The translations under genes were made by a program, and so were the position numbers. DNA of 64,000 nt. Source: an uncultured bacterium. Lineage in GTDB: Bacteria; Patescibacteriota; Minisyncoccia; Phycocordibacterales; PALSA-1337. The stretch is taken from assembly GCA_903839725.1 (NCBI GenBank), contig CAIMDG010000002.1:1078-65077 (forward strand), in the 5' to 3' direction. How positions within the stretch are numbered: position 1 is the stretch's first letter; each line of letters starts with the position of its first letter. The notes beneath the pieces were generated by a model. That model was not told the origin of the DNA, ran no database searches, and saw only the letters and a list, made by a program, of their open reading frames with translations. This document shows positions 1 through 64,000 of the stretch, in pieces.

Positions 1-96
1 CTCCCATTAGCTGTTCCTTCCAACTTATAGGATTCATTTCATGAATTCGGGAATTGCTGTTTCAAAAAAACAAACAAAGCAACCATAAAAAGCTGA

Positions 97-933
97 ATGA
101 AAAAACCCAAATGGATCAGTGTCGGCGGTGGACCGAACTGTGGCAAAACTACGGCGCTCAGGCTCCTGCAAAAGGCATCAATCTACGTGCATGGATTTGT
201 CTACGCGGACATATCTGATGACATCATCAAATTTCATCGCGATCCTCTGAACCAGTCACCTTTCAAAGAAGCCTTCGACAGCGTCGAGCATCTCCGGAAA
301 ATCGGCAAATTGCTGAGCAATGACCTTGTCTATGAGGCGCTGCTGTATTATCTGGACATTCGGAAATCGGCTATCGAAGCCGAGGACGGACATGTCCGTC
401 AAATCACACTTTCTGGATTTGGTCGCACATTCCCCCAAAAGGGGAAGATTTTGGAACAAGACCCTGAAGCTCGCTTTTTCCACATCACCTGCACCCGTGC
501 GATTGCCAACCAAAATCGCCTCGGGCGTATCAAGCGTGGTGAACCGCGTCCTGACGACCTCGACGAAAAGATCTTCAACGAACGTTGGGATAATTTCGAC
601 GAGAATGGTCTCAAAGTCCTTGAATCCTGCGAAGCAGAATACAAGGAGCTCGGCCGGTTCAATTCGGCACCGTTCATGAATTCACTCCGTAGCAAGGCCC
701 TGGCTCTGATGCGGACAATGAATCTGACCACTGCAGAACGTATCTCAATTCGCGGTCAGCTTTGTAATCCCAATTCAGAAGCTGGAAAATACATCACCGA
801 GATCGAAGGTGGCAGCAAACCCGCTCACCCGACTCGCCTGGCTCCAGCTGAAGGACACGACAAGGCGCGCACCGCGACCGTCAATATCCCAGCCGGCGCG
901 GACGCAAAAGTCCCCGCTCGCATGGCGACCTGA
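97..933 (+). CDS. P-loop nucleoside-monophosphate kinase (adenylate-kinase-like) with C-terminal extension
   Basis: ATG at 97. Walker A GGGPNCGKTT at the N-terminus. GFGRTFPQ (NMP-binding GFPRT-like) and RIKRGEPRPDDLDEKIFNERW (LID-like R..DD motif) resemble the adenylate kinase family. Coding GC is visibly higher than in most neighbouring genes. Confidence 0.5.
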   Translation: MKKPKWISVGGGPNCGKTTALRLLQKASIYVHGFVYADISDDIIKFHRDPLNQSPFKEAFDSVEHLRKIGKLLSNDLVYEALLYYLDIRKSAIEAEDGHVRQITLSGFGRTFPQKGKILEQDPEARFFHITCTRAIANQNRLGRIKRGEPRPDDLDEKIFNERWDNFDENGLKVLESCEAEYKELGRFNSAPFMNSLRSKALALMRTMNLTTAERISIRGQLCNPNSEAGKYITEIEGGSKPAHPTRLAPAEGHDKARTATVNIPAGADAKVPARMAT

Positions 934-1035
934 TCGCTTCTCGATCCTTAGAACAATAGCCCCACCGACCACCATATCGGCGGGGCTTTCTTTATTCCTA
1001 GTAAGATTACATTACTGAAAATGTAGGAAGCTCAC

Positions 1036-1153
1036 AGCCACAGGGGTGGCACATACTCATTTTCCTCAGAAGTTTGTAAACATTGGGGTACGCGGTGTAA
1101 TGTACATGTCTCTAAACTTCTGAGGAAAATGAGTATGTGCCACCCCTGTGGCT
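1036..1153. repeat. Palindromic element copy 1: 39-bp perfect inverted repeat (1036-1074 / 1115-1153) around a 40-nt conserved core
   Basis: The reverse complement of agccacaggggtggcacatactcattttcctcagaagtt equals aacttctgaggaaaatgagtatgtgccacccctgtggct exactly. The core is tgtaaacattggggtacgcggtgtaatgtacatgtctcta. A weaker outer inverted repeat (gtaagattacattac / gtaatgtaatcttaac) lies at about 1000-1192. Confidence 0.85.
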
Positions 1154-1256
1154 ACAGACTTTGACAAAATGCCTCATGTAATGTAATCTTAACGTTCCTT
1201 ATATACATTCATATATTCAGGTTTTATCAATTAAAAGCCCCAATTAAAGCTATTCT

Positions 1257-3044
1257 ATGGATATTCGAAACATCGCCATCATCGCACACGTGGACCACGG
1301 CAAGACCACACTCACCGACGCTATCATGACCCAATGCGGGCATGGTGATGAAGGATCCATGGACTCAAACGCTCTCGAACAAGAACGTGGTATTACTATT
1401 TACGCAAAGAATACATCGATCAACTACAAAGGTACCAAGATCAACATTGTGGATACTCCGGGTCACGCGGACTTCGGCTCAGAAGTTGAACGCGTGCTTC
1501 GCTCAATCGATACCGTTCTTCTCGTCGTTGATGCACAAGAAGGTCCGATGCCTCAGACTCGTTTCGTGCTCAAGAAATCTCTCGAACTTGGTCTCAAACC
1601 AATCGTCATTTTGAATAAGATCGACAAGCCTGCTGCAAACCCGGCTCGTGCACATGATGAAGTCCTCGAACTCTTCATGGAACTTGGTGCGAATGATGAA
1701 CAGCTCAACTTTCCTACTATTTATGCTATTGGTCGCCAAGGAGTTGCCATGAAAACACTCACTGAAACTCCGAAGGATCTCACTCCTCTTCTCGACATGA
1801 TCATCGAGCACGTCACCCCTGCAAACAAAAGTGCAACAGCACCTCTTACTGCACAAGTATTCAACCTCGGCTATGACAACTTCCTTGGTCGTCTCGCTAT
1901 TTGTCGTGTCTATGAAGGAACAATCAAAGATGGTCAGCAAGTGTTCGTAAAAGATATTCATGGCAAGACATTCACCGGAAAAATCACCAAACTCTTTACG
2001 TTCGAAGGTAAAAAGCGTGTTGAAATTCCACAAGCAGAGTCAGGAGATATTGTGACTGTTGCAGGAATCCCTGATATCTATATCGGAGAAACTATCGCTG
2101 ACAATGAAGCAACAGTCGCTCTTCCTGCTATTACTGTTGATGAACCAACTATTTCCCTCCAATTCCTCGTTAACAATTCACCATTCGCAGGACGTGAAGG
2201 TACGTTCGTCACTGGTCGTCAGATCCGCGAACGTCTCGAGAAGGAACTTGAAACAAACGTTGGTCTCAAAGTCGATTTTTCATCAAATGAATATTTCACC
2301 GTCTTCGGACGTGGAGAACTTCACATCGCTATTCTTTTGGAAAATATGCGTCGTGAAGGATATGAAGTTCAGATTTCTCAACCAAAAGTTATCATTCGTG
2401 AAGAGAACGGTGTGAAGCATGAACCATTCGAGGAAGTTATTATCGATACCCCTCAGGAAACATCAGGTGTTATCATCGAAAAGCTCGGTAAGCGCAAAGG
2501 TATTATGAGTAATATGACCACCCACGGAAACCAAGTCCGTATGGTTTTCGAAATACCAACTCGTGGTCTTCTTGGATATAAAAATATATTTACTATCGAT
2601 ACCAAGGGTGAAGGTATCATGTCGAGTCGCGTAGTCGGATTCAAGCCATACGCCGGCGAAATCGAGAAACGTGAAAGTGGTTCTATGACCTCGATGGAAT
2701 CTGGTAGAACATTTGGTTTCTCACTCTGGAATCTCCAAGACCGTGGTCGTCTCTATATTGGTCCAGCTATTGAAGTATATGAGGGTATGGTTATCGGTGA
2801 CACATCAAAGGGTGACGATCTCGACGTGAATCCATGTAAAGCAAAGGCTATGAGTAATATGCGTTCTTCTGGTAAGGATGAAGCTCTCATGCTTGTCCCA
2901 CCATTCGAACTTACTATCGAACGTGGTATCGAACTCATGCGTGATGACGAGTATCTCGAAATCACCCCTATCAATGTCCGTTTGCGTAGAAAATTCCTCA
3001 CGGAATTGGACAGAGCAAAATCACGAAGAACAGATTTGAAATAA
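1257..3044 (+). CDS. typA: Translational GTPase TypA/BipA
   Basis: N-terminus IRNIAIIAHVDHGKTTLTDAIM and DTPGHADFGSEVER G-domain motifs. Length 595 aa with an EF-G-like domain order typical of BipA. Confidence 0.9.
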   Translation: MDIRNIAIIAHVDHGKTTLTDAIMTQCGHGDEGSMDSNALEQERGITIYAKNTSINYKGTKINIVDTPGHADFGSEVERVLRSIDTVLLVVDAQEGPMPQTRFVLKKSLELGLKPIVILNKIDKPAANPARAHDEVLELFMELGANDEQLNFPTIYAIGRQGVAMKTLTETPKDLTPLLDMIIEHVTPANKSATAPLTAQVFNLGYDNFLGRLAICRVYEGTIKDGQQVFVKDIHGKTFTGKITKLFTFEGKKRVEIPQAESGDIVTVAGIPDIYIGETIADNEATVALPAITVDEPTISLQFLVNNSPFAGREGTFVTGRQIRERLEKELETNVGLKVDFSSNEYFTVFGRGELHIAILLENMRREGYEVQISQPKVIIREENGVKHEPFEEVIIDTPQETSGVIIEKLGKRKGIMSNMTTHGNQVRMVFEIPTRGLLGYKNIFTIDTKGEGIMSSRVVGFKPYAGEIEKRESGSMTSMESGRTFGFSLWNLQDRGRLYIGPAIEVYEGMVIGDTSKGDDLDVNPCKAKAMSNMRSSGKDEALMLVPPFELTIERGIELMRDDEYLEITPINVRLRRKFLTELDRAKSRRTDLK

Positions 3045-3056
3045 TATAGATCAATC

Positions 3057-3084
3057 AAAAACCCGACACTTTGTCGGGTTTTTG
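3057..3084 (+). terminator. Rho-independent terminator downstream of typA
   Basis: aaaaacccgacactttgtcgggtttttg: GC stem, small loop, flanking A and T tracts. Confidence 0.7.
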
Positions 3085-3234
3085 ATGTTTAAATCAAGAC
3101 AAACCTTAGTGAATACATTTAATATAATATTACAAATCTAAAAGGATATTTTGGTTTTATAAAACTAAACAACCAACAGGAATTAATTTGGATAAATAAT
3201 ACTCCAAATAAACTATCAATGACTATCAAAATTA

Positions 3235-4617
3235 TCAATTCCCCGTTGTGGTAATATGCAACTTCCAGCTCTCCAAATTACCTTCAGGACCACCACTGGC
3301 CCAGTCTCTAATCCATAAAAACCATATTCCGTTCGGTGATTTTCCATTAAATATTGATAGGTCATCTACAGGATGATATGTACCCGTAACAGGACTTATC
3401 AGTGGTGAATTTTGAATATTTACTTGGGCTGTATCCGCAAGTGTAACATCAAAACCTGCAATGTTATCGAGCATTTTCAAAACATCTCCATGATCTACAC
3501 CAAACAATCGCTGTCTAAGTGATGCAGGATAAGACCATGCCCCGAATATCACCTGTTGGACCTGATCTGGACTAAATAAAATCGCTTCTAAATCTCCATT
3601 AATACCTCCGTTAATTTTAACATCAACAGTCATATTTGATACAACACCAGATAGTCCGCTGACATTTAATTGATAAACATTGTACCTCCCATTAGGAATG
3701 ATTCCGCCACTAGAACTACTGAATACCATTGGTACCGGGTCTGCAACTGTCACCGTCACACCAAGTGTTTGTGTTTGTGCTGATCCGCCATTTCCAGTGA
3801 CTGTCGCAGTAACATTATATGTACCCGCCGCACTGTATGTATGAGTGAATGTGACTGGAGTTGTAATAGTATTTTGTGTACCTGTTGTTGTATCTCCCCA
3901 ATCGATAGAATACGTGAGCGAATCAGCATTTGGGTTTGAAACAGTTACTACCCATGTACCACCAGTAACAGTGGTAAGTGTACCTGGACCAGTGAAACTG
4001 CTTATTGTGGGTGCCGTAACAAACGTTTCTCCTGGATACCCATCACCAGAATATGATGAATAATTTGCATCACCGATCGGAATAGTTATAACTGTAGGAT
4101 TGTCTAGCGGATTAAGTGACTTGAGTTCACTTACATAATCAAAAGAAGCAGTTGGGGTGATTGCTACAGTAGTATCATTAGCTCCCGGAGTTACACCTGT
4201 CGAAGGTGCAGTTACGTAGGTGTATTCAAGACCACTTGTATTGATCATGTCGACAGGGATATGAGAGATGTATCCACCATCTACGAGAGGTTTGAGGACA
4301 CCTAGACCTAAATCAGGAACACCGTTTGCATTTGTAATACCTCTACATACAAATGAAGTTGTTCCGCTGATGATTTGAGGAGTACAACCTGCTACATTTT
4401 GCGCACCTGCTGGAACACCACCATGATCATTTGCGTATAAAGCCAACGCATTACGAACCTGAAGCGCATTTGAATTTCGCACAGAATCACGACCACTTGC
4501 TTGAGCAGCTCTAACTCCCACCAAAATCACTGAGGCAAGTGAGGCGATGATCGAGATGACGACCATGATTTCGATGAGGGTGAATCCTTTATTTTTGTAA
4601 TCTATAGCATGAATCAT
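3235..4617 (-). CDS. Type IV pilin-like protein with PKD-like repeat and C-terminal proprotein-convertase P-domain-like region
   Basis: N-terminal prepilin cleavage/methylation motif KGFTLIEIMVVISIIASLA. YSIDWGDTTTG PKD-like signature. C-terminal ...GDLEAILFSPDQV...GIWFLWIRDW...NLESWKLHI resembles a P-domain. Confidence 0.8.
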   Translation of the reverse strand: MIHAIDYKNKGFTLIEIMVVISIIASLASVILVGVRAAQASGRDSVRNSNALQVRNALALYANDHGGVPAGAQNVAGCTPQIISGTTSFVCRGITNANGVPDLGLGVLKPLVDGGYISHIPVDMINTSGLEYTYVTAPSTGVTPGANDTTVAITPTASFDYVSELKSLNPLDNPTVITIPIGDANYSSYSGDGYPGETFVTAPTISSFTGPGTLTTVTGGTWVVTVSNPNADSLTYSIDWGDTTTGTQNTITTPVTFTHTYSAAGTYNVTATVTGNGGSAQTQTLGVTVTVADPVPMVFSSSSGGIIPNGRYNVYQLNVSGLSGVVSNMTVDVKINGGINGDLEAILFSPDQVQQVIFGAWSYPASLRQRLFGVDHGDVLKMLDNIAGFDVTLADTAQVNIQNSPLISPVTGTYHPVDDLSIFNGKSPNGIWFLWIRDWASGGPEGNLESWKLHITTTGN

Positions 4618-4655
4618 ATGGTTTTATATATAAACCCGTACAACAAATGTGTTTC

Positions 4656-6170
4656 TTAACGTACACATCGAGCATATCTCAAATTATATTTATCATATGT
4701 TTCTATTTGTGGTGAACAACTAGTGGTTGAGAGCATCGGTACTCCATTTGCCCCCATAGACCACGATTTAGAACATGCCCATGCAAAACCACTTCTTCCT
4801 GAAAATTCTTCACTCGTCCAATACGGTGCAGTTTGTGTTGCTGATAACATTTTTGGTTGTACCAATGAGCCATCTTGCAGACCAGTCTGAAGCTCAGCTC
4901 GTGTAGGTAAATGCCATCCCGTCGTACCTCCACTACTTACACCAAAATTTGGGTCCGAACAAGTGCTTAAAGCATAATTCCATGAAGCAGAATTATACTG
5001 ACTAAAATCATATATAGACCACTTCGGTGCAAAGTACGCAACAACTGTTCGTGGAACACTCATGTCAACAACACACGTAGGATTGGTACCGGAAGAAGCA
5101 CAGTCACCTGCCCATCCATCAAAGAGACTAGCGTATGATGTTGATGCTGTAAGAGTAACTGATCCTGAGATTGTCGCCGAACAAGGATACTTGGATCCAA
5201 AAGAACCACTATTTTGACAATTGATACCACCGACCGAACTCGTAATAGTTCCGCCACCACCAAGTGATGAATAAGCTCCAGGACCTGGGAAACTAGGTAA
5301 ACCTGTCGTACTCACAGTAAGTAATTGTGTAACCGGCGCCGTCACAACTGTCTGCGTTGAAGCTGAAATCTGAGAATTAGACCCTGTCAAAGTCACGACA
5401 ATAGTGTAAGTACCCGCAGCTGCATATGCATGATAGGCATCAAACTTTGTACTTGATGATATAAGAAGATCACTTGTTGAATCTCCCCAATCATACGAAT
5501 ATGTCAGTGTAATCCCTGCTGGATTACGAACACTTGCAGTCCATGTTCCAGAAACACCAGACAAGATGGTAGAAGGTCCAGTAAAACCAGTGATTCCTGG
5601 TTGGATAACAATATTCGCAATTGGATATCCTCCATTTGGATACAATGCGGTGTTTTCTTCACCAATATATGTTGGAACAATCACAGGATCAGTAACCGGA
5701 TCAGCAGACTTGAACTCACTAACATAGTTGAATTCAGCTGTTGGTGTGATTGCTACAGTTGTACCGTTAGCTCCTGGGGTTACACCTGTTGTTGGTGCAG
5801 TTACGTAGGTATATTCAAGGCCATTGGTATTGATCATGTCGACAGGAATATGAGAGATGTATCCACCATCTACGAGAGGTTTGAGAACACCTGATTCCAA
5901 ATCACCTTTACATACATATGAAGTTGTTCCACCGATAGTCTGAGCATTACAACCTGCTACACCAGCACCTGATGGTACACCGCCATGGTCTGTTGCATAC
6001 AAAGCGAGTGCATTACGTACTTGCAAAGCACTTGATTGACGTGCAGAATCACGACCACTTGCTTGAGCAGCTCTGACTCCCACCAAAATCACTGAGGCAA
6101 GTGAGGCAATAATCGAGATAACAACCATAATTTCGATGAGGGTGAATCCGGTACGTAATGTGTGCTTCAT
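4656..6170 (-). CDS. Type IV pilin-like protein paralog with PKD-like repeat and C-terminal DUF1566/Lcl-like domain
   Basis: N-terminus TGFTLIEIMVVISIIASLASVILVGVRAAQASGRD is nearly identical to the neighbouring gene for about 165 aa. YSYDWGDSTS PKD-like. C-terminal WHLPTRAELQTGLQDGS...YWTSEEF is DUF1566-like. Confidence 0.8.
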   Translation of the reverse strand: MKHTLRTGFTLIEIMVVISIIASLASVILVGVRAAQASGRDSARQSSALQVRNALALYATDHGGVPSGAGVAGCNAQTIGGTTSYVCKGDLESGVLKPLVDGGYISHIPVDMINTNGLEYTYVTAPTTGVTPGANGTTVAITPTAEFNYVSEFKSADPVTDPVIVPTYIGEENTALYPNGGYPIANIVIQPGITGFTGPSTILSGVSGTWTASVRNPAGITLTYSYDWGDSTSDLLISSSTKFDAYHAYAAAGTYTIVVTLTGSNSQISASTQTVVTAPVTQLLTVSTTGLPSFPGPGAYSSLGGGGTITSSVGGINCQNSGSFGSKYPCSATISGSVTLTASTSYASLFDGWAGDCASSGTNPTCVVDMSVPRTVVAYFAPKWSIYDFSQYNSASWNYALSTCSDPNFGVSSGGTTGWHLPTRAELQTGLQDGSLVQPKMLSATQTAPYWTSEEFSGRSGFAWACSKSWSMGANGVPMLSTTSCSPQIETYDKYNLRYARCVR

Positions 6171-6201
6171 ATTATATTAATATTAAAAAAATAATGAATA
6201 A

Positions 6202-6405
6202 TTATACATTCAAGAATGACCAAATTTCACGCATAAACATAATATTGTATATAGCAAGAATAAGACATCCGACAATTATGACAAAAAGAAGGAGTATCGC
6301 TTCCCATTCTTTCTTAACAAAACCTCTTTCGAGTAACCAGGTTATAATTCGAGGAGGTGTACTACTGGGAGTGAAGCGGCCATACAGTATGTGTTTGTGT
6401 TTCAT
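6202..6405 (-). CDS. Small hypothetical membrane protein
   Basis: 67-aa ORF with one hydrophobic helix, ending 32 nt upstream of the pilin gene start, in an AT-rich region. Weak support. Confidence 0.25.
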   Translation of the reverse strand: MKHKHILYGRFTPSSTPPRIITWLLERGFVKKEWEAILLLFVIIVGCLILAIYNIMFMREIWSFLNV

Positions 6406-6503
6406 AATATAAAAAGGAGCGATGTATTGTTAATGAATCAATTATACCGTTATTGAACGCCATAAAGAAAGTGGGATATCCACTACTAACTTTCAGCTCA
6501 AAA

Positions 6504-7256
6504 TTATATTCCCGATGTAGGCAGATATACCTTCGTCCTCTTGATATTCAAAGCAAAAGCTCCAACTTTCAAGTCGGCACCAATTCTATGTACCAAAGAA
6601 CGCATATAGGTACCGCTCGAACATTTCACTCGAATAGTTATTCGTGGCCAAGACTCTCCTTTTTCGACAAGGGTAGACCTTGAAAATACCTCTTCCCACC
6701 TTCTTTTAATTTCTTCCTGACGGAAATCACCATGTACCAAAGCAATATTACTGAAAATACGTTGCTTCAATTCTAGACTTAAAATGTTTGAAGCTTTTCC
6801 GACTTGTACAATAGAATATATTTCAACTTCCTTTGTTGGCATTTCATCTGGCAACTCATTATTGCGAGCACGTTCGTGAAGTTGAATCCCATCAACCGTC
6901 TTCGATGAATACGCCGGATATTCTTGTAAAAATCGTCCAACATACTTTGAAAAATCTACAGTATTCAAATCATGTACCAATCTCTCATCTCGAACATCCG
7001 TAACTAGTCCCAATGCATCATATGTATCTGTAGAAATGCCACATACTATTTCAACTTCATATTCTTTGTCTAAACCAAGATATTTCTCTTTTTGTTTACA
7101 TTCCTCACCAATCAATATCAGTAATTCCCCTTCCGCCAAAGGATCGAGTCGACCAGCATATGTCATCGGAATACCTTCCAAATCAGGTCGTGTGGCACGA
7201 AAACGCTCCAATGCTTCAAGGGGTGTCTCACCGATGTTCTTGTAGATACTAACCAT
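6504..7256 (-). CDS. truB: tRNA pseudouridine(55) synthase TruB
   Basis: GRLDPLAEGELLILIGEECK ... GISTDTYDALG motifs of TruB. Start chosen at the internal ATG (MVSIYKNIGETPLEALERFR), not the longest ORF (7298), to avoid overlap with divergent hisS. Confidence 0.75.
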   Translation of the reverse strand: MVSIYKNIGETPLEALERFRATRPDLEGIPMTYAGRLDPLAEGELLILIGEECKQKEKYLGLDKEYEVEIVCGISTDTYDALGLVTDVRDERLVHDLNTVDFSKYVGRFLQEYPAYSSKTVDGIQLHERARNNELPDEMPTKEVEIYSIVQVGKASNILSLELKQRIFSNIALVHGDFRQEEIKRRWEEVFSRSTLVEKGESWPRITIRVKCSSGTYMRSLVHRIGADLKVGAFALNIKRTKVYLPTSGI

Positions 7257-7289
7257 CTTTTCTTGTTTACCATTCATATATTGGCTACA

Positions 7290-8597
7290 ATGTATCACAT
7301 GAGCTTACACAAACCCAAGAAACTTTCTACTGACGCTTACAAAGGCGTGCGTGATTTTTTTCCTACAGAAATGGCTGTTGAAAAAAAGATATTTGATATC
7401 TGGCGTACTACTGTCGAAACCTATGGCTATGAAGAGTACGGTGCTTCTGTTCTCGAACCAGCTGAACTCTATCGTGCAAAGTCTGGTGAAGAGATAGTGA
7501 ATGAACAAACATATACATTCACTGATCGTGGAGATCGTGAAGTCACACTTCGTCCCGAAATGACCCCAACTCTTGCGCGTATGGTAGCAGCCAAGAAACG
7601 CGAACTCGTTTTTCCTCTTCGTTGGTATTCGATTCCGAACTTATTCCGCTATGAACAACCTCAGCGTGGACGTGTCCGTGAACACTGGCAATTGAATGTC
7701 GACATATTCGGCGTCGAATCTATCAATGCTGAAATTGAAACCATCAATATTGCATGCGATATCACTCGAGCATATGGTCTCAAGGATACTGATTTTGAAG
7801 TACGTCTCAACAATCGCAAGGTCATGAATTATGTGACACGTGATGTGTATGGCTTGAATGAGGACGCAGCTCACAAACTTTCGAAACTGATAGACAAAAA
7901 AGACAAAATCAAACCTGAAGCATTCGAAATGGGTGCAACAGAACTTCTTGGTGATAAAGCACAGTCATTCTTGACTCTTCTCAACTCAAAGAACTTCGAA
8001 GATTTCACTTCAAATCTTCCTCAAACAAAGGAGGAGCATGTAGGACTTGCTGAGATTCGATCAGTTATTGATGGTCTCGAAAAACTTGGTATTACCAATG
8101 TGCGCTTTGATCAGACACTTATGCGTGGTTTTGACTACTACACAGGTGTTGTATTCGAAGTATTTGATCTCAACCCGATCAATCGTCGCGCAGTCTTCGG
8201 TGGTGGTCGTTATGATGACCTCCTTTCCCTTTTCGGTAATGGAAAAGTGTCTGCGGTTGGTTTTGGAACCGGTGACGTGATTGCTCGGGATCTCATGGAA
8301 ACATACAATACGGTACCAAGCTCAACCCCATCAGCTGATATTGCCCTCATTATTATTGGTGAGCAAAACACTCCTTTTGCTCTCGACCTTGCACAAACTC
8401 TTCGATCAAAGAAGATTCGCACGGTAGTGGACCTCTCCAACAAAAAGATTAGTGACCAAATAAAAAATGCTGACAAGCGTTCTATTCTGCGCATTATCTG
8501 TATTGGCGATGAAGAAGTAAAAACTGGAAAACTCAGAGTCAAGAATATGAGTACGGGTGAAGAGATTGTATGTACTGAAGAAACAATATCACTCTAA
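7290..8597 (+). CDS. hisS: Histidine--tRNA ligase
   Basis: KGVRDFFPTEMA ... TLRPEMTPTLARM ... FRYEQPQRGR ... GGGRYDDL class II aaRS motifs plus a C-terminal anticodon-binding domain. First in-frame ATG used; the ORF-track start at 7263 is TTG. Confidence 0.85.
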   Translation: MYHMSLHKPKKLSTDAYKGVRDFFPTEMAVEKKIFDIWRTTVETYGYEEYGASVLEPAELYRAKSGEEIVNEQTYTFTDRGDREVTLRPEMTPTLARMVAAKKRELVFPLRWYSIPNLFRYEQPQRGRVREHWQLNVDIFGVESINAEIETINIACDITRAYGLKDTDFEVRLNNRKVMNYVTRDVYGLNEDAAHKLSKLIDKKDKIKPEAFEMGATELLGDKAQSFLTLLNSKNFEDFTSNLPQTKEEHVGLAEIRSVIDGLEKLGITNVRFDQTLMRGFDYYTGVVFEVFDLNPINRRAVFGGGRYDDLLSLFGNGKVSAVGFGTGDVIARDLMETYNTVPSSTPSADIALIIIGEQNTPFALDLAQTLRSKKIRTVVDLSNKKISDQIKNADKRSILRIICIGDEEVKTGKLRVKNMSTGEEIVCTEETISL

Positions 8598-8729
8598 TTG
8601 AGTCATACCGGCCTCCGCCGGTATCCAGAATTACTAACATTATATTCTGTTTGTACTTCTGGACCCCGACCTTCGTCGGGGTGACACGCTTCATGCTATA
8701 ATTCAAGCACTATACATTAATATATATCT

Positions 8730-9581
8730 ATGGAACCAAAACCAACCAATCCACTCGTAAATCTTCCTGGTGCAATCATCATCGCTGCAGCCATCATTGC
8801 AATCGCCATCATCTGGGCAAAGCAACCTATTCCAAAACCAGTTGTTGCCGAACCTGCTGCCACAAATAAAAACATTGTCACTCTTTCACCGGTCAAAACT
8901 ACTGAACATGTTCTCGGCAATCCAGCAGCAGCTATTGTATTTGTTGAATTCTCGGACCCATCATGCCCATACTGCAAAAACTTTAACCCAACAATGGAGG
9001 ACGTTATAACAAAATATGGAGCAACGGGAGATGTTGCATGGGTCTATCGCCATTATCCACTTGATAAACCTGATGCAAATGGAAATGTTCTTCATGCCAA
9101 CTCAGGACAACAAGCAGAAGCACTCGAGTGTTCTGCATCACTCGGTGGTAATGCAAAATTCTGGGAATTTGAAAAAGCATGGTATGCATCTATCCCTCTC
9201 GATGGTGCTGGAAGATCAAGTACAGTAGACAAACAAGAGATTCTCAAAGTTGCAAAAAATGTTGGTCTCGACACTGTTGCTTTCAACGACTGTATCGCAA
9301 ACAATCGCTTCAAAGATGTTATTGATGCAAACTTCCTTGATGGTGTAAATGCAGGGGTTAATGGTACACCTTCAAGTTTCCTTGTTCTCAGTAAGCCAGC
9401 TGGTGCTTTTGTCGAAAAGTTCATCTCAAGTGCTACACTCCAATATCGTTTGAGTGCCGATCTACTCACACTGAGTGGTGACAAAAAAATTATCTCTATG
9501 AATGGAGCAATGCCTGCACCACTCGTTAAAAGTTTGATAGAAGCAATTCTTACAGAAAGAAAGGCTTCTGTTACTCAGTAA
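8730..9581 (+). CDS. Membrane-anchored DsbA-family thiol:disulfide oxidoreductase
   Basis: N-terminal TM helix, then FVEFSDPSCPYCKNF (thioredoxin-fold CxxC active site). DsbA-like length. Confidence 0.7.
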   Translation: MEPKPTNPLVNLPGAIIIAAAIIAIAIIWAKQPIPKPVVAEPAATNKNIVTLSPVKTTEHVLGNPAAAIVFVEFSDPSCPYCKNFNPTMEDVITKYGATGDVAWVYRHYPLDKPDANGNVLHANSGQQAEALECSASLGGNAKFWEFEKAWYASIPLDGAGRSSTVDKQEILKVAKNVGLDTVAFNDCIANNRFKDVIDANFLDGVNAGVNGTPSSFLVLSKPAGAFVEKFISSATLQYRLSADLLTLSGDKKIISMNGAMPAPLVKSLIEAILTERKASVTQ

Positions 9582-9660
9582 ACAAATTACCTTCTTTGAA
9601 TTTAACAAAAAAACGATTCTTCACTGAATTGTTTTTTTGTTAAGTCGATCCTATTCAAAA

Positions 9661-12606
9661 CTAGATATTTCGCATACCACACCATTCACATTTTTCATCA
9701 GAACATCTTCCTTCAAGAATCTTTCCACTCCACACACTTTTGATAAGTAATTGTATTTCACTTTGCACGCGAGTAATATCAGCAGTTTCAATATCGATTG
9801 CCACTATTGGACAACGACCCTTATCATCCGGTGATACGAATACCAAGGCAGGCAGAACATTCCTGCCTCTCCAGCGAATATCACCACCAACCAGCATCTT
9901 ATAGAAAATCAACTGACGAAAATAACTACCGTCATCTGATTTGGTGAGACCCTTGATCGCATTCACTGACATGGCTTGCTTTGTCTTGTAGTCAAACACA
10001 CGAGCCTCCGTACCAGTATCTACGAGTGCATCAAGTTTGCCGTGAATAGGAATACGGACTGATTGACCTTCATGTGTTCCTAGAAATTCGTGCTCAACCC
10101 AGGATTCCGTGAACACTGTTCCTTGTGTAGCAAAATGTGATTCCAGCTCTTTTGCAACATCTGACACTGTTTCGAGTAATTCTTTTTGTGCAGATTTCTT
10201 TTCAGAAATAGGCAAGAATGATTTCGCAAAAAATTCAGTAATTGTTGCACTCAATATTGTTTCAATTTCCTTCACAGTTCGAGACTCTGATTTCCAAACA
10301 CGCGATATACCTTCATGCATTGCCGTTCCCTTTTCCGCAGAAACTGAAGGAGCCTGTGGCAATTTCAATATACTGTTATATATAAAACGATTTGGACATT
10401 CCATAAAGTGACTGAGTGCAGTCACTGACAATCCTTTTTCTGTAAGTACGTGTTTGATAACATTGTGTAATGCTACATCCTCACTTTTTTTATACGAATC
10501 AGCAGAAGCAAGAGTATTATCGTGAATTTTATACACTTCTTCAATGCCAATTCGTGGAATAGTACTGCGAACAATATGCTCAACGGCCAATTCATCGATG
10601 AAGCGTAGTGGTGTGAGTATTTTTCCATCAGATTCTTCGAGAGCAGTGATGACAGTCACCTGTTTTCGCGCGCGAGTGAGGGCTACATAGAACAAACGTC
10701 TCACATCTCGAATATCACTGTCGGTTGTTTGTTTCTTTGGTAATACAAATGATGATCCTCGAGGTCTACCGACCCATGATTCTTCGGTAGCATATGGAAT
10801 AAAGACATAATCAAACTCAAGACCTTTACTTCCATGTGCAGTCATTGCTTTGATTGGTACATCAGGTGCACCAACAGTAACTTTCACGATTCTTGATTCT
10901 GCAGACGTTCGATATGCGAGCATAGCTTTGATGAGTTCAAGCGGATCATGAATATCACTTTCACGCACGACTGATTCCGCAAGAGAAATGATGCCACGCC
11001 ACACATATACATATGCAGGATCTTTTGAGATAAGAGAAATGAAACCAGATTCTTGTGCGGCATGAATAAGAAAACCAACCGCACTGTCATTCAAAATCTT
11101 TCTACGAATATGGAGAAGTTGTGGAAGCAATCGTTCAACAGTATCTTGACCACTTTTCAATGCTTTTACCAATTCGAGGCTTTTTTCAAATGGTAATCCC
11201 CACATACCAGAAACTACTGTCTTTGCCAATGCGTCAGCACGTGATGGATCAGCAATGTATTCGATCAAATCAAAAAATGTTCGACCGACGGGATGACTAA
11301 ACATATCAATACTTCGTTCAGATGAGACAGGAATAGCGTGCGACTCAAGTAAGCGGATTACACGATCGAGATCACGATTTCTACGTACAATAACCGCCAC
11401 ACTTGCATGAGGTTCATTCTTGGAAAGTGTCTGTAATTCACGCACAAGTTGAAGTTCACTTGCTGAAACATTTTCACCGGTCACAATACTGACTGCCTTT
11501 GCTGATCCATTATTTTCTTTTGCTCGACCTCCTTTCAAGCGAATACGCAAATCCTGATGTTCACCTTCTTCATAGTTATGTTCTATCATCGCAAAACTTG
11601 CTTCGAGAATACCTGTATGTGAACGATAGTTAGTATCGAGTGATATGAGTTTCATCATCGGCCAATGCTTTTGTAGTTTCAAGAAATTCTCAACAGACGC
11701 TCCTTGGAATCGGTAAATAGCCTGTTTCTCATCTCCGACAATAAAAATGTTTGGCGTTTCAAAGAATTCAGCAATAAGTCCAATAATAAAATTCTGAGCA
11801 TCGTTGGTATCTTGATGTTCATCAACGTGTATGTACAGATATTGTTCTTGAATGAGTCGGAGCAACAATTCATCATTACGTAATGCAAATAATAATTCGA
11901 AAATAAGATCATTGAAATCCATCTTATTTGCTTCACGTTTCTTGGTCTCATAGAGTTCATATACTTCTGCAAAAAGTTTTGTTCGTTCACATTTTTCAAT
12001 AGCATCTTTGGCATCAGCTTTGAGTTGACCTTTGGTTGCACCACGACTTGAAATAGAACTTTCATCATTCTTGATACGAGTAATTTCGTTGATAGCATGT
12101 TCACGTACCATATCAGGTGTCAGTGCTTCGCGTTTTGCATCATCAATACTTCGCATGATGCCCATAATATAGGCATCAGGCTTTCCTGCAGGACGAACAT
12201 CTGAGAAGTGTGGGTCAGAAATAATCGCACGGACCAATGATTCTTGCTCAATATCAGTCATCAGCTTCATATCACTCATCTGCACAAAATGATCGGGGTG
12301 TTGGTTGATGACCATCTGAGCAAAACCGTGAAATGTAAAAATACCCACATCGTGTGCACGCTCACCAATTACATTTTGTAATTTATGACGCATCGCTTTG
12401 ACTCCTGCGTCAGTGTACGTAATAGCGAGAATACCGTTTGCAGGAGTGTCAGTACGTTTCAAAATATTTGCAATACGAAGTGTGAGTATTGTGGTTTTAC
12501 CTGTGCCTGGACCAGCAATGACCATCACTGGACCTTCGATAGTATCCACTGCTTCCTTTTGTGCTTTATTTAGACGTGTATATTGCTCGGTGAATAGGTC
12601 GGTCAT
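9661..12606 (-). CDS. UvrD/PcrA-like superfamily-1 helicase fused to a C-terminal RecB-family (PD-(D/E)xK, DYKT motif) nuclease with a Cys cluster
   Basis: Walker A VIAGPGTGKTT, DEHQDTN (motif II), and UvrD-like motifs through about 650 aa. C-terminus has CPNRF..., ...FDYKTKQ (RecB nuclease DYKTG-like motif) and terminal CSDEKCEWCG cysteines, as in AddB/Cas4-type Fe-S nucleases. Confidence 0.8.
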   Translation of the reverse strand: MTDLFTEQYTRLNKAQKEAVDTIEGPVMVIAGPGTGKTTILTLRIANILKRTDTPANGILAITYTDAGVKAMRHKLQNVIGERAHDVGIFTFHGFAQMVINQHPDHFVQMSDMKLMTDIEQESLVRAIISDPHFSDVRPAGKPDAYIMGIMRSIDDAKREALTPDMVREHAINEITRIKNDESSISSRGATKGQLKADAKDAIEKCERTKLFAEVYELYETKKREANKMDFNDLIFELLFALRNDELLLRLIQEQYLYIHVDEHQDTNDAQNFIIGLIAEFFETPNIFIVGDEKQAIYRFQGASVENFLKLQKHWPMMKLISLDTNYRSHTGILEASFAMIEHNYEEGEHQDLRIRLKGGRAKENNGSAKAVSIVTGENVSASELQLVRELQTLSKNEPHASVAVIVRRNRDLDRVIRLLESHAIPVSSERSIDMFSHPVGRTFFDLIEYIADPSRADALAKTVVSGMWGLPFEKSLELVKALKSGQDTVERLLPQLLHIRRKILNDSAVGFLIHAAQESGFISLISKDPAYVYVWRGIISLAESVVRESDIHDPLELIKAMLAYRTSAESRIVKVTVGAPDVPIKAMTAHGSKGLEFDYVFIPYATEESWVGRPRGSSFVLPKKQTTDSDIRDVRRLFYVALTRARKQVTVITALEESDGKILTPLRFIDELAVEHIVRSTIPRIGIEEVYKIHDNTLASADSYKKSEDVALHNVIKHVLTEKGLSVTALSHFMECPNRFIYNSILKLPQAPSVSAEKGTAMHEGISRVWKSESRTVKEIETILSATITEFFAKSFLPISEKKSAQKELLETVSDVAKELESHFATQGTVFTESWVEHEFLGTHEGQSVRIPIHGKLDALVDTGTEARVFDYKTKQAMSVNAIKGLTKSDDGSYFRQLIFYKMLVGGDIRWRGRNVLPALVFVSPDDKGRCPIVAIDIETADITRVQSEIQLLIKSVWSGKILEGRCSDEKCEWCGMRNI

Positions 12607-12723
12607 GAAAGTATTATAGCAGGTATTCTAGAGCCGTATTAAGCTCTTCCCGAGAGATTGACTTTATATAGAAAAGTGATATAATACTGTCATCGGTTAG
12701 TTGAACATTCCCAATTACATATT

Positions 12724-13032
12724 ATGTGCACCAAAAAAAATGGCTTCCAAGCCCCGAAGTGGCTCTCCTTCACTGGTCAAGAGAGCATCGCGAGTGAACT
12801 CGATCGCCTCCAACTGTTCGTTGAAGAAAAGGTGATCGAAGTTCAGATCGTTCAAAGTGACGAGCGGATCATCGTCGGCGTGTTGCAAAGATCAACGCAC
12901 CCTGGACGCGTTCGTATCCAGTCAAACTGCCATGGACTGGTCATGGTCCTCTACACGCAAATTGTGGACCTGATCCACGACCTCACCCCGGACCGCACCT
13001 CGAGCTTGTCTCGGGAAGGTTCGAATTCTTGA
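12724..13032 (+). CDS. Hypothetical small protein in a GC-rich island
   Basis: 102-aa ORF preceded by a tataat at about 12682. No recognisable motifs. The region is about 10-15% higher in GC than its surroundings. Confidence 0.25.
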   Translation: MCTKKNGFQAPKWLSFTGQESIASELDRLQLFVEEKVIEVQIVQSDERIIVGVLQRSTHPGRVRIQSNCHGLVMVLYTQIVDLIHDLTPDRTSSLSREGSNS

Positions 13033-13125
13033 TGGCTCACACCATCAAACAAACCGCCAGTCTCGCAAGAGGCCGGCGGTGTTTTATTTACCCAACTGTC
13101 CTACATGCGTAGGTAGGTTTCCCTT

Positions 13126-14337
13126 TTAATAATTCTTCAATCTATTTATATTGTCATGCTGACGAATCTTTTCGTGAGCCTTCGCTTCAATCTGACGAAT
13201 ACGTTCACGAGTAACACCGAACTCTTTACCTACTTCTTCAAGTGTATGAGTGATGCCATCATTCAAGCCATGGCGCATCTCGAGAATCTTACGTTCCTTT
13301 TCAGAAAGGTCATTCAAAATGAGATTGACTTGATCACGGAGAATACGACGTGATGATTCTTGTTCTGGTGAAAGTATCTTGTCATCAGCAATGAAATCAC
13401 CGAGTGTAGACTTGCCATCATCATCGTCACCAACAGGATTTTCGAGTGAAAGAACGTCTTGTTCGATCTTTTCGATCTGATAGATCTTGTCGACATCCAT
13501 ACCCATCTCTGTTGCAATCTCGTCAGGAAGAGGTTCACGACCGAGGTCATTGGTCAAACGACGAACGACTTGTTTGTACTTTGCGATTGTTTCCACCATG
13601 TGCACAGGCACACGGATCGTACGTGATTGGTCAGCGAGGGCACGAGTGATGGCCTGACGAATCCACCAGGTAGCGTATGTTGAAAATTTAAATCCTTTTG
13701 TCCAATCGAACTTATCGACGGCGCGAAAGAGACCGAGGTTACCTTCTTGAATGAGGTCGAGCAAGGTAAGATCGGGACTGCGACCAACATATTTCTTGGC
13801 AATAGAAACAACGAGACGAAGGTTTGCTTTTGCAAGAAGATTTTTTGCTTCCATATCTCCTGCAAGAATACGCTTGGCAAGATCTTTTTCTTGACCAGCA
13901 TTGATGAGTGGATATTGACCGATCTCTTTCAAGTACATCTGAATAGAGTCATACGCAGAATCAGATCCACGAGATGAGTGGCTCGGTTTCTTTGGAGTTA
14001 AATCTTCTACTTCGAGCAAGCCTCCACCTTCGAGCACGTCAACATTGGCAGTAGTAAGTTTGGTATACAATTCATCGAGGAAAATAATATCATTTTCAAT
14101 TTGTGGAAATTCCTTCAGAATCTCGTCATAGGTAACGAAACCACGATCACGACCCTTGGTGATAAGCTTATTTGCTTTGGTTTCAAACTCACTCGCTTTA
14201 TTAGCTTTCGACTGCTTTCCTGCCTTAATAGGCTTCTTTCCTGCTTTCACAGGTGCCTTTTTAACTGGCTTGGCCTTTTTCACAGGACGGCGGACTGCTT
14301 TACGAACCTTATTGGTCGCTTTTTTGTTTTTACTCAT
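13126..14337 (-). CDS. rpoD: RNA polymerase sigma-70 factor RpoD with Lys/Ala/Pro-rich N-terminal tail
   Basis: Region 2 ([40 protein letters not shown]), region 3 and region 4.2 ([23 protein letters not shown]) signatures. Confidence 0.9.
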
Positions 14338-14400
14338 AAGGAGTGATTAGGGTTAAACGTAAGGGTTATTGTAAAGTATTTACGGAAAGGACGCAAGTTT

Positions 14401-16218
14401 TTATCTCTTCTTCCCTATTTCAGCCTTTTTAATAGATAATATCTGACATTTCTTGGCTAACTCAGAGACTCGAGCAGTATCACCAGCTTTTTCAGCTATT
14501 TTCAATTCTTGCATAGAATCAATAAGTTCTTGATTGACGAGATCTGTTTCAAAGTTGGTGATGAGTTCTGTCATGTGGATATTCCAACGATCTGTATCTG
14601 ATCCAAACATGGCATCAGCCTCGAATAGTATGTCACTTGAAATACTATCTATACGAGCACATCTATCTGCATATGATCCGTCACATATTTTTTGTATACG
14701 AGCACGATAGTCGGCTGCAATTGGTATTTGCTCTTTCTCCATTAACATCAAAAGACCGAACATGCGTCTTTCAACGAGGTCGATTCGGGAAGGGACAGCG
14801 ACACCGTCTCCTCTCGGCGACAGTGCATCTCTCTTCGTTCTCCCGTCGGTCGAAGTCGAGAGATCACTCTCGCCTGCGGAGACGGCTGACGTAGTACTTC
14901 CCGAATTTGAGACCCGCTCCTGTTTTATTTTTTCTTCGACAGCGCGAAGATCTTGCCAGATGGAGTCTTTGCCGATATTTGCTTTGTCGGCAATGAGTTG
15001 GACGAAATGATCTTTATCCATCTGACTATCTATTCTCGCCAAGAATGGAAAGACACGGTCGCGCAATGCCCGAGCGATTTTACGGTGATCTGGAGTGTCG
15101 TTGATAACATTACTCAATTCAAATTCAATAATAGGTTTTGCGGTACGAAGTGCAGTTTTCCAATCTTCAGGATTATTAAGGACGAGATCGGCAGGATCTT
15201 TGCCACCAACAAGGTCAGCAATCTTCACGTCCATACCCATAGAGAGGGCTATACCCGCTGCGCGTAATGCAGCCTTTCTTCCTGCAGTATCTGAATCAAA
15301 AGCGATAATAATATTTGGTGACAGACGACGAACGAGACCGAGATTACTGACGGCCCCTGTCTCACTGAATGCTTCATCAGTTAGAGCAGTTCCTGAAGAT
15401 GCTACAGTATTCTTGATACCTGCTTGATGTGACATAACCAAGTCCATCTGCCCTTCTACGAATATAGAATATCCGAGTCGACGAATATCACTCTTTGCCT
15501 TATCGAGTCCATAGAGCACTTGAGATTTGTCGTACAAAGGAGTATCAGGACTATTCAAGTACTTTGCTGACTTACCATCATCTTTAAGAATACGGCCAGA
15601 AAATGCGACGACACGGCCACTGGAATCATTGATTGGGAATACAACACGTCCTCGGAAACGATCATAGAATTTTCCATCTTCAGTCTTTTTTCCTAGACCA
15701 GCTTTTTCAATTAACATATCTGAATATTTCTTGGCACGTAAATGATCAATCAAATGTTGCCATCCTTCAGGAGCCCAACCAATACGAAATTCTGCACGAG
15801 TCTCATCTTTGATACCGCGACGCTTCACATAGTCCGTTGCTTCTGTATTTTTGGAAAATTGCCCTTCAAAGTATTGAGTAGCGTCTTCCATGATTTGGAA
15901 CAATCGCTCACGCTCCCCATCTGCCTTCTGATCAAAGACGAGTTTGACGCCAGCCTTCTCTGCGAGAATCTTGAGCGCACCACGAAAGTCGAGACCTTCG
16001 AATTGTTCGACGAATGAGAAAATATCACCCTTTGCTCCGCAGCCAAAACAATAGTATCCTCCACGATCTGGTGATACGAAAAATGATGGCGATTTCTCGT
16101 TATGAAATGGGCATCTCGCCTTGAATGACTTACCGGCCTTTTCAAGCTTCACATATGAGCCAATAAGCTCATCTATAGAAATGCGCTCTTTGATCTGTTC
16201 AACTGCGGTGCGGTTCAT
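14401..16218 (-). CDS. dnaG: DNA primase DnaG
   Basis: Zinc-ribbon CPFHNEKSPSFFV...YYCFGCGAKGD, TOPRIM region (VFVEGQMD...DSDTAGRKA). Start at ATG 16218 (MNRTAVEQIKERISIDEL); the longer ORF-track start at 16254 is TTG. Confidence 0.85.
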   Translation of the reverse strand: MNRTAVEQIKERISIDELIGSYVKLEKAGKSFKARCPFHNEKSPSFFVSPDRGGYYCFGCGAKGDIFSFVEQFEGLDFRGALKILAEKAGVKLVFDQKADGERERLFQIMEDATQYFEGQFSKNTEATDYVKRRGIKDETRAEFRIGWAPEGWQHLIDHLRAKKYSDMLIEKAGLGKKTEDGKFYDRFRGRVVFPINDSSGRVVAFSGRILKDDGKSAKYLNSPDTPLYDKSQVLYGLDKAKSDIRRLGYSIFVEGQMDLVMSHQAGIKNTVASSGTALTDEAFSETGAVSNLGLVRRLSPNIIIAFDSDTAGRKAALRAAGIALSMGMDVKIADLVGGKDPADLVLNNPEDWKTALRTAKPIIEFELSNVINDTPDHRKIARALRDRVFPFLARIDSQMDKDHFVQLIADKANIGKDSIWQDLRAVEEKIKQERVSNSGSTTSAVSAGESDLSTSTDGRTKRDALSPRGDGVAVPSRIDLVERRMFGLLMLMEKEQIPIAADYRARIQKICDGSYADRCARIDSISSDILFEADAMFGSDTDRWNIHMTELITNFETDLVNQELIDSMQELKIAEKAGDTARVSELAKKCQILSIKKAEIGKKR

Positions 16219-16270
16219 AGGTGCATTATAGAGGGAAATGCAGGATATCGCCAACTATATCTGTTGTGTA

Positions 16271-17125
16271 CTATTTAACAGCGATCGTGTGAGTCGGGAG
16301 ACCTTCGGCGTAAAGTTTTTGAACTTCAGAAGCAGTTAAGGTACTTCTGTATATCCTGAAAGTATCGAGATTGCCAACTATAGAACCATAGTAGTTGGGC
16401 CAAGAACAAGCTACAGCTATAGCTGTTATATTATTTACAGTACTCGAGATATCAATTATGGTTGGTCCAGATATTGCTACACCATCAACATATAAAGTAT
16501 TAGCTTTTGTTGTGTTGTTATAGTCCCATGTAATGTTATGCCATGTATTGATATCAGAACATGCAGGAGTTGGAATATCAAAGATTGTATTACTACTGAT
16601 TTTACCCAAGAACCTACCACCTAAACACGACAGATAACTAAAACTATTAACGCTGTTGAAGTTTACAGCAAACTCTTGAGGAGAGGGCCCAGAAACTGCT
16701 TGATTATTAATCCAGTAAGTAATTGTAAAACCATTTTGCGCCGTGCCCATAAGTGAGTCCTGTGGAAAAGATGCAAGAGTATAAGCATATGCTGTCGCAG
16801 TTGATTTTAAGGAAGAACCGTGACCATTGGGGGTATTTGTAGTATCAATTGAAATACTCGAGCCAGAAAAAGTCAAATTATAATTATTACCAGAGCTATC
16901 TAATCCGGGGTTCGAAGCACTATCAAACTGATAATCTACAAATTCATCTACACCTAATTTGTGGTGATTATGATCAGCAAAATTCAACCCTGCAGCAACT
17001 CGTGCTTTGGATTTTGCAGTACTTAATGCCGCCAAAACAACACTACTCAACAACCCAATAATAGAAATAACCACCAGAAGCTCAATGAGAGTAAATCCTT
17101 TTCTTTTTAAATGCAAAAGACCCAT
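16271..17125 (-). CDS. Type IV pilin-like protein (prepilin N-terminal domain plus lectin/LamG-like C-terminal region)
   Basis: KGFTLIELLVVISIIGLLSSVVLAA prepilin cleavage/methylation motif. Asn/Ser/Thr-rich beta-rich C-terminus. Confidence 0.7.
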   Translation of the reverse strand: MGLLHLKRKGFTLIELLVVISIIGLLSSVVLAALSTAKSKARVAAGLNFADHNHHKLGVDEFVDYQFDSASNPGLDSSGNNYNLTFSGSSISIDTTNTPNGHGSSLKSTATAYAYTLASFPQDSLMGTAQNGFTITYWINNQAVSGPSPQEFAVNFNSVNSFSYLSCLGGRFLGKISSNTIFDIPTPACSDINTWHNITWDYNNTTKANTLYVDGVAISGPTIIDISSTVNNITAIAVACSWPNYYGSIVGNLDTFRIYRSTLTASEVQKLYAEGLPTHTIAVK

Positions 17126-17149
17126 AGTTAAATTATATCACAATTGAAA

Positions 17150-17794
17150 CTATGGACTTGTTACACAATAGTAATAAAAAGGAGGGCCAAAACTAAAAAT
17201 ACTATCAGAATTATACCTATCAGTGACTGATCCATCAGGTGCTATCTCAGTAACATGCGGTAGACTAAGAGTCGCTGAAGGGCTACCAACATATAACACA
17301 TACAATTTTGAAAATGTTGATACCCCACCGCATCCATATGTATTATTGGCATTCCACCAGGTTCCAAGTCTGTTAAAGAGATCTGTCTCGTATTCAAAAT
17401 AATACTTTGTATTATTTGGATAACCAGGATAATCAACTATTTGAGAAATGAATTTATTTGTTACCAAGGGATTAAGTCCATTCCGAAAAGCAGGGCCCTG
17501 TCCATTAAGTGCGGAAATAGACAAATCATTTATATCAACACCATCTGGGTTTGCTACAGTTTTTTGTAAAGGATACTGTCCAAATTGACTGTAATACAAC
17601 TCCAACGCATTTTGTAATTGTTTGAAAGATGCAATAATCTGAGCATCTTGAGCTCGCTGTCGAGAAACAGAAAGAGAAGCAAAGACAATACTTGTAAGAA
17701 ATCCAACAATAGCAATCACCACCAATAGTTCAATGAGGGTAAATCCCTTGACACCTTCTTTGGATTTATTTTTAAACCTAGAAAAATATTTCAT
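17150..17794 (-). CDS. Type IV pilin-like protein
   Basis: KGFTLIELLVVIAIVGFLTSIVFASL prepilin motif after a short basic leader. Confidence 0.7.
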   Translation of the reverse strand: MKYFSRFKNKSKEGVKGFTLIELLVVIAIVGFLTSIVFASLSVSRQRAQDAQIIASFKQLQNALELYYSQFGQYPLQKTVANPDGVDINDLSISALNGQGPAFRNGLNPLVTNKFISQIVDYPGYPNNTKYYFEYETDLFNRLGTWWNANNTYGCGGVSTFSKLYVLYVGSPSATLSLPHVTEIAPDGSVTDRYNSDSIFSFGPPFYYYCVTSP

Positions 17795-17807
17795 ATATGT
17801 AATTATT

Positions 17808-18092
17808 CTATTGGGAAGATGGTGGTACTTTTAGGAAAAAACCCTTTTGGCTATTTGATTGTTCATTTGGACTTGTAATAGTCATACGATATATAAAAAT
17901 ACTAGCAATGATCAAAACAACCACTATTCCCAGCAATATAAAATTTGCCATCTGTTCTGACTTTACCCCCCTTCTCATCAACCACAAAACCATTGCAGGT
18001 GGTTGGCTACTTCTTTTAAAACTGCCGTAGAAAACACTTCCTCCTCTGCGTGGAGCATCCTGATTATCGCCATCAAAGATAACTTCTGACAT
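17808..18092 (-). CDS. Hypothetical small membrane protein
   Basis: 94-aa ORF with one TM helix, 14 nt upstream of the pilin gene on the same strand. Confidence 0.3.
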   Translation of the reverse strand: MSEVIFDGDNQDAPRRGGSVFYGSFKRSSQPPAMVLWLMRRGVKSEQMANFILLGIVVVLIIASIFIYRMTITSPNEQSNSQKGFFLKVPPSSQ

Positions 18093-18128
18093 ATAGACAA
18101 TAATACCAAGACTGGTTTGTATTAGCTA

Positions 18129-18620
18129 TCATTTCAACAAGGTCAATACCTCTTTCCATCCACGAACTACGGACACTTTTGGCAAGAAAACCTTGAATTC
18201 ATCTACTTCTTTCTGATCTGGTTGGAATAAGAATAAATGTGGTGTTGATTCAATCATATAACTCAATACTTCGAGACGATCATCAATAAAATGAGTAATT
18301 CCCAATTTCTGACATACTGCATCTTTCTCATTTCGTTCACGAACAAAATAAACGTTCTTCGTATCTATACCAGTCTTCTCAAAAAAATGATTATCTTCAA
18401 ACCATTTCATAATTTTTATTTCGGCCCATTCAGTACATTTTGATATGAGATACACTTCCCCTTTGAAAGAATGGTTAAGTTCATTCAAGGCTTCATAAAC
18501 GCCTTCACTTGCAGGAATAGTTGAATATCGCTCTTCATGAAGCGTTGTATCATGCGGATCAGAAAGACGGTGATTGATAATAACATTGCCAATATCAACA
18601 CCGAGTGCTTGTTTTTTCAT
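18129..18620 (-). CDS. Hypothetical protein, possibly HAD-like 5'(3')-deoxyribonucleotidase-like
   Basis: N-terminal LGVDIGNVII resembles a degenerate HAD motif I. Size 163 aa. Confidence 0.35.
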   Translation of the reverse strand: MKKQALGVDIGNVIINHRLSDPHDTTLHEERYSTIPASEGVYEALNELNHSFKGEVYLISKCTEWAEIKIMKWFEDNHFFEKTGIDTKNVYFVRERNEKDAVCQKLGITHFIDDRLEVLSYMIESTPHLFLFQPDQKEVDEFKVFLPKVSVVRGWKEVLTLLK

Positions 18621-18640
18621 AGGGATAATCTTAGCACATA

Positions 18641-18666
18641 AAAAAAGCCCCTGAGCGGGGCTTCTC
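18641..18666 (-). terminator. Rho-independent terminator after the DUF5684-like gene
   Basis: aaaaaaagcccctgagcggggcttct; on the minus strand the stem is followed by a T-tract. Confidence 0.6.
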
Positions 18667-18673
18667 TTACTAT

Positions 18674-19210
18674 TTATACTACTGGTGGAGGTGTTACTGG
18701 TGCCGAAGATTCTGCATATATATACGTCGACTTTCCAAACGCTAACATTGGATAGAAGATAAATGGTAATACTATAAGCCCGACAGTGAATCCAACATCC
18801 TTACCAAATGCTTTTGCAAATTCATAGGTAACCATAATACTAGTAATCATGTTCACAAATGGAATAAAGATACCAAAAACCCACCACGTTGGTTTACGTG
18901 CAATTTCCAGCATTACAATAAGATTATAAATGGGAATGATTGCAGCCCAACCCGGCTTGCCTGCTTTCTTGAAAACTTTCCACATAGAAGCAACCATGAT
19001 AACAGCAACTACAAGACCAAGTATCGAAAAAATAGCAAAAATACCCAAAAATGCTGGACCCAAATTATCTAACCACTCAGGACATTGGACTACTTGTCCA
19101 TTTACCTTACAAGTTGCTGCAGCACTCGCCAATGGAGAAAAAGCTGAGTATGTATTTGCTACTAAGTATGAGGCTATATCGTTCATATAAAATATAATAC
19201 TAATTACCAA
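18674..19210 (-). CDS. DUF5684-like integral membrane protein
   Basis: KVFKKAGKPGWAAIIPIYNLIVMLEIARKPTWW motif and multiple TM helices. Confidence 0.55.
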   Translation of the reverse strand: MVISIIFYMNDIASYLVANTYSAFSPLASAAATCKVNGQVVQCPEWLDNLGPAFLGIFAIFSILGLVVAVIMVASMWKVFKKAGKPGWAAIIPIYNLIVMLEIARKPTWWVFGIFIPFVNMITSIMVTYEFAKAFGKDVGFTVGLIVLPFIFYPMLAFGKSTYIYAESSAPVTPPPVV

Positions 19211-19290
19211 ACAACATTATTAACAGTATAATTATACAACAGACCTATCTTACTGTCTCAATAAATGCGCATCAATTCCCCCTCAGTATG

Positions 19291-19326
19291 ACAAAAAAGC
19301 CCCTGTACGGGGCCTTTTTGTTTCTT
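19291..19326. terminator. Bidirectional hairpin terminator downstream of rpoC
   Basis: aaaaaagcccctgtacggggcctttttg flanked by A and T tracts on both strands. Confidence 0.7.
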
Positions 19327-19335
19327 ATAAAATTA

Positions 19336-22300
19336 TTATTCTTCTGCTGGACGATTTGCACTGAGTGCATCAACCATCGCTTTCTTTGGTGATCCTGGAT
19401 AACCAGAACCAGCGGGAACGAGACGACCGATGATAACATTTTCCATAAGACCGGTGAGATCATCATCAGCACCACGAACGGCATTTGAGATGAGGACACG
19501 AGTGGTGTGCTGGAATGATGCGGCTGACAAGAAACTCTTACGTGAGAGAGATGTTTCTGTAATACCCATCACCAACTTCTCAACCTTTGCTGCAGAACCT
19601 CCAGCTGCCTTGGCGAGACTATTCTCTTCTGAAAGATGTGTCTCATCGACAATCATTCCTTCAGTGAGGTTTGTATCACCTGCATCCTTGACGCGACGGC
19701 GACTGAACATTTGCTTCACGATAAGCTCAATGTGCTTACGAGAAACTGTTTCACCCTGGAGTTCGTAAATCTTTCCAACTTCACCGATAACGTATTCCTT
19801 GGCACGCTCTTCACCGCCAAATTCAAATACTTCTTCAATATCAGCAGAACCGTCTGTGAGAAGATCTCCCTTCTTCACGCGATCACCAATCTTGACGAAG
19901 ACTGTACGGCGATATGCGAATGTGTATTCAACTTCAGCTGCCTTTTTATTGCCCTTATCTTCGAGCTCAGGAAGAACCTTGATAAGTTTTTCCTTGCCCA
20001 TTTCTTTGACGTCTGTAACAACACCGTCAACAGAAGCAACAACGGCTGGGTTCTTTGGACGACGCTTTTCGAAGATTTCTTCAACACGAGGGAGACCTTG
20101 AGTAATGTCTCCACCAGCTGAAGCGGCTCCTCCGGCGTGGAATGTACGCATTGTAAGCTGTGTTCCTGGTTCACCGATAGCTTGTGCAGCAACAGTACCG
20201 ACAGCTTCACCGAGTGCAATCATGCCATTTTTACCGAGGTCGAGACCGTAACATGTTGAACATACACCGCGTACTGTTTTACATGAGAGTGGTGAACGAA
20301 CTTGGACAGCAGTGATTCCCACTTCTTCTACCTTTGCAGCATCCAACTTTGAAAGTAGATGACCCTTCTCAAAGAGAACCTTGCCTGAAGCATCAGTGAT
20401 ATCTGCAGCGATCACGCGACCACGAATGTTCTTTGAAAGTGGAATTGCGAGACCTGACGCTGTTTGCTTCTTGATAGTAATAGAATCCTTTGTTCCGCAG
20501 TCTTCTTCAGAGACAACGACATCTTGAGCAACGACGAACAACTTACGAGTGAGGTATCCGGCCTTCGCTGTGTTGAGCGCTGTGTCTGTAAGACCCTTAC
20601 GTGAACCGTGTGTCGTAATGAAGTATTCAATTGGAGTCAAACCTTCCTTAGCACATGAGAGAATTGGGAATTCAATAGTTTCTCCTGAAACCGAAGCAAT
20701 GAGACCCTTCATACCTGCCATGATAGTGATCTGTGAGAGAGAACCGCGGGCTCCAGAGTTAACCATGTCATAGACTGATCCATTCTTATCGAGAGATGCA
20801 GGAATAGTCTTTTCAACTTCACTCTTGGCATGCTGCCAGATTTCAATATTCTTGCGGATACGTTCCTCTTCAGTGAGCAAACCGTCAGCAAACTGGTTTG
20901 TAACATTTTCTGCACGAACCTTAGCAGCCTTGATAATGGCATGCTTTGCTTCTGGAATCATGATGTCATCAATACCCCATGTTGTACCTGAAAATGTTGC
21001 ATACTTGAATCCGAATGCCTTGATGCTGTCCAAAATTGGAGCAACATGTTCTGCGCCACGAAGTGTGATCATGTCATCGATAATTGAAGAGATGCCCTTG
21101 CGACCCACTTCAGCATTGATGAATGCGTAATCTTCTGGAAGAACATTGTTGAGGAGGATACGGCCAACTGTTGTTTCGAAGATTTTGCCCTTGAATGCAG
21201 CGTACTTCTTTGTATCTGGTGCGAGCACGCGAACCTTGGCACGAAGATCAATATGCTTGAAACTGTGTGCAAGAATCGCAGCATCAGGAGTTTCGAACGC
21301 TTTACCTTCACCGAGAGATCCAGCCACCATCTTTGTAACCCAGAAACATCCGAGCACAATGTCGAGAAGCTTTGCAGCAACTGTTGGATCATTGTTACCT
21401 GGCTTCAAGATATTTCTATCAGATGCCATGATCATCTTTGCTTCGAGCTGAGCTTCTTCTGACAATGGAACGTGAACGGCCATCTGGTCACCGTCGAAGT
21501 CAGCGTTGAAGGCTGTACAGACGAGTGGGTGAACGTGAATAGCATTACCTTCGATAAGGATAGGCTGAAAGGCCTGAATACCGAGACGGTGCAATGTAGG
21601 AGCACGGTTCAAAAGAACGTACTTACCCTTGATAACTTCTTCGAGAATTTCCCAGACTTCCTTGGCACCATCATCGATGAGACGATTTGCACCGCGGATA
21701 TTGTATGCGAGTTCTCTCTTCAAAAGACCTGCAATAACGAATGGGCGGAATAGTTCGAGAGCCATGTGCTTTGGAAGACCACATTGATCAAGACGGAGTT
21801 CTGGACCAACCACGATCACTGAACGGCCTGAATAGTCCACACGCTTACCGAGCAAGTTTTGGCGGAAGAGACCACGCTTTGATTTCAAACTATCTGAGAG
21901 TGACTTGAGCGCACGCTTCTGAGCCGCAGCTGCAGCAGCACCTGCTGATGAACTGTGACGAATTGAGTTATCGATAAGAGCATCAACTGCTTCTTGGAGG
22001 ATACGCTTTTCATTGCGGAGAATAACTTCTGGAGCATTGATTTCTTTCAATTTCAAAAGACGATTGTTGCGGTTGATCACACGACGATAGAGGTCATTCA
22101 CGTCTGATGTCGCATAGCGACCACCTTCGAGGGCAACCATAGGACGGAGACCTGGTGGAATAACTGGAATACGAATGAGGAACATCCATTCTGGACGGAC
22201 CTTTGCTTTGATCATCTGCTTCACGAGTGAGAGACGCTTTGAAAGCTTCTCACGATCTGCTGAACCAGCATTGTCATGAGCTTCAGTGAGTTCTTTCTGG

Positions 22301-23004
22301 AGCTTGTCGAGATCAACTTTCTTCAAGAGATCATAGACTGCTTCTGCACCGATAGTAGCTTCAAAAAGTGAACCATACTTCATGGCAAACTTGTGATATG
22401 TTGCCTCATCCATAACTGTACCTGGTACGAGACTCTCGATTTCCTTGCGAGCATTGACGACAAGTTCTTTCAAAGCTTCCTTTGTCTTGTCATCTTGAGC
22501 TGTCTTCACCTTACTCTTGTATTCACTATCGAGATCCTTGAGGAACTGTTCTTTTTCTCCTTCATGAACCTTGTTGATCATGTATCCTGCGAAGTAAACA
22601 ACCTTTTCGAGATCAGATGTTGTCATGCCGAGCACGAGACCGATACGTGAAGGAACTGAACGGAGGAACCAGATGTGAGATACCGGTGATGCAAGTTCAA
22701 TGTGACCCATGCGTTCACGACGAACGATAGAACGAGTTATTTCAACTCCACATTTTTCACAGACAATTCCCTTGTAGCGAATGCCGCGATACTTTCCGCA
22801 GTAACACTCATAGTCACGATCTGGACCGAAGATGCGTTCATCGAAGAGACCACTCTTTTCAGAGCGCTGAGTACGATAGTTAATAGTTTCTGGCTTGGTA
22901 ACTTCACCATATGACCATTCGATGATCTTGTCAGGTGACGCCAATGTCAAACGAACGACATTGAAATTCTGAGGATCAAGTGCTTTTTTTGTGTTGATTT
23001 CCAT
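19336..23004 (-). CDS. rpoC: DNA-directed RNA polymerase subunit beta'
   Basis: Zn finger CYCGKYRGIRYKGIVCEKCGVE, NADFDGDQMAVH catalytic motif, full-length homology. Start set to ATG 23004 (MEINTKKALDPQNF), 11 nt after the rpoB stop, not the longest ORF (23055), which would overlap rpoB. Confidence 0.95.
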   Translation of the reverse strand: MEINTKKALDPQNFNVVRLTLASPDKIIEWSYGEVTKPETINYRTQRSEKSGLFDERIFGPDRDYECYCGKYRGIRYKGIVCEKCGVEITRSIVRRERMGHIELASPVSHIWFLRSVPSRIGLVLGMTTSDLEKVVYFAGYMINKVHEGEKEQFLKDLDSEYKSKVKTAQDDKTKEALKELVVNARKEIESLVPGTVMDEATYHKFAMKYGSLFEATIGAEAVYDLLKKVDLDKLQKELTEAHDNAGSADREKLSKRLSLVKQMIKAKVRPEWMFLIRIPVIPPGLRPMVALEGGRYATSDVNDLYRRVINRNNRLLKLKEINAPEVILRNEKRILQEAVDALIDNSIRHSSSAGAAAAAAQKRALKSLSDSLKSKRGLFRQNLLGKRVDYSGRSVIVVGPELRLDQCGLPKHMALELFRPFVIAGLLKRELAYNIRGANRLIDDGAKEVWEILEEVIKGKYVLLNRAPTLHRLGIQAFQPILIEGNAIHVHPLVCTAFNADFDGDQMAVHVPLSEEAQLEAKMIMASDRNILKPGNNDPTVAAKLLDIVLGCFWVTKMVAGSLGEGKAFETPDAAILAHSFKHIDLRAKVRVLAPDTKKYAAFKGKIFETTVGRILLNNVLPEDYAFINAEVGRKGISSIIDDMITLRGAEHVAPILDSIKAFGFKYATFSGTTWGIDDIMIPEAKHAIIKAAKVRAENVTNQFADGLLTEEERIRKNIEIWQHAKSEVEKTIPASLDKNGSVYDMVNSGARGSLSQITIMAGMKGLIASVSGETIEFPILSCAKEGLTPIEYFITTHGSRKGLTDTALNTAKAGYLTRKLFVVAQDVVVSEEDCGTKDSITIKKQTASGLAIPLSKNIRGRVIAADITDASGKVLFEKGHLLSKLDAAKVEEVGITAVQVRSPLSCKTVRGVCSTCYGLDLGKNGMIALGEAVGTVAAQAIGEPGTQLTMRTFHAGGAASAGGDITQGLPRVEEIFEKRRPKNPAVVASVDGVVTDVKEMGKEKLIKVLPELEDKGNKKAAEVEYTFAYRRTVFVKIGDRVKKGDLLTDGSADIEEVFEFGGEERAKEYVIGEVGKIYELQGETVSRKHIELIVKQMFSRRRVKDAGDTNLTEGMIVDETHLSEENSLAKAAGGSAAKVEKLVMGITETSLSRKSFLSAASFQHTTRVLISNAVRGADDDLTGLMENVIIGRLVPAGSGYPGSPKKAMVDALSANRPAEE

Positions 23005-23014
23005 GGTCGTGATG

Positions 23015-26000
23015 TTATTCCTCGTCAGAGGTCTTAGTCTTGTTAATAAGCTCAATGTTCAATGCCAATCCACGCAATGTCTTCAACAAAACGTTGAATG
23101 ATGCAGGAAGGTTCGGCAATCTCATATGTTCACCCTTCACGATTGCATCGAAGGTCTGTGAACGACCGATAATATCGTCGGACTTAACAGTAAGGATTTC
23201 ACGGAGTGTGTGTGCTGCACCGTGACCGAGCAATGCCCAGACTTCCATTTCTCCAAAACGCTGACCTCCTCCTTGAGCTTTACCTCCGAGTGGCTGTTGT
23301 GTAATGAGAGAGTATGGACCAACTGAACGCATGTGGATCTTGTCTTCCACCATGTGGTGCAATTTGAGGATATACATGTATCCGACAGCAATAGGCTTGT
23401 CGAAGTGTTCTCCTGTGCGACCGTCGCGGAGTAACATTTTTCCCGATGCATCGTAGCCTGCCTTCACCAATTCTTGCTTGATTTCAGCATCAGTTGCTCC
23501 AGTGAATGGAGGAACGATAGCTTGATATCCGAGAGCATTGGCAGCGAGACCGAGGTGCAATTCGAGAATCTGTCCGAGGTTCATACGTGATGGCACGCCG
23601 AGTGGTGTGAGGATCACATCAACTGGAGTTCCATCTTCCATGTATGGCATATCTTCTTCAGGAAGGATGCGTGAGATAACACCTTTGTTACCGTGACGTC
23701 CGGCCATCTTGTCACCAACTGAAATATTACGAACTTGAGCGATCTCAACATAAATCTTCTTGATGATACCTGATTCGAGCTTATCACCCTTCTCACGTGA
23801 GAATACTTTGACTGAAATAACGCGACCACGCTTGCCGTTTTCCATACGCTTTGATGTGTCCTTCACATCGCGTGCCTTTTCTCCGAAAATCGAACGGAGC
23901 AAACGCTCTTCAGGTGTGAGTTGTGTCTCACCCTTTGGAGAAATCTTACCGACGATAATATCGCCTGGACGAACTTCTGCACCGATGCGGATAATACCTT
24001 CTTCGGTGAGGTTCTTGAGTTTTGCTTCACCAACGTTTGGAATATCGCAGGTAGTAACTTCGGGACCAAGTTTGGTGTCGCGAACATTCACGACGAACTC
24101 TTCGATATGGATAGAACTCCACTTACTATTCTTGACGACACGTTCTGAAAGGATGATCGCATCTTCGTAGTTATTTCCAGACCATGACATGAATGCAACG
24201 AGTGCATTGTGACCGAGGGCAATCTGACCATTTTCTGATGTTGATGTATCAACGAGCACATCACCCTTCTTAACCTTATCGCCGAGATTGACGATTGGAC
24301 GCTGGTGGAATGCGGTGAAACCGTTGGTACGCTGGAAGAGGACGAGATCAAAGACATGACTCTTTCCTGTTTTCTTTGACTTGAATGTCAATTTCTTTGC
24401 ATCGATATGTGTGATTTCACCATCTTCTGGTGCAACGATCACGCGGCCAGTATCGATAACTGCCTTTGCTTCAATACCTGTAGCAACAAATGGTGCTTCA
24501 GGAACGAGACATGGAGTTGCCTGTTTCTGCATGTTAGATCCCATGAGTGCGCGGTTCGCATCGTCGTGGTTCAAGAATGGAATGAGTGATGTTGCAACTG
24601 AGAACGCTTGGTTCGCAGCGACGTCCATATAATCAACTTCATTCTTGTGGGCCATGACTGGCTTACCATTCAAACGAACTTCAACGTCTTCAACGGTGAT
24701 AGTTCCATCTGCATCGTGAGGAGTTGCGGCGTGTGAGATGCGGAAGTTCTCTTCTTCAAGAGCATTCATGTACACAATTTCCTTGGTGACCTTACCATTC
24801 TTAACCTTGGCATACGGAGTCTCGATCATGCCGAAATCGTTGATACGAGCATACATAGCAAGACGAAGCACGAGACCGATGTTCGGACCTTCTGGTGTGT
24901 GGATAGGACAGAGGCGACCATAGTGAGATGGGTGCACGTCACGAACTTCGAAGCCTGCACGTTCACGTGAAAGACCTCCGGGTCCGAGAGCAGTGAGCTG
25001 ACGAAGGTTTTCGATTTCAGCAAGCGCATTTTCTTGTCCCATGAATTGAGACAATTGGTTGGTGGTGAAAAATTCCTTGATACGTGCCTGGAGAGGACGT
25101 GGATAAATAAATGAAACAGGAAGAGTCACATCAGGTTCAACAGTAGACATCTTGTCCTGAATGTTACGCTTCATCTGTGTAAGACCGAGACGGATACGCT
25201 GTTCGAGGAGTTCACCAACATATCTCACGCGGCGTGAACCGAGGTGATCGATGTCGTCAGCCTGCATGTCAGGAGTGATCGAAAGAGTTACCACGTGAGC
25301 AATGGTTGTTGCAATATCGTCGAGAGACAATGTCTTGCGTTCGAGTTCCTTTTCTTCCATAGACTTACCAAAACGCTTGTTGAAACGGAAACGACCAACA
25401 CGTGAGATATCATAACGATCTGGTGCGAGCAATGCTTGCATGAAGTTGCGTGCATTGTCTGCAGTTGCCAAATCACCATCACGAAGACGCTTGTGTATCT
25501 CTATATATGCTTCATCAACAGTCTTTGCATGATCCTTTGAAAGAGACTGTTCGATAGATTTGAGAGCATCAGGATTTCCCTTGAAGAGGTCAAGGATATC
25601 AGCATTTGTCTTTGCACCGAGGATGCGGAGCAATGATGTAACGGGAAACTTTCTCTTACGATCAATACGACAATAGATAGTACTATCACTATCGGTTTCA
25701 ATTTCCATCCAGACACCGCGAGCTGGAATGATCTTGGCACCGAAGTAATTCTTGCCCTTGAGTTCAGTAGCAGTAAAGAAAATACCAAATGAACGAGCAA
25801 GTTGAGGAGTGATGACACGTTCAACACCATTGATGATGAATGTACCGTGATCAGTCATAAGAGGAAAATCAGCCAAGAACATCTCTTGTTCTTTGACGAC
25901 ATTCAAGGACTTGTTCTTCAAAATAACCTTGACCTTGATTTGACCCTCGTAGTTCAACTTATTGTCCTTGGCGTAATGTTCACCAAATTTTGGACGAACG

Positions 26001-26206
26001 AGTTCGAGACCTCCGATCGAGAGTTCGAACTTTTTGTTGGCATAATCTGAAATAGGAGAAAACTCCTTGAGCAGATTTGAAAAGCCGTGCTCCATGAGCC
26101 ATGCGAACGAGGTGAGTTGTGACTCAACCAAGTGTGGCATCTCTGTGAGAGGTGCTTGGTAGCGTGAAAAGAATTTCTGCGGACGTGCGGTGTTGTGTAT
26201 CGACAT
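23015..26206 (-). CDS. rpoB: DNA-directed RNA polymerase subunit beta
   Basis: Full-length beta subunit: rifampicin-cluster region, GRHGNKGVIS and C-terminal conserved blocks. Confidence 0.95.
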   Translation of the reverse strand: MSIHNTARPQKFFSRYQAPLTEMPHLVESQLTSFAWLMEHGFSNLLKEFSPISDYANKKFELSIGGLELVRPKFGEHYAKDNKLNYEGQIKVKVILKNKSLNVVKEQEMFLADFPLMTDHGTFIINGVERVITPQLARSFGIFFTATELKGKNYFGAKIIPARGVWMEIETDSDSTIYCRIDRKRKFPVTSLLRILGAKTNADILDLFKGNPDALKSIEQSLSKDHAKTVDEAYIEIHKRLRDGDLATADNARNFMQALLAPDRYDISRVGRFRFNKRFGKSMEEKELERKTLSLDDIATTIAHVVTLSITPDMQADDIDHLGSRRVRYVGELLEQRIRLGLTQMKRNIQDKMSTVEPDVTLPVSFIYPRPLQARIKEFFTTNQLSQFMGQENALAEIENLRQLTALGPGGLSRERAGFEVRDVHPSHYGRLCPIHTPEGPNIGLVLRLAMYARINDFGMIETPYAKVKNGKVTKEIVYMNALEEENFRISHAATPHDADGTITVEDVEVRLNGKPVMAHKNEVDYMDVAANQAFSVATSLIPFLNHDDANRALMGSNMQKQATPCLVPEAPFVATGIEAKAVIDTGRVIVAPEDGEITHIDAKKLTFKSKKTGKSHVFDLVLFQRTNGFTAFHQRPIVNLGDKVKKGDVLVDTSTSENGQIALGHNALVAFMSWSGNNYEDAIILSERVVKNSKWSSIHIEEFVVNVRDTKLGPEVTTCDIPNVGEAKLKNLTEEGIIRIGAEVRPGDIIVGKISPKGETQLTPEERLLRSIFGEKARDVKDTSKRMENGKRGRVISVKVFSREKGDKLESGIIKKIYVEIAQVRNISVGDKMAGRHGNKGVISRILPEEDMPYMEDGTPVDVILTPLGVPSRMNLGQILELHLGLAANALGYQAIVPPFTGATDAEIKQELVKAGYDASGKMLLRDGRTGEHFDKPIAVGYMYILKLHHMVEDKIHMRSVGPYSLITQQPLGGKAQGGGQRFGEMEVWALLGHGAAHTLREILTVKSDDIIGRSQTFDAIVKGEHMRLPNLPASFNVLLKTLRGLALNIELINKTKTSDEE

Positions 26207-26430
26207 GTTGTTGATAAAAATTATTAAACGGACATCGTTGCCATTGAATAGTAGTTTCGCAGAACGTAAAAGGCGCTCTCAGGGACGAGAACGTTAGAGA
26301 TGCACGTTACTGCAATTGAATATTCACTGGGTAGGATTAATGATAGACCTTTCTAATCCCTCGCTGTAAGGCAGAACACAATCTGCGAAGTTAGGAGAAC
26401 CCTATCATATAGGCAGAGAAAGTCAAGTAA

Positions 26431-26554
26431 ACAAGGCGGGAGGGGTGTGCATACTCATTTTCTGCACTAGTTTAGAGACATGTACATTACACCACGTACC
26501 TCGATGTTTACAAACTTGTGCAGAAAATGAGTATGCACACCCCTCCCGCCTTGT
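26431..26554. repeat. Palindromic element copy 2: 37-bp perfect inverted repeat around the conserved core in inverted orientation
   Basis: acaaggcgggaggggtgtgcatactcattttctgcac / gtgcagaaaatgagtatgcacacccctcccgccttgt are exact reverse complements. The core tagtttagagacatgtacattacaccacgtacctcgatgtttacaaactt is the reverse complement (about 90% identity) of the copy 1 and copy 3 core. Confidence 0.85.
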
Positions 26555-26665
26555 TTGAAATGACCTGCAATTAGGTCTGCTATTACCAATATATTGACAT
26601 CATACAATTAATATGATTATATTTCATCAAACAACCGAACATTACCAACAAGAAAGGCTACTACT

Positions 26666-27154
26666 ATGGTCTGGAATAGTGCAACAATTTCACAGGCAAG
26701 TAAGACGGACGCCCGATTGATGACACACGTAACACAAGCCAGGGCCTGCATTGAAGAGTGGAATGATGATCCGAAACAGTCCGATGCTTTCCTAGATTAT
26801 CAGTGTCACTCTATCTGTATTGCTTTAGCATCAATTATTCCTGGCCTAACTGTAGTTCACGGATGCTATTGCGGCTTAAAACAAAAATGGCACAAGGGTA
26901 AATTTGTAGACCTTGCATGGACCGCCAAAGATCATTCTTGGTTAACGACCCCAAATGGCAACATCATTGATCCTCATCCCGTAGGCATCATTGCCACAGA
27001 ACCGTTGCTGGTAATCGGCCGAGGTAAAAATGTAGCCTTCGGTGCTGGTCTATACTTCAAAGGTCATATCCAGAAAAGAAAATACTGTAACAAAAAAGTT
27101 GCGCAACAAGTAAAGGTTCTCATAACATTTTTGGAGAGTCGTCGCGCGAAATAA
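26666..27154 (+). CDS. Hypothetical Cys/His-containing protein
   Basis: 162-aa ORF with CH..C...HGCYCG residues. No confident family assignment. Confidence 0.4.
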   Translation: MVWNSATISQASKTDARLMTHVTQARACIEEWNDDPKQSDAFLDYQCHSICIALASIIPGLTVVHGCYCGLKQKWHKGKFVDLAWTAKDHSWLTTPNGNIIDPHPVGIIATEPLLVIGRGKNVAFGAGLYFKGHIQKRKYCNKKVAQQVKVLITFLESRRAK

Positions 27155-27174
27155 TCCAAGCGAAAAACTTTCAC

Positions 27175-27202
27175 GAGGCACCTCACGGTGGCCTCGTTTT
27201 TT
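27175..27202 (+). terminator. Hairpin terminator between convergent genes
   Basis: gaggcacctcacggtggcctcgttttttatt. Confidence 0.6.
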
Positions 27203-27224
27203 ATTACCAACCTTTCGACAAGGC

Positions 27225-27941
27225 CTACCCTTGTCGTTTCTTCTGATCCCCATCAGCCCGAACCGCTGTTCGCCACTCCTCTATATCCTTGTGATTCCCT
27301 CCCAAAAGCACCTTCGGCACACGATATTTCTTCTTTTTATACTCAATTACTTCAGGACGTGTATACACATCAGGACTAGCCACACGTTCTTCTTCGAGTG
27401 ACTGAATATCACCCAATACTCCAGGAATACGGCGAGTGATCGTATCAATCATAATCATGGCGGGAAGTTCGCCGCCCGTAAGTACGTACGGACCAACTGA
27501 TATATCGATCATAGGAAATGCTTTTTTCACACGAGCATCGATGCCTTCATAGCGGCCACAAACAAAAACAATATCTGTATACACCTTGAATGAGTCAGCA
27601 ATCTCATTGGTAAACTGTTGACCTGATGGACTAAAGAAAATAATTTTGACTGACTTTTTCCCTTTGGCTGTTTTAATTTTATTCCCAACCGCTTTTTCGA
27701 TTGCCTTAATAATGGGAAGTGCTTCAATCACCATTCCTGGACCTCCTCCATATGGGCGATTGTCGACACGTCGATCTGCATAACTTTGTTCTTTGTTCTT
27801 TTTTGATGAAACCGTAAAGTCACGAGGATTGTAGTATTTGATAGCGATTGCGCCTTTTTCTTGGGCACGCTTAACAATAGAGGCATTGAGATATGACTCG
27901 AACGATTCCGGGAATAGGGTTATAAGGTGAAAGGTAATCAT
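27225..27941 (-). CDS. trmD: tRNA (guanine37-N1)-methyltransferase
   Basis: MITFHLITLFPESFESYL ... GGGPGMV ... VCGRYEGIDAR SPOUT/TrmD motifs. Confidence 0.9.
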   Translation of the reverse strand: MITFHLITLFPESFESYLNASIVKRAQEKGAIAIKYYNPRDFTVSSKKNKEQSYADRRVDNRPYGGGPGMVIEALPIIKAIEKAVGNKIKTAKGKKSVKIIFFSPSGQQFTNEIADSFKVYTDIVFVCGRYEGIDARVKKAFPMIDISVGPYVLTGGELPAMIMIDTITRRIPGVLGDIQSLEEERVASPDVYTRPEVIEYKKKKYRVPKVLLGGNHKDIEEWRTAVRADGDQKKRQG

Positions 27942-28020
27942 GAATTAAAAAATCGTAGCACAGAGACTGTACCACGATTTCACGAACCTGTCAGCAAGCA
28001 CGATATTATCAGAGAAATAA

Positions 28021-28377
28021 TTATGGTAACGGAGGATGAATGACCATCGGGTTACGTTCCATAGCAAGACGATTTTGTTCGGTGAACCATTGCTCAACTT
28101 CGGGTGAAAAGCTTGTTCTAACCGCAACAACTTCCCTGCAATCAAGGCAGAATTTTGAATGTGGACCAGGAACAACAGCGTTTCCATGTGAACAAGTATC
28201 CTTCATCACTTGAATCTCCTGCGCAACCAATGTTGCTTCATGGAACAGTTTTTCGAAGCGTTCATTAAGCTCCCCGAGACGCGTTTGGAACTTGAGTGAA
28301 TCCATCTCTAGAACTGATTTCTTAATTCGATTCTTTTCGTCTGGACGAAGTTCAACAGTGCTATTTATAATATTCAT
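28021..28377 (-). CDS. Hypothetical small protein with Cys/His cluster (position usually held by rimM)
   Basis: 118 aa; CSHGN...C..C residues. Predicted coiled N-terminal half. No PRC-barrel/RimM signature. Confidence 0.4.
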   Translation of the reverse strand: MNIINSTVELRPDEKNRIKKSVLEMDSLKFQTRLGELNERFEKLFHEATLVAQEIQVMKDTCSHGNAVVPGPHSKFCLDCREVVAVRTSFSPEVEQWFTEQNRLAMERNPMVIHPPLP

Positions 28378-28414
28378 ACTAAAATAAAGCGTACACTAAG
28401 ATATTTATATAGTC

Positions 28415-28450
28415 AAAAAACAGAGCACGTTCATGCTCTGTTTTTTATTC
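28415..28450. terminator. Hairpin terminator between the KH gene and the downstream gene
   Basis: aaaaaacagagcacgttcatgctctgttttttatt. Confidence 0.65.
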
Positions 28451-28466
28451 AAGTAAATTTGACGTA

Positions 28467-28820
28467 TTAATCTAATTTCAAATCCGCCATAGCCTCATCA
28501 ACTGTCTTTGAGTTTGGAGTTGAAAGTGGAACTGCAGGTGCTGTCATACCCATGCGCTCTGGATCCTTGAGTCCACCTACTGGTTCGTTAATCTTCAAGT
28601 TGACGCGTGAATTGTGCTTCATACCCACAACGCGAAGAAGGGTTCTAACTGCCTTGGCAGTATTGCCCTGACGACCAATGATCTTACCCATATCTGCTGC
28701 ACCACATTCGAGAGTGAGAAGAACTCCCATCTCATCTACTGTGCGAACTACCTTTACCTGATCTGGATTGTCGACTAATGCCTTAATAACGTATTCGAGA
28801 AACTGCTGATCTGTCTGCAT
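28467..28820 (-). CDS. KH-domain RNA-binding protein (YlqC/UPF0109-like)
   Basis: GKIIGRQGNTAKAVRTLL GxxG KH motif. Conserved position downstream of rpsP. Confidence 0.7.
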   Translation of the reverse strand: MQTDQQFLEYVIKALVDNPDQVKVVRTVDEMGVLLTLECGAADMGKIIGRQGNTAKAVRTLLRVVGMKHNSRVNLKINEPVGGLKDPERMGMTAPAVPLSTPNSKTVDEAMADLKLD

Positions 28821-28913
28821 AATCGTAATATTAAATTTCGTAATCGTACAGATGACTGCTGTACTGAAAGTATTGTAACAAAACCCCTATATTGAGCAAA
28901 CTGAGACTGTTGA

Positions 28914-29273
28914 CTACGCAGCTGGTGTAGGAACAACTTCTGGAGCTGGAGCGGCAGCTGGCTTTGCAGCTTCTGGTGCAACTTCCTTCTTGATAGGAGT
29001 GTGCAATGGGAGAGCATTCAACTTCTTGCCTGTGATAACTTTGTTATGAACGAGGTAATTGTGAAGTGTAAGAGAAAGCTTTGCACCCTTTGACATCCAA
29101 TACTTGATTGCTTCTGTATCTATCTGCTCTGGCTTATTTTTAATACGAGTATCATACCAACCCAAATTCTTGAGATATTTTCCACTCTTTGGACCATTCT
29201 TGGAATCGGTTAATACAACACGGAATGTTGGTTCGTGTTTGCGGCCTGTTCTTTGTAAGCGGATCATTAACAT
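28914..29273 (-). CDS. rpsP: 30S ribosomal protein S16 with Ala/Pro-rich C-terminal extension
   Basis: MLMIRLQRTGRKHEPTFRVVLTD matches the S16 N-terminus. The longest ORF (to 29354) runs into the palindromic element, so the start is set at ATG 29273. Confidence 0.85.
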   Translation of the reverse strand: MLMIRLQRTGRKHEPTFRVVLTDSKNGPKSGKYLKNLGWYDTRIKNKPEQIDTEAIKYWMSKGAKLSLTLHNYLVHNKVITGKKLNALPLHTPIKKEVAPEAAKPAAAPAPEVVPTPAA

Positions 29274-29321
29274 ATGTGGGTGAAAGCTTATCAGAATCGA
29301 TAATAAAACGCAAGATGTAGA

Positions 29322-29437
29322 GGCACACAGGGTACATGCACTCATTTCTCGCACAAGTTTGTAAACATTGTGGTACGCGGTGTAATGTACATGTCTCTAA
29401 ACTTGTGCGAGAAATGAGTGCATGTACCCTGTGTGCC
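29322..29437. repeat. Palindromic element copy 3: 38-bp perfect inverted repeat (29322-29359 / 29400-29437) around a 40-nt core; outer imperfect inverted repeat 29303-29456
   Basis: ggcacacagggtacatgcactcatttctcgcacaagtt / aacttgtgcgagaaatgagtgcatgtaccctgtgtgcc are exact reverse complements. The core tgtaaacattgtggtacgcggtgtaatgtacatgtctcta differs from copy 1 at one base. Confidence 0.85.
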
Positions 29438-29481
29438 CTGCTACTTTGCGTTTTATATAGTTCTGATATACTTTCACCATT

Positions 29482-30171
29482 ATGAAAGTACTCATCGTAG
29501 AAGACGACGTTGCAACAGCAGAAATGGTACGCAATGGTTTGGCGTCGTATCTATATACGACTGACGTCTCATTCGACGGTGCTGATGGTTCATTCATGGC
29601 TCGTAGCTATGAATACGACGCTATTGTACTCGATCATTCCCTACCAAAGAAAAGTGGTCTCACTGTATGCAAAGATATTCGTGCGGCCGGCAAAACTACA
29701 CCGATTATTTTCTTATCAGGACTTGATGCAGTAGAAACAAAGATAGAAGCACTCGAACATGGTGCTGATGATTATATGACAAAACCGTTTTCTCTCGACG
29801 AACTTGATGCACGTCTCAAGGCTCTTGCGCGTCGTCCTATTCAAATCCAAGAACGTATTCTGCAAGTACATGACCTTACACTCGATACACAGACACATGT
29901 AGTCACACGTGGAGGAAAAACGATTCATATGACCAAAAAAGAATTTGGTTTACTTGAATATATTATGAAGCACAAAGGCATCGTACTCTCACGAACATCA
30001 ATTATTGAGCATGTATGGGCTGCCGAAAATGACCCATTCTCAAATACAGTTGAAGCTCATCTACGCAACCTTCGTAAGAAAATAAATTTTGGTAATAAGC
30101 CAGACCTCATACGCAATCTCCCTGGTAGAGGTTATATTATAGACACTCCTGAACATCTTGCGCGTCTATAA
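29482..30171 (+). CDS. OmpR-family two-component response regulator
   Basis: MKVLIVEDDVATAEM receiver N-terminus, conserved Asp in VLDHSLP, K in MTKPF. C-terminal winged-helix (LTKKEFGLLEYIMKHKG...PGRGY). Confidence 0.85.
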   Translation: MKVLIVEDDVATAEMVRNGLASYLYTTDVSFDGADGSFMARSYEYDAIVLDHSLPKKSGLTVCKDIRAAGKTTPIIFLSGLDAVETKIEALEHGADDYMTKPFSLDELDARLKALARRPIQIQERILQVHDLTLDTQTHVVTRGGKTIHMTKKEFGLLEYIMKHKGIVLSRTSIIEHVWAAENDPFSNTVEAHLRNLRKKINFGNKPDLIRNLPGRGYIIDTPEHLARL

Positions 30172-30465
30172 TACCCAATAATCACATGATAAAGGATATT
30201 TCTTCATCAAAATTTTATCCTTTCTTCATTACATCTTCATTTCACATTGTTACGATGCATGTGGTTACTTGTCGAAGTAACTTTTATAAACACAAAGTGG
30301 TAGGCCTGATATGCGTAGTATTTCGTATTCTACAGACCCGAACTGTGCGGATACATCTTCCCACTTATAACTGCGTGAATAGCCGAGAGCGTATATCGTT
30401 GGCAGACGCATGTACGCACCCAATCCACCGACCTTCATTTTCATCACAGTGGTCGGTGAGGCTAT

Positions 30466-31389
30466 TTGCTTTATATGACATTCAATTTTGAACTACTTAC
30501 TTATACAGGTATTACCTCATGTGTTGGGTTTATTTTTCTATTGTTCAATAAGCGTATCCATTCATCGTCAAAATTCACGCAACAATCTGATGATATGCTT
30601 ACACAAGAAATGAATCAACTTGAAAAACGTATATCTGAGCGTACTCAAGAATTACTTCATGTTGAAAAAGAGAGATACCAAGAATTGGAACGAGTTGCAC
30701 AATTCGGTGCACTTTCACAAGGATTATTTCATGATCTTATGAGTCCACTTACGTCCATATCACTCTATTTGGAACGCATCAAAACAACTCATGATACAAA
30801 TGAAGTTCAAGATATGTTACAAAAAACTGTACAGGCTTCACGTCGCATGAATTCATTCATGCACAACATACGGAAATCAATCGAGATACCGGAACATCAC
30901 GCAACTACATCCGCTAACGTATATGACGAACTTTCTGTTGTTCGAGATATGTTGATATACAAAGCACGAACAACAGGAACAACTATTCGTATTCCTGACC
31001 AATCTACAGATCACCCAATTCATATTAGTATTCATCCTGTCAGAATTCAACAACTTTTTATAAACCTTATTTCAAATGCAATCGACGCATGTGAACAAAT
31101 ACAGATAGAACATACAAAAGAAAACGAGCAATCTGTTACTGTTTCCCTTCTGGAACATACTGAAGGTATTACTATCAAGATAATAGATACCGGCTGCGGA
31201 ATATCTCCGGAGCATGTGGATCATATTTGGACACACTCTTTTACTACAAAACCAAAAGGAACAGGGATGGGACTTGCGACTGTGAAAACTATTGTGGAGC
31301 ATGAGCTTCATGGTTCAATCACTGTTCAAAGTCGTAAAAAACAAGGAACAACCTTCACTATTCATATTCCAACGAGCCAGCTGGCATGA
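30466..31389 (+). CDS. Sensor histidine kinase
   Basis: N-terminal TM. HisKA H-box FHDLMSPL. HATPase_c N-box (LISNAIDA) and G-boxes (DTGCGI, GTGMGL). Confidence 0.8.
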   Translation: MLYMTFNFELLTYTGITSCVGFIFLLFNKRIHSSSKFTQQSDDMLTQEMNQLEKRISERTQELLHVEKERYQELERVAQFGALSQGLFHDLMSPLTSISLYLERIKTTHDTNEVQDMLQKTVQASRRMNSFMHNIRKSIEIPEHHATTSANVYDELSVVRDMLIYKARTTGTTIRIPDQSTDHPIHISIHPVRIQQLFINLISNAIDACEQIQIEHTKENEQSVTVSLLEHTEGITIKIIDTGCGISPEHVDHIWTHSFTTKPKGTGMGLATVKTIVEHELHGSITVQSRKKQGTTFTIHIPTSQLA

Positions 31390-31435
31390 ATAAAATACTG
31401 TGCTAGCATTGATACATACAAGCTAATATACACAT

Positions 31436-31840
31436 ATGTCAATCAATATATGGTCAATTCTCGTAGCGGCTGTTGTTAGTTTTATTATCGGAGCAGTTTG
31501 GTATTCACCAGCTCTCTTCGGAAAGCAGTGGATGACCCTCACCAATACAGGGATTATTACCCCTGAACAAAAGAAAGGAATGTGGAAACTATACGTAACA
31601 CAGTTTCTACTTTCAGTTGTAACCATGTGCATTCTTGGTTTTGGTATTGCTGCAATGCAAATTTCTAGTGCAATTGATGGCGCAACACTTGGACTGCTCG
31701 CATGGATTGGTTTCTACGCCACAACTGGTGCCGGAAATCTTCTCTGGGAACGCAAGCCTCTCAAACTTGTCCTTATCGCTACAGGATCAATACTTCTCAT
31801 CCTAATTGTCGGTGGAGCAATCATTGGTGGTTGGAGATAA
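31436..31840 (+). CDS. DUF1761-like membrane protein
   Basis: GAVWYSPALFGKQW motif and four predicted TM helices. Confidence 0.55.
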   Translation: MSINIWSILVAAVVSFIIGAVWYSPALFGKQWMTLTNTGIITPEQKKGMWKLYVTQFLLSVVTMCILGFGIAAMQISSAIDGATLGLLAWIGFYATTGAGNLLWERKPLKLVLIATGSILLILIVGGAIIGGWR

Positions 31841-31862
31841 TTCTTCTACACATACAGTTAAC

Positions 31863-31895
31863 AAAAAAGAGACCTCAGTGGGTCTCTTTTTTATT
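31863..31895. terminator. Bidirectional hairpin terminator
   Basis: aaaaaagagacctcagtgggtctcttttttatt. Confidence 0.7.
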
Positions 31896-31902
31896 TGACA
31901 CA

Positions 31903-32901
31903 CTATCCTTGAATCGGAGGTGTATTTTTTCTGAACTTTCTAAATGCCTTTACAAAAACTTTGACAATAACCCATACAATTCCAACAAATATTGCTATCT
32001 TGATAAGAATTCCAGGTAATGCAAATACAAACCATACCAACCAATCAACTATTCCTGTAAGATCGCTTAATAGATTTTTGAATGATTGCTTCACAACAGT
32101 GAGAGGTCTCCATGTAATACCAAATACCTGAACTTCAGCTTCTGATGTAAGTGAAATACTGATAGTCGACATTGAAACTTGGCGAGTAAGATAATTCATC
32201 TGCGCCTGCAACCTCTCTATTTCTTCACGAACTGAATCAAGATACTGGTGAACCTGGATGATTTCGTCTACTTTGACAGCCATATTCAACAATACTACAT
32301 ATTGGGATTCGACTGATTTTTTATTCTTCAATCGAGCTTCGAGATCAACATATTGAGCTGAGACATCCTGACTTGAAACAACTTCTCTATTTACTTTGGT
32401 ACCAAGTGCTTTTATTGCTTCAAATACAGTATCGAATTGTTCATTGGGGACGCGAATGGTGATTGAGCCAGCTTTTGTATCACTACTTACATTATAAATA
32501 TTTGTACCTTCAACAATTCCGCTATATTTTAATGCTATAGCTTGGACATTATTTGCAGTATCTTCAACCTTTGTTACAAGCATATCGATTGAACCTGATC
32601 TTACGATCTTTCTATCAGCAGCAGGAATACTTGCACTAGAGCCACTCTTTGAACTTACAGGTGAATATGAATTATTCACCGCCATCATAGGAGCAGCAGT
32701 TGGAGCATATGACTCACTTGAATAATCGGCCATTGTATTTGAATAGCCTGATCGATATGAGCCTGAGGTATTACTCATCATGAACAAAACTGCCATGATG
32801 ATAGCAACAATAACGAGGACAATGAGAATAATGAGAGGAAGAATAAACAACACTTTCTTTCCTGACATATCCGCGAGCAATTGACGTAGTCTATTAGGCA
32901 T
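31903..32901 (-). CDS. DUF4349-like membrane-anchored protein
   Basis: N-terminal TM, central coiled region (EARLKNKKSVESQYVVLLNMA...EIERLQAQMNYL) typical of DUF4349, C-terminal TM pair. Confidence 0.55.
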   Translation of the reverse strand: MPNRLRQLLADMSGKKVLFILPLIILIVLVIVAIIMAVLFMMSNTSGSYRSGYSNTMADYSSESYAPTAAPMMAVNNSYSPVSSKSGSSASIPAADRKIVRSGSIDMLVTKVEDTANNVQAIALKYSGIVEGTNIYNVSSDTKAGSITIRVPNEQFDTVFEAIKALGTKVNREVVSSQDVSAQYVDLEARLKNKKSVESQYVVLLNMAVKVDEIIQVHQYLDSVREEIERLQAQMNYLTRQVSMSTISISLTSEAEVQVFGITWRPLTVVKQSFKNLLSDLTGIVDWLVWFVFALPGILIKIAIFVGIVWVIVKVFVKAFRKFRKNTPPIQG

Positions 32902-32986
32902 AATATTTGTATTTATAAATATGCATAATTATACTACGCATTCCTCCTCTACGAGGAATACTTATGCACAGATACATATACAAATA

Positions 32987-33436
32987 CTACAAGGCGCTTT
33001 TTATATTATCTCGAACTTTCAATAATTCCTGTTCACTCGTAGGTTCACGATCTCCTGTCCGATACAACATACTTCGAGGATCGTAGCCGAGAAGTCCCGT
33101 ATCACCTTCTTTACGAGGAATAATATGCAAATGAAAATGGGGTACTGATTGTCCTGCAAGTTTTTCCTGATTCCAAGCACAATTGAAACCTTCCACGCCA
33201 TATATTTTTTTCAGAGCATTCATCACCTGATCTGCAAGATCAAGAACTGCCAACCTCTCCTCTGTTGTCAGATCTGAAAGCGTCTTTGCACAACGAATCG
33301 GAGAAATAAGTGTATGTCCTGGAGTAATAGGAATATTCGTCGGAAATGCCCATGCCAAATCATTGTGAGCAATTTCACGATTTTTTATTTCAGGGAGAGT
33401 GCAGTACGCACAGGGTTTTAGAGTTTGTGATGTCAT
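32987..33436 (-). CDS. HIT-family (histidine triad) nucleotide hydrolase
   Basis: HFHLHIIPR histidine-triad motif. GHTLISP upstream. Confidence 0.8.
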   Translation of the reverse strand: MTSQTLKPCAYCTLPEIKNREIAHNDLAWAFPTNIPITPGHTLISPIRCAKTLSDLTTEERLAVLDLADQVMNALKKIYGVEGFNCAWNQEKLAGQSVPHFHLHIIPRKEGDTGLLGYDPRSMLYRTGDREPTSEQELLKVRDNIKSAL

Positions 33437-33469
33437 TGTGGTATGTAGGATACGTGAACAAAGAATTAT

Positions 33470-34261
33470 TTACAAATGTGAGAAGAGTGGATGTGCATCT
33501 TCATCGTCAATACGAATACTGCCCTCAAGATAACCTCTCATCTTTTCAATAATACCGCGTATAACTGATTCTTCTTTTTCTGATATATAGTCTGGTAACG
33601 GAGCGTCGAGAATTTGTTGAATAACATCTCGAGCTTCAGTAAACTCTGTACCATATTTCTTTTCAGCTGATGACATATGACGAAAAAGCCATACGACAAC
33701 ATTATATAAAGCAAATTTTTCACTTCTAATATACAAATCTGTATCGACTAAATATATCTTTGGTATTTCATCACCTTTTCTTTTTCCATATACATATTGA
33801 GTCGTATTATTTAGATCCGCTAAATATGGTTCATCTTTTTTTGAAAGCTTGCTTAAATAATACCGAGCGATCTTTGCGTACAATTTTTCTACTTGTTCAG
33901 TTATTTCTGGAGTTGGTTCAATCTTATTCAAATCTGCGCCCTCAATTTTATCTGTAATGCCATAAATAACATCTTTATTACGACCATGTTTTCCAATAAC
34001 AAATTCAACTGGTACAACAACCCCGTAATCACGTTCAAATTCTGCATATAATTTTTGTCCCAATTCAGCCACAGCAATCGGATCAATTGCTCCTTTATAC
34101 CTCTTCTCGAGATCTTTAAAACTTTCCATTCTGACAATTTTGTCAGGATTATTCCTAATCTCAAATAATTTATCTCTACCTTCATGCGCCGAAGATATGT
34201 TGCTCTCAACCAAATGATCACTGAATGATATTTCTCGAGGTTGTGATTCAAAATCTTTCAT
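33470..34261 (-). CDS. Hypothetical protein, separated by 1 nt from the livF-like stop codon (possible translational coupling)
   Basis: ATG 34261 sits 1 nt after the upstream gene stop (34263). No confident motif. YLVDTDLYIRSEKF could be a kinase-like catalytic segment (speculative). Confidence 0.4.
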   Translation of the reverse strand: MKDFESQPREISFSDHLVESNISSAHEGRDKLFEIRNNPDKIVRMESFKDLEKRYKGAIDPIAVAELGQKLYAEFERDYGVVVPVEFVIGKHGRNKDVIYGITDKIEGADLNKIEPTPEITEQVEKLYAKIARYYLSKLSKKDEPYLADLNNTTQYVYGKRKGDEIPKIYLVDTDLYIRSEKFALYNVVVWLFRHMSSAEKKYGTEFTEARDVIQQILDAPLPDYISEKEESVIRGIIEKMRGYLEGSIRIDDEDAHPLFSHL

Positions 34262-34262
34262 A

Positions 34263-34985
34263 CTATTTATTTCCAAGAAATACTTGTTCCAACACTTTTT
34301 TTTCAATCAATTCTTTTGGATTACCCTCTGCATATATTTTTCCTTTATCCAATACATATGCTCTTGTAGTTATTTCGAGAAGTGACTTCAAATTGTGTTC
34401 GACGATGAATATGGCCGTCTTTCTGCGTTCATTAATTTCTCTGATTTTCTGGAAAACTTCCTTAACAATCTTTGGTGATAATCCAAGTGATGGTTCATCA
34501 AGCAGAAGTACCTTGGGATCCGTCATGAGTCCTCGGGCGATAGCGAGCATCTGTTGTTGTCCACCAGAGAGAGTACCTGACTTTGCTTTGAGTTTTCCTC
34601 GAAGTGCCGGGAACAATTCAAGTACATTTTCGATTCGCTCCTTACGTTCATTACTACTTTTAACATTAAATCCTCCGATCTCAAGATTTTCAAGGACAGT
34701 AAGGTGGTGAAAAACTCGGCGACCCTGCGGTACGAATGATACACCTCGTTCAACTACCTCATGCGATATAGGTTTGAACTGTTGACCTTCCCAAAAAATA
34801 TGTCCAGAACCAATAGGAGCTAAACCAAATATAGCTTTGAGAATAGTAGATTTTCCAGCACCATTTGGACCCATAAGTGCAACAATTTCTCCTTCATCGA
34901 TGAATACCGATGCTCCATCGAGTGCTTTAACGCCACCGTAATGGACGTGAATATTTTTGAGTTCGAGGAGATTTTTTTGTTTCAT
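34263..34985 (-). CDS. livF: Branched-chain amino acid ABC transporter ATP-binding protein (LivF-like)
   Basis: GPNGAGKST Walker A, LSGGQQQM signature, LLDEPSLGL Walker B. LivF-like length (240 aa). Confidence 0.85.
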   Translation of the reverse strand: MKQKNLLELKNIHVHYGGVKALDGASVFIDEGEIVALMGPNGAGKSTILKAIFGLAPIGSGHIFWEGQQFKPISHEVVERGVSFVPQGRRVFHHLTVLENLEIGGFNVKSSNERKERIENVLELFPALRGKLKAKSGTLSGGQQQMLAIARGLMTDPKVLLLDEPSLGLSPKIVKEVFQKIREINERRKTAIFIVEHNLKSLLEITTRAYVLDKGKIYAEGNPKELIEKKVLEQVFLGNK

Positions 34986-35065
34986 GGACTGAATTACGAT
35001 ACTACTTTATCTAGTAGGCATATTCTACCATGTATACCTGAAATGAGAATATTGTGAACTGAAAC

Positions 35066-36136
35066 CTATTTTTCGAACATTTTGAGATATTGATCTGCCA
35101 TTACTTCACCATTTTTGGTAAATGAATAACTAGACATACCACCAGTTACTCCGCCGAGAAAATATGTCTTGAGTCCAGAAGCAATATTGTTTGTCGAGTG
35201 ACTTTTTGCATATACATCAATGAGTTTGAAAATATCATACGTTACGGAATCATAAAATGGCGACGCAGATTCTATTCCGTACTGTGTTTTGTATACCACC
35301 AAGAAATCTTTGTAAGCTTGAGTTTCTGTAGTAAATCCAGCATCAAAGCAAACTGACTTTAAACCAAATTCTTTTGGTGTAGGTGTATATTCACAGGCAT
35401 TCACATCGCCTATCAGAAGTGGCCTATAATTCAGGACGTCCAATTCCTTGTAAACCAATCCTACTGCTTTGCCACTCGTTGGAACATAAAACAAATTATT
35501 GATGCCTTGCGACTTTAATTTCATGAGTTGTGTGCGGAATGTATTGTCAGTTGCTGAATATGTTTCCTGGCTAATAATTTTTGCACCTAGTTTGTCTTGC
35601 AATGTCATCGCCACGGACTTTGAATAATCTTGCGCTTCATACAAAAGACCAATTTTTGAATCCACTGGTAATTTCAAGGCATAATTTGCCATTGCTCCAG
35701 CGATCGAGAGTGCGTCTGGTATAAATCGGATAACTTCGTCGCCTGTCTTGCGTATTTCAGATGAACCCGCGTATGCGGTGAGAATAAGATTACCACCAGT
35801 TTTTGCAAGTGGTGCCAGGGCCAGAACACTTCCACTGCAACTTACATAGAATACATGAACGTCTTGTTGTGTGAGTTTCAAATATAATGATACAGCTTTC
35901 TTGGTATCACATTGATCATCTTCGAAAATGAGTTGGAATGAAGTCGAACTTGCGAGCTTGATAGAGTTCGCAACTTCCTCGCCAATAAGTCCTGCCGGAC
36001 CACTGAGTGGACCAATTATGCCGATCTTTATTGGCTGATCAATAGAATGGTTTTGCTTTTTAGTAGTGATTACCCAAATAAGAGCCATTATAATAAGAAT
36101 GGAAATTATAATTAGACTAGTGCGAGATGGTTTCAT
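35066..36136 (-). CDS. ABC transporter substrate-binding protein, type I (LivK/Peripla_BP_6-like), membrane-anchored
   Basis: N-terminal TM anchor then IKIGIIGPLSGPAGLIGEEVANSIKLA, the typical start of Leu/Ile/Val-binding-protein family receptors. Confidence 0.75.
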   Translation of the reverse strand: MKPSRTSLIIISILIIMALIWVITTKKQNHSIDQPIKIGIIGPLSGPAGLIGEEVANSIKLASSTSFQLIFEDDQCDTKKAVSLYLKLTQQDVHVFYVSCSGSVLALAPLAKTGGNLILTAYAGSSEIRKTGDEVIRFIPDALSIAGAMANYALKLPVDSKIGLLYEAQDYSKSVAMTLQDKLGAKIISQETYSATDNTFRTQLMKLKSQGINNLFYVPTSGKAVGLVYKELDVLNYRPLLIGDVNACEYTPTPKEFGLKSVCFDAGFTTETQAYKDFLVVYKTQYGIESASPFYDSVTYDIFKLIDVYAKSHSTNNIASGLKTYFLGGVTGGMSSYSFTKNGEVMADQYLKMFEK

Positions 36137-36149
36137 ATATCAAAAATAA

Positions 36150-36902
36150 TTATTCCCCCAAATAAGCTTCAATAACATCCTTCCTCGCCAACACCACACT
36201 TGGTGCACCTTCTGCCAAAAGTTCACCAGAATCTAGAACGTAAATATGATCCGACAATTCACGGATAAGTTCCATATTGTGTTCCACTAGAATGACAGCT
36301 TTACCTTGATCGCGAAGTTCCCTCATGACAGTTACAACCGTTTTGACCATTTCTGGAAAGAGTCCGGCAAATGGTTCATCGAAGAAAATAACATTAATAT
36401 CTCCAACTCCCGAATGAATGATAGCAAGAATACGCGCAATCTCGAGAAGTTTACGTTGTCCATATGAAAGATTTTTAGCGAGTTCACCTCTCTTTTCCCA
36501 GAGACCAACTTTCTTCAACACTTCTTCGGCTTTTTCGAGGTGAAGTTTGCTGTGCTTTTCGAACAATGATTTCCAAATACTTCTTTCGGTGAGTACGACA
36601 AGAATATTGTCGAGGACGAGCATCTGCTCGAATAATCTCACATCTTGGAATGTTCTCGTAATACCAAAGAGTGGTACCTCGTGGGCATTCATTCTCTTGA
36701 GTGTTTCAACACCAGCAATGATTATTTCCCCACCATCCGCAGGAATCATACCTGTCAAAGTGTTGATGAGTGTAGACTTACCCGAACCATTTGGACCGAT
36801 GATGCCCGTAATTTTTCCTGCCTCAAATGAAATCGAAAGTTTGTTAACAGCATGAACGCCGTCGAAGTTTTTGCTTAGTTTGTTGGTGGAGAGGATGGGC
36901 AT
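36150..36902 (-). CDS. livG: Branched-chain amino acid ABC transporter ATP-binding protein (LivG-like)
   Basis: GPNGSGKST Walker A, LSYGQRKLLEIAR signature, IFFDEPFAGL Walker B. Start at ATG 36902 (MPILSTNKLSKNF) to match the LivG N-terminus and avoid overlap. Confidence 0.85.
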   Translation of the reverse strand: MPILSTNKLSKNFDGVHAVNKLSISFEAGKITGIIGPNGSGKSTLINTLTGMIPADGGEIIIAGVETLKRMNAHEVPLFGITRTFQDVRLFEQMLVLDNILVVLTERSIWKSLFEKHSKLHLEKAEEVLKKVGLWEKRGELAKNLSYGQRKLLEIARILAIIHSGVGDINVIFFDEPFAGLFPEMVKTVVTVMRELRDQGKAVILVEHNMELIRELSDHIYVLDSGELLAEGAPSVVLARKDVIEAYLGE

Positions 36903-36916
36903 GTTACACAAATTAC

Positions 36917-38077
36917 CTATTTCAATTCCTGCCACATTTCTTGACCTTTACTGTCAAAATAATGAAGACCAATAGGAACAACAGGATTAACATTCGAGCC
37001 GAGCGTCAATGATCCTGCAGCCCCATTCCAATCCTTAATGGCAGCTAGGTAGTTTTTTATACATACTGTATCTGTTGAACTCTTACATGATTCCATTGCT
37101 TCTTTTACGAGATATACTGCATCATACGAAGTTGCCAAATACGCAATATTTGTTGGAGGTAATTGTTTGTATGCAGTTTTATATGCTTCTATGAATGCAG
37201 CTGTTTTTGAGTTGGCTGAACTTACGAAAGCGTCAGTCGTGAATATGCGAGGATTATTAAGCAATCCACCAGATTGATCATTGATAGCTGCGGACAATGA
37301 TTGTGCACCAGCAATTATTGGATACGTACTGAGCAGACCGAGCTCTTTCATTTGCTTGTAGAATGTAACACTTGCACCCGCACCCTGAGATGCAAATAAT
37401 ATTGCATCTGGCTTTTGTTTATTGATCTTCAATATATATGATCGCAAATCATTTACATCAGAATTGAATGCATCATTCGAAATGACTTGTCCACCCAATT
37501 TCACGAATTCGGCCAAGAATGCTTTGTACACTCCAACTGGAAAATCTTTATTTTCATATAATGCAGCTACTTTTCTATATCCCTGTGAATATGCATACGC
37601 AGCTGACTTGGCAGTATAGAACTCACTCGAAGGAGAATTTCGGAAAATATAACTGCCTGAATTCGTGACTGCAGGTGAAGAAGTAATTGAGGCAATAATG
37701 ACTACTTTGGCTTTTTCTACGATTGGGGCGATAGCGAGAGTCTCGGTACTACAATGTCCACCAAGAATAACATTAACCTTATCTATATTGATCAACTTAT
37801 TTGCAACAGTTGCTGAAGTTGCCCCATCACACTTACCATCTTCAACTATGAGATTCAATTTCTTTCCGAGAATACCTCCGGCTTGATTAATTTCATTCTG
37901 AGCGATCAAAACTGACTGCATTGCTGGTTCTCCGTAACTTGCAGCAGAGCCAGTGAGTGGTGATATAAGACCGATACTAATTTGATTACCCTGATCTTTT
38001 TTGAAGACACCAGAAACCGCAATCACAATAATAATGATAACAATAATCCCCCAAGTTACTTTTTTATTCATGCTCAT
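36917..38077 (-). CDS. ABC transporter substrate-binding protein, type I (LivK-like), membrane-anchored
   Basis: TM anchor then ISIGLISPLTGSAASYGEPAMQSVLIAQNEINQAGGILGKKL. Confidence 0.75.
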   Translation of the reverse strand: MSMNKKVTWGIIVIIIIVIAVSGVFKKDQGNQISIGLISPLTGSAASYGEPAMQSVLIAQNEINQAGGILGKKLNLIVEDGKCDGATSATVANKLINIDKVNVILGGHCSTETLAIAPIVEKAKVVIIASITSSPAVTNSGSYIFRNSPSSEFYTAKSAAYAYSQGYRKVAALYENKDFPVGVYKAFLAEFVKLGGQVISNDAFNSDVNDLRSYILKINKQKPDAILFASQGAGASVTFYKQMKELGLLSTYPIIAGAQSLSAAINDQSGGLLNNPRIFTTDAFVSSANSKTAAFIEAYKTAYKQLPPTNIAYLATSYDAVYLVKEAMESCKSSTDTVCIKNYLAAIKDWNGAAGSLTLGSNVNPVVPIGLHYFDSKGQEMWQELK

Positions 38078-38130
38078 AAATTAGGTTGTAATACCTAAAA
38101 TATACCAAGAATACGATCTTTGAGCTATAG

Positions 38131-39246
38131 CTACCTCCACACCCCTAACACCCCATCTTTCATCACCTGAACCTGTACGTTGATATCTTCAACTGAATGA
38201 TTTGGTGCAAAACTGATCGTACCATTTGGAGTCGTGAACTTTGTTTTGGCGATATAACTAGCAACCTGTGAATTATCAGAACTATGTGCAATAGCTTGTG
38301 CCAAGACGTACGTAGCATCAAAGAATTTATCAACGGACTTTGTAGCCGTCATGTTATAAGCCTTCTGGTACATATCCGCGAATAATTTCGTGGTAACTTC
38401 CCAGTTCAAGATTACAACATTGTTGAGTGGACTCTTGTCAGTCTCATTGGCAAAAGCATCGAGCGCTCCGTTGTATGACATAACGATTGGGGTGAAACCA
38501 AGTTGCTTCGCTTGTTTGAGGAACGTGAGCGGATCATTTCCGACCATGTCGAGGAATACGCCATCCACACCTTTATTCTTTAATTTGATAATTGTAGTTT
38601 TCCAATCATTGTCACCAATCTGTGTATATGGGTTGTCGATAACATCTGCACGACCAAGATCCTTCATGACACCAGCGAGCGTCTTTTCGATTTCAACACC
38701 GAAGCTCGACTGATAATGAACAACAGCCAATTTCTTGATTGTGCTTGAGGCGATGAATGGTTTGATCTTCTGAATTGTCTTGTCGAAGTCTGTAAGCATC
38801 ACGAAACTCTGATCATTCAAGTCAAAGCCACCCGCAATACGGAAGTTCGAAGGAGAAACAAAGGCAATCTTGTCATTCAAGGCAATTGGCAGAATAGGTT
38901 GGGCGGTGAAGTCAAAGACGCCACCAATAACACCGTTTACATGATCGATAGTTACCAGTTTGTTAAAAGCTGAAACTGCCAACTTACCGTCAGTGTGATC
39001 ATCTTCGAAAATGACTTCAACTTTTCTACCGTTGATTCCACCTGCGTCATTGATATTCTTTACTGCCAAGTTAATACCATTCTTGCCATATTCACCCCAA
39101 GGTGCAGCGAAACCTGACAAAGATAATACAGCCCCAATCTTTATTGGATTATTACTTTGTGGCTTTTGACTAGGTCTTGAAACAGAAACACCGATAATCA
39201 CAATGATAATAATAGCGACGACGGTCCATATAATTTTTTTATTCAT
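38131..39246 (-). CDS. ABC transporter substrate-binding protein, type I (LivK-like), membrane-anchored
   Basis: Start at ATG 39246 (MNKKIIW...). IKIGAVLSLSGFAAPWGEYGKNGINLAVKNINDAGGINGRKVEV. Confidence 0.75.
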   Translation of the reverse strand: MNKKIIWTVVAIIIIVIIGVSVSRPSQKPQSNNPIKIGAVLSLSGFAAPWGEYGKNGINLAVKNINDAGGINGRKVEVIFEDDHTDGKLAVSAFNKLVTIDHVNGVIGGVFDFTAQPILPIALNDKIAFVSPSNFRIAGGFDLNDQSFVMLTDFDKTIQKIKPFIASSTIKKLAVVHYQSSFGVEIEKTLAGVMKDLGRADVIDNPYTQIGDNDWKTTIIKLKNKGVDGVFLDMVGNDPLTFLKQAKQLGFTPIVMSYNGALDAFANETDKSPLNNVVILNWEVTTKLFADMYQKAYNMTATKSVDKFFDATYVLAQAIAHSSDNSQVASYIAKTKFTTPNGTISFAPNHSVEDINVQVQVMKDGVLGVWR

Positions 39247-39342
39247 ATATTTTAGGTACATTAAAAGCCGCTTGTGGCGACTTGCACATAGTATATACTC
39301 GTGATATATTATGTCCATAATTCGGCGAAAAGCGAATACTAT

Positions 39343-40107
39343 ATGAATACAAGCTTTCTAGATATATTCAATTTAGGAGACACGTCCAAGGAGGTGCTTC
39401 TTGATATCATCGCCCATGGCGTTTCCTCTGTGGCTGTTATTGCCCGTCGCCTCGGTATGCCAAAGTCGACTGTATATGACGCCATTACCCCCCTTTTGGA
39501 CCAGAGTTTGGTGAATGAATACAGCAATAACCACGGTAAAACCTTTGGTATCTCCGACAATGAACAGCTCAAGCGTGCCCACGAAGAAAAGATCAATGAG
39601 CTCAAAAAGGCCCAGTCTTCCCTGCTCTCATTCATCGGTACACATAACCAAAAAGAAAGTTCAGTTTCTCCGAAGGTAAAATTCTATGCGGGTAATCTGG
39701 GTATCAAGCAGGCGTTCCGCGATATGATGTGGGAAAAGAACATCACCGAAACGTATCTTTTTTGGCCAGCCAAAGAGATGCTCGATATCGACGAAGACTT
39801 CTTCAAATGGCACGGTACTCAGCGTTTCAAATATGGTGTTTACATATATGCGATCGAGACATACAAGGACCGTATCATTCAACGCAATGCGAAACAGAAA
39901 TGGATGCACAATACCAAAGATAGTTTGTCTGAAGCTCGCTATCTACCAAAAGGTGTAAATTGCAAAATGAGTTTCTGGATTTATGGTGACAAATGTCTCT
40001 TTGCTTCTGGCGGTAAAGAAAAGATTGCGTTTGCAGTTCACAGCAAAGAATTCTCGTCCCTGATGAAACTCCTCTGGAAAAATATGTGGGAGAATGCGGA
40101 GAAATAA
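39343..40107 (+). CDS. TrmB-family transcriptional regulator
   Basis: N-terminal HTH LGDTSKEVLLDIIAHGVSSVAVIARRLGMPKSTVYDAITPLLDQSLV plus about 170-aa TrmB-type C-terminal domain. Divergent from the SBP gene at 39246. Confidence 0.7.
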   Translation: MNTSFLDIFNLGDTSKEVLLDIIAHGVSSVAVIARRLGMPKSTVYDAITPLLDQSLVNEYSNNHGKTFGISDNEQLKRAHEEKINELKKAQSSLLSFIGTHNQKESSVSPKVKFYAGNLGIKQAFRDMMWEKNITETYLFWPAKEMLDIDEDFFKWHGTQRFKYGVYIYAIETYKDRIIQRNAKQKWMHNTKDSLSEARYLPKGVNCKMSFWIYGDKCLFASGGKEKIAFAVHSKEFSSLMKLLWKNMWENAEK

Positions 40108-40136
40108 AAAACACCGAATGATCGGTGTTTTTTATT
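40106..40136. terminator. Bidirectional hairpin terminator
   Basis: aaaaaacaccgaatgatcggtgttttttattttt. Confidence 0.7.
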
Positions 40137-40137
40137 T

Positions 40138-41217
40138 TTAATTCGGCAACTTTCCTCCCTCAATCGTTCCAATCTTTAATTCTGGAATGCGCACACCATT
40201 TTCATCAAACACAATCTTTCCATCAGCCCCGACGAGGGTGACATGCTTCATATTGTTCACCCATGTAGCCTTATCTGAATTGTAACTTTGAGCTAGAAGC
40301 ATAAAAGCATTGTAACCAGTCTCTGAACCGATCGCCGGTTCGACACCATACATTTTCTTGTAAGCCTCATTGAACGTACTGCGGTACACGTTTGGAACGG
40401 TATAGAGAATACTTCCATTTAACACATTCATATTTCCGAGCACTTTCGCATAGTCACCAAATCCTGTTTGGATATTTGCGTCGAATACATACCGATATTT
40501 TGTGTGTGAGATTGAACCGAGCTCCTTTGCAAGAAGTCCGCCAGAAGTTGGTTTGACGATAAACACGATTACGTCTGGCTTGAATGAGATCGCTTTCAAA
40601 GCACTTGATTTGATATCCCGACCATCAGCTGAAACTTGGATTTCGTTGTATGGCATAGCAAATCCTTTTTCAAAACCTTGAGCAAAACGTTCAAAAGCCG
40701 AAGATCCTTTGTCGACAAACACAACGGCATTCTTGAATCCTTTACCAGCAACGTATTTACCAAGCTCAACTTCAGCTGGCACACTTCCTGGCCACAACTG
40801 AACAATGTTGTCATTCGCCGCTTCAATTCCTTGTTCAAAACCGAGAGCAACTGGCATACCAGTCTGCACAACGTCTCCATAGATCGAATCAATTGTAACC
40901 GTTGTCATGTTAATGAGACCATCAACATGATCAATACTTACAAGTTTCTTGTAGGCCGAAAGTCCTTTCTTGGAATCAAAACTGTCATCTTCAGTTATAA
41001 GCGAAATCTGTTGATTTATATGTGAACTATTCCATTCAGCCTGAGCGAGCTTTGCACCTTTGGCAAAACTATCACCGACAGCGGCATAATCACCGGTCAT
41101 TCCAGCAATCATGCCAAATGTGAGCTGTGTGGTTGGTTTCTTCGTATTAAACAAACCAATCATCACAATAACTAGAATTACCACAACTAGGCCTGAAATT
41201 TGATATTTTTTATTCAT
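40138..41217 (-). CDS. ABC transporter substrate-binding protein, type I (LivK-like), membrane-anchored
   Basis: Start ATG 41217 (MNKKYQISGL...). LTFGMIAGMTGDYAAVGDSFAKGAKLAQAEWN. Confidence 0.75.
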   Translation of the reverse strand: MNKKYQISGLVVVILVIVMIGLFNTKKPTTQLTFGMIAGMTGDYAAVGDSFAKGAKLAQAEWNSSHINQQISLITEDDSFDSKKGLSAYKKLVSIDHVDGLINMTTVTIDSIYGDVVQTGMPVALGFEQGIEAANDNIVQLWPGSVPAEVELGKYVAGKGFKNAVVFVDKGSSAFERFAQGFEKGFAMPYNEIQVSADGRDIKSSALKAISFKPDVIVFIVKPTSGGLLAKELGSISHTKYRYVFDANIQTGFGDYAKVLGNMNVLNGSILYTVPNVYRSTFNEAYKKMYGVEPAIGSETGYNAFMLLAQSYNSDKATWVNNMKHVTLVGADGKIVFDENGVRIPELKIGTIEGGKLPN

Positions 41218-41387
41218 ATAATGTGATTTATTTGTAACAATATTAGTATACATATATCAAATATAATCAAGAAATAAATCATAACTTTGAATATATACAT
41301 GAATTATATCCATATGTATCAATCCATATCTAAATATTAGTATGTCAGGAATATTGACACTTTCATACATAATGCTAGAATCTACAC

Positions 41388-42203
41388 ATGAAAATCAAAC
41401 AAAGTTCAATCATAGACCTCCTACAGCTCAGCAAAAAAGAGCAGGTCATTTTCAACCTACTCAACAATGAATCATCCACACCTGTATCACTAGCCAAGAA
41501 ATGCTCTATCCCCCGCCCTACCATATATATCACTCTCGAAAAGCTCCACAACCGTGGCTTAATCATAAAAAAGAAAATCTCACACAAAACCTACTGGCAA
41601 AAGAATTCTGATGATGAAATCGAGAGTCTCGCCTACCGATTCAAGGAGTTGCTTTCAGCAAGTAGTGCTACAAAGCAAGAAAAGATTTCCATCACTGATT
41701 CTTCACAGGTCGTTGTTCATCGTGGACAAAAAGCTATCTTCAAACTATTCTCCAGTCTAGTTGACGAACACGCTGGTGAAAAGATGATCGCACTTCAGGG
41801 AAATCTTGCAGGATATGCGTGGAGTAAGTTATTTAACGTGCAAGAAATTAACATCATCAACCAGAAGATTAAGAAAAATAAAGTTATTACGGAACTTGTT
41901 ACTTCTAGGGAGTGGTTCAAGAGTCAAACTGAACTCTTTGGTACAGGTTGGGCCAAAAACTTTGAAGGTAGAACGATTCGTATGCAGGATGTTGGGAACC
42001 AGTACTTGAATTACGCTAGTCAGATATTTATTTTCAGAGACAAAGTATATATTGACGCAATGTCGGATAAAGTCTTCATCGAAATAAAGAACCCAGAGAT
42101 TGCGAAGCTGCTGGTTTCAATTACGCAGTTTGTTCAAGATCATTCGGAGGTGTTGGATGCGAATAAACTTCTCAGAGAACTGATCAGTAACAATTCAAAA
42201 TAG
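41388..42203 (+). CDS. TrmB-family transcriptional regulator
   Basis: HTH LSKKEQVIFNLLNNESSTPVSLAKKCSIPRPTIYITLEKLHNRGLI plus TrmB C-terminal domain. Confidence 0.7.
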   Translation: MKIKQSSIIDLLQLSKKEQVIFNLLNNESSTPVSLAKKCSIPRPTIYITLEKLHNRGLIIKKKISHKTYWQKNSDDEIESLAYRFKELLSASSATKQEKISITDSSQVVVHRGQKAIFKLFSSLVDEHAGEKMIALQGNLAGYAWSKLFNVQEINIINQKIKKNKVITELVTSREWFKSQTELFGTGWAKNFEGRTIRMQDVGNQYLNYASQIFIFRDKVYIDAMSDKVFIEIKNPEIAKLLVSITQFVQDHSEVLDANKLLRELISNNSK

Positions 42204-43070
42204 TTATAACCTATACTCCCCAACCAAACCCTGTGGCCTATACAACATCAACAGTATCAATATAACACCATACACCACTTGACGCATTTGCGCTGCAATG
42301 TCATCTGGAAAACCGACGAAGCGCAGGACTTCCGGCAAAAGGATGAGACATATTGCCCCGATAACTGCACCCTTGTTATTCGCCATACCACCCAAGATAA
42401 CCACAGCCAGAATGAAGATGGATTCCGTCAAAGTGAAACTCGATGGATCGATAAATGTAATGTACGAAGCAAAAAGTGAGCCTGCCACTGCCGCCATTCC
42501 TGCCGAGACAACGAAGATGGCGAGCTTGTACCAGAGAACGCGGTAACCAAAGACTTGAATAGCTTTTTCATCTTCACGGATAGCCTTGAGCACACGACCA
42601 AACGATGAATTCGTAATGTAGTGACAAACACCAAAAACAATCAGAGCACAGACAACCGCAAGAACAAGGAACCAACTATTTTCAGAGAAAGTAAAACCGA
42701 ATATGCTTGGGCGAGGAATTCCAGGAATACCGAGCGGACCACGTGTGAGCGACTGCCAATTCAAGAAAATACTATAAATGATGACGTTGAAACCAAATGA
42801 ACCCAGTGCATAATAATCATCTTTGAATTTTGAAAGCACAAAACCTATCGCTAGACTCAACACTGCGGTAATGATAATACTGAAAAGCATAGCGAGAAAG
42901 AAATTCATGCCAACTGAAGTAAGCAGGATTGCTGTCACATATGCACCAATACCATAGAATGCTGCTTGAGTAATACTGAGCAGACCTGTGAATCCTACAA
43001 TCAAGTTCAAAGAAAGACCGAGAATGGCGTAGATCGAGATCAGGATGGCAATGTGTATGAGATATTCCAT
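42204..43070 (-). CDS. livM: Branched-chain amino acid ABC transporter permease (LivM-like)
   Basis: Eight or more TM helices. GIPGIPRP and EAAFYGIGAY-type motifs of the LivM family. Confidence 0.8.
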   Translation of the reverse strand: MEYLIHIAILISIYAILGLSLNLIVGFTGLLSITQAAFYGIGAYVTAILLTSVGMNFFLAMLFSIIITAVLSLAIGFVLSKFKDDYYALGSFGFNVIIYSIFLNWQSLTRGPLGIPGIPRPSIFGFTFSENSWFLVLAVVCALIVFGVCHYITNSSFGRVLKAIREDEKAIQVFGYRVLWYKLAIFVVSAGMAAVAGSLFASYITFIDPSSFTLTESIFILAVVILGGMANNKGAVIGAICLILLPEVLRFVGFPDDIAAQMRQVVYGVILILLMLYRPQGLVGEYRL

Positions 43071-43071
43071 A

Positions 43072-43938
43072 TTATTTCTTTAATATTCCCTGTGGTCTAA
43101 ACAACAAAAAAATAATCAATACTCCGAAGGCAATCGCATCTTTCCATTCACCGGAAATCTGCCAGATACCAAAGTTCTCGATAAAGCCGAGGAGGAATGC
43201 ACCGAGTACACCGCCATATACATTGCCGATACCACCGATGATACACGCAATCACACCTTTCAAGAGAAGTGACAATCCCATCGTTGGTTCTATACCAGTA
43301 TCAAAGCCAACGAGAATACCAGCGAGACCGGCGATCGCTGAGCCTATAAAAAATGTCCATCCGATAACTCTAACAGTATTGATACCAACGATCTTCGAAA
43401 CTTCCTCATCATCCCCCACTGCTTTGATAGCTTTACCGAACAATGTGTACCTGAACATGAGACCAATACCAACCATGATGAGAATTCCGAGAATGAGAAT
43501 GATAAGTTGTGTCTGCGTGATCACTCCGCCAAAAACGGTATATACCATTTCACTACCCGCATTTTTCGAAAGTGTCTGGAATTGACTCGTAAATAAAATA
43601 GCAATAATAGCCTGTAATGCTGTCATCACTCCGAGAGCAGCAACCAGAAGAACCATGCTTGATGATTTGCGAGTACGTAGTGGTGCGTATACAAAATGAT
43701 ATATAAGTACCCCAATAGTTCCTGCAATGAGAATACCGAGAGCAACAGAAACGAATATATCTAAACCGAGTATTTTATAGAAGAAGAAAACAGTATATCC
43801 ACCAACCGCCGCAAGAGCACCGTATCCCAAATCAAAGAATTTAGCTGTACCGTAAATCAGATTGAAACCGAGAGCGACCATGGCATATATCGCTCCAGCA
43901 ATGATTGAGTTGACGATGAGTTGAGGGATGATGTCCAT
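43072..43938 (-). CDS. livH: Branched-chain amino acid ABC transporter permease (LivH-like)
   Basis: Polytopic membrane protein. GYGALAAVGGY and EPTMGLSLLLKG motifs of the LivH family. 1-nt gap to livM. Confidence 0.8.
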   Translation of the reverse strand: MDIIPQLIVNSIIAGAIYAMVALGFNLIYGTAKFFDLGYGALAAVGGYTVFFFYKILGLDIFVSVALGILIAGTIGVLIYHFVYAPLRTRKSSSMVLLVAALGVMTALQAIIAILFTSQFQTLSKNAGSEMVYTVFGGVITQTQLIILILGILIMVGIGLMFRYTLFGKAIKAVGDDEEVSKIVGINTVRVIGWTFFIGSAIAGLAGILVGFDTGIEPTMGLSLLLKGVIACIIGGIGNVYGGVLGAFLLGFIENFGIWQISGEWKDAIAFGVLIIFLLFRPQGILKK

Positions 43939-44160
43939 GAATGTATGTAATACAGCTAAGTATACCCATTAAATAGGTACTTGAAAATAGACCATTATTT
44001 GATATCCTAAAGACTGAAAGGACCTCTATGAAATACGATCGACCAACGTGCACCTCAGCAACAACAACTCGGCCACCCATTTCGGCGAATTTTTCACCGC
44101 CACCCGCGGAACCCCGCCCGAAACCGGCTGCCAAACCGAAAAAGTAGGGACCGAAGCTGC

Positions 44161-44194
44161 ACAACAAAAGCCCACGAACTTGTTCGTGGGCTTT
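44161..44194 (-). terminator. Rho-independent terminator after the SBP gene
   Basis: 11-bp stem agcccacgaac/gttcgtgggct followed, on the minus strand, by ttttgttgtg. Confidence 0.65.
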
Positions 44195-44220
44195 CATACT
44201 AATACAATTAACTAATCAAC

Positions 44221-45333
44221 TTACTGAACATCTACAAACTTACCATCTTTGGCGATTTTTATCATTGCAGGTTTCTGAACATCTCCATTTGATTCAAATG
44301 TAATAACGCCACTTGCGCCTTGATAATTATTACCAATCTTTAATAAATTTTCTTTTATTGAATCACCAGAAGTTCCCCCAGCTTTGATAGCTCTAAGTAA
44401 CAAGGTCATAGCATCATACCCTTCTGCGGTATACATTGTTGGAGCATTTCCAAAACGAGCCTTGTATCTTTCCGTAAAAGTTTTACTTGCTTCATTTGTT
44501 GGAACCACAGTGGCTGAAACTAAAACCCCATTTACATCCTTTCCTCCAACATCGAAGAATTCTTTTGTATCTACCGATTCGTCCAGAGCTGCAAATTGAA
44601 CATGTAAACCTAGATTCTTTGCTTGCTTAAAGATTAAATTGAATTGCTTATAAAATGACGCGACGAAGATTACATCAACTCCAGCCCCCTTCGCCTTTAA
44701 TAATTGAGTTCTAAAATCTGTGTCTTTTGCATTAAAGGTATCTTTTGTCACAACTTGACCACCTGCTTTAGCAAAAGTATCACTAGCATCACTAACTTCT
44801 TGGACCATCGTATCCTGACTATTGTCGTTTATGAAAGCTGCTTTTTTAAAGCCTTTTGAATACACGTACTCTGCCAAAGAATTTGCCCTGACTGAATCTG
44901 AAGCAATTGTTCTGAACATATATTTACCAGCATTAGTCAAAGTCTTTGAAGTTGCTGCTGGTGTAATTATCAATATTTTTTTAGGATCGGTAATTGGTAA
45001 TACTGATAAAACTTCAGAAGAACATACTGGGCCATACAAAGCATCTACCTTATCAATATTTAATAACTTAGATACAGCAGTAACACCATCTGCTGAGGCA
45101 CAATTGTGATCATCTTCAATAATGAAATTAACCTTATCTTTCATACCACTTTCTTCAATTGCCATAATAGCAGCATTGCGAGAACTTTCAGCATATGAAG
45201 CCAAATCTCCAGAAAGTGGCAATACGGCTCCAATCTTAACAGGACCAATCTCAGTATTTGAATTACGTGTTGCAGAAATAATGATTATCACAACCACAAC
45301 AATTCCAATCACCCACCAAATACCTTTTTTCAT
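44221..45333 (-). CDS. ABC transporter substrate-binding protein, type I (LivK-like), membrane-anchored
   Basis: TM anchor then VKIGAVLPLSGDLASYAESSRNAAIMAIEESG. Confidence 0.75.
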   Translation of the reverse strand: MKKGIWWVIGIVVVVIIIISATRNSNTEIGPVKIGAVLPLSGDLASYAESSRNAAIMAIEESGMKDKVNFIIEDDHNCASADGVTAVSKLLNIDKVDALYGPVCSSEVLSVLPITDPKKILIITPAATSKTLTNAGKYMFRTIASDSVRANSLAEYVYSKGFKKAAFINDNSQDTMVQEVSDASDTFAKAGGQVVTKDTFNAKDTDFRTQLLKAKGAGVDVIFVASFYKQFNLIFKQAKNLGLHVQFAALDESVDTKEFFDVGGKDVNGVLVSATVVPTNEASKTFTERYKARFGNAPTMYTAEGYDAMTLLLRAIKAGGTSGDSIKENLLKIGNNYQGASGVITFESNGDVQKPAMIKIAKDGKFVDVQ

Positions 45334-45390
45334 AATAAAGAATAATTACAAATAATATGTCAATTATAGTTGATACTCCCATTTCTGCAA

Positions 45391-45422
45391 CAACAAAAAA
45401 CCACCCTCTCGAGTGGTTTTTT
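45391..45422. terminator. Hairpin terminator (sequence duplicated at 47512)
   Basis: caacaaaaaaccaccctctcgagtggtttttt. The identical 32-mer recurs at 47512-47543. Confidence 0.7.
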
Positions 45423-45437
45423 ACTGTTCAAATTAAC

Positions 45438-46538
45438 TTATGGCTGTATTGTTATTGGTTTACCATCTTTAATCATACGTATTACCGCTCCAGAAACAAC
45501 AAGTCCATCAGAATCAATACTAAGATTCCCCAAGGCCCCTTGAACGTTTTTGATTGTATACAATTTTTCAGCAATCTGTTCTGACGTCGGCAATGTATTT
45601 GAGTCTACTTTTTCTGCAGCATCTGAAATTAAATGAATTATATCGTAAGCGTTTCCTGCCCCGAGTGAAGGTGGTTTATTATAGATTTTTGAATAAGAAT
45701 CTATAAATGATAATGTTGTATCAGCACCATTTACGTACCAATCTCCTTCATATATTTCAGGATGATCACTTTGTTCAAACGATTCTATAGAAGTAACAGG
45801 CGTAGTGATTCCATTTTCTTTAAGTTGTTTTGCAATAAGATCCAATTCTGGACTAAAGGCAAACAATACGTATATATCCGGATGATTGGATTGTGCCTTA
45901 GCAATCATCGTTCTAAAATCTTTTGTGCCAAAATCAAACATTTCTTGATCTACTATCTGTATGTCTGTATTTTGTATATCTTTTTGCAAAGAATGTATCA
46001 CGGCCGTTACACCTTGTATTTTAGCACCCAATATTGCCACCCTATGATATCCTCGCTTTTGTAATTCTGGCACAAAGATCTTCGTCTCCTCATAAGGTGG
46101 GGTCCAGTGAATAAAATTATAATGGCCATTTGCGACATTTGGATCAGAAGCAATACCAAACTGAATAACACGTGCTTTTTCAGCAACTGGATTGACCGCA
46201 TTACCTGCTGCCGAAGCAAGTGTGACGATTGCCGCTACATGATCAATAGATATAAGTTTTTGGGCTGCACTTACTGCCTTTGACGCATCAAATGAATCAT
46301 TTTCAAGTATTACCTTGTATTGCCATTTATTATTTGTAGTTGAAGCCAACTCAGCTTCAGCCATGCGAACCGCGTATTTAATCCCATCGCCCAAAAAGGC
46401 AACATTTCCAGTTAAAGGTGCGATGACACCAATTTTTATTATTTTATTATCATTTAATACTATGTGCTTAGAGTAATTAGCTCCAATCAAAATACCGGCC
46501 AAAATGACGATTATTACGACAAAAATCTTTGTTTTCAT
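45438..46538 (-). CDS. ABC transporter substrate-binding protein, type I (LivK-like), membrane-anchored
   Basis: TM anchor then IKIGVIAPLTGNVAFLGDGIKYAVRMAEAE. Confidence 0.75.
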   Translation of the reverse strand: MKTKIFVVIIVILAGILIGANYSKHIVLNDNKIIKIGVIAPLTGNVAFLGDGIKYAVRMAEAELASTTNNKWQYKVILENDSFDASKAVSAAQKLISIDHVAAIVTLASAAGNAVNPVAEKARVIQFGIASDPNVANGHYNFIHWTPPYEETKIFVPELQKRGYHRVAILGAKIQGVTAVIHSLQKDIQNTDIQIVDQEMFDFGTKDFRTMIAKAQSNHPDIYVLFAFSPELDLIAKQLKENGITTPVTSIESFEQSDHPEIYEGDWYVNGADTTLSFIDSYSKIYNKPPSLGAGNAYDIIHLISDAAEKVDSNTLPTSEQIAEKLYTIKNVQGALGNLSIDSDGLVVSGAVIRMIKDGKPITIQP

Positions 46539-46714
46539 ATATACATATTATTAGTAGTAATATGTATCCTTAATATCATTACCCCAAAACTTGTTTATAT
46601 CTTTAGAAGAGTAGCTAAATATATATTCATATTTAAAGCCATATTTTGATATAAAATTTAATAGTGTGCGTCCATAGTGACAAAATCTGTATATGTGATA
46701 ACATATATATCATT

Positions 46715-47509
46715 ATGTCAATGGATACAAAAATATACAAAGAATTAAACAGGTTCGGCTTATCAGATAAATCAGCCAAAGTGTATGCTGTTCTACTTGA
46801 TCTTGGTGGAGCCTACCCTTCACGTATAGCTGAATCAGCCCATCTAAACCGTACAACTGTTTATAAAATATTAATTGATCTTTCCATAAAAGGTCTAATA
46901 AATGAAATAAACAAAAATGGTAAAGTCTTCTATCAAGTAGAACGTCCATCTCAGCTTATTAAATATGCAAAAAATCGTAGGGATACAGCGGATGAACAAT
47001 ACGAGAGAATAAAGAATCTTATGCCAGAAATAGAAGGTCTGTACTCACTCACGCCCAATAAACCAAAGATACGATACTTTGAGGATAGCTCTAGTGTCGC
47101 CTCTATATTCGAAGATCAAGTCGATGTAAAGAAACCTTACGAAATGGTGGGTTTTGCAAATATTGAAAGGCTTGAAAAATTTCTAAAACCTTCATTTATA
47201 AAATGGTATATAAAAGAAAAGGAAAGAAAAGGAATTACTACCAGAGGAATTCTGCCTGACACCAAATTAAACAGAACATACAATGAACGTGTATACAAAG
47301 TTATAAACAAAAAATTCCAGTTAAATAACATTCGCTACATTCCGAAAGAAGAATTTCCTTTTAATGGTGAGATAACGATTTACGGAGAAAACAAGATGTC
47401 TATAATTAATTTTATTGACGAACAAGCTGTGGGGATTATTATCGAAGACAAAGCAATTCACGACATGATGGTTAGAATATTTGAGCTCTCTTGGAAAGGT
47501 TCCCAGTAA
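46715..47509 (+). CDS. TrmB-family transcriptional regulator
   Basis: HTH LSDKSAKVYAVLLDLGGAYPSRIAESAHLNRTTVYKILIDLSIKGLI. Start at the internal ATG (MSMDTKIYKEL), not the longest ORF. Confidence 0.7.
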   Translation: MSMDTKIYKELNRFGLSDKSAKVYAVLLDLGGAYPSRIAESAHLNRTTVYKILIDLSIKGLINEINKNGKVFYQVERPSQLIKYAKNRRDTADEQYERIKNLMPEIEGLYSLTPNKPKIRYFEDSSSVASIFEDQVDVKKPYEMVGFANIERLEKFLKPSFIKWYIKEKERKGITTRGILPDTKLNRTYNERVYKVINKKFQLNNIRYIPKEEFPFNGEITIYGENKMSIINFIDEQAVGIIIEDKAIHDMMVRIFELSWKGSQ

Positions 47510-47511
47510 CC

Positions 47512-47545
47512 CAACAAAAAACCACCCTCTCGAGTGGTTTTTTGT
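47512..47545. terminator. Hairpin terminator (duplicate of 45391)
   Basis: caacaaaaaaccaccctctcgagtggttttttgt. Confidence 0.7.
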
Positions 47546-47562
47546 TCTACGACTTTTACCTT

Positions 47563-48681
47563 TTACTGTCCTAACGTAACCGGCACACCACCTTTGATCA
47601 TTCTGACAACCGCCTTTGAGTTAACTAGATGGTCAGTTCCCATATTCAAGCCTGTTCCGAGAGCCCCATCAAAGTTTTTGATACTTGAAACCTTGGCATT
47701 GATTTGCTGACTGGTTGGGATGGTCTTTCCATCACCTGCTGCTTCGATAGATTGTACGAGCATGTTGAGTGAGTCGTATCCGTTGGCCGCACCGAACTTT
47801 GGTGCTTGACCGTATGTCTTTGTGTAGAGATCTACGAACCACTGTGTCGCGTCCGCATTATTCACGTACCACATACCTTCGAAGAGTGAGAGCTGATCTG
47901 AGAACTCGAATGTTTCCATTGTACTTACTGCGGTTTTAACACCTGCTGTGCGTAACTGTGTTGTAACCAATTCCAATTCTGGTGAAGAAAGTTCGAGGAC
48001 ATAGAGTTCAGCACCGAGATCTTTCACTTTACTGATCTGAGTACGGAAGTCGCGTGTTCCGGTAGTGATCATTTGAGTCGAAACTACTTGAATCCTTGAT
48101 TTACCGATTTCACTCAAGAAAGCATTAATGATCGCTGCACTTCCTGGGTTATCCTGCTGACCGAAGAAGACAATCTTATTGATATTACGTCTCTGTAATT
48201 CAGCAACGAACAACTTGGCATCTTCGTACGCTGGAGTGTAGTCAACATAGTTATATTCACCTGTTGCTACATGTGGATCTGAAGCAAAGTCATTGATATG
48301 AGGTATTTTTGCAGCTTCTGTGATTGGACTCACTACATTACCAACTGGTGAACCAAATGAGATGAGTGCATTCGCCTTATCAACACTGATGAGCTTATTT
48401 ACTACAGTTGCTGCATTTGATGGCTTGAATCCATCATCTTCAATCACAAGCTTGTAACTATACTTGAGATTCTTTGTGTCCAACTTACTGTATGCGAGCT
48501 CAATAGCATTTTTATTACTTTGACCAAGCATTGCTATGTTTCCGGTAAGTGGCAATGTAACTCCGATAGTAACAACTGGCTTTTGTGTGTTCGTACCTGG
48601 ATTTCTTGTAGAAAAACCTATAATACAAGCCACGATTACTATTCCAATAATACCTAATATGATTTTTGTTGTTTTATTCAT
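47563..48681 (-). CDS. ABC transporter substrate-binding protein, type I (LivK-like), membrane-anchored
   Basis: TM anchor then VTIGVTLPLTGNIAMLGQSNKNAIELAYSK. About 50% identical to the 45438 paralog. Confidence 0.75.
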   Translation of the reverse strand: MNKTTKIILGIIGIVIVACIIGFSTRNPGTNTQKPVVTIGVTLPLTGNIAMLGQSNKNAIELAYSKLDTKNLKYSYKLVIEDDGFKPSNAATVVNKLISVDKANALISFGSPVGNVVSPITEAAKIPHINDFASDPHVATGEYNYVDYTPAYEDAKLFVAELQRRNINKIVFFGQQDNPGSAAIINAFLSEIGKSRIQVVSTQMITTGTRDFRTQISKVKDLGAELYVLELSSPELELVTTQLRTAGVKTAVSTMETFEFSDQLSLFEGMWYVNNADATQWFVDLYTKTYGQAPKFGAANGYDSLNMLVQSIEAAGDGKTIPTSQQINAKVSSIKNFDGALGTGLNMGTDHLVNSKAVVRMIKGGVPVTLGQ

Positions 48682-48855
48682 ATATTTACTATTAATTATT
48701 AATGTGGTGAAATTATAACACGCAAATTGATTTTGTTATTTTTAAATATTAAATTGATGTATAAATACGGCTTATAATATAGGGTATTGTAGTTATCCAC
48801 ATATTTTGTTCGTTAAAAGTGACAAAATACATCATTCCTGCTATACTGTATACAT

Positions 48856-49653
48856 ATGAAAAATGAAACTATTATTCGTCATTTACAAAAGACTGGTCTG
48901 AGTGAAAAAACAGCTATAATTTACGCTACTCTCCTTGAATTGGGCGGTGCCTACCCTTCCCGCTTGGCTGAAGTGACCAAGCTCAATCGTAGTACCATAT
49001 ATAAAATTCTCCTTGAATTATCGATCAAAGGTCTCATTACCGAAATTGAACGTGGTAAAAAACTCTTCTACCAGATCGAAAATCCTGCGAAGCTCATTCG
49101 TTTTACAAAAACTCAGTCAGACATGGCACAAGAAGCATATGAAAAGACCCGTGACCTCATTCCTGAACTCGAAGGTATCTTTGCCATGAATCCAAACAAA
49201 CCTATCATCAGATACTTCAATGATGCTGATGGTATTATTTCCATCTATGAAGAAATGGTCTCACAAAAAAAGAAATACGAGATGATTTCATTCTCGCATG
49301 GTCAGGCTTTCAAGAATTATCTACCAGCAAAATCACTGTATACATTCGTCAAAGCAAAAGAGCGCTTTGGTATTACAACTCGCGCTATCATCCCAGATAC
49401 TGCCGAAAACAGAAAATATGACGAAGAAGTATTCAAGGGCCTAGACAAAAAAGCTTGGCCGGATATTCGTTACGTACCAAAGGAAGTATTCCCCTTTGAA
49501 GCGGAAATGACTTTGTACGACAATGACAAGCTTGCCATCACCAAACTTACTGGCGAAAAACTTATCGGTATTGTTATCGAAGACAAACTTGTTCACGACA
49601 TGTTCAAAATGATTTTTGAACTCCTCTGGAAGTCAGATCAAGTTAAGAAATAA
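48856..49653 (+). CDS. TrmB-family transcriptional regulator
   Basis: HTH LSEKTAIIYATLLELGGAYPSRLAEVTKLNRSTIYKILLELSIKGLI. About 55-60% identical to the 46715 paralog over full length. Confidence 0.7.
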   Translation: MKNETIIRHLQKTGLSEKTAIIYATLLELGGAYPSRLAEVTKLNRSTIYKILLELSIKGLITEIERGKKLFYQIENPAKLIRFTKTQSDMAQEAYEKTRDLIPELEGIFAMNPNKPIIRYFNDADGIISIYEEMVSQKKKYEMISFSHGQAFKNYLPAKSLYTFVKAKERFGITTRAIIPDTAENRKYDEEVFKGLDKKAWPDIRYVPKEVFPFEAEMTLYDNDKLAITKLTGEKLIGIVIEDKLVHDMFKMIFELLWKSDQVKK

Positions 49654-49665
49654 ATCTATATCTAC

Positions 49666-50019
49666 TTATTTCTGCACAGTCGCCTGAGGAGGAGTTTGGG
49701 GAGGATTCTGAGTATTTTGTGTTGCACCAGATTGATTGATGGCTCCGGTTATAGCTCCTCCTATAGTATTTCTTACGCTTGAAGTGATACTCCCTCCTGT
49801 TCTGCCGATAGCAGCATCTATAACTGCTCCAGTAATATTACCTCTGAGAATATCATTTCGAACATTATTATTCATAAGTGTGCTTTTTATAACTGGATCT
49901 TGCACCTTATTAATGGCTGTGTTGATGACGTTGTTGGTCATCTTGCGGAAGTACGAGCGTACCCAAGAAATGACGACTGCAATAATAATTAATACCACTA
50001 TTCCGAGAATTTGATTCAT
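49666..50019 (-). CDS. Hypothetical small membrane-anchored protein with Gly/Thr-rich repeats
   Basis: 117 aa. N-terminal TM, then repeated ...AI(D/T)GA... segments. Confidence 0.4.
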   Translation of the reverse strand: MNQILGIVVLIIIAVVISWVRSYFRKMTNNVINTAINKVQDPVIKSTLMNNNVRNDILRGNITGAVIDAAIGRTGGSITSSVRNTIGGAITGAINQSGATQNTQNPPQTPPQATVQK

Positions 50020-50052
50020 GGGAACATTATAACATATTCAATTTTTCGCTTG

Positions 50053-50139
50053 CGGAGGGTAAGAGATTTGAACTCTTGATACCCTTTCGGGTATACCACC
50101 TTTCCAAGGTGGCGCACTAGACCACTATGCGAACCCTCC
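50053..50139 (-). tRNA. tRNA-Ser (anticodon GGA)
   Basis: Minus-strand sequence GGAGGGT..ACCCTCC acceptor stem. Anticodon stem CCACC/GGTGG with loop TTGGAAA (anticodon GGA). Long variable arm TATACCCGAAAGGGTATC. T-arm AAGAG-TTCAAAT-CTCTT. Discriminator G. CCA not encoded. Confidence 0.85.
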
Positions 50140-50175
50140 TTCGAAATACCATCGTATCATAAAAGATACACAACA

Positions 50176-51060
50176 CTACCACTTCCCACTCGCTCCACCA
50201 CCACCTGAAGATCCACCACCAAAACCTCCGAATCCACTACCCCCTGAACCACCGCGACCGCCACCAAAGAAGATAGGCCAGAATCCTCCGCCACTACCAG
50301 GACCTGGTGGATGCTTCGAGACAATGTAGTCAAATATCAAACCAATGATAGTCAGAATAACAATTGCACCAAAACCGATGAATACGAATCCGAAGATAAG
50401 ACCAATAACGATTCCTACCCCAGCACCGAGCACACCACCGAGCCACCATGATTTGGTACTACCGAGAATACGAGCAAGAGCATTTGCGGCAATAATTATA
50501 AAGAAGAAAACAACACTCAGATTTACATGCGAACCAGAGGTATTCGACTGAGTTTGGGTTGAATAATACCGCTCGGCTTCAGGAGAACCTTGAATAAGTA
50601 AACTAACTCCCGCAACTGCACTTTTTATTCCCACACCATAATCCCCCGCCTTGAATGCGGGAATCATCGTCTTGTTTACTATATTTCCTGCTTGAATATC
50701 AGTAACAGCACCTTCAAGTCCATATCCTACTTCAATACGTGCAGCACGATCATTGGGAGCGACGAGAATGAGGAGACCATTATCTTTTCCTTTTTGGCCA
50801 ATTCCCCATTCTTGGAATAACTTCGTCGCATAGGTTTCAATAGTTTCGTTACCAAGAGCTTGAATAGTCACAACGGCAACTTGAGCACTGCTTGAATTCT
50901 GAAGTGCCTGTAGCTGACTATTCATCGTCTGAATATCAACCGCTGACAAAATACGCGCAAAATCACTCACAAATCCTTGAGGTTTGCCTGGACTGGTATA
51001 GGCGAAAAGACTTACAGGAAATACGATGAACACGCCGATACATAGGAGGATTTTTTTCAT
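50176..51060 (-). CDS. TPM-domain (TLP18.3/YgcG-like) protein with C-terminal TM segment and Gly-rich tail
   Basis: Signal/TM, then FVSDFARILS...QVAVVTIQAL...GLLILVAPNDRAARIEVGYGLEG TPM signature. Terminal GGGRGGSGGSGFGGFGGGSSGGGG. Confidence 0.7.
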   Translation of the reverse strand: MKKILLCIGVFIVFPVSLFAYTSPGKPQGFVSDFARILSAVDIQTMNSQLQALQNSSSAQVAVVTIQALGNETIETYATKLFQEWGIGQKGKDNGLLILVAPNDRAARIEVGYGLEGAVTDIQAGNIVNKTMIPAFKAGDYGVGIKSAVAGVSLLIQGSPEAERYYSTQTQSNTSGSHVNLSVVFFFIIIAANALARILGSTKSWWLGGVLGAGVGIVIGLIFGFVFIGFGAIVILTIIGLIFDYIVSKHPPGPGSGGGFWPIFFGGGRGGSGGSGFGGFGGGSSGGGGASGKW

Positions 51061-51075
51061 ACCACAAAACGAAGT

Positions 51076-51630
51076 TTAGAACTTCACCTGAGGAGCATTT
51101 TCAGCACCAGCAGCGGCGTTGAAATACTGTCGCTGAGAGAAACCGAAGATTGATGCGATGATCGAACTTGGAATACGCATTACTTTGAGATTGTATGCCT
51201 GAACACTTTCGTTAAAGCGCATACGTTCAACACTGATACGATTTTCAGTTCCTTCGAGAGATACCATGAGTGCTTGAACTGTTTCAGATGATTTGAGTTG
51301 AGGATAGTTTTCAGTGATAACCAAGAGTCTTCCAAGAGCACTTTCAACCTGACTAGCAGCCGCAGCTTTCTGGTCTGGAGTTGTGGCACCAGCATAATGA
51401 GTACGAGCATCAGCAATAGCAGTGAAAACTGCTTGTTCCTGCTTCATGACTCCTTTTGCAGACTCTACAAGGTTAGGAATCAAATCAAAACGAAGTTGAT
51501 AGCGAGCCTCGACTTGTTTCCACTGCGTATCAGCACCAACGTTGAGTGTAACGAGACTGTTATATGTACCAAATCCATAGAGGACAACCAGTACGACAAT
51601 GACACCAATGATAATGAGTGTTTTCTTCAT
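51076..51630 (-). CDS. lemA: LemA-family protein
   Basis: TM then YNSLVTLNVGADTQWKQVEARYQLRFDLIPNLVE, characteristic of LemA. Conserved pairing with the TPM-domain gene. Confidence 0.8.
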   Translation of the reverse strand: MKKTLIIIGVIVVLVVLYGFGTYNSLVTLNVGADTQWKQVEARYQLRFDLIPNLVESAKGVMKQEQAVFTAIADARTHYAGATTPDQKAAAASQVESALGRLLVITENYPQLKSSETVQALMVSLEGTENRISVERMRFNESVQAYNLKVMRIPSSIIASIFGFSQRQYFNAAAGAENAPQVKF

Positions 51631-51635
51631 ATATG

Positions 51636-52322
51636 TTATTTCTTTACTGGAGCAACTGTTGACTCATCAACACCGACAGCACTCGCAACGAAGGTGAATG
51701 ACTTGACCATGTCTGTGAATGCAGTATCTACAGTATTGATGATTGCCTTGTTGTTATTTTGAGCTTGAATAATATTTGAGCCAGTAAGATTCTTGGTCTC
51801 TGGAGCAAGAGTGACAGATGAGAATGTGAAGACGTAACAAACATTACCCTTTTGGAGGGAGTACATGCGATTGAAATATCCACGACCTTGAACTGTATTT
51901 GAGATTGAAATTGTATTGAAGGTATTATCTCCGACAACAACTGTGCCACGATCCTTCACAGTTATAACTGGTGGGAATGAACACTTTCCTGAACCAACAC
52001 CAATGTCGATTTGAAGTTTATTGAGTGTTGAAACTTGCGTATTGTCGATAGGAACAATGAATGAGACTCCATCATTTGCCCCTTCCTTTTCCCATGCTGT
52101 TGGGTATTTAACTGAAAAACCAAGTTCAGCATTTTGATAACTTGAGAGTTTGTCTGAAACCTTTGTCACCGCTGTTGCGGGTACAGATGTAGCATTTCCG
52201 GAATTGTCCGTAGCTACTGATGTAGTATCGGTAGTTGTTGGAGATGATGCGGACTTAAACCATATAATTGCAATAACGATGACGACAATAATAACGATGA
52301 TACTTATAGTTGTTTTTTTCAT
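51636..52322 (-). CDS. Hypothetical membrane-anchored secreted protein
   Basis: N-terminal TM anchor, Thr/Ser-rich linker, beta-rich body. No family assignment. Confidence 0.5.
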   Translation of the reverse strand: MKKTTISIIVIIVVIVIAIIWFKSASSPTTTDTTSVATDNSGNATSVPATAVTKVSDKLSSYQNAELGFSVKYPTAWEKEGANDGVSFIVPIDNTQVSTLNKLQIDIGVGSGKCSFPPVITVKDRGTVVVGDNTFNTISISNTVQGRGYFNRMYSLQKGNVCYVFTFSSVTLAPETKNLTGSNIIQAQNNNKAIINTVDTAFTDMVKSFTFVASAVGVDESTVAPVKK

Positions 52323-52416
52323 ATAATTACGGTTAATGTTTAATACCCCTTCGTGTACAATGATTTCGCTATTATAACATATAGCTCCTTTTTGGGAATG
52401 AGGTTGAAATTACACA

Positions 52417-53121
52417 CTATAACTGACCAACAATACGAAACTTCGTAACCACCTCATTAAATAGTTCGATAATTGTCTTCATATGTGTAGCATGAGCATC
52501 GTCGTATCGTTTGATAAACGCTTGATCATCAACATACAGACCTGCACCATTTGAGCCATGATCAAATAAGTAGATGCTATAGCATATGCCCTCCTGACTT
52601 GTTGTTGTATACATAACTTCTAGGTAGCGATTGCCTGCAGCAACATCCTGACTTATATGACGAGTGAATGTATACCCATTCAATTCAACAGAAGATGATG
52701 TTGCCATAGCGTCATTCAACAGACTTGAACATGTTGAACTCGCGGCGATAGTAATTTTTACATCATCGAGAAGTGGCCAAGAAAAATACGTTTCTTTTGG
52801 AAAGGCGAGTATGGTACTTGATTGATCACCATTCAAGATGAGATCAGGTGGATATGAAACCTGAAATCCCAACGTATCGTGTGTATATGTTTTCCATGAA
52901 GAAGTATCGAGCGTTGAAGATGCCATAGTGCCCACATCGGCTCCAAATAGTGAAATTGTACTCGTGGCTTGTTGGTCGCTAACTGTTATAGAAGAATCTA
53001 TTGGTGTGAACAATGGCGTTCGCTTCTTATTCACATATTGATAGCCCAGCCAAACAACCAAAGCAATAATCAAGACGACAATAAGTACAGCTATAGATTT
53101 AAATAGAGATTTCATGCACAC
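52417..53121 (-). CDS. Hypothetical membrane-anchored secreted protein
   Basis: N-terminal TM anchor. No family assignment. Confidence 0.5.
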   Translation of the reverse strand: MCMKSLFKSIAVLIVVLIIALVVWLGYQYVNKKRTPLFTPIDSSITVSDQQATSTISLFGADVGTMASSTLDTSSWKTYTHDTLGFQVSYPPDLILNGDQSSTILAFPKETYFSWPLLDDVKITIAASSTCSSLLNDAMATSSSVELNGYTFTRHISQDVAAGNRYLEVMYTTTSQEGICYSIYLFDHGSNGAGLYVDDQAFIKRYDDAHATHMKTIIELFNEVVTKFRIVGQL

Positions 53122-53171
53122 AATTGTAGCAATTCGTTCCCCAATATACTATTCCTTGTTACAATTCAAAT

Positions 53172-54089
53172 ATGAAATTACGTGCAAAGGAAATATATAC
53201 TGTATGTATTCTCTTTATTGTACTGATCATTATTCTCGGAATAGCTGATATAAAAAAACAACGTGTAGCCTCTTTGGATACCACATCGATGAAAAGGCAT
53301 GTTGTGGACATTATACTGTCACCGCACTATGACGATGCAGTACTTTCCCTCGGCGGAATGATAGATGCGCATACAAATAAAAAAGTAATCGCTACATTCT
53401 TCACGTCCGACTCACGCGGTGTATCACATACACAGTGGGATACGTGGTCAGGATTTTCGAATAGCCTTGAATTGGTGCGTGCGCGAGCACAAGAGAATGC
53501 CAATGCGCTTTCACATTTCAAAGATACAAATCTCGTCAATTACACATATTCTGATTTTCAATACGACAATAGAACAAGCTCGAGTTCAGAATCACTTAGA
53601 AAAAATATAGTAACTGATATCAATCACCTTCTCACCATGTATGGCGACACTGAAATACACATATATGGGCCATCATATTTCGGCACACGTATCACACACC
53701 CCGATCACGCCCTGTTACACAGTGCATTTATCGAACTATTCAAAAACACACACAATACTCATATAACATTTTATCTGTATGAGGATTTCCCCTATATAAA
53801 CCGTTATTTGAAAGAAGTACCGAATGTACAGCTAGATACGTATATTGCAAACAGTGACGGGGTCGATCTACATCCGTATCCGGTATATCTGAATCAAGAA
53901 AATGTATTACACAAAAATGATGCTCTGCATGAATATGTGTCACAAATACGAGCACTTTCACGTGGGGTAAAATCTGACATAACGACCTTAGATACTATTT
54001 TCAACGAACAAAGATGTTCAAAGGACCCCATAAAGCCATATGCATGCGAGATTGTGTATGAACTATCTCATAAAATAGAGACTCGATAG
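53172..54089 (+). CDS. PIG-L/LmbE-family N-acetylglucosaminyl deacetylase-like protein
   Basis: TM anchor, SPHYDDAVLSLGG (HxDD zinc-binding motif) and HPDHALLHSA (second His motif). Confidence 0.6.
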   Translation: MKLRAKEIYTVCILFIVLIIILGIADIKKQRVASLDTTSMKRHVVDIILSPHYDDAVLSLGGMIDAHTNKKVIATFFTSDSRGVSHTQWDTWSGFSNSLELVRARAQENANALSHFKDTNLVNYTYSDFQYDNRTSSSSESLRKNIVTDINHLLTMYGDTEIHIYGPSYFGTRITHPDHALLHSAFIELFKNTHNTHITFYLYEDFPYINRYLKEVPNVQLDTYIANSDGVDLHPYPVYLNQENVLHKNDALHEYVSQIRALSRGVKSDITTLDTIFNEQRCSKDPIKPYACEIVYELSHKIETR

Positions 54090-54352
54090 TATTATAAATG
54101 CCAATAACTTAAGACGATTATTATTAACCACAAAGGTCAAATCTGTTGTGCTTCAAGTTGAATCTGTTCCTGATGTGAATATTTGACTTATACTATAATA
54201 TATGTCATTATTGCACAGTAATAGTTTTTTGACATCCCTATTGGTGTTGGACGTATCTTCAAGCACATAATTATGTTCTGGAAGATACGGCTAACTGAGT
54301 TGCGAAACACAAACATCAACCAATACATATAGACGAAAGGATAAGAATACTT

Positions 54353-54847
54353 ATGGATAGAAATCAAATCATTGCAATAATCATATTAGTTCTTGGTGCA
54401 GTTGGATTTATTATCTGGTGGTTATTCTACGGAATGCCCGAATCTCGCTATAAAATTCCTTCAAAGGAAGAATCTGAGCAAGAAGAACTACAGGGAAAAC
54501 GTGGAAGCAAAAAAGAAGAGTTTATCTCAACTTTTGGATTCGAACCGGGTCTATTGTCCCAAGATAGATACAAGAAGGAGGTCTTGATAAAACTCGGACT
54601 ACTCGCAGAAGCATTGCAAGTAGCTGGACAGGAAGCATTAAAAAACCCTGGTTACTCATATTATAGAGGGTTCTACGACGAGCGCTCCGCATCATACAGT
54701 GAAATGCTTCAGCTTATAGGTCTTTATGATGCTGAATTCCAAAGAAACATCCCTCACTGGACAGAACTGCCAGTGTTTGCTCATGGATGGCTCGATGGGA
54801 AAAAGACCCGGAATAAAAATAGTAAAGCAACAGTCGAATGTGACTAA
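54353..54847 (+). CDS. Hypothetical membrane-anchored protein
   Basis: N-terminal TM (IIAIIILVLGAVGFIIWWLFY). No family assignment. Confidence 0.45.
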   Translation: MDRNQIIAIIILVLGAVGFIIWWLFYGMPESRYKIPSKEESEQEELQGKRGSKKEEFISTFGFEPGLLSQDRYKKEVLIKLGLLAEALQVAGQEALKNPGYSYYRGFYDERSASYSEMLQLIGLYDAEFQRNIPHWTELPVFAHGWLDGKKTRNKNSKATVECD

Positions 54848-55096
54848 TGACAAACACGAAAGCCCCGCGCTACGTTCTAATCGTAGGCGGGTTTTCTTTT
54901 ATATAAACAACGATATTAACGACATATTCCCCACCACAACAGAAAGATAAATCAAACTAATGAAAGTAAATAAGTGACCCTCTTTTTTGTTGTTTCTAAA
55001 TCACCGAAAACTTTGAACTACTCAAAAGTATGAAAATTAGCCCTCCAAACGAGTAAACTTGCAAAAAAATAGTCAAAATGATACGATATTTCTCAC

Positions 55097-55318
55097 ATGA
55101 AGTCCCTTCTCCCCTATATTCAGATAATCATATCCGTTATTTTAGTTGCACTCATCCTTCTTCAGCGTACTGGAGCACAAGTAGGTGGCGCATTTGGCGG
55201 TAGTGACAATCTCAGTTCTGCATATCATACCCGTCGTGGATCGGAAAAAGGACTTTTCATTGCAACAATTGTACTTGCTATTATTTTTGCTGTTTCAGCT
55301 TTGATTAACTTATTGTAA
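55097..55318 (+). CDS. secG: Preprotein translocase subunit SecG
   Basis: 73 aa, two TM helices flanking a Gly-rich loop (LQRTGAQVGGAFGGSDNLSS), matching SecG topology and motif. Confidence 0.7.
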   Translation: MKSLLPYIQIIISVILVALILLQRTGAQVGGAFGGSDNLSSAYHTRRGSEKGLFIATIVLAIIFAVSALINLL

Positions 55319-55438
55319 TTTTTAATTACTCAACTATATAGTATCGATGCGACTGCGATTATTCGCACATATGCGGATATATCGCATTATCCTACAATTC
55401 CAGGAAACTCAATCGCATTGATATAATAAACAATCAAC

Positions 55439-57178
55439 GTGTCTACACAACCACACAAAGAATTACGCATTAAACGCGGTTCTCATATACTTGAATATAT
55501 TCGCGCATTTTCAGCTACCGAAAAAGCAATCTTCGGTGTATGTGTATTGATTGCGCTGTATACATCCCTTATGTTGCTTTCTTCAGTCAATACATATTTT
55601 ATGACTGATATTCCTGCACACGGTGGTGAATTACGCGAAGGTATGATCGGTCTTCCTCGAACCATCAACCCTATATTTGCACTTTCAGGAACTGATCGGG
55701 ACATATCGACACGTGTATATTCTGGCCTCATGAAATACCAAGGTGACACGTTGGTAGGTGATATTGCAAAATCATACAATGTATCAAGTGATGGTCTCAC
55801 CTATTCATTTGTTCTTCGTACGGACGTACAATTCCAAGATGGTACACGTCTCACTGCAGATGATGTGGCATTTACGATCCAGAAAATTCAAGATGCAGCT
55901 CTCAAGAGTCCTCACAGATCTGATTGGTTGAATGTTGGAGTCAAAGTAACTTCACCTTCAGAAATACAATTCATCCTCAAACAGCCATACAGTCCATTCT
56001 TGGCAAATACAACTATCGGTATTATTCCAAAACATATTTGGGGAGGTGTGAGTGATGATCAATTTATTTTCAGTCAATACAATATCGAACCAGTTGGTTC
56101 CGGACCTTACAAAGTGACAGGAATTGTTCGCGATGCCGGTGGTATCCCCACAACATACACCCTTTCAACATGGAACGGATACTACGGAACAATACCGTAT
56201 ATACAAACTATCACTCTCGTATTCATAGCTGACGAAACAAATGCCATGAGTGCAATCGATGCAGGAACTATAGATAGTCTTGCGTCGGTATCACCACTTG
56301 AAGCAAAGCGTCTTGCAGGCGAAAAAGCAGGCAGTTACAGCGTACTTTCAAGTCCACTCCCAAGAGTGTTTGGTGTCTTTTTCAATCAAAATCAAAACAT
56401 TGTTCTTGCTGACAAGAATGTACGCCAAGCTCTCGATATGTCTGTCGATCGTACGGGCATTGTCCAAAAGATACTTGGTGGATACGGCGAACCTATTCAA
56501 GGACCTTTGCCTCACGGCATGGGCACGACAGTCGACACAAATGATCTTCCTGATATTGCCGGTGCACAAGCACTTCTCGAAAAAAATGGCTGGAAGAAAA
56601 ATGCTGATGGTATTTACGCGAAGATAAGTAAAGATAAAAAGACTTCTCAACTACTTTCATTTGATATTGATACCGCAGATACTCCTGACCTGAAACAAAC
56701 TGCAGAGCTCGTGAAAAATTCATGGACGGCTCTCGGTGCTCAGGTAGATATCAAAATATTTGAATCAAGTGACCTCTACCAAAACATTATTCGCCCACGA
56801 AAATATGATGCACTCTTATTTGGAGAGCTCATCGGAAAAGATCGTGATCTCTATGCATTTTGGCACTCTTCACAGAGAAATGCCCCAGGTTTGAATGTCT
56901 CAATGTATACAAATACAAAAGCAGACAAACTGCTTGATGACATTAGAACGACAAGTGACGAATCAGTACAAACACAAAAATACACACAGTTCGAAAAAAT
57001 TATTCACGATGATATCCCCGCAGTCTTCCTCTACACTCCAGATTTCATCTACGTAGTTCCCAAATCAATCCACAATATTTTTATTAATAACATATCAACA
57101 CCAGCAGATCGATGGAATTCCATGCAATCATGGTACCTAGAAACAGAAGCTGTATGGAATATATTCGCTAATAAGTAA
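55439..57178 (+). CDS. ABC transporter substrate-binding protein, family 5 (oligopeptide/nickel-type), membrane-anchored
   Basis: TM anchor. PRTINPIFALSGTDRDISTRVYSGLM ... YSFVLRTDVQFQDGTRLTADDVAFT, typical of SBP_bac_5. No cognate permease or ATPase genes nearby. Confidence 0.7.
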   Translation: MSTQPHKELRIKRGSHILEYIRAFSATEKAIFGVCVLIALYTSLMLLSSVNTYFMTDIPAHGGELREGMIGLPRTINPIFALSGTDRDISTRVYSGLMKYQGDTLVGDIAKSYNVSSDGLTYSFVLRTDVQFQDGTRLTADDVAFTIQKIQDAALKSPHRSDWLNVGVKVTSPSEIQFILKQPYSPFLANTTIGIIPKHIWGGVSDDQFIFSQYNIEPVGSGPYKVTGIVRDAGGIPTTYTLSTWNGYYGTIPYIQTITLVFIADETNAMSAIDAGTIDSLASVSPLEAKRLAGEKAGSYSVLSSPLPRVFGVFFNQNQNIVLADKNVRQALDMSVDRTGIVQKILGGYGEPIQGPLPHGMGTTVDTNDLPDIAGAQALLEKNGWKKNADGIYAKISKDKKTSQLLSFDIDTADTPDLKQTAELVKNSWTALGAQVDIKIFESSDLYQNIIRPRKYDALLFGELIGKDRDLYAFWHSSQRNAPGLNVSMYTNTKADKLLDDIRTTSDESVQTQKYTQFEKIIHDDIPAVFLYTPDFIYVVPKSIHNIFINNISTPADRWNSMQSWYLETEAVWNIFANK

Positions 57179-57180
57179 TT

Positions 57181-59235
57181 ATGAACCCAATAACACCACA
57201 ACCCAATAACGCTCCCGAAGCCAAGAAGACGACACCAGCAGGTGCACCTCGTCCTACCGGACAGACGCATAGTCGTAATGCATTCTTCCATAAGCATCGT
57301 CATTCGAATTCAACTCTTCATACCCGCACACTTCGTGCACCAGAATCCCCTGCACGCGCAAGTTCATCTACGTCACAGCACGGAGCTGCTGCGCCTCGTA
57401 TGGTGCTCGGTAAAGGTGCTCACAAGCATCCAGAAGTAGTGAAACATATTGCAGGCGCTCGCATGCAAATCGTCCGCCCAGATGCTGCTCGACCAATGCG
57501 TCGCAGTACTCCAAAACCTCTCGTACGTCGTGAGGGAGACACAATTCCTGCTCCTGCAGCTGATACCGTTCGTATCATTCCTCTTGGTGGTGTTGAGGAA
57601 ATCGGCAAGAATATGACCGCCATCGAATATGGTGGTGAAATTATCGTTATTGATATTGGGTTCGGATTCCGTGATGAAACTACACCAGGTATCGATTTCA
57701 TATTGCCCAATACAAAATATCTCGAAGAAAGACAAGATAAAGTTCGTGCAGTTATTATTACACACGGACACTTGGACCATATCGGAGGTATTCCATTCGT
57801 CATGCCACGTATAGGCAATCCACCGATCTATACTCGTCTACTTACCTCTGTACTTATTTCAAAGCGCCAAGAGGAATTCCCTCATGTACCGAAGCTCAAC
57901 ATCAAGATTGTTGAGAAAAATGAAACTATTACTGTTGGTAAGCTCCGCATCAAATTCTTCGCAGTGACCCACACGATTCCTGATGCTATGGGAGTTATCA
58001 TTGAGACTCCATATGGATCAATCGTTCACACAGGAGACTTGAAACTCGACCACGTCGCTGGTGTTCCTACGGAAGAGGAAGAGGCCGAATATGATCGCGT
58101 ATTCAAGAATGAAAAAGTACTCATGCTCATGGCTGACTCAACCAACGTCGAAAACCCAGGCTTCTCTATTCCTGAAAAGACTGTTCACAAAAATATCGAG
58201 GAAATCATTCGTACAGTTCAGGGTCGTCTCATCATCAGTACATTCTCATCCCTTCTTGAACGCTTGCTCAAGATCGTTGAATTCGCGGAGAAATACAATA
58301 AAAAAGTTATTGTCGAAGGACGAAGTCTCAAACAAAATATTGAAATCTGTAAACATATTGGTCTTCTCAAAGCCAAAAAAGAAACCCTCATTTCAAGTGA
58401 TGATATAGACAGTTACCCACCAGACCGTATCATCATTCTTGCTACAGGAGCTCAAGGCGATGAATTCGGAGCTATCATGCGCATGTCGAACAAAACACAT
58501 ACCAAGATTTCCATCAACCCTCGCGATACCATCATGCTCTCTTCATCAGTTGTCCCTGGCAATGAACGTGCAGTGCAGAAGCTCAAAGATAACCTTTCAC
58601 GCCAAGGTGCAAAGATTATCCACTATCGTATGGCAGAAATTCACTCATCTGGTCACGCCAATCGTGATGAGACAGCCTGGATTCATCGCAAGATACATCC
58701 GAAGTTCTTCATGCCTGTGCACGGCTATCACTACATGCTCCGCGTTCATGCAGATATTGCAAAGGAGACCAATGGTCTCACCGAAGCTGATGTTGTCATT
58801 CCAGACAATGGAAGTGTTATCGAAATTCAAAATGCCGGAACCAAGCTCGCTCGTCTCAAAGAGAAGGCTGCTTCAGGACTCGTGCTTGTGGATGGATTCT
58901 CTGTCGGAGATGTGCAGGATGTTGTCATTCGTGACCGTCAGGCCCTCGCCAAGGATGGTATATTCATCATCTTCGGTATCATGAATGGTCAGACTGGTAA
59001 ACTCAAAAAGTCTCCTGATATCATCTCTCGTGGTTTCGTCTATCTCCGTGAGTCACAAGATTTGCTCCATGAAGTACGTCTCCTCATCAAAGATACTGTT
59101 GAAAAGTCAGCTCGTGGACAAAATCCGATCAACATTGATTTCATTAAAGACAATGTCACTGACGCCGTCGCCAAATTCTTGATGCAAAAGACTGCAAAGA
59201 GACCGATGGTTATCCCCGTTATCCTTACTATATAA
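57181..59235 (+). CDS. rnj: Ribonuclease J with about 125-aa basic/His-rich N-terminal extension
   Basis: IIPLGGVEEIGKNMT ... ITHGHLDHIGG metallo-beta-lactamase motifs, beta-CASP and C-terminal domain. N-terminal 125 aa is low-complexity (R/K/H/P/A-rich). Confidence 0.85.
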   Translation: MNPITPQPNNAPEAKKTTPAGAPRPTGQTHSRNAFFHKHRHSNSTLHTRTLRAPESPARASSSTSQHGAAAPRMVLGKGAHKHPEVVKHIAGARMQIVRPDAARPMRRSTPKPLVRREGDTIPAPAADTVRIIPLGGVEEIGKNMTAIEYGGEIIVIDIGFGFRDETTPGIDFILPNTKYLEERQDKVRAVIITHGHLDHIGGIPFVMPRIGNPPIYTRLLTSVLISKRQEEFPHVPKLNIKIVEKNETITVGKLRIKFFAVTHTIPDAMGVIIETPYGSIVHTGDLKLDHVAGVPTEEEEAEYDRVFKNEKVLMLMADSTNVENPGFSIPEKTVHKNIEEIIRTVQGRLIISTFSSLLERLLKIVEFAEKYNKKVIVEGRSLKQNIEICKHIGLLKAKKETLISSDDIDSYPPDRIIILATGAQGDEFGAIMRMSNKTHTKISINPRDTIMLSSSVVPGNERAVQKLKDNLSRQGAKIIHYRMAEIHSSGHANRDETAWIHRKIHPKFFMPVHGYHYMLRVHADIAKETNGLTEADVVIPDNGSVIEIQNAGTKLARLKEKAASGLVLVDGFSVGDVQDVVIRDRQALAKDGIFIIFGIMNGQTGKLKKSPDIISRGFVYLRESQDLLHEVRLLIKDTVEKSARGQNPINIDFIKDNVTDAVAKFLMQKTAKRPMVIPVILTI

Positions 59236-59260
59236 TTCACAGAAACAATAAAAACCGCCA

Positions 59261-59291
59261 CAGCGATGTGGCGGTTTTTAGTATAAAGGAA
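59261..59291 (+). terminator. Rho-independent terminator downstream of rnj
   Basis: aaaaaccgccacagcgatgtggcggttttta. Confidence 0.75.
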
Positions 59292-59306
59292 TACTTTCAC
59301 GAGTAG

Positions 59307-59428
59307 AGAACAGACGTAATATGCACGGTTTTTAAGACCCTTCGGAGCCACGAAGAGTGGCGAGAATGAGTGCGCGTTCAGCAGAACGCGACACGTGTCT
59401 TAAAAACCGTGCATATTACGTCTGTTCT
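59307..59428. repeat. 122-bp palindromic element with nested internal hairpins (candidate structured ncRNA)
   Basis: 32-bp perfect inverted repeat agaacagacgtaatatgcacggtttttaagac / gtcttaaaaaccgtgcatattacgtctgttct enclosing 58 nt with two sub-hairpins (cttcg-gagcca-cgaag and cgcgttc-agca-gaacgcg). Confidence 0.7.
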
Positions 59429-59442
59429 AAACCAAAAACGTA

Positions 59443-60822
59443 CTACAACTGGTTTATATTCTGCTGAATTATATTCGCCTGATTTATTGCATTGGTACCA
59501 TACCCAGCAATCGCTCTTGATTTAGTACATGAACTACCTGAATAATATTTACATGCAGCATTTCTTTCGGCTGTATATCCACCATTTCCTGCACCAAGAT
59601 CATCTAGATACAATGCTGAAGCCATGAATGCATGCGCAGGGTTCCATGGGTTTGGTTCGTCAGCTATACCAAGAGCTCCACGAAGACGATCGGTAAACAA
59701 TGCCCACGTTGAAGGAATAAACTGCGCAGGACCCATCGCACCTCCCCAACCACCGACAGATGCCTGCTGACATGAAACAACTGTCTTCATCGGATCAAAA
59801 CCAAGTGATTTCGTAATTTCCAAGAATGGTTGAATGTCACGAGTTGGTTTCATAACATTCGGACTGAAACTCCCTGTCTTAATATTGATGCCATCTCCAG
59901 TTGAAAGATTTGAAATATAACACTGACCAACGTTCGCCCCGAGAGCTGATTCATTCGTAAGGATGGCGAGCAAGAATGCAGGTCGTACACCAGTCTTCGC
60001 TGATGCAGCTTGTGCATAGGTGAGAGCCTGACCAAACGGAATCTTTACTCCACCAGCCAATGGGAATAATGCCGCACGAATCTTCGCAGCTTGTGATGCC
60101 TTTTGCGCAGCAAGAGATGAGTACGCCTTTTCATTATCCTTACTCAGTGCAAGAAGTTGTTTCTGGGTCTTCTTATCAGTCTCTATATTCTTTTGTTGCT
60201 GTTGAATAATATATCGCGCATCCATTTCAGTATTTTGTCGCACTTCAAGAGCGTCTTTTTCAGCGGTAGTACTTGCTTGATCTGTGCGAAGTTGTTCGAA
60301 TACTGTTTTTAAACTTTCTTGCACAGACTGAAATGTATCAAGATCTTGGAAGAAACCAGCCACTGATGTTTGAGATAAAGCAACTTCAGGGAATGAGTAT
60401 GCATCGACTTCATTTGTCTTGCGCATAATGGCGGCGAGAGTCGCTTTGCCTGAATCAATACGACTTTCTAAATCATCAATATGAGCTTGCTTCTGAGTAA
60501 TGTTATTACTCAATGTTTGTATCAAGAGATTCTTTGCTTTTATTTGTAGTTCAGCCGCCTTGATCTTTGCATCAAGCACTGCAATATCATTCGTCAACGA
60601 AGAACTCTTGGCTTGAGCGGCAGTGAGTTGATCTTGAGCTGCCTGATATTCAGCATTACATGCATTGTATACAGCCGTCAGACGGTCTTTACGTTGCTGA
60701 GAACTCTCACCTGGCAATGAGTCAGGCGCCTCACTACATGTCACCGCTTGTGCATGTGCAAAAAAAGGTGTGGTGAACAATAAGAAAACCGCCAGAACGG
60801 TGAAGCGAACATGCATTTTCAT
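59443..60822 (-). CDS. Secreted coiled-coil protein with C-terminal MltB-like lytic transglycosylase domain
   Basis: Signal peptide, about 230-aa coiled-coil. C-terminal ...AILTNESALG...GAMGPAQFIPSTW motif of the family-3 (MltB/Slt35-like) lytic transglycosylases. Confidence 0.6.
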   Translation of the reverse strand: MKMHVRFTVLAVFLLFTTPFFAHAQAVTCSEAPDSLPGESSQQRKDRLTAVYNACNAEYQAAQDQLTAAQAKSSSLTNDIAVLDAKIKAAELQIKAKNLLIQTLSNNITQKQAHIDDLESRIDSGKATLAAIMRKTNEVDAYSFPEVALSQTSVAGFFQDLDTFQSVQESLKTVFEQLRTDQASTTAEKDALEVRQNTEMDARYIIQQQQKNIETDKKTQKQLLALSKDNEKAYSSLAAQKASQAAKIRAALFPLAGGVKIPFGQALTYAQAASAKTGVRPAFLLAILTNESALGANVGQCYISNLSTGDGINIKTGSFSPNVMKPTRDIQPFLEITKSLGFDPMKTVVSCQQASVGGWGGAMGPAQFIPSTWALFTDRLRGALGIADEPNPWNPAHAFMASALYLDDLGAGNGGYTAERNAACKYYSGSSCTKSRAIAGYGTNAINQANIIQQNINQL

Positions 60823-60874
60823 ATGTATATATTATAGCAACAAGGTCTACCCTTGTCGCTATAATTCTGTATCA

Positions 60875-60903
60875 AAAAATCAGCCCACCTGGGCTGATTT
60901 TTC
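60875..60903 (-). terminator. Rho-independent terminator downstream of rplY
   Basis: aaaaaatcagcccacctgggctgattttt. Confidence 0.7.
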
Positions 60904-60916
60904 GTAAAATTAAAAC

Positions 60917-61591
60917 TTACTTTTTCTCTTCCTTTGCTGGAGCATCAGCACCAGCTTCACCTTCCTTCACTTCCTTGCCCTTTGCATCAGAAACTTCAAT
61001 AGCTGACATATCGATAGCTGTAGGAGCCTCTTCCTTCTCTTCCTTAGGCTCAGAAACTGAGGCGACAACTTCTTCTGGACTGATCTTGAGATCAACACCT
61101 GCGGGAAGCTTCAAATCCTTTGCATGAATAACATCGGAAATTTCGACGAGCTTTGAAATATCAACTTCAATCTCGTGTGGGAGATCCTTTGGAGCTGCTT
61201 CAATTTCGATTTCACGCTGAACCTTCACGAGGATACCGCCCTTGTCCTTGATAGCTGGAGCAACACCAACGAACACAAGCTGAACTGCAACCTGAACTTT
61301 CTTGCCCTTTTCGAGAACATAAAAATCAGCATGGCGAGGTTCGCCTGAAAGTGGATGAACATCAACTTCATGAATGAGAGTCTCGTGTTCACTTGAACCT
61401 TCTTTGATGATAACAACTGATGATTCACCTGCCTTTTTCCAGACTTTCTTGAATTCTACCAATGATACTGAAACAGGAGTTGAAGACTCTTTGGGACCAT
61501 AAAATACAGCGGGCATACGGCCAGCCTTACGAAGTACATCGAGATTTACCTTTACGTCACGCTTTTCTGCGGTTAGATTGAATGTTGCCAT
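60917..61591 (-). CDS. rplY: 50S ribosomal protein L25 (Ctc/general stress protein form)
   Basis: MATFNLTAEKRDVKVNLDVLRKAGRMPAVFYG N-terminus. Long form with acidic C-terminal tail. Confidence 0.85.
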   Translation of the reverse strand: MATFNLTAEKRDVKVNLDVLRKAGRMPAVFYGPKESSTPVSVSLVEFKKVWKKAGESSVVIIKEGSSEHETLIHEVDVHPLSGEPRHADFYVLEKGKKVQVAVQLVFVGVAPAIKDKGGILVKVQREIEIEAAPKDLPHEIEVDISKLVEISDVIHAKDLKLPAGVDLKISPEEVVASVSEPKEEKEEAPTAIDMSAIEVSDAKGKEVKEGEAGADAPAKEEKK

Positions 61592-61686
61592 AGGTCTCTA
61601 AGAATAATATAAGTCAGCCAAAAAGGCAAGTTCCTTGGCTATAATTCATGAAAATATGAATCTTGCGAGAAATTGAGTAACTACTG

Positions 61687-61893
61687 TTAGAACACGAAGA
61701 AATAAATAACTGAAGCAGCAATAGCAAAATTGATGACAACAATTGCTATGAGAATTGGTTTTGCTCCTGCGTCGTCTTTCACAATACCACGACGAATGAG
61801 CCAACCTGCTATACCTGACTCACGAGACTGGCCAGGAAATTGTCGCGAGGTAAATTGACGTGCTTGTTGATCTGTATCAAATTCAATAGACAT
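61687..61893 (-). CDS. Hypothetical small protein with C-terminal TM helix
   Basis: 68-aa ORF. Weak support. Confidence 0.3.
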   Translation of the reverse strand: MSIEFDTDQQARQFTSRQFPGQSRESGIAGWLIRRGIVKDDAGAKPILIAIVVINFAIAASVIYFFVF

Positions 61894-61919
61894 ACGAGTA
61901 ATAATTACTTTGTATATTT

Positions 61920-62888
61920 CTAGTATACCATGTTTGCAGGAATACCACTTTCGAGAGTTGTGATGATATTTTGAGCTGACAAAATAGCCATATCCAGCCG
62001 AGCTTGTTCAGTTGCTGAGGCAATATGAGGTGTAATAACAACATTTGACAACCCTACGAGACCGGGAGTAAGAGCGGGTTCATTTTCAAATACATCTAAC
62101 CCTGCACCAGCGATCACCTTATTCTTGAGAGCATTCACCAATGCCGCCTCATCAACGATTGGTCCGCGTGCAGTATTGATCAAGAGTGCACTTGGCTTCA
62201 TCAATTTCAAATGACTTTCATTGATAAGGTGATGGGTTGATTCATTCAAAGGCACATGAATCGAAACAACATCAGCCTGCTTCATAACATCTTCGATCAT
62301 TGGCCAAAATGAAGCTCCGTGAATACTTTCTATTTTTTCATTACGAGTTATATCGTGATACACGACACGCATACCAAATCCTCGAGAAGCTATCCGAGCA
62401 ACTTCTGTACCAATTCTTCCTGCGCCGATAAGTCCCATCGTCTTTCCTGCAATCTTGGTTCCGTGGAATATCATCGGATCCCAGCCCTTATATTTCCCTG
62501 CACGAAGAAATGTATCCCCTTCAACAATCCTACATGACAATGCAAGGATAAGTGCCCATGCATGTTCCGCAACACGATCTGCTCCACCTCCGGGAGTATT
62601 GGTCAAATATACACCACGCTTCTTACCTTCTTCTACATTAAAATTATTGAAACCTATAGCGTAGTTAGCAAATATTTTAACAGAGGGTGCCGCCGCAAAT
62701 ACTTCAGCATCAATAGTATCAGTCAACAAAGTAAGCACTGCATCATATGGTTTTGCTTTCAAGGCCACAATCACTTCTTGCTTGGTAAGTGGGCGATCAA
62801 GTGGACTTACATCTACCGCATACCCACGATTCGTGAGCATTGATATACCAATATCGGGAATTTTTCTTGTGATAAATACTGATTTCAT
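61920..62888 (-). CDS. D-isomer-specific 2-hydroxyacid dehydrogenase (glycerate/hydroxypyruvate reductase-like)
   Basis: NAD-binding GLIGAGRIGTEVA, catalytic region ...NTARGPIVDE...ITPHIASAT. Confidence 0.8.
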   Translation of the reverse strand: MKSVFITRKIPDIGISMLTNRGYAVDVSPLDRPLTKQEVIVALKAKPYDAVLTLLTDTIDAEVFAAAPSVKIFANYAIGFNNFNVEEGKKRGVYLTNTPGGGADRVAEHAWALILALSCRIVEGDTFLRAGKYKGWDPMIFHGTKIAGKTMGLIGAGRIGTEVARIASRGFGMRVVYHDITRNEKIESIHGASFWPMIEDVMKQADVVSIHVPLNESTHHLINESHLKLMKPSALLINTARGPIVDEAALVNALKNKVIAGAGLDVFENEPALTPGLVGLSNVVITPHIASATEQARLDMAILSAQNIITTLESGIPANMVY

Positions 62889-62892
62889 AAAA

Positions 62893-63753
62893 CTATAATC
62901 CGTTTACGATTCTCAACTTCTCTTCAACTACCTTTCGCATTGCCATCTTGGCTGGTCTCAAATATTTGTATGGAGCGACTTCATCAGGATTTTCAGAAAG
63001 AGCTTTCACAAGTCCTCCACGATACGCCACACGAAGTTCGGTATTCACATGAACAATAGCTACACCGCCCTTGATACAGCCGCGTATATCATCAGCTGTA
63101 TTCCCTGAAGCACCATGAAGAACCAACGGCACCTTGGTTACTGTAGAGATTTCTTGAACACGCCCGATATTCAATGCAGGCTCACCTCCGCGAATCAAAC
63201 CATGAATATTACCGACAGCAGGAGCAAGCATGTCGACACCAGTTTCTTGAATGAAAGACAGTGCTACTTCAGGTTTTGTCATATTCTCAGCACCAACGAT
63301 AGCGCCGGCAGGAATAGCATCAAGTAATTTCGAAGAAGTTCCAATAAACCCAAGCTCACCTTCAACGAGCACGTCACGTCCAGAAGCGCGCGCATATGCA
63401 ACACACTTTTTTGCGGCCGCCACATTGTCTTCAAAAGAAAGTTGTGCCCCGTCAAAAATAACTGAATCAAAACCAGCATCAATCGCTTCCTTAACTCGTT
63501 CGAATGAGTAGGTGTGATCTGCATTCAAGAAAATTGGCTGTTTTCTCTGTTCACGAATACTTTTGACTACAGCTGCGATTTCATTCACGCCAACATAATC
63601 ACGTTCACCTTCTGAAACACCAATAATAACTGGGACCTTGAGTTCCTTTGCTGCATCAGCAACTGCCCAAACTCCATCGAGTGTTGAAATATTGAAATGT
63701 CCTATCGCTACCTTTTTACTAATGGCTTCTTGAATATGTTCACGTAATGTCAT
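62893..63753 (-). CDS. Class II fructose-bisphosphate/tagatose-bisphosphate aldolase family protein
   Basis: VAIGHFNISTLDG, NADHTYSFE, LVLHGASG, IVHVNTEL motifs of class II aldolases. ATG 63753 (MTLREH...) is preferred from N-terminal alignment logic; a GTG at 63774 would give the longer ORF-track product. Confidence 0.75.
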   Translation of the reverse strand: MTLREHIQEAISKKVAIGHFNISTLDGVWAVADAAKELKVPVIIGVSEGERDYVGVNEIAAVVKSIREQRKQPIFLNADHTYSFERVKEAIDAGFDSVIFDGAQLSFEDNVAAAKKCVAYARASGRDVLVEGELGFIGTSSKLLDAIPAGAIVGAENMTKPEVALSFIQETGVDMLAPAVGNIHGLIRGGEPALNIGRVQEISTVTKVPLVLHGASGNTADDIRGCIKGGVAIVHVNTELRVAYRGGLVKALSENPDEVAPYKYLRPAKMAMRKVVEEKLRIVNGL

Positions 63754-63783
63754 GTGATTATTATACCTTGCCACAGTTGTTTC

Positions 63784-63903
63784 GCGAAGCAGGAGGGTGT
63801 GTACTCATTTTTCTCTTATAGGTTAGAGGCCCTCACATCACTCCGCATACCACATTGTTTTTAACCTATGAGAGAAAAATGAGTACACACCCTCCTGCTT
63901 CGC
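63784..63903. repeat. Palindromic element copy 4: 42-bp inverted repeat (1 mismatch) with homologous arms but a different 36-nt core
   Basis: gcgaagcaggagggtgtgtactcatttttctcttataggtta / taacctatgagagaaaaatgagtacacaccctcctgcttcgc. Arms share the GGGTGTG.ACTCATTTTC motif with copies 1-3. Core gaggccctcacatcactccgcataccacattgtttt. Confidence 0.8.
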
Positions 63904-63923
63904 CCCTATGATATAATCAACAC

Positions 63924-64000
63924 ATGTTCAAGAAGTCACTCGATGTTCTCGCTATAGGCGACCTCGCCACCGATGCTTTTATTCGTCTCGAAAAAGCAGA
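63924..64000 (+). CDS. Partial CDS (5' end only), possibly PfkB-family carbohydrate kinase
   Basis: ATG 63924 preceded by tataat at 63912. N-terminus MFKKSLDVLAIGDLATDAFI resembles a ribokinase/PfkB N-terminal beta-strand. Truncated by the window end. Confidence 0.3.
   Translation, partial: MFKKSLDVLAIGDLATDAFIRLEKA

What the first reader, a model, noticed from the sequence alone, without database searches (positions are those of the whole stretch)
1036..1153. Family of long perfect-palindrome elements upstream of housekeeping genes, with compensatory arm evolution
Four elements share one architecture: 37-42-bp arms that are exact reverse complements within a copy, around a 36-50-nt core. 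They sit at 1036-1153, 26431-26554, 29322-29437 and 63784-63903. The arms are homologous between copies (consensus about aGGrGGGTGtgcAtACTCATTTTCtc) but differ at many positions. Within each copy the two arms still match perfectly, which implies compensatory change, gene conversion across the hairpin, or a hairpin-templated copying mechanism. Each copy lies upstream of a highly expressed core gene: typA (104 nt), rpoB (about 225 nt), rpsP (49 nt) and the aldolase gene (31 nt). They could be RNase III-type processing sites or leader structures, DNA cruciform operators/insulators, or a MITE-like mobile family with promoter-proximal insertion preference.
Basis: seen in the sequence. Interest (0 to 1): 0.8.

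Follow-up and report, generated by a model that had tools for sequence, protein, structure and literature searches.

The report
Self-correcting DNA palindromes beside promoters
The four long hairpin repeats are real, and they are best read as DNA palindromes that sit just upstream of promoters in a tiny candidate-phyla-radiation (CPR) bacterial genome; their two arms stay matched through DNA copying errors, their middle piece flips and gets swapped between species, and nothing like them was found described for this group.

Summary
Four about 120-bp palindromes share 39-45-bp near-perfect arms and a directional spacer of about 38 nt. The genome is a Parcubacteria/Paceibacteria (CPR) genome.

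More copies lie just outside the window, in a related metagenome, and in two sister species (S1, S2). Two further palindrome families (B, C) have the same architecture.

At orthologous sites the arms differ, yet 44 of 48 changed positions changed on both arms and still pair. In 22 elements I counted 831 Watson-Crick pairs and only 5 G·T.

The spacer is inverted between orthologues. The spacer type is the same within a genome but differs between genomes. Different families can occupy the same intergenic slot.

The elements end 2-8 nt upstream of conserved -35 boxes. They are therefore not mRNA leaders or RNase III sites.

My best reading is a REPIN/MITE-like selfish or semi-domesticated family of DNA palindromes. 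I infer that replication template switching keeps the arms symmetrical, inverts the spacer and extends the repeat. This mechanism is known from the literature but was not shown here.

No transposase, target-site duplication or Rfam family was found. Spacers, and at some sites arms, diverge far less than neutral sites, and slots stay occupied across species. A host function as a cruciform or insulator therefore remains a live rival.

I rate it a new variant of a known kind.

The parts
1036..1153 (.). Family A palindrome w1. Arms are 1036-1075 and 1114-1153, 40/40 complementary. The directional 'main' spacer is 1076-1113. It lies between the terminator of ORF 97-933 and the typA promoter.
   Evidence: Orthologous elements are present in S1 and S2.
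1002..1015 (.). Outer inverted copy (TAAGATTACATTAC) of the typA -10 region. Its partner is GTAATGTAATCTTA at 1178-1191. It is separated from the arms by 20-24 non-palindromic nt.
   Evidence: 0 of 300 shuffles reach the score. The copy is conserved in S1 and S2. It is absent from more distant relatives that have the same promoter.
1161..1189 (+). Inferred typA promoter, TTGACA-17 nt-TAATCT. The element ends 7 nt upstream of the -35 box.
   Evidence: The sequence is. The same -35/-10 arrangement is conserved in relatives that lack the element and in S1 and S2.
26429..26556 (.). Family A palindrome w2. The arms are 44/45 complementary, and the 'main' spacer is in reverse orientation. It ends 2 nt from the -35 box of rpoB (AGTCAA at 26421-26426, minus strand), between the divergent rpoB gene and ORF 26666-27154.
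   Evidence: The element is absent in S1. S2 has only a 6-bp hairpin (ACAAGGgtagaCCTTGT) that matches the outermost arm ends of w2.
29322..29437 (.). Family A palindrome w3. The arms are 39/39 and the spacer is of 'main' type. It lies between the divergent rpsP gene (28914-29273, minus strand) and the response-regulator gene (29482-30171).
   Evidence: The S2 orthologue L097:8806-8919 has perfect arms that differ at 6 positions plus a mirrored indel, and its spacer is inverted. S1 has a family-C-like element in the same slot.
29279..29313 (.). Left half of the mirrored promoter pair. It is the inverted partner of 29446-29478, with TTGCGT as -35 and TGnTAnnCT as -10 on both sides. It extends the palindrome to about 200 bp.
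   Evidence: score 41, reached by 0 of 300 shuffles. Both halves are conserved in the source, S1 and S2.
29446..29478 (.). Right half of the mirrored promoter pair, on the response-regulator side.
63784..63903 (.). Family A palindrome w4. The arms are 41/42 complementary and the spacer is diverged. It lies between the divergent aldolase gene (62893-63753, minus strand) and the PfkB kinase gene (63927 onward).
   Evidence: Orthologues exist in S1 (L093:3759-3876) and S2 (L094:9852-9970). Their outer arms are conserved, while the inner arms and spacer are replaced.
59307..59428 (.). Family C palindrome. It has 32/32 arms and a 58-nt spacer containing two small hairpins. It lies between the convergent RNase J and SLT genes, next to a bidirectional terminator at 59257-59285.
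   Evidence: The S2 orthologue L094:15207-15328 has a spacer 55/58 identical, while its arms differ at 12 of 32 positions, 10 of them compensated.

Best explanation
**What they are.** These are DNA-level palindromic repeats, not RNA genes. A lineage of Parcubacteria/Paceibacteria carries several families (A, B, C and others) of 105-125-bp elements. Each has 32-45-bp arms around an asymmetric spacer: about 38 nt in family A, 31-34 in B, and 58 in C. They occupy promoter-bearing or terminator-adjacent intergenic slots and often end 2-8 bp upstream of a -35 box.

**Shown here.**
- The family is multi-copy and lineage-specific.
- Whole elements can be duplicated to a nearby slot.
- Copies are gained or lost at some sites, and different families replace each other in the same slot.
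- The inner-arm-plus-spacer cassette is homogenised within a genome but differs between sister genomes at orthologous sites.
- The arms stay Watson-Crick complementary while their sequence drifts.
- The spacer is found inverted between orthologues.

**Inferred.**
- Replication template switching within the palindrome (quasipalindrome correction) copies one arm from the other. A change, or even an indel, then appears on both arms in one step. The same process inverts the spacer and can extend the repeat outward into flanking promoters.
- Copies spread or exchange cassettes by a hairpin-dependent transposition or gene-conversion process, using the conserved arm segment (GGGTGYRYACTCATTTTC) as homology or recognition. 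No enzyme has been identified.
- Overall they behave like REPIN/MITE-type selfish or semi-domesticated repeats.
For: **The repeats are real, numerous and lineage-specific.**
- There are four family A copies in the window. Two more lie just outside it (L089:1043-1162 and L084:1-84).
- Four copies occur on three contigs of a related metagenome.
- Families B and C share the architecture.
- That gives about 9 elements in 84 kb of the source genome. Across 560 kb from 80 other Paceibacteria I found 4 long hairpins.

**The symmetry acts on DNA.**
- In 22 elements I counted 831 Watson-Crick pairs, 5 G·T and 9 other mismatches.
- Both strands fold equally well.

**Arms co-evolve at orthologous sites.**
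- In comparisons of the source genome with S1 and S2, 44 arm positions changed on both arms and still pair. Only 4 changed on one arm alone.
- w3 versus its S2 orthologue also shows a 1-nt indel mirrored on both arms.

**The spacer inverts relative to flanking genes.**
- w3 in the source versus S2.
- Family B copy B1 in the source versus S1.
- The twin copies E1 and E2 within S1 and within S2.

**The palindrome extends outward.**
- Mirrored rpsP and response-regulator promoters.
- Inverted copies of the adjacent -10 region at the typA site and the RluA site.

**Evolution is concerted within genomes.**
- All four S1 family A copies carry the 'alt' spacer and are 87-100% identical to each other. 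The source genome has the 'main' spacer upstream of typA and of the S1-domain gene, and a diverged variant at the aldolase-PfkB site.
- E1 and E2 are twins within each of S1 and S2.

**Copies are gained, lost and replaced.**
- The rpoB-upstream copy is present only in the source genome.
- The RluA-upstream copy is absent in S2.
- The copy between the peptidyl-tRNA hydrolase gene (pth) and ORF278 is absent in S2.
- Family swaps occur at three sites: TGT-LDcluster4 has B in the source and A in S1/S2; rpsP-RR has A in the source and S2 and a C-like element in S1; typA has A in the source and S1 and another family in S2.

**The elements are not in transcripts of the flanking genes.**
- They lie upstream of conserved -35/-10 boxes.

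**The literature describes the proposed mechanism.**
- Template switching homogenises inverted-repeat arms and inverts spacers (PMC8604942, read).
- It expands inverted repeats near promoters (PMC13100816, abstract).
- It creates and maintains hairpins through apparent compensatory changes (PMC8794818, abstract).
- REPINs are hairpin-forming, vertically persistent mobile repeats with compensatory changes (PMC3116915).
Against: - **No mobilising machinery found.** I saw no transposase, RAYT or recombinase in the 64-kb window or in the fetched loci (about 20 kb of extra source-genome flank plus about 108 kb of syntenic S1 and S2 sequence; Pfam results). There is no target-site duplication. No pair of filled and empty sites gives clean element boundaries.
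- **Slots are stably occupied.** Most slots hold a hairpin in all species examined, even when the family differs.
- **Sequence is more conserved than neutral sites.** Raw 4-fold-site divergence is about 0.30 between the source and S1 and about 0.50 between the source and S2.
  - The family C spacer differs by 5% between the source and S2.
  - The w4 outer arms differ by about 7%.
  - The w3 arms and spacer differ by about 16%.
  - This pattern fits host-level purifying selection, that is, a function. Homogenisation among copies could mimic it.
- **The mechanism is inferred.** Template switching is deduced from sequence patterns and not demonstrated.
- **Some features are unexplained.** This model does not simply account for the outer inverted copies that sit beyond a 20-24-nt non-palindromic gap. 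It also does not explain how cassettes are exchanged between loci.
Confidence: 0.5

Rival explanations
1. The palindromes are host-selected DNA structural modules. Under the negative supercoiling found next to promoters they extrude as cruciforms, or they bind a protein. They would then act as insulators, upstream activating or repressing elements, or supercoil buffers for housekeeping promoters. On this view the hairpin matters more than its sequence.
For: - Slots are occupied in all three species at five sites: upstream of the S1-domain gene, upstream of typA, rpsP-RR, aldolase-PfkB and TGT-LDcluster4. This holds even where the family differs.
- Elements end 2-8 nt upstream of -35 boxes, on both sides at divergent promoters.
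- Spacers and arms are more conserved than 4-fold sites.
- The inverted copy of the typA -10 region is conserved in three species.
Against: - Relatives with 86-88% identical TypA have the same typA promoter and no element. The rpoB promoter lacks the element in S1 and S2.
- Other divergent promoter regions in the window, between the binding-protein and TrmB-like genes, have none.
- The families share no common motif.
- Family C sits between convergent genes, not at a promoter.
- Genome-wide replacement of the spacer type looks more like drive than like site-by-site selection.
Confidence: 0.25
2. This is a true REPIN-RAYT-type system. The palindromes are non-autonomous elements moved as single-stranded hairpins by a single-copy domesticated Y1/HUH transposase encoded elsewhere in the genome, with one enzyme per family.
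For: - Several co-resident families share one architecture.
- The elements are extragenic and form hairpins.
- Compensatory changes and long vertical persistence match the description of REPINs (PMC3116915; abstracts).
- One whole element has been duplicated to a site 1.9 kb away.
Against: - The arms are not themselves REP-like palindromes.
- There is no conserved tetranucleotide at the foot of the hairpin.
- In REPINs the ends are the most conserved part. Here the centre is.
- No PF01797-type protein appears in any fetched locus. Only part of the genome could be examined.
Confidence: 0.12
3. The elements are structured RNAs: small RNA genes, or cis-acting leader or RNase III processing hairpins. 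Their stem would be kept by selection for RNA pairing, and the loop would be the functional part.
For: - Covariation is very strong, with both-sided changes at 26 of 49 pairs.
- The loop is conserved.
- The fold is extremely stable.
- Family C lies in a probable 3' UTR.
Against: - G·U pairs are almost absent, 5 among 845 arm pairs. From my general knowledge, RNA stems that drift this much normally carry several per cent G·U.
- Both strands are equally structured.
- The asymmetric loop is inverted relative to the flanking genes between orthologues.
- Most copies lie upstream of the inferred promoters and downstream of a terminator.
- There is no Rfam family match. The only hits are sub-threshold generic miRNA hairpins.
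Confidence: 0.07
4. The elements are phase-variable invertons. The spacer of about 38 nt would carry a minimal promoter that flips between the two flanking genes by recombination between the arms.
For: - The spacer is flanked by perfect inverted repeats and is found in both orientations at orthologous sites.
- The 'main' spacer contains TTGTAA-18 nt-TAATGT, a weak promoter-like string (read from the sequence).
Against: - All 3-4 independent assemblies of the same species show the same orientation.
- No invertase gene is nearby.
- The flanking genes have their own conserved promoters.
- Families B and C have unrelated spacers.
- The promoter match is poor and was not called by the scan.
Confidence: 0.05

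Closest known systems
REPINs / REP-BIME elements with RAYT (TnpA_REP) transposases (PMC3116915, PMC3333891, PMC2817692)
   Same: Both are short extragenic repeats that fold into a long hairpin. Both occur as several families per genome, are inherited vertically at orthologous sites, and show compensatory changes across the hairpin. Both are thought to move or be maintained as single-stranded DNA hairpins.
   Different: - The arms here are not REP palindromes in their own right.
- There is no conserved GTAG-type foot.
- The centre (inner arms plus spacer) is the conserved and exchanged part, not the ends.
- The arms are nearly perfect over about 40 bp.
- No RAYT was found.
- The host is a streamlined CPR genome.
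Inverted repeats maintained by replication template switching (quasipalindrome correction; PMC8604942, PMC8794818, PMC13100816, PMC7202029)
   Same: Three features match what those papers attribute to template switching: the arms are homogenised to perfect complementarity, clustered changes are mirrored on both arms, and the spacer is precisely inverted. The repeat also expands outward into promoter DNA.
   Different: - Those cases are mostly single short repeats, with 7-20-bp arms and spacers of a few nt.
- Here the process would act on a multi-copy family with about 40-bp arms and 31-58-nt spacers.
- These elements also show exchange of the central cassette between loci.
MITE-like palindromic repeats of other bacteria: ERIC/IRU of enterobacteria, Correia elements of Neisseria, RUP/BOX of pneumococcus (from my own knowledge, not tested here)
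   Same: These are 100-150-bp intergenic repeats with long inverted arms. They are often promoter-proximal or co-transcribed, and they show presence/absence differences between relatives.
   Different: - Those families have defined terminal repeats and, for Correia and ERIC, a TA target duplication.
- Their arms decay independently.
- Here no target-site duplication was seen. The ends are locus-specific and the arms stay perfect.
Insertion sequences that target REP/BIME hairpins (PMC1525189)
   Same: They set a precedent for mobile DNA landing in the centre of an existing palindrome. That could explain the nested structure at w2, where an element sits inside a 6-8-bp local hairpin that S2 still has without the insert. 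It could also explain families replacing each other in one slot.
   Different: Those are protein-coding insertion sequences. Here the inserted unit is itself a small non-coding palindrome.

Membership tests
REPIN / REP-RAYT | Abundant extragenic repeats that form a hairpin, with compensatory changes across it | tested here: met
   There are about 9 elements in 84 kb of the source genome. 44 of 48 changed arm positions are compensated.
REPIN / REP-RAYT | Each arm is a REP, that is, an imperfect palindrome of its own, and the two REPs are inverted | tested here: not met
   Six of the seven arms tested alone do not fold better than shuffled sequence. Only the w1 arm holds a small 5-bp hairpin.
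REPIN / REP-RAYT | The ends are the most conserved part, with a conserved tetranucleotide at the foot of the hairpin | tested here: not met
   The outer 15-20 nt of the arms are locus-specific, and the flanks share no motif.
REPIN / REP-RAYT | A single-copy RAYT (Y1 transposase, PF01797) flanked by the repeats | tested here: inconclusive
   None appears in the window or in any fetched locus of the source, S1 or S2. The rest of the genome could not be read.
MITE | Terminal inverted repeats shared by all copies, plus a direct target-site duplication | tested here: not met
   No direct repeat flanks any copy, and the termini differ between copies.
MITE | Presence/absence at orthologous sites | tested here: met
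   Elements are present in some species and absent in others at the sites upstream of rpoB, upstream of RluA, and between pth (peptidyl-tRNA hydrolase gene) and ORF278.
MITE | A parent insertion sequence with the same ends | tested here: inconclusive
   No match was found in the phage or plasmid collections or in viral contigs. No transposase was seen. The whole genome was not available.
Structured RNA (Rfam family, leader, RNase III site) | Match to a curated RNA family | tested here: not met
   The only gathering-level hit in the window is a tRNA. The E-value searches returned only sub-threshold generic miRNA hairpins, or nothing.
Structured RNA (Rfam family, leader, RNase III site) | Lies inside a transcript in a fixed orientation, with a stem that tolerates G·U | tested here: not met
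   The elements lie upstream of conserved -35/-10 boxes. The spacer is inverted between orthologues. Only 5 of 845 arm pairs are G·T. Transcription itself could not be measured.
Template-switch-maintained inverted repeat | Arm homogenisation, mirrored multi-nucleotide changes and spacer inversion | tested here: met
   compared with the description in PMC8604942.
Inverton (phase-variable invertible promoter) | Both orientations coexist in one population, with an invertase gene nearby | tested here: inconclusive
   Three to four assemblies of the same species all show one orientation. No recombinase is present in the window. Raw reads were not available.
Intrinsic terminator | G+C-rich stem followed by a run of T | tested here: not met
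   No T-run follows any arm. The gene upstream of w1 has its own canonical terminator at 958-987.
Integron attC site | Conserved R''/R' core sites at the ends, and an array of cassettes next to intI | tested here: not met
   The ends are locus-specific, the copies are dispersed, and no integrase is present.

The most novel reading that the evidence does not exclude
The palindromes could be a previously undescribed DNA-level system of CPR bacteria. In this reading they are fixed cruciform 'slots' placed a few bases upstream of housekeeping promoters. Their asymmetric cassette of about 38 nt would be flipped and replaced genome-wide in concert by an unknown hairpin-specific enzyme or homing process. 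That would give either a heritable regulatory or insulating layer, or a new kind of mobile element that homes to the tip of existing palindromes.
Probability: 0.2. Interest if true: 0.8.

Novelty: new variant of a known kind. Interest (0 to 1): 0.6.

Why it matters
- **Repeats in a streamlined genome.** CPR/Patescibacteria genomes are very small and generally regarded as poor in repeats and mobile DNA (my general knowledge). This lineage nevertheless carries roughly one long, perfect palindrome per 10 kb, sitting beside the promoters of core genes such as rpoB, rpsP, typA and aldolase.
- **A natural test bed for a current idea.** Orthologous triples are already in hand. They can test whether 'compensatory' hairpin evolution is produced by replication template switching rather than by selection on pairing.
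- **An unusual evolutionary mode.** The flanks stay conserved, the arms correct each other, and the central cassette flips and is replaced in concert. The mechanism and any function are unknown.
- **A practical consequence.** These elements break metagenome assemblies, and gene callers turn them into spurious small ORFs.

Tried and rejected
- **Known RNA families.** The gathering-level search returned only a tRNA. The E-value search returned generic miRNA hairpins below threshold. Rejected.
- **Phage, plasmid or viral origin.** BLAST gave no match. The viral pattern scans gave either nothing or 17-mer chance hits with no element around them.
- **GTDB species genomes.** A scan for the spacer pattern found nothing.
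- **Target-site duplications and conserved foot motifs.** None were found.
- **Small ORFs starting at the conserved ATGAGT in the arms.** Their length and frame are not conserved between copies, and some copies lack the upstream ATG (read). Rejected.
- **A promoter inside the spacer.** There is only a weak TTGTAA-18 nt-TAATGT string, which the scan did not call. Families B and C do not share it.
- **Intrinsic terminator.** No T-run follows the arms.
- **TIGR arrays.** A literature search surfaced TIGR arrays. The elements are dispersed and not tandem, so this was rejected.
- **attC sites.** I considered attC sites from memory. The elements lack conserved ends, so this was rejected.
- **Strand of origin from G·T mismatches.** The few wobble mismatches fall on both strands, so the test was uninformative.
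- **Orthology of the metagenome contigs L001-L003 to the window.** Only the inner 82 nt or so of the elements match.
- **A one-arm-only variant of w4.** One assembly (L089) shows four transversions on a single arm. I could not tell a real variant from an assembly error.
Full report
**1.

- w1 is 1036-1153, with arms 40/40 and a 38-nt spacer.
- w2 is 26429-26556, with arms 44/45.
- w3 is 29322-29437, with arms 39/39.
- w4 is 63784-63903, with arms 41/42.

Three copies share an almost identical asymmetric spacer, GTAAACATYGNGGTACGYGGTGTAATGTACATGTCTCT. Its conserved 31-mer occurs three times in the window, against zero expected by chance. w4 carries a diverged version.

The region folds with z = -14 on one strand and -15.5 on the other. 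A covariance model built from seven copies finds exactly these four in the window.

These are typA, rpoB, rpsP (true start at 29273) and a class II aldolase (true start at 63753).

**2. Organism and further copies**

TypA relatives place the window in the Parcubacteria/Paceibacteria, near Taylorbacteria, within the candidate phyla radiation (CPR).

The spacer pattern is absent from the GTDB species genomes. It occurs on three contigs of one JGI metagenome, and each copy there has different but self-complementary arms.

Contigs that encode the window's own proteins gave 10 kb of extra sequence on each side. These hold two more family A copies, L089:1043-1162 and L084:1-84. Several assemblies end exactly at an element.

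A scan for long perfect inverted repeats found two further families with the same architecture.
- **Family B** has 37-nt arms (GATGCAAATACGCAAATGYATGCGAATRACGCGAAT) and a 31-34-nt spacer. Copies are at L084:9713-9819 and L089:7987-8091.
- **Family C** is at window 59307-59428, with 32-nt arms and a 58-nt spacer.

In 560 kb from 80 other Paceibacteria I found only four comparable hairpins: L035, L039 and two in L043. None lies directly upstream of typA, although the typA promoter itself is conserved there. The expansion is therefore lineage-specific.

**3. Sister species give orthologous sites**

Homologues of the aldolase, TrmD and ORF 97-933 led to syntenic loci of two sister species.
- **S1** is sample ERZ27300174, with aldolase 97% identical.
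- **S2** is the GROS21-1 set, with aldolase 91% identical.
- Raw divergence at 4-fold sites is about 0.30 between the source and S1, and about 0.50 between the source and S2.

Slot occupancy by site:

| Site | Source | S1 | S2 |
|---|---|---|---|
| Upstream of S1-domain gene | A | A | A |
| pth (peptidyl-tRNA hydrolase) / ORF278 | B | B | none |
| Upstream of typA | A, main spacer | A, alt spacer | unrelated hairpin |
| Upstream of rpoB | A | none | 6-bp hairpin only |
| rpsP / RR | A | C-like | A |
| RNase J / SLT | C | not covered | C |
| Aldolase / PfkB | A | A | A |
| TGT / LDcluster4 | B | A | A |
| Upstream of RluA | A | not covered | none |

The 6-bp hairpin upstream of rpoB in S2 matches the outermost arm ends of w2. 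At TGT/LDcluster4, the S1 and S2 copies are twins of each genome's own aldolase/PfkB copy.

**4. How the elements evolve**

- **The arms stay paired while their sequence changes.** In comparisons of the source genome with S1 and S2, 44 arm positions changed on both arms and still pair. Only 4 changed on one arm alone. One 1-nt indel is mirrored on both arms.
- **Wobble pairs are almost absent.** Across 22 elements there are 831 Watson-Crick pairs, 5 G·T and 9 other mismatches.
- **The spacer inverts.** It is inverted relative to the flanking genes in w3 (source versus S2) and in B1 (source versus S1). The twin copies within S1 and within S2 are also inverted relative to each other.
- **The outer arms are locus-specific and conserved among orthologues.** At the aldolase/PfkB site they read GCGAAGC[A/C]GGAGGGTGTG[T/C]ACT, with two compensated changes. 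The inner arms and spacer there are replaced.
- **The spacer type is genome-specific.**
  - All four S1 family A copies carry the 'alt' spacer GATAATCG...GGGTACGTGTTATCT and are 87-100% identical to each other.
  - In the source genome, the slots upstream of typA and of the S1-domain gene carry the 'main' spacer.
  - The source aldolase-PfkB slot carries a diverged variant.
  - Both spacer types coexist on one metagenome contig.
- **Spacers, and at some sites arms, diverge far less than neutral sites.** Between the source and S2 the family C spacer is 55/58 identical and its arms 20/32. The w3 spacer is 32/38 identical.

**5. Position relative to promoters**

The flanking genes have recognisable -35/-10 boxes. 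These are conserved in relatives that lack the element and in S1 and S2.

The elements end close to the -35 boxes.
- 7 nt upstream at typA.
- 2 nt upstream at rpoB.
- About 8 nt on both sides at rpsP and RR.
- About 5 nt upstream at RluA.

The gene upstream of w1 has its own canonical terminator. The family A copies are therefore not in the leaders of these genes. This is an inference from sequence, because no expression data were available.

The palindromy also runs beyond the arms.
- The rpsP and RR promoters are mirror images, 35 nt long and about 88% matched. Both halves are conserved in all three species.
- At the typA site a 14-nt inverted copy of the adjacent -10 region lies on the far side of the element. 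It is conserved in all three species.
- At the RluA site the equivalent copy is 18 nt long. It is absent in S2, which has no element there.

**6. Interpretation**

Three observations argue against selection on an RNA stem and for symmetry imposed on the DNA. Wobble pairs are lacking, the two strands fold equally well, and the spacer inverts with respect to the neighbouring genes.

Replication template switching within inverted repeats is documented to do exactly what is seen here.
- It homogenises the arms and inverts the spacer (PMC8604942).
- It expands repeats near promoters (PMC13100816).
- It creates or maintains hairpins through one-step 'compensatory' changes (PMC8794818).

I therefore take template switching as the mechanism of arm symmetry. 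This is inferred, not shown.

Several features are what one expects of REPIN/MITE-type selfish repeats (PMC3116915).
- The family is multi-copy, with several co-resident families.
- The twin duplication, the gains and losses, and the genome-wide spacer replacement all fit.

The elements nevertheless fail the defining REPIN tests that I could run. The arms are not REP palindromes, there is no conserved foot motif, and no RAYT was seen.

They also fail the defining MITE test, because there is no target-site duplication. I therefore describe them as working like REPINs, not as members of that family.

The w2 site suggests that palindrome centres may be preferred landing sites. The source element sits inside a small local hairpin that S2 still has. 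Insertion sequences that target REP hairpins set a precedent (PMC1525189). The alternative, an interior deletion in S2, cannot be excluded.

**7. Rivals**

The main rival is a host function at the DNA level, such as a cruciform, an insulator or a protein-binding site next to promoters.
- In its favour, slots stay occupied across species even when the family changes, and the sequences are more conserved than neutral sites.
- Against it, close relatives have the same promoters without elements. The families share no motif. Family C sits between convergent genes. The spacer type turns over genome-wide.

The RNA, inverton and terminator readings are weaker, for the reasons given under each rival.

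**8. What remains unexplained**

- How cassettes move between loci.
- Why family A spacers are so uniformly about 38 nt long.
- How the outer inverted copies arose, given that a non-palindromic gap separates them from the arms.
- Whether any enzyme is dedicated to these elements.

I found no description of such elements in CPR bacteria in the searchable literature.

**Verdict**

The finding is real and well supported. It is best classed as a new variant of the palindromic-repeat kind, and its evolutionary behaviour is unusual and worth following up.

Noticed in passing
window 26207-26400 (minus strand); L096:2540-2764; L097:10880-11091: The rpoB 5' leader of about 185 nt, downstream of the TTGACT / TGnTAnnnT promoter, is almost invariant among the source, S1 and S2. 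rpoB 4-fold sites differ by 13-26% over the same comparisons. It has no Rfam match. It may be an undescribed cis-regulatory leader.
   Followed up: partly
L084:9713-9819 (about 90 nt left of window position 1) and L089:7987-8091: Family B palindromes have 37-nt perfect arms built from GCAAAT/GCGAAT-like units and a 31-34-nt spacer. The two source copies differ at two arm positions, and both differences are compensated. The S1 orthologue has its spacer inverted.
   Followed up: yes
window 59307-59428 and L096:about 30-190: The family C spacer contains GCGAGAATGAGTGC, which resembles the family A arm motif GCGAGAAATGAGTGC of w3. A C-like element occupies the rpsP-RR slot in S1. The families may share ancestry or recombine.
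   Followed up: partly
L089:9845-9977 compared with window 63784-63903: One megahit assembly of the same species shows four transversions (G>T, A>T, C>A, C>A) clustered on one arm of w4 only. These are either real uncompensated changes or an assembly or sequencing error at the hairpin.
   Followed up: no
L085, L086, L088, L090, L096, L099, L003 (contig ends): Contigs from several assemblies end inside or right next to these palindromes. Gene callers also place spurious small ORFs on them, for example the 58-aa call at L089:997-1173. The elements fragment MAGs of this lineage.
   Followed up: partly
window 63754-63783 and 63904-63945: The aldolase and PfkB genes both appear to be leaderless, with TATAAT, 6 nt, then ATG. 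Their first codons share TTCAAGAAGYCA in mirror orientation but in different reading frames. This could be chance, convergence, or an old inverted duplication.
   Followed up: partly
window 35066-49653: There is a run of paralogous periplasmic binding-protein genes (Peripla_BP_6), four of them paired divergently with TrmB-like regulator genes. None of these divergent intergenic regions holds a palindrome.
   Followed up: no
window 59257-59285: The hairpin AAAAACCGCCACAGCGATGTGGCGGTTTTT has an A-run on one side and a T-run on the other. It looks like a bidirectional terminator shared by the convergent RNase J and SLT genes, immediately next to the family C element.
   Followed up: no
L043:1617-1746 and 1764-1911; L039:343-459; L035:4887-5037; L099:7473-7589: Other Paceibacteria carry long perfect hairpins (28-34-nt arms, 53-95-nt spacers) of further sequence families. 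Some share the arm motif CATTC(A/T)TTTTTC and an internal GCCAAAAT hairpin. The architecture is therefore wider than family A.
   Followed up: partly
window 50053-50139 (minus strand): An 87-nt tRNA gene is the only Rfam gathering-level hit in the window.
   Followed up: no

Follow-up and report, generated by a model that had tools for sequence, protein, structure and literature searches.

Two adjacent genes in the 64,000-nucleotide stretch of DNA analysed here (the window) encode proteins that open as type IV pilins and carry different C-terminal domains, and the question they raise is what such proteins present at the surface of the bacterium that makes them. We confirmed both open reading frames, gene 1 at positions 3235–4617 (460 amino acids) and gene 2 at 4656–6170 (504 amino acids), in exact agreement with a first-pass annotation of this DNA; both lie on the minus strand, as do all of the features given with coordinates below. 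The gene 1 protein occurs in identical copies on 15 contigs and the gene 2 protein on 16, and population variants of the two proteins, which show single-residue differences, are uninformative. The nearest named RpoB relatives (86–89% identity) are Paceibacterota/Parcubacteria, which identifies the source as a CPR bacterium; tiny, and belonging to the CPR/Paceibacteria, it is probably host-dependent. On balance, we think it likely that the gene products are modular type IV pilins, made by a Paceibacteria-like member of the CPR as minor pilus subunits whose heads would bind a ligand on a host or another surface.

The expectation that both proteins begin with a canonical prepilin cleavage motif was upheld. 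The motif reads KNKG/FTLIEIMVV in gene 1 and LRTG/FTLIEIMVV in gene 2 (the slash marks the predicted cleavage site), and the signal sequences, KNKG/FTLIEIMVVISIIASLASVILVG and LRTG/FTLIE..., have the glycine-terminated leader, Phe at +1, Glu at +5 and roughly 20 hydrophobic residues that define a class III signal peptide (IPR012902). Both proteins also score above the cutoffs of N_methyl (PF07963; 30.8 bits for gene 1 and 21.8 bits for gene 2, GA 21.2) and TIGR02532 (30.8 and 26.9 bits, cutoff 16.3). On the strength of the motif, the predicted leader peptides are MIHAIDYKNKG in gene 1 (residues 1–11, 4585–4617) and MKHTLRTG in gene 2 (residues 1–8, 6147–6170), the latter with putative cleavage after Gly8.

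The leader is followed by a pilin module in each protein, at residues 12–165 of gene 1 (4123–4584, with a Cys78–Cys91 pair) and residues 9–153 of gene 2 (5712–6146, with a Cys74–Cys87 pair), which comprises a long N-terminal alpha-1 helix and a globular pilin domain. The AlphaFold model of gene 2 has a helix at residues 11–62 and low confidence in the globular part (pLDDT 25–40), and it is the profile comparison that identifies the latter: the pilin modules of the family align with ordinary small CPR pilins in hhalign with a probability of 99.7% (E 4e-25, columns 6–134), a span of about 120 columns that takes in the globular part, the cysteine pair and a YISxIPxD motif. Furthermore, the pilin-module profile matches solved pilins and pseudopilins with E values down to 5e-8.

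The two proteins are 59% identical over about 308 residues (BLASTP, E 7e-110). The first-pass annotation had described some 165 nearly identical N-terminal residues; the shared region is real, but across gene 1 residues 12–165 identity is 86% at the protein and 84% at the DNA level, with an 8-residue indel. In the family alignment, identity between the two then drops to 34% in the linker, which occupies residues 166–200 of gene 1 (4018–4122) and residues 154–188 of gene 2 (5607–5711), where it contains a conserved GYP motif. The linker leads into a PKD domain at residues ~201–290 of gene 1 (3748–4017; PKD 30.5 bits, GA 23.5; PKD_4 29.9 bits, GA 27) and residues ~189–280 of gene 2 (5331–5606; PKD_4 27.8 bits, GA 27). 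In addition to exceeding the cutoffs (PF00801/PF18911), the PKD domain has the expected Ig-like beta-sandwich: it is modelled confidently in gene 2 (pLDDT 83–91) and resembles solved PKD domains in Foldseek (4xed, with a TMt of 0.71, 1l0q and 1wgo). Thus, both genes do share a module of this kind, as had been proposed, but the two copies are only 39–45% identical, and the PKD domain of gene 1 is closest to those of the paralogues P0004 and P0005 (46–47%), compared with only 39% for that of gene 2.

Gene 1, as judged from its open reading frame and its Pfam and NCBIfam matches, therefore consists of a pilin module, a linker, a PKD domain and a head, and gene 2, for which the AlphaFold model was also used, has a further module between its PKD domain and its head. 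Both correspond to modular type IV pilins sensu Raynaud et al. 2021 (a pilin module, a linker and one or more unrelated domains), and the proposal that these are pilin-family proteins with non-pilin modules grafted C-terminally is borne out for both genes. To call them giant overstates their size, because modular pilins of up to 860 amino acids have already been catalogued (PMC8179133).

The head of gene 1 (residues ~291–460, 3238–3747) had been likened to the P-domain of proprotein convertases, and four lines of evidence, from both sequence and predicted fold, confirmed this. Its match to the P-domain family PF01483 exceeds the threshold (27.6 bits, GA 21) but covers only profile positions 55–86 of 86. 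In an exhaustive phmmer search, however, the head gave 1,533 matches at E≤1e-3, many of them over query residues ~10–170 of 171, and the alignment to P-domains covers the whole domain. Folded alone, on a head-only alignment, it is predicted to adopt the jelly-roll beta-sandwich of the furin and Kex2 P-domains, with a folded core at residues ~297–458 and an insertion of about 20 residues; in the I-x-H-x3-D-L motif, which here reads INGGINGDL, another residue takes the place of the near-invariant His. As we found no S8 subtilase domain in gene 1 or in the neighbouring genes, to which the P-domain could be C-terminal, we regard it as a stand-alone P-domain module and the protein as something other than a proprotein convertase; in L030, by contrast, the P-domain comes after a subtilase. 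In proteases, the role of the P-domain is a stabilising and not a binding one, and we know of no ligand for stand-alone bacterial P-domains; both points count against reading this head as an adhesin.

In gene 2, the annotated order of a PKD domain and a DUF1566-like head was correct but omitted the module that lies between them. This module (residues ~281–385, 5016–5330, with four cysteines) is InlB-B-repeat-like (PF18998-like): it has no direct Pfam match in gene 2 itself, but it aligns to the regions of the paralogues P0002, P0004 and P0007 that match PF18998 at E values of 1e-8 to 1e-9, and its pLDDT in the AlphaFold model is 60–84. The head that follows (residues ~386–504, 4659–5015) matches Lcl_C (PF07603) at residues 393–504 over profile positions 20–117 of 117, with an E value of 9.1e-8 and a score of 32.8 bits, about 2 bits under the GA of 34.9. 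The hallmark DUF1566 motifs (G-W-x-L-P-x3-E-L and Y-W-[ST]-[SD]) are present as TTGWHLPTRAEL and APYWTSEEF, are kept in all six related heads and also align in 4eps. Five of the six related heads match Lcl_C, below threshold (scores 34.5, 23.2, 19.7 and 18.1 bits). A profile of the DUF1566-like heads had no significant sequence match to any solved structure, and the model of the gene 2 head is poor (pLDDT 41–69). The family assignment proposed for this head is thus supported only by the profile E value and the motifs, and we take the head to be a divergent DUF1566 domain or a relative of that family. Its charge is balanced, with eight Lys and Arg and eight Asp and Glu residues.

A homologue search with the gene family returned 12 relatives, and the anticipated paralogues, which join the same base to other heads, were indeed found, P0008 on the same 378-kb contig and P0002–P0012 in relatives. 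This one contig thus encodes at least three members of the family that differ in their heads, and in relatives the same two loci carry different head sets. A profile search of the genome contigs with the family alignment gave generic pilin N-termini and no close relative of the base among the matches listed, while a scan of viral contigs gave only local PKD matches, from which we conclude that the family is not phage-borne. Between gene 1 and gene 2, the pilin module shows a dS of 0.53, compared with about 1.3 for the linker and PKD domain, whereas in an orthologue pair dS is uniform (0.6–0.7). This synonymous-site evidence suggests that recent homogenisation or exchange has affected the pilin modules of the two neighbours, and that both genes are otherwise old. 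Such homogenisation would keep all paralogues fit for one fibre and one machinery while the heads diversify.

The pair is embedded in housekeeping genes, with no pilus machinery next to it. Over about 105 kb of the 378-kb contig, made up of the window, up to 10 kb beyond either end of it and the P0008 locus, we found no gene for PilB, PilC, PilD, PilT or PilM. Gene 1 and gene 2 are separated by 38 nucleotides on the same strand, and since promoter and terminator scans around them were at background level (12 found against 11.5 expected, and 2 against 2.3, respectively), it is from this gap only that we infer an operon. Immediately upstream of gene 2 lies an open reading frame for a small membrane protein of 67 amino acids (6202–6405), which belongs to no Pfam or NCBIfam family and whose homologues, detected by tblastn, precede every examined pilin gene or operon of the lineage (seven of seven loci). 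One of these homologues, of 94 amino acids (17808–18092; tblastn, 42% identity over 48 amino acids, E 1e-6), stands upstream of a second pilin pair. The latter consists of a 214-amino-acid type IV pilin of conventional size with a different base (17150–17794; N_methyl, TIGR02532, GspG-like N-terminus), a candidate major or partner pilin, and a 284-amino-acid modular pilin whose extra module is a concanavalin-A-like lectin (16271–17125; N_methyl 33.1 bits; Laminin_G_3 41.6 bits, GA 27.6). Another pilin of conventional size, of 202 amino acids, is encoded on the same contig.

In the explanation that we favour, prepilin peptidase would remove the leader of 8 or 11 residues, and the pilin module would polymerise into a type IV pilus, either at its tip or at scattered positions along its shaft, as a minor subunit of low abundance. 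The PKD spacer and the linker, which is about 35 residues long, would keep the head at a distance of several nanometres from the fibre. There, the P-domain jelly roll of gene 1, or the B-repeat-like module and putatively C-type-lectin-like DUF1566 domain of gene 2, would bind a ligand on a surface or a host cell. Different heads on one pilin base would probably let the pilus bind different targets. Of the first-pass reading, the pilin base, the head families and the existence of paralogues have held up, and the adhesin function is a proposal: we infer a role of the heads in adhesion only from domain families and precedents.

These proteins might instead form the fibre itself, as major (structural) pilins of 45–50 kDa in a thick "bottle-brush" whose surface is covered with PKD domains and heads. 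With a dN/dS of about 0.1–0.17, the pilin module shows strong conservation, and it retains Glu5 together with a complete globular domain, which is what one would expect of a subunit that has to polymerise many times over; the lineage also has no experimentally identified major pilin. We nevertheless consider this quite improbable, given the 214- and 202-residue conventional pilins encoded on the same contig and the presence of at least three paralogues with different heads; moreover, an appendage of about 300 residues on every subunit would be sterically hard to pack, and module-grafted subunits are low-abundance minor pilins in the characterised systems (PMC8179133; PMC12206443). That complete globular domain, the most conserved part of the protein, also bears on whether the gene products are filament subunits at all, since a mere anchor would not need one. 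Class III signal peptides are found on non-pilus proteins as well, those that bind sugars in the Sulfolobus bindosome among them, and here the signal peptide and hydrophobic helix could anchor a surface protein that presents its binding domains from the membrane, from a short pseudopilus or from a bindosome-like assembly. The position of the gene pair among housekeeping genes, with no pilus machinery adjoining, would fit such an arrangement, but CPR pilin genes often lie far from the machinery (those of TM7x are at four loci; PMC12206443), and we regard it as unlikely. Finally, the heads could be displayed on a pilus for a purpose other than adhesion, such as the capture of nutrients or polymers, the docking of a secreted partner (e.g., a subtilase without a P-domain of its own) or kin aggregation. 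To this we give very little credence, as neither a subtilase nor another obvious partner gene adjoins the pair, and the only CPR pilin with a C-terminal module to have been tested, PilX2, affects host binding (PMC12206443).

As presumed minor pilins, the two proteins provide definite candidates, open to testing, for the end of the pilus that would bind ligands in a Paceibacteria-like lineage with no cultivated member; host recognition and attachment by ultrasmall CPR bacteria are largely unexplained beyond a few cultivated Saccharibacteria. The heads are small, independently folding domains suited to expression and to glycan or host screening. That head content varies at the same loci in close relatives, on a base that appears homogenised, is the pattern expected if the modules track host or substrate specificity. 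One could go further and see in the family a host-range cassette system of an episymbiont, in which recombination where pilin module and linker meet would swap heads onto a gene-converted, uniform pilin carrier. This would take place at two chromosomal hotspots, each with a small membrane-protein gene of its own ahead of it. We find this extension doubtful; if true, close Paceibacteria relatives would differ mainly in the ligands recognised by their pili, by a logic like that of phage tail-fibre swapping or pilin variation, and the family would identify determinants of CPR host specificity.

The individual modules have their counterparts in other systems. Proprotein-convertase P-domains (furin, Kex2 and ASP of Aeromonas sobria) accompany a subtilase catalytic domain, which gene 1 lacks both in the protein and nearby; in being a stand-alone module, its head is like the many P-domain repeats of giant bacterial surface proteins. 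The DUF1566 domain of Legionella pneumophila Lcl is a glycan-binding, C-type-lectin-like adhesin domain (PMC11162425). The gene 2 head resembles it in matching the Lcl_C model and in its hallmark motifs, and in both proteins the domain is distal on an extended stalk, a collagen triple helix in Lcl and the pilin, PKD and B-repeat modules in gene 2. However, the gene 2 head scores under the Pfam cutoff, has four cysteines whereas the Lcl C-terminal domain has no disulphides, and is without net positive charge, in contrast to the basic glycan-binding face of the Lcl trimer.

Among CPR-specific surface filaments, the Pam pili (bioRxiv 10.64898/2026.03.03.709456) show a weak local resemblance, as the PKD region matches PamR (NF058578). 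We rejected membership, since the match is confined to about 50 residues, scores 26–30 bits against a cutoff of 300, and joins proteins of different assembly chemistry: Pam pilins assemble by donor-strand exchange and are without class III signal peptides, which the gene pair has. A parallel within the CPR is offered by the minor pilins PilX1 and PilX2 of Nanosynbacter lyticus TM7x (PMC12206443), which are also CPR pilins with expanded C-terminal domains encoded at scattered loci, and of which PilX1 carries a jelly roll, as does the head of gene 1, and PilX2 a beta-propeller. Deletion of PilX2 halves host binding, and conservation of the pilus machinery extends over 56 classes of Patescibacteria (PMC12206443). 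In Paceibacteria, pilBCDMT clusters are present (PMC9763046), and the machinery is near-universal in Patescibacteria (PMC12206443, PMC9763046). The systems differ in lineage (Saccharimonadia as against Paceibacteria-like), in the folds of the heads and in the evidence, which is genetic for TM7x and sequence only here, and the family search with its 12 relatives revealed no sequence relationship beyond the pilin N-terminus.

A carrier with a variable effector module on a type IV pilus is likewise found in the PilY1/PilC tip adhesins and in CofB of ETEC (PMC8179133), but PilY1 does not belong to the pilins, and its defining feature is a beta-propeller that is absent from the gene pair, and CofB, of type IVb, is a minor pilin whose beta-domains are undefined and which forms a tip trimer. 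In architecture, the gene pair recalls PilB (vWA module) and PilC (concanavalin-A-like lectin) of Streptococcus sanguinis (Raynaud et al. 2021, PMC8179133; Shahin et al. 2023, PMC9934059), modular pilins that are pilus-displayed adhesins (PMC8179133). The likeness extends to the pilin module with its class III signal peptide and Glu5, the short linker, the grafted module and the monoderm-type envelope, and the 284-residue pilin at 16271–17125, with its Laminin_G_3 lectin module, has the same architecture as PilC (PMC8179133). The gene pair differs in carrying two or three extra modules in series (the PKD spacer, the B-repeat in one of the two, and the head), in lying outside a pil operon and in having a base that is common to a paralogue family with exchanged heads. 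Pilin-DUF1566, pilin-PKD and pilin-IPR044060 architectures already figure, with many CPR examples, in the accompanying InterPro survey, and the available text of its Dataset S1 contains no pilin with a P-domain head (PMC8179133). The modular-pilin idea is therefore not new, matching both the known modular pilins and PilX1/PilX2 of the Saccharibacteria (PMC12206443), and because the concept is already established, the gene pair extends a known class instead of founding a new one.

The two adjacent pilin-like genes lie exactly where the first-pass annotation had placed them: gene 2 (4656..6170, minus strand, 504 aa) is upstream of the co-oriented gene 1 (3235..4617, minus strand, 460 aa), separated from it by a 38-nt gap. 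As also proposed there, both products begin with a class III signal peptide that carries a prepilin motif (MIHAIDYKNKG/FTLIEIMVV in gene 1, MKHTLRTG/FTLIEIMVV in gene 2). Both exceed the curated cutoffs of N_methyl and TIGR02532, and both retain Glu5, which is kept in S. sanguinis PilB as well. BLASTP aligned the two proteins over about 308 residues (59% identity, E 7e-110). By module, protein identity was 85–86% across residues 12–165 of gene 1 (one 8-residue indel; 84% DNA identity), 34% in the linker (residues 166–200; 54% DNA identity), and 39–45% in the PKD module (residues 201–290; 54% DNA identity). Given these module-wise identities (86% protein, 84% DNA), the roughly 165 residues initially described as nearly identical are better regarded as a strongly conserved base. 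The PKD-like module is indeed of the same kind in both proteins (PKD_4, gathering score passed in each), but it is old and of low identity; its model (pLDDT 83–91) matched the solved PKD domains 4xed (TMt 0.71), 1l0q, and 1wgo.

Judged by sequence, residues ~12–165 are a pilin base, more than a mere hydrophobic helix. The N-terminal profile of the family aligned to ordinary pilins of 150–200 aa over columns 6–134 (probability 99.7%, E 4e-25), an alignment that takes in the Cys pair and the Y-I-S-x-I-P-x-D motif; the reference small pilins were those of a canonical Patescibacteria pilus locus (L003; PilB-PilT-PilC-pilin-PilD and about eight small pilins). The base profile also matched solved pilins and pseudopilins (geopilin, PilE, PilA, GspG) with E values down to 5e-8, and AlphaFold predicted a long alpha-1 helix at residues 11–62, the globular part of the base being modeled with low confidence (pLDDT 25–40).

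That the gene 1 head is a P-domain was upheld by four lines of evidence, including Pfam, phmmer, and profile matches to solved P-domains. Pfam P_proprotein scored 27.6 bits (gathering score 21) over the last third of the model only, and an exhaustive phmmer search with residues 290–460 returned 1,533 proteins at E<=1e-3, with many of the P-domain matches covering nearly the whole query. A head-only alignment resolved a complete P-domain with one ~20-residue insertion, and the head profile matched the P-domains of the Aeromonas sobria serine protease (E 2.8e-8) and furin. Most of the matches belong to P-domain repeats of very large proteins (median length ~1,600 aa for the top 149), and none of the best 149 relatives starts with a prepilin signal. 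Since no subtilase domain was found in gene 1 or nearby, we consider the head a stand-alone P-domain and reject a proprotein convertase identity. The classical context, a subtilase followed by a P-domain and Ig-like repeats, was seen in a Limnocylindrales MAG (L030 9002–11056), whose P-domain is 31% identical to the pilin-borne, stand-alone copy.

For gene 2, the PKD module and the DUF1566-like head had been recognized, but a Cys-containing module between them (residues ~281–385, pLDDT 60–84) had been missed. In alignment, this module corresponds to the regions of three relatives (P0002, P0004, and P0007) that belong to PF18998 (divergent InlB B-repeat), a family whose InterPro entry we take to be IPR044060. 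The head matched Pfam Lcl_C (DUF1566) with an E value of 9.1e-8, although its 32.8 bits are 2 bits below the gathering score. Its motifs TTGWHLPTRAEL and YWTS, hallmarks of DUF1566, are kept in all six related heads, in five of which Lcl_C is the best C-terminal family, always with a sub-threshold score. The family is thus supported by sequence but the fold is not confirmed (pLDDT 41–69, and no solved structure significantly matched this type of head by sequence), and we therefore label the gene 2 head divergent DUF1566-like.

The base family is narrow: among 5.8 billion clustered proteins, we identified only 12 relatives, all metagenomic. All members share the pilin module, linker, and PKD, and diverge thereafter. 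The P-domain head occurs in gene 1 only; a B-repeat followed by DUF1566 is found in gene 2, P0002, and P0007; DUF1566, either directly or after a second PKD, in P0006, P0008, and P0011; B-repeat arrays in P0005 and P0010; and a long beta-rich insert with a B-repeat in P0009, while a Cys-containing domain (P0004) and a repeat-rich C-terminal region (P0012) could not be assigned to a family. Viral contigs matched the family only locally, in the PKD, and we therefore do not regard it as phage-borne. The suggestion that paralogs with the same base and other heads should be sought was borne out by these relatives, among them P0008, which is encoded on the same 378,307-bp contig, so that this genome has at least three paralogs. 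P0008 (L001 10001–11620) has 539 aa and combines the shared base with two PKD-like modules and a DUF1566-like head; it adjoins FtsH and a 202-aa pilin, its neighbors lying at L001 8135–8743 and 12529–20337. Downstream of it, two large proteins without annotation (915 and 972 aa) and a VWA-domain protein of 491 aa might be additional components of the cell surface or of adhesion. The family occupies two chromosomal hotspots: the TruB-TypA locus carries gene 2 and gene 1 here, P0002 alone in one relative (L087), and P0004 with P0009 in another (L089), while the FtsH locus carries P0008 here and P0010 with P0007 in a relative (L088).

Module-wise comparison of the family revealed a mosaic. The gene 1 pilin module is closest to that of gene 2 (85–86%), whereas the best matches of its PKD are in P0004 and P0005 (46–47%, against 39% for gene 2). 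Nei-Gojobori dS values were uniform between the orthologs gene 2 and P0002 (pilin 0.70, linker 0.68, PKD 0.61); between the adjacent paralogs gene 1 and gene 2 they were 0.53 for the pilin module, 1.30 for the linker, and 1.27 for the PKD. The pilin modules of the pair have a common ancestor far younger than that of the rest of the genes, and younger even than the split from the P0002-bearing relative. This pattern points to gene conversion or to an exchange of modules, the boundary being near residue 165. Purifying selection on the pilin module is strong (dN/dS ~0.11–0.17), and the linker and PKD evolve faster (~0.35–0.45). Such homogenization of the carrier would leave all paralogs compatible with one fiber while the heads diverge.

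Directly upstream of the pilin gene or operon, a predicted single-pass membrane protein of 65–103 aa is encoded in all seven cases examined in the lineage: before gene 2 (window 6202–6405, minus strand), a 214-aa pilin (window 17808–18092, minus strand), P0008 (L001 9768–10001), P0002 (L087 3–197), P0010 and P0007 (L088 4018–4182 and 5443–5637), and P0012 (L090 9786–9929). It has the N-terminal motif K-H-I-L-Y-G-R-F-x5-P-P-[KR]-I-x2-W, further on KKE, and then the TM helix. Neither Pfam nor NCBIfam has a family that matches it, and the more distant CPR pilus loci yielded no counterpart; it may serve the pilins of this lineage specifically, as an accessory or regulatory factor.

The RpoB encoded in the window is 86–89% identical to proteins named by NCBI as Candidatus Paceibacterota, Parcubacteria, Minisyncoccia, or Patescibacteria group bacterium, and the CPR assignment of the organism is sound. 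The neighbors of the pilin pair are housekeeping genes (TypA, TruB, HisS, a DsbA-like protein, an AddA-like helicase, RpoD, DnaG, RpoBC). The identical pair, in unchanged synteny, was present on no fewer than 15 contigs; these come from several samples, whose names suggest stratified freshwater metagenomes. The DsbA-like thioredoxin-fold protein (8730–9581, plus strand; N-terminal membrane segment), 2.5 kb from the pair, could form the disulfides of the Cys-containing pilin, B-repeat, and DUF1566 modules. Between rpoC and dnaG is a second pilin pair with a different base (16271–17794, minus strand): the 214-aa conventional pilin, a candidate major or partner pilin, and, following it, a modular pilin of 284 aa whose lectin module is concanavalin-A-like (Laminin_G_3), the architecture of S. 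sanguinis PilC. No PilB, PilC, PilD, PilT, or PilM was found in the window, in the 10 kb beyond either end, or at the P0008 locus, and a PilB/PilT Walker-motif scan of every fetched locus of this organism was negative; the search covered ~105 kb of the 378-kb contig. According to published surveys, most Patescibacteria classes have pilus machinery (PMC12206443) and Paceibacteria carry pilBCDMT clusters (PMC9763046), so that such machinery is likely encoded elsewhere in the genome.

Two other gene sets were observed in this organism. In the window, 34263–49653 encodes seven paralogous Peripla_BP_6 solute-binding proteins (356–395 aa); for a genome of small size, it is unusual that a single substrate-binding family has expanded so far. 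Interleaved with them are four transcription regulators of TrmB-like type and components of an ABC transporter system of the branched-chain-amino-acid type. Just upstream of the window, L085 2779–8969 contains a tandem pair of cassettes, each encoding proteins of 87–94 aa, 125 aa, and 675–878 aa (fn3 repeats); two relatives have the cassette as a single copy (L087 5801–8846, L089 6956–10301). The large proteins match only the fn3 region of CbhB and the small ones have no family; the cassettes were rejected as Pam pilus components and may form another surface structure.

We have very little doubt that gene 1 and gene 2 encode modular type IV pilins. Domain identity, a common carrier, varied heads, and homogenization of the carrier are established here; the mechanism that seems most likely on this basis is inferred. 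Prepilin peptidase would cut after Gly8 (gene 2) or Gly11 (gene 1), the PilB/PilC machinery would build the conserved pilin module into a type IV pilus at low abundance, and the ~35-residue linker and PKD would push the terminal module off the fiber, where it could bind a host-cell or surface ligand. In the case of DUF1566, by analogy with the Legionella adhesin Lcl (PMC11162425), a carbohydrate is the best guess. That the proteins are pilus-displayed binding subunits is, in our judgment, probable. A position specifically at the tip is plausible but a tentative proposal: none of the features testable in the sequence supports it, and Raynaud et al. 2021 (PMC8179133) regarded modular pilins as likely tip-exposed without excluding the shaft.

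If the class III signal served as an anchor only, the two would be bindosome-like, membrane-anchored surface proteins; conservation within the protein is highest in the globular pilin domain, however, and we consider this unlikely. Less likely again is that they are major pilins building a thick, decorated fiber, against which speak the conventional-size pilins on the same contig, the multiple paralogs, and precedent. The slimmest chance is given to a non-adhesive role of pilus-displayed modules, which might for example dock a secreted partner or capture polymers. Display of binding modules on a pilus remains our preferred reading, and while the initial observation stands with corrections, its interpretation is supported in part, including the proposed domain families and the paralogs with other heads.

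A role as Pam pilus components was rejected for both genes. Their design is that of the modular type IV pilins, a class for which Raynaud et al. 2021 (PMC8179133) recorded over 1,200 proteins and 264 architectures, with many of the entries belonging to CPR phyla. The available portion of Dataset S1 of that study lists seven pilin-DUF1566 entries (plus two with two copies), three pilin-PKD entries, and eight pilin-IPR044060 entries (plus two with two copies), and none with the P-domain accession IPR002884. Direct precedents within CPR are the minor pilins of the Saccharibacteria bacterium TM7x, PilX1 with a jelly-roll C-terminal domain and PilX2 with a beta-propeller; deletion of pilX2 reduced host binding from 10.6% to 4.6% (PMC12206443). 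As the design is already catalogued and has these precedents, the gene pair extends a known class, of which it is a well-delimited example with interesting evolutionary detail. Modestly new are the use of a P-domain as a module on a pilin, the layout in which several modules form spacer plus head, the conserved small gene upstream of the pilins, and a lineage-specific carrier family in which heads are exchanged and the carrier is homogenized.

Follow-up and report, generated by a model that had tools for sequence, protein, structure and literature searches.

The stretch of DNA analysed here, called the window throughout, is 64 kb long and carries two genes for modular type IV pilins in tandem on the reverse strand. 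Gene B (4656..6170; 504 aa; identified from its ORF, Pfam and TIGR02532) lies ahead of gene A (3235..4617; 460 aa; ORF, Pfam and an AF2 model), and a spacer of only 38 nt (4618..4655) separates them. The two are probably co-transcribed; the spacer has no promoter-like or terminator-like site, the scan counts not exceeding shuffled expectation, and the operon structure is thus an inference. Directly upstream of B, on the same strand, an ORF for a 67-aa single-TM protein (6202..6405) is syntenic in relatives, where homologues of 69 aa and 65 aa precede the first pilin in L005/L169 and L166, respectively. At the other end, between A and the convergent bipA, a repeat search found a hairpin with perfect 15-bp arms (3054..3086), likely a bidirectional terminator that closes the pilin unit. 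The genes around the pair are bipA, truB, hisS and a dsbA-like gene, and the scanned ORFs of the window include neither pilus machinery nor a prepilin peptidase. Another pilin, Laminin_G_3/ConA-like, is found elsewhere in the window (16271-17125). The bacterium is probably Patescibacteria-like, to judge only from the MAGs in which distant relatives occur.

Protein architecture of the pair

An initial annotation had called A and B pilin genes, and this identification holds. Both proteins begin with a class III signal peptide, that is, a polar leader ending in Gly, Phe or Met at position +1, Glu at +5 and about 20 hydrophobic residues, and the cleavage motif G|FTLIE is common to the two. The N-terminus of A reads MIHAIDYKNKG|FTLIEIMVVISIIASLASVILVG, with MIHAIDYKNK as leader, and that of B reads MKHTLRTG|FTLIEIMVV…, with MKHTLRT as leader. 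PF07963 (N_methyl) scores 30.8 and 21.8 bits for A and B (cutoff 21.2) and TIGR02532 scores 30.8 and 26.9 bits (cutoff 16.3). Type IV pilins are processed by a prepilin peptidase and assembled by machinery of the PilB/PilC type, as A and B may be.

The signal peptide is followed in both proteins by a pilin module, a linker, a PKD domain and then a C-terminal head, the two heads being unrelated. The AF2 model of A, built on a 17-sequence alignment, has an alpha1 helix at residues 14-65 and strands at 78-182 (pLDDT 71-92), and thereby predicts the lollipop fold of pilins, in which a long N-terminal helix packs on an antiparallel beta-sheet. The linker (185-200) is modelled with low confidence and the PKD domain (204-303) with a pLDDT of 82-95. 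A Foldseek search with this model returned the ColG PKD domain at a TM of 0.81; the top PDB matches were to the PKD part and none was to a solved pilin. Pfam places the PKD domain (PKD/PKD_4) of A at residues ~201-303 (3709..4017, reverse strand) and that of B (PKD_4) at residues ~191-276 (5343..5600, reverse strand), so that each protein joins a pilin module to at least one extra domain that is not pilus-specific (PF00801/PF18911). A single-sequence AF2 model of B reached a pLDDT of 36.

The head of A (residues ~304-460; 3238..3708, reverse strand) was modelled with low confidence even with the alignment and no fold was assigned to it. Its last 33 aa alone match PF01483 (P_proprotein), weakly, at 27.6 bits, and a word-index protein search found no homologues of it. 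The head of B (residues ~277-504; 4659..5342, reverse strand) ends in an Lcl_C/DUF1566-like domain, which at 32.8 bits falls below the Pfam cutoff of 34.9 for Lcl_C. An InlB-B-repeat-like segment probably precedes it, to judge from the orthologue P0006, in which Flg_new_2 and Lcl_C are both matched; Flg_new_2 is not called in B itself. The same type of head occurs in P0006, L170 g1 and L171 g5653.

Relatives

An exhaustive profile search shows that the globular pilin module defines a small and rare family, with 50 matches among 1.84 billion representatives, and that across this family it is joined to at least six different C-terminal architectures. A word-index search with the N-terminal 155 aa of B gave four matches, one of them useful (P0001), and scans of genomes and metagenomes with the pilin alignment returned generic alpha1-N matches only and no close relatives. 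In L166, the nearest relative, only a B orthologue stands between the small ORF and bipA, in the order small ORF, pilin, bipA, and at this syntenic locus lacking A there are 62 nt between the genes.

Other relatives carry arrays of their own, namely three pilins in L169/L170 and a pair in L171, with mosaic boundaries that differ. In all three genomes with arrays, the carrier module of the tandem paralogues clusters by genome (77-99%) and the heads differ. The pilin gene of L005 looks truncated and has an unrelated tail. In L169/L170, where the gene has its full length, two more pilins come after it, and the truncation in L005 is thus probably due to an assembly that broke off at the paralogue repeat. 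The contigs of both L005 and L003 end at or near these repeats.

Homology between A and B

The pair was initially described as sharing two almost identical 5' blocks with divergent DNA between and downstream of them. The similarity is real and far above chance, but it falls short of near-identity. The first block (4430-4617 versus 5985-6170) matches at 149 of 179 positions (83%) and the second (4160-4310 versus 5740-5895), though conserved, at 132 of 147 (90%). Nor does the DNA between the blocks diverge: at 82% identity (72/88) it is like the blocks themselves, and a synonymous dip at codons 47-68 falls inside the first block and not between the two.

What the genes share is one continuous homology of ~480 nt at 84-85% identity, interrupted by two indels that keep the frame, one of 3 nt and one of 24 nt. 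Repeat search and blastn place it on the reverse strand at 4108..4587 in A (codons ~11-170, the pilin module), the putative recipient, and at 5697..6149 in B (codons ~8-158), the putative donor. Blastn aligns 470 nt of it (4118-4587 versus 5707-6149) at 79-80% with gaps (E = 6e-121). It resolves into three collinear ungapped segments, 4403-4587/5965-6149 (85%), 4339-4396/5904-5961 (84%) and 4108-4315/5697-5904 (84%), and its longest stretches of exact match measure 38, 32 and 31 nt. The homology begins at the Gly-Phe codons of the cleavage site (4587/6149) and not at the start codons; the leader-coding DNA of A and B is 48% identical.

Within this region identity peaks twice. The first peak is the coding core of alpha1-N (GFTLIEIMVVISIIASLASVILVGVRAAQASGRD; 4482..4587, reverse strand; B copy 6044-6149), of which only ~60 nt reach 92-97% between A and B in 20-codon windows, with exact runs of 20, 32 and 31 nt. 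This core is also 91% identical to the L166 orthologue, so constraint explains the peak in part. Against the more distant orthologue L005, the synonymous sites of alpha1-N are saturated (dS 1.4-1.7), and thus no strong constraint acts at the nucleotide level. The second peak (…KPLVDGGYISHIPVDMINT…; 4238..4296, reverse strand; B copy 5827-5885) is the conserved core of the globular pilin module. It has exact runs of 38 and 20 nt, encodes the motif YISHIPVD, which is kept across the family, and is present as well in the profile of B against its orthologue D. Overall, the A-B identity profile tracks that of orthologues in different organisms (Spearman 0.71), and the two peaks, which coincide with the family's most conserved pilin segments, mostly reflect conservation of the protein. 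Separate conversion tracts inside the pilin module were considered and rejected, the synonymous dip at codons 47-68 not being significant (permutation p = 0.20; Fisher p = 0.11).

The breakpoint zone lies further downstream. In sliding windows, identity steps down from ~85% to ~55% at codons ~153-165 of A (4125..4161, reverse strand; 5714-5750 in B), some 20-30 residues before the low-confidence linker of the model. Beyond this zone the divergence first reported is confirmed: linker and PKD are 54-57% identical, the protein alignment ends at residue ~306, and the C-terminal ~170-230 codons are unrelated.

Evidence for recombination

The step in identity is also a step at synonymous sites. The synonymous p-distance (pS) between A and B is 0.37 in the pilin module versus 0.62 in linker and PKD (Fisher p = 3e-4; from 0.6 upwards pS is nearly saturated, and linker and PKD align less certainly than the module). 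The orthologue control, B against D, is flat at 0.43 versus 0.44 (p = 1). In codons 75-160, dS is 0.45 for A-B, 0.78 for B-D and 1.01 for A-D, whereas in linker and PKD it is 1.3-1.4 for A-B and 0.63-0.77 for B-D. The paralogues are therefore closer than the orthologues inside the tract and more distant outside it, and this pattern, like the synonymous step without a counterpart in the control, is the mark of interlocus gene conversion. Codon choice changes likewise: where residues are identical, the same codon is used at 96 of 137 positions before codon ~200 and at 14 of 36 after it, against a chance level of 0.40 (max-chi2 permutation p = 0.012).

A triplet test on A, B and D picks codons 75-153 as its best segment, with B matching A at 28 sites and D at 14; elsewhere, matches of B to D dominate. 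The permutation p is 0.0012 on all informative sites and 0.074 on synonymous sites only. Neighbour-joining trees agree with this. The pilin module groups A with B at 88-95% bootstrap, nested in (A,B,D) at 99-100%, and linker plus PKD group B with D at 100% and (B,D,G_g1,G_g2) at 81%, with A outside, so that the PKD domain of A is an old lineage and not a B-like one. The PKD domain of B is 73-74% identical in nucleotides to that of D and 51-54% to that of A.

The B-D distance is uniform along the gene (dS 0.78 inside the tract versus 0.63-0.87 elsewhere), which implies that B kept its orthologous history and that A is the gene that changed. The dissimilar leaders point to an internal tract rather than a duplication of the 5' end. 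The event is old, as the shared part is 15-20% diverged and the longest exact run is only 38 nt. Divergence between A and B inside the tract, 14-16% (pS 0.34-0.39), is barely below that of B from its orthologue (pS 0.43-0.51), and so the grouping of A with B rests on modest margins, in a comparison with one close orthologue (D) and no known orthologue of A. The lack of A at the locus of D could reflect either loss in the D lineage or a later arrival of A. These results support recombination or gene conversion of the carrier module over evolutionary time. Of the gene-conversion mosaic that the initial annotation read from the sequence, the recombined 5' part stands on the synonymous step, the triplet test and the trees, but the fine two-block pattern is mostly protein conservation.

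Cassettes and population variants

It had also been suggested that such blocks allow cassette-like exchange of heads, with antigenic or host-range variation as the outcome. As a mechanism at work today this finds no support. Both genes are complete ORFs with a start codon and a signal peptide, and tblastn and blastn searches for silent, promoterless or 5'-truncated copies, including silent head cassettes, found none, either in the window or among the loci L001 and L166-L171. There is no G4 motif of the form (G3+N1-7)x3 G3+ on either strand of the whole window. Between 3000 and 6600, a search for shufflon-like inverted repeats gave the hairpin of the terminator and, beyond it, only palindromes rich in AT and pairs at chance level that do not exceed 20 nt, and no recombinase gene, tyrosine recombinases included, was found adjoining the locus. 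Nor does the DUF1566 (C-type-lectin-fold) head bear signs of a diversity-generating retroelement: a blastn comparison of 3235-6170 with the window at word size 7 shows no second copy of either 3' part as a template repeat, and the scanned ORFs of the window, a subset of those of 150 aa or more, include no reverse transcriptase.

Public sequences point the same way. Over the whole locus, contigs from four independent assemblies show no difference (100% identity). The exact A and B proteins occur on 15-16 contigs, and clusters at 90% identity add four singleton variants with one substitution each. Among ~20 public contigs there are no hybrids and no multi-residue or paralogue-derived variants. 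With the tract 14-16% diverged and the variants not matching the paralogue, neither ongoing nor recent exchange is indicated. An old and diverged tract that lacks silent cassettes, G4, invertible repeats and hybrids fits a shuffling of heads over evolutionary time, to which the at least six C-terminal architectures of the family also attest, and not programmed switching.

Discussion

What history could produce a shared carrier beneath unrelated heads? The explanation that I favour, and consider reasonably probable, is that A and B are adjacent modular pilin genes of which A had its carrier made B-like by homologous recombination while the heads stayed separate. Each protein consists of a signal peptide, a carrier (residues ~11-182), a flexible linker, a PKD domain and a head of its own, beta-rich with a weak P-domain-like motif in A, and Lcl_C/DUF1566 with a probable InlB-B-repeat-like segment in B. 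The carrier of A would have been overwritten by, or derived from, that of B, most likely through gene conversion in the direction B to A, at roughly the time when this lineage and its closest sequenced relative diverged. The leader, linker, PKD domain and head of A would retain an older, separate history. The identity peaks mark the segments where constraint on the protein is strongest, namely alpha1-N, which packs at the centre of the filament, and the YISHIPVD core. The process recurs across the family, where tandem carriers cluster by genome and the heads differ. A and B may be assembled by one pilus machinery, probably as minor or tip subunits displaying alternative adhesion modules, and homogenisation of the carrier would keep every head compatible with that single machinery.

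A less probable history, though one to be taken seriously, is a partial duplication with fusion, in which a copy of the 5' part of B was joined to an existing or imported gene for PKD and head, with no conversion between established paralogues. The absence of A at the syntenic locus of L166, the grouping of its PKD domain apart from those of B, D and G, and the many heads borne by the carrier in this family, which show that such fusions occur, all speak for it. However, a 5' copy should bring its leader along, and the leader of A is unrelated, with homology starting exactly at the Gly codon. Codons 47-74 of A also look old, with a pS of 0.64 to B versus 0.51 for B-D, although this dip alone is not significant. 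The step at codon ~160 would be the same after fusion as after gene conversion.

I consider it improbable that there was no recombination at all, and that, after an old duplication of the whole gene, strong purifying selection preserved the pilin module, with PKD domains and heads diverging or being replaced. The coincidence of the peaks with family-wide conserved segments would be expected on such a history, as would the similar conservation of alpha1-N among A, B and D (pS 0.22-0.31) and the low dN of the module (0.09). Selection on the protein nevertheless leaves the synonymous step unexplained when the B-D control is flat and alpha1-N is synonymously saturated against L005, and it does not account for a tree topology that switches at 88-100% bootstrap.

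Exact matches of 31-38 nt between tandem genes in the same orientation are close to the shortest that support RecA-dependent exchange in E. coli, the array of another genome has different mosaic boundaries, and contigs break at or near the repeats; even so, it is very improbable that the conserved blocks now swap heads between genes or from silent copies, because there are only two complete genes, no truncated or promoterless copies, switching motifs or hybrids were found in the searches above, the shared part is 80-85% identical, and a crossover between A and B as direct repeats would remove one of the genes without exchanging heads.

Carrier recombination with retained heads, the preferred history, requires no new mechanism, since each of its elements (modular pilins, tandem duplication, gene conversion) is familiar, and the two-gene pattern is an ordinary product of gene-family evolution and not an active switching system. 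In Patescibacteria, where host recognition is largely obscure, type IV pili have the best support of all organelles for a role in attachment to hosts. Together with its relatives, the locus makes up a small pilin family not described before, in which a single carrier, plus PKD stalk, shows different putative binding heads and has a recombinational history apart from them. The Lcl_C/DUF1566-type and P-domain-like heads become candidate host-binding adhesins, and a simple evolutionary model follows, in which carriers are homogenised and heads re-assorted. More tentatively, and I hold this to be rather doubtful, tandem modular pilin arrays in ultrasmall host-dependent (CPR-like) bacteria might form an evolvable library of adhesin heads, in which recurrent conversion keeps the carrier, and sometimes the PKD stalk, uniform, fits every head to one pilus machinery and so supplies the homology for duplication, exchange and loss of heads. 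If that were true, host or surface specificity would shift between closely related lineages.

Relation to known systems

In the pilE/pilS system of Neisseria, one expressed gene is served by many 5'-truncated, promoterless silent copies with near-identical conserved stretches, a G4 lies upstream, and populations are highly heterogeneous. A and B resemble it in having conserved and variable pilin parts and in a non-reciprocal recombination that moves sequence between copies. They differ in that silent copies, G4, near-identical stretches and heterogeneity (judged here on contigs) were not found, and in that homogenisation affects the conserved N-terminal module and not the variable region. Pilin head swapping is known most clearly from the R64/IncI shufflon, where inverted sfx repeats and the tyrosine recombinase Rci invert segments downstream of a single gene and the PilV heads set recipient specificity. 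Alternative C-terminal heads on one pilin N-terminal part are common to both, but A and B are two complete genes in direct orientation, with neither bounding inverted repeats of this kind nor an adjoining recombinase.

Modular pilins offer a closer parallel. In Streptococcus sanguinis, the extra module of PilB is of the vWA type and that of PilC a ConA-like lectin (Raynaud et al. 2021, PMC8179133), and the same study counts more than 1,200 such proteins in 264 architectures, among them several CPR representatives, and proposes that they are tip-exposed adhesins. Like these, A and B combine a class III signal peptide and a small pilin module with a short linker and a bulky domain of non-pilus type. 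Their predicted combination of pilin, PKD and a P-domain-like or Lcl_C/DUF1566 head is different, and so are the tandem genes with a homogenised carrier, a feature not described in the available part of that study. PilX1 and PilX2 of the Saccharibacteria (TM7x) are large minor pilins with lectin-like C-terminal domains implicated in host binding, encoded in a small genome with several scattered pilin loci (PMC11623550). A and B, too, are pilins, probably patescibacterial, with extra beta-rich C-terminal domains, but PilX1 and PilX2 have no detectable sequence relationship to them and lack the canonical PilD signal, where A and B have G|FTLIE.

For the recombination itself, the nearest comparison is the concerted evolution of bacterial paralogues by interlocus gene conversion, as in the tuf genes, a process treated in general terms in the available part of PMC5485169. 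The tract in A and B differs in being old, 14-16% diverged and confined to one module of a multidomain gene, with ongoing conversion not evident. It nevertheless has what characterises such cases, namely paralogues closer to each other than to orthologues, a synonymous discontinuity and a switch in tree topology.

A common carrier module in two modular pilins

Genes B (4656-6170, minus strand, 504 aa ORF) and A (3235-4617, minus strand, 460 aa ORF) lie head-to-tail with 38 nt between them. In both, G|FTLIEIMVVISIIASLASVILVG comes after a short polar leader; both match the prepilin cleavage/methylation motif (PF07963 and TIGR02532) and carry a PKD domain. The annotations of their heads are weak: the C-terminus of A gives a weak proprotein-convertase P-domain match over the last 33 residues only, that of B an Lcl_C/DUF1566 match of 32.8 bits, just below the Pfam cutoff, and in P0006, the orthologue of B at the syntenic locus of another organism, the segment ahead of Lcl_C has a divergent InlB B-repeat (Flg_new_2) match. 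An AlphaFold model of A, made from a 17-sequence family alignment, contains an alpha-helix (residues 14-65) and a beta-sheet reaching residue 182 (pLDDT 71-92), a linker at low confidence (185-200) and a confident PKD domain (204-303; ColG PKD match, TM 0.81), while the head (311-460) stays at low confidence. Because they combine leader and prepilin motif, PKD and extra C-terminal domains, and given the model of A, both proteins belong to the modular type IV pilins as defined by Raynaud et al. (PMC8179133).

The two genes share a recombined carrier module, and their similarity is real (blastn E = 6e-121). The initial annotation saw an almost identical block (about 4430-4617 against 5985-6170) and a second, conserved one (4160-4310 against 5740-5895), separated by divergent DNA. 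The blocks are in fact 83% and 90% identical and the DNA between them 82%, so there are no two islands in divergent sequence; 4108-4587 and 5697-6149 are tiled by three collinear repeat segments of 84-85% identity, whose only offsets come from two in-frame indels, one of 3 and one of 24 nt. Divergence further downstream was correctly described: past codon ~160, identity is 54-57% over linker and PKD, and the heads cannot be aligned. Peaks of identity within the module coincide with the family's best-conserved parts, alpha1-N and the KPLVDGGYISHIPVDMINT core, and the A-B profile tracks that of B and P0006 (Spearman 0.71, from overlapping windows and thus indicative only). The blocks are conservation peaks on top of a module-wide rise derived from recombination.

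A probable old recombination event

Homology begins at the Gly codon of the cleavage site, and the leaders of A and B are unrelated. Gene conversion from B into A, the more probable route, would have been limited by the leader on one side and by codon ~160 on the other. Alternatively, a 5' duplication joined to a foreign PKD and head would have made gene A; the unrelated leaders speak against this.

Several comparisons bear on whether selection or recombination made this pattern. Where A and B have an identical residue, they also share its codon in 96 of 137 cases before codon ~200 and in 14 of 36 after it, with a chance level from codon usage of 0.40 (max-chi2 permutation p = 0.012); a dip at codons 47-68, inside the module, is not significant (p = 0.20). 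Synonymous p-distance between A and B is 0.37 in the pilin module versus 0.62 in linker plus PKD (Fisher p = 3e-4), the high values being close to saturation. P0006 serves as the orthologue control, and its distance to B is flat (0.43 versus 0.44; Fisher p = 1); synonymous constraint specific to the module therefore does not explain the step. Against the more distant orthologue on contig L005, synonymous sites in the alpha1-N codons are saturated (dS 1.4-1.7).

A triplet walk over sites at which A and P0006 differ finds a single segment, codons 75-153, in which B agrees with A at 28 sites versus 14; elsewhere B goes with P0006. Over all sites the permutation test gives p = 0.0012, over the 59 synonymous-only sites p = 0.074. 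Codon-bootstrapped neighbour-joining trees, built from a comparison set in which B has one close orthologue and A has none, agree: they group A with B in the pilin module (88-95%, a modest margin) within A, B and P0006 (99-100%). For linker plus PKD, B groups with P0006 (100%) and with P0006 plus two tandem paralogues of a related genome (81%), A falling outside. B and P0006 are equally distant within the tract and beyond it, so it was B that kept its history and A that gained B-like sequence. The original reading is supported in part: an old gene-conversion or recombination event and head shuffling over evolution have support, active cassette exchange has none.

A small family with re-assorted heads

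An exhaustive profile search of 1.84 billion representatives with the globular pilin domain returned 50 matches, 14 of them below 1e-10. The MAGs that hold distant relatives suggest a Patescibacteria-like source organism. The nearest member, P0006, is the sole pilin at its locus (order small ORF, pilin, bipA) and has a head of the B type. In the organism represented by L005, L169 and L170, three tandem pilins sit at the corresponding syntenic position, next to truB and the small ORF: g1 with a B-type head, g2 (P0007) with repeated InlB-B-like domains, and a partial g3. Between g1 and g2, identity is 82-88% in codons 23-50 and 103-123 versus 52-67% in codons 53-100, and 85-97% over the linker and the first half of PKD; the heads of the two are unrelated. 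L171 holds a further pilin pair with differing heads.

Tandem paralogues group by genome in the pilin module in all three arrays (77-99% bootstrap) and in PKD in one array only, and the module is coupled to at least six architectures across the family. Thus, over evolutionary time, homogenisation of the carrier and re-assortment of heads characterise the family.

The public contigs L005 (1411-1582) and L003 (end, window 4624) show a break or chimera at the very sequence that tandem pilin paralogues have in common, and a pilin apparently cut at 122 aa in L005 has its full 500 aa in L170. Such breaks in short-read assemblies call for caution in annotating this family. Downstream of the single-copy P0010, 1.27 kb without called genes (L167, 7543-8815) held no pilin remnant by tblastn with family queries.

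No support for a working switch

Cassette-like exchange of heads had also been proposed; the evidence speaks against a working switch. Both genes are complete, and searches of the window and of the related loci gave neither further or truncated copies nor silent head cassettes. The window contains no G4 motif, and no DGR-like template repeat was found in it. A shufflon has inverted repeats and a recombinase, whereas the A/B locus is without such repeats or an adjacent recombinase.

Nor did recombinants appear among the public contigs, on which this contig reaches 175-378 kb: contigs of four assemblies are 100% identical across the locus, 15-16 contigs encode the exact A and B proteins, and 90% clusters add four single-residue variants, none copying the paralogue. 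Recombination depends on sequence identity; since the shared part is 15-20% divergent and its longest exact runs measure 38, 32 and 31 nt, RecA-dependent exchange between A and B should be rare. A direct-repeat crossover would delete a gene, not swap a head.

The locus and its surroundings

A small single-transmembrane ORF of 65-69 aa (MKHKHILYG…ITWLLERGFVKKEW…; window 6202-6405, minus strand; L005 849-1058; L166 3-200), without family assignment, immediately precedes the first pilin gene in three organisms and may be a conserved partner of the locus. It is probably co-transcribed with B and A; the 38-nt gap between B and A has no terminator-like or promoter-like site, scan counts not exceeding chance. 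The unit would be closed by a perfect hairpin at 3054-3086 (15-bp arms, ATCAAAAACCCGACA ttt TGTCGGGTTTTTGAT), likely a bidirectional terminator, between the convergent bipA and gene A.

Other features were also observed. Beyond the window start (L001 17106-21515) and in L166 (5801-7713), a cassette of a 94-aa gene, a 125-aa gene and one for a large (675-862 aa) fn3-like protein, tandemly duplicated and kept beside pth in a relative, is another duplicated surface-protein module close to the pilin locus. An imperfect palindrome of ~110 nt forming a long hairpin (CACAGGGGTGGCACATACTCATTTTCC…GGAAAATGAGTATGTGCCACCCCTGTG) occurs intergenically at ~1040-1150 and 29325-29435 (80% column identity); it is not a tRNA and may be a REP/MITE-like element. 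The cluster at 35066-48681 comprises seven paralogous genes for Peripla_BP_6 (Liv-type) solute-binding proteins, along with those for two permeases, two ATPases and two regulators of TrmB-like type; for a single ABC transporter, the binding proteins are unusually expanded.

Comparison with known pilins

No pilus machinery was found among the scanned ORFs of the 64-kb window. Two more pilin genes (16271-17125 and 17150-17794, minus strand) lie beside dnaG/rpoD. The second, short and GspG-like, may encode the major subunit; the first is modular, with a Laminin_G_3/ConA-like lectin module of the same class as that of S. sanguinis PilC. By analogy with S. sanguinis PilB/PilC (PMC8179133) and TM7x PilX1/PilX2 (PMC11623550), A and B would probably be minor or tip subunits built into the pilus, with heads that may bind surface ligands.
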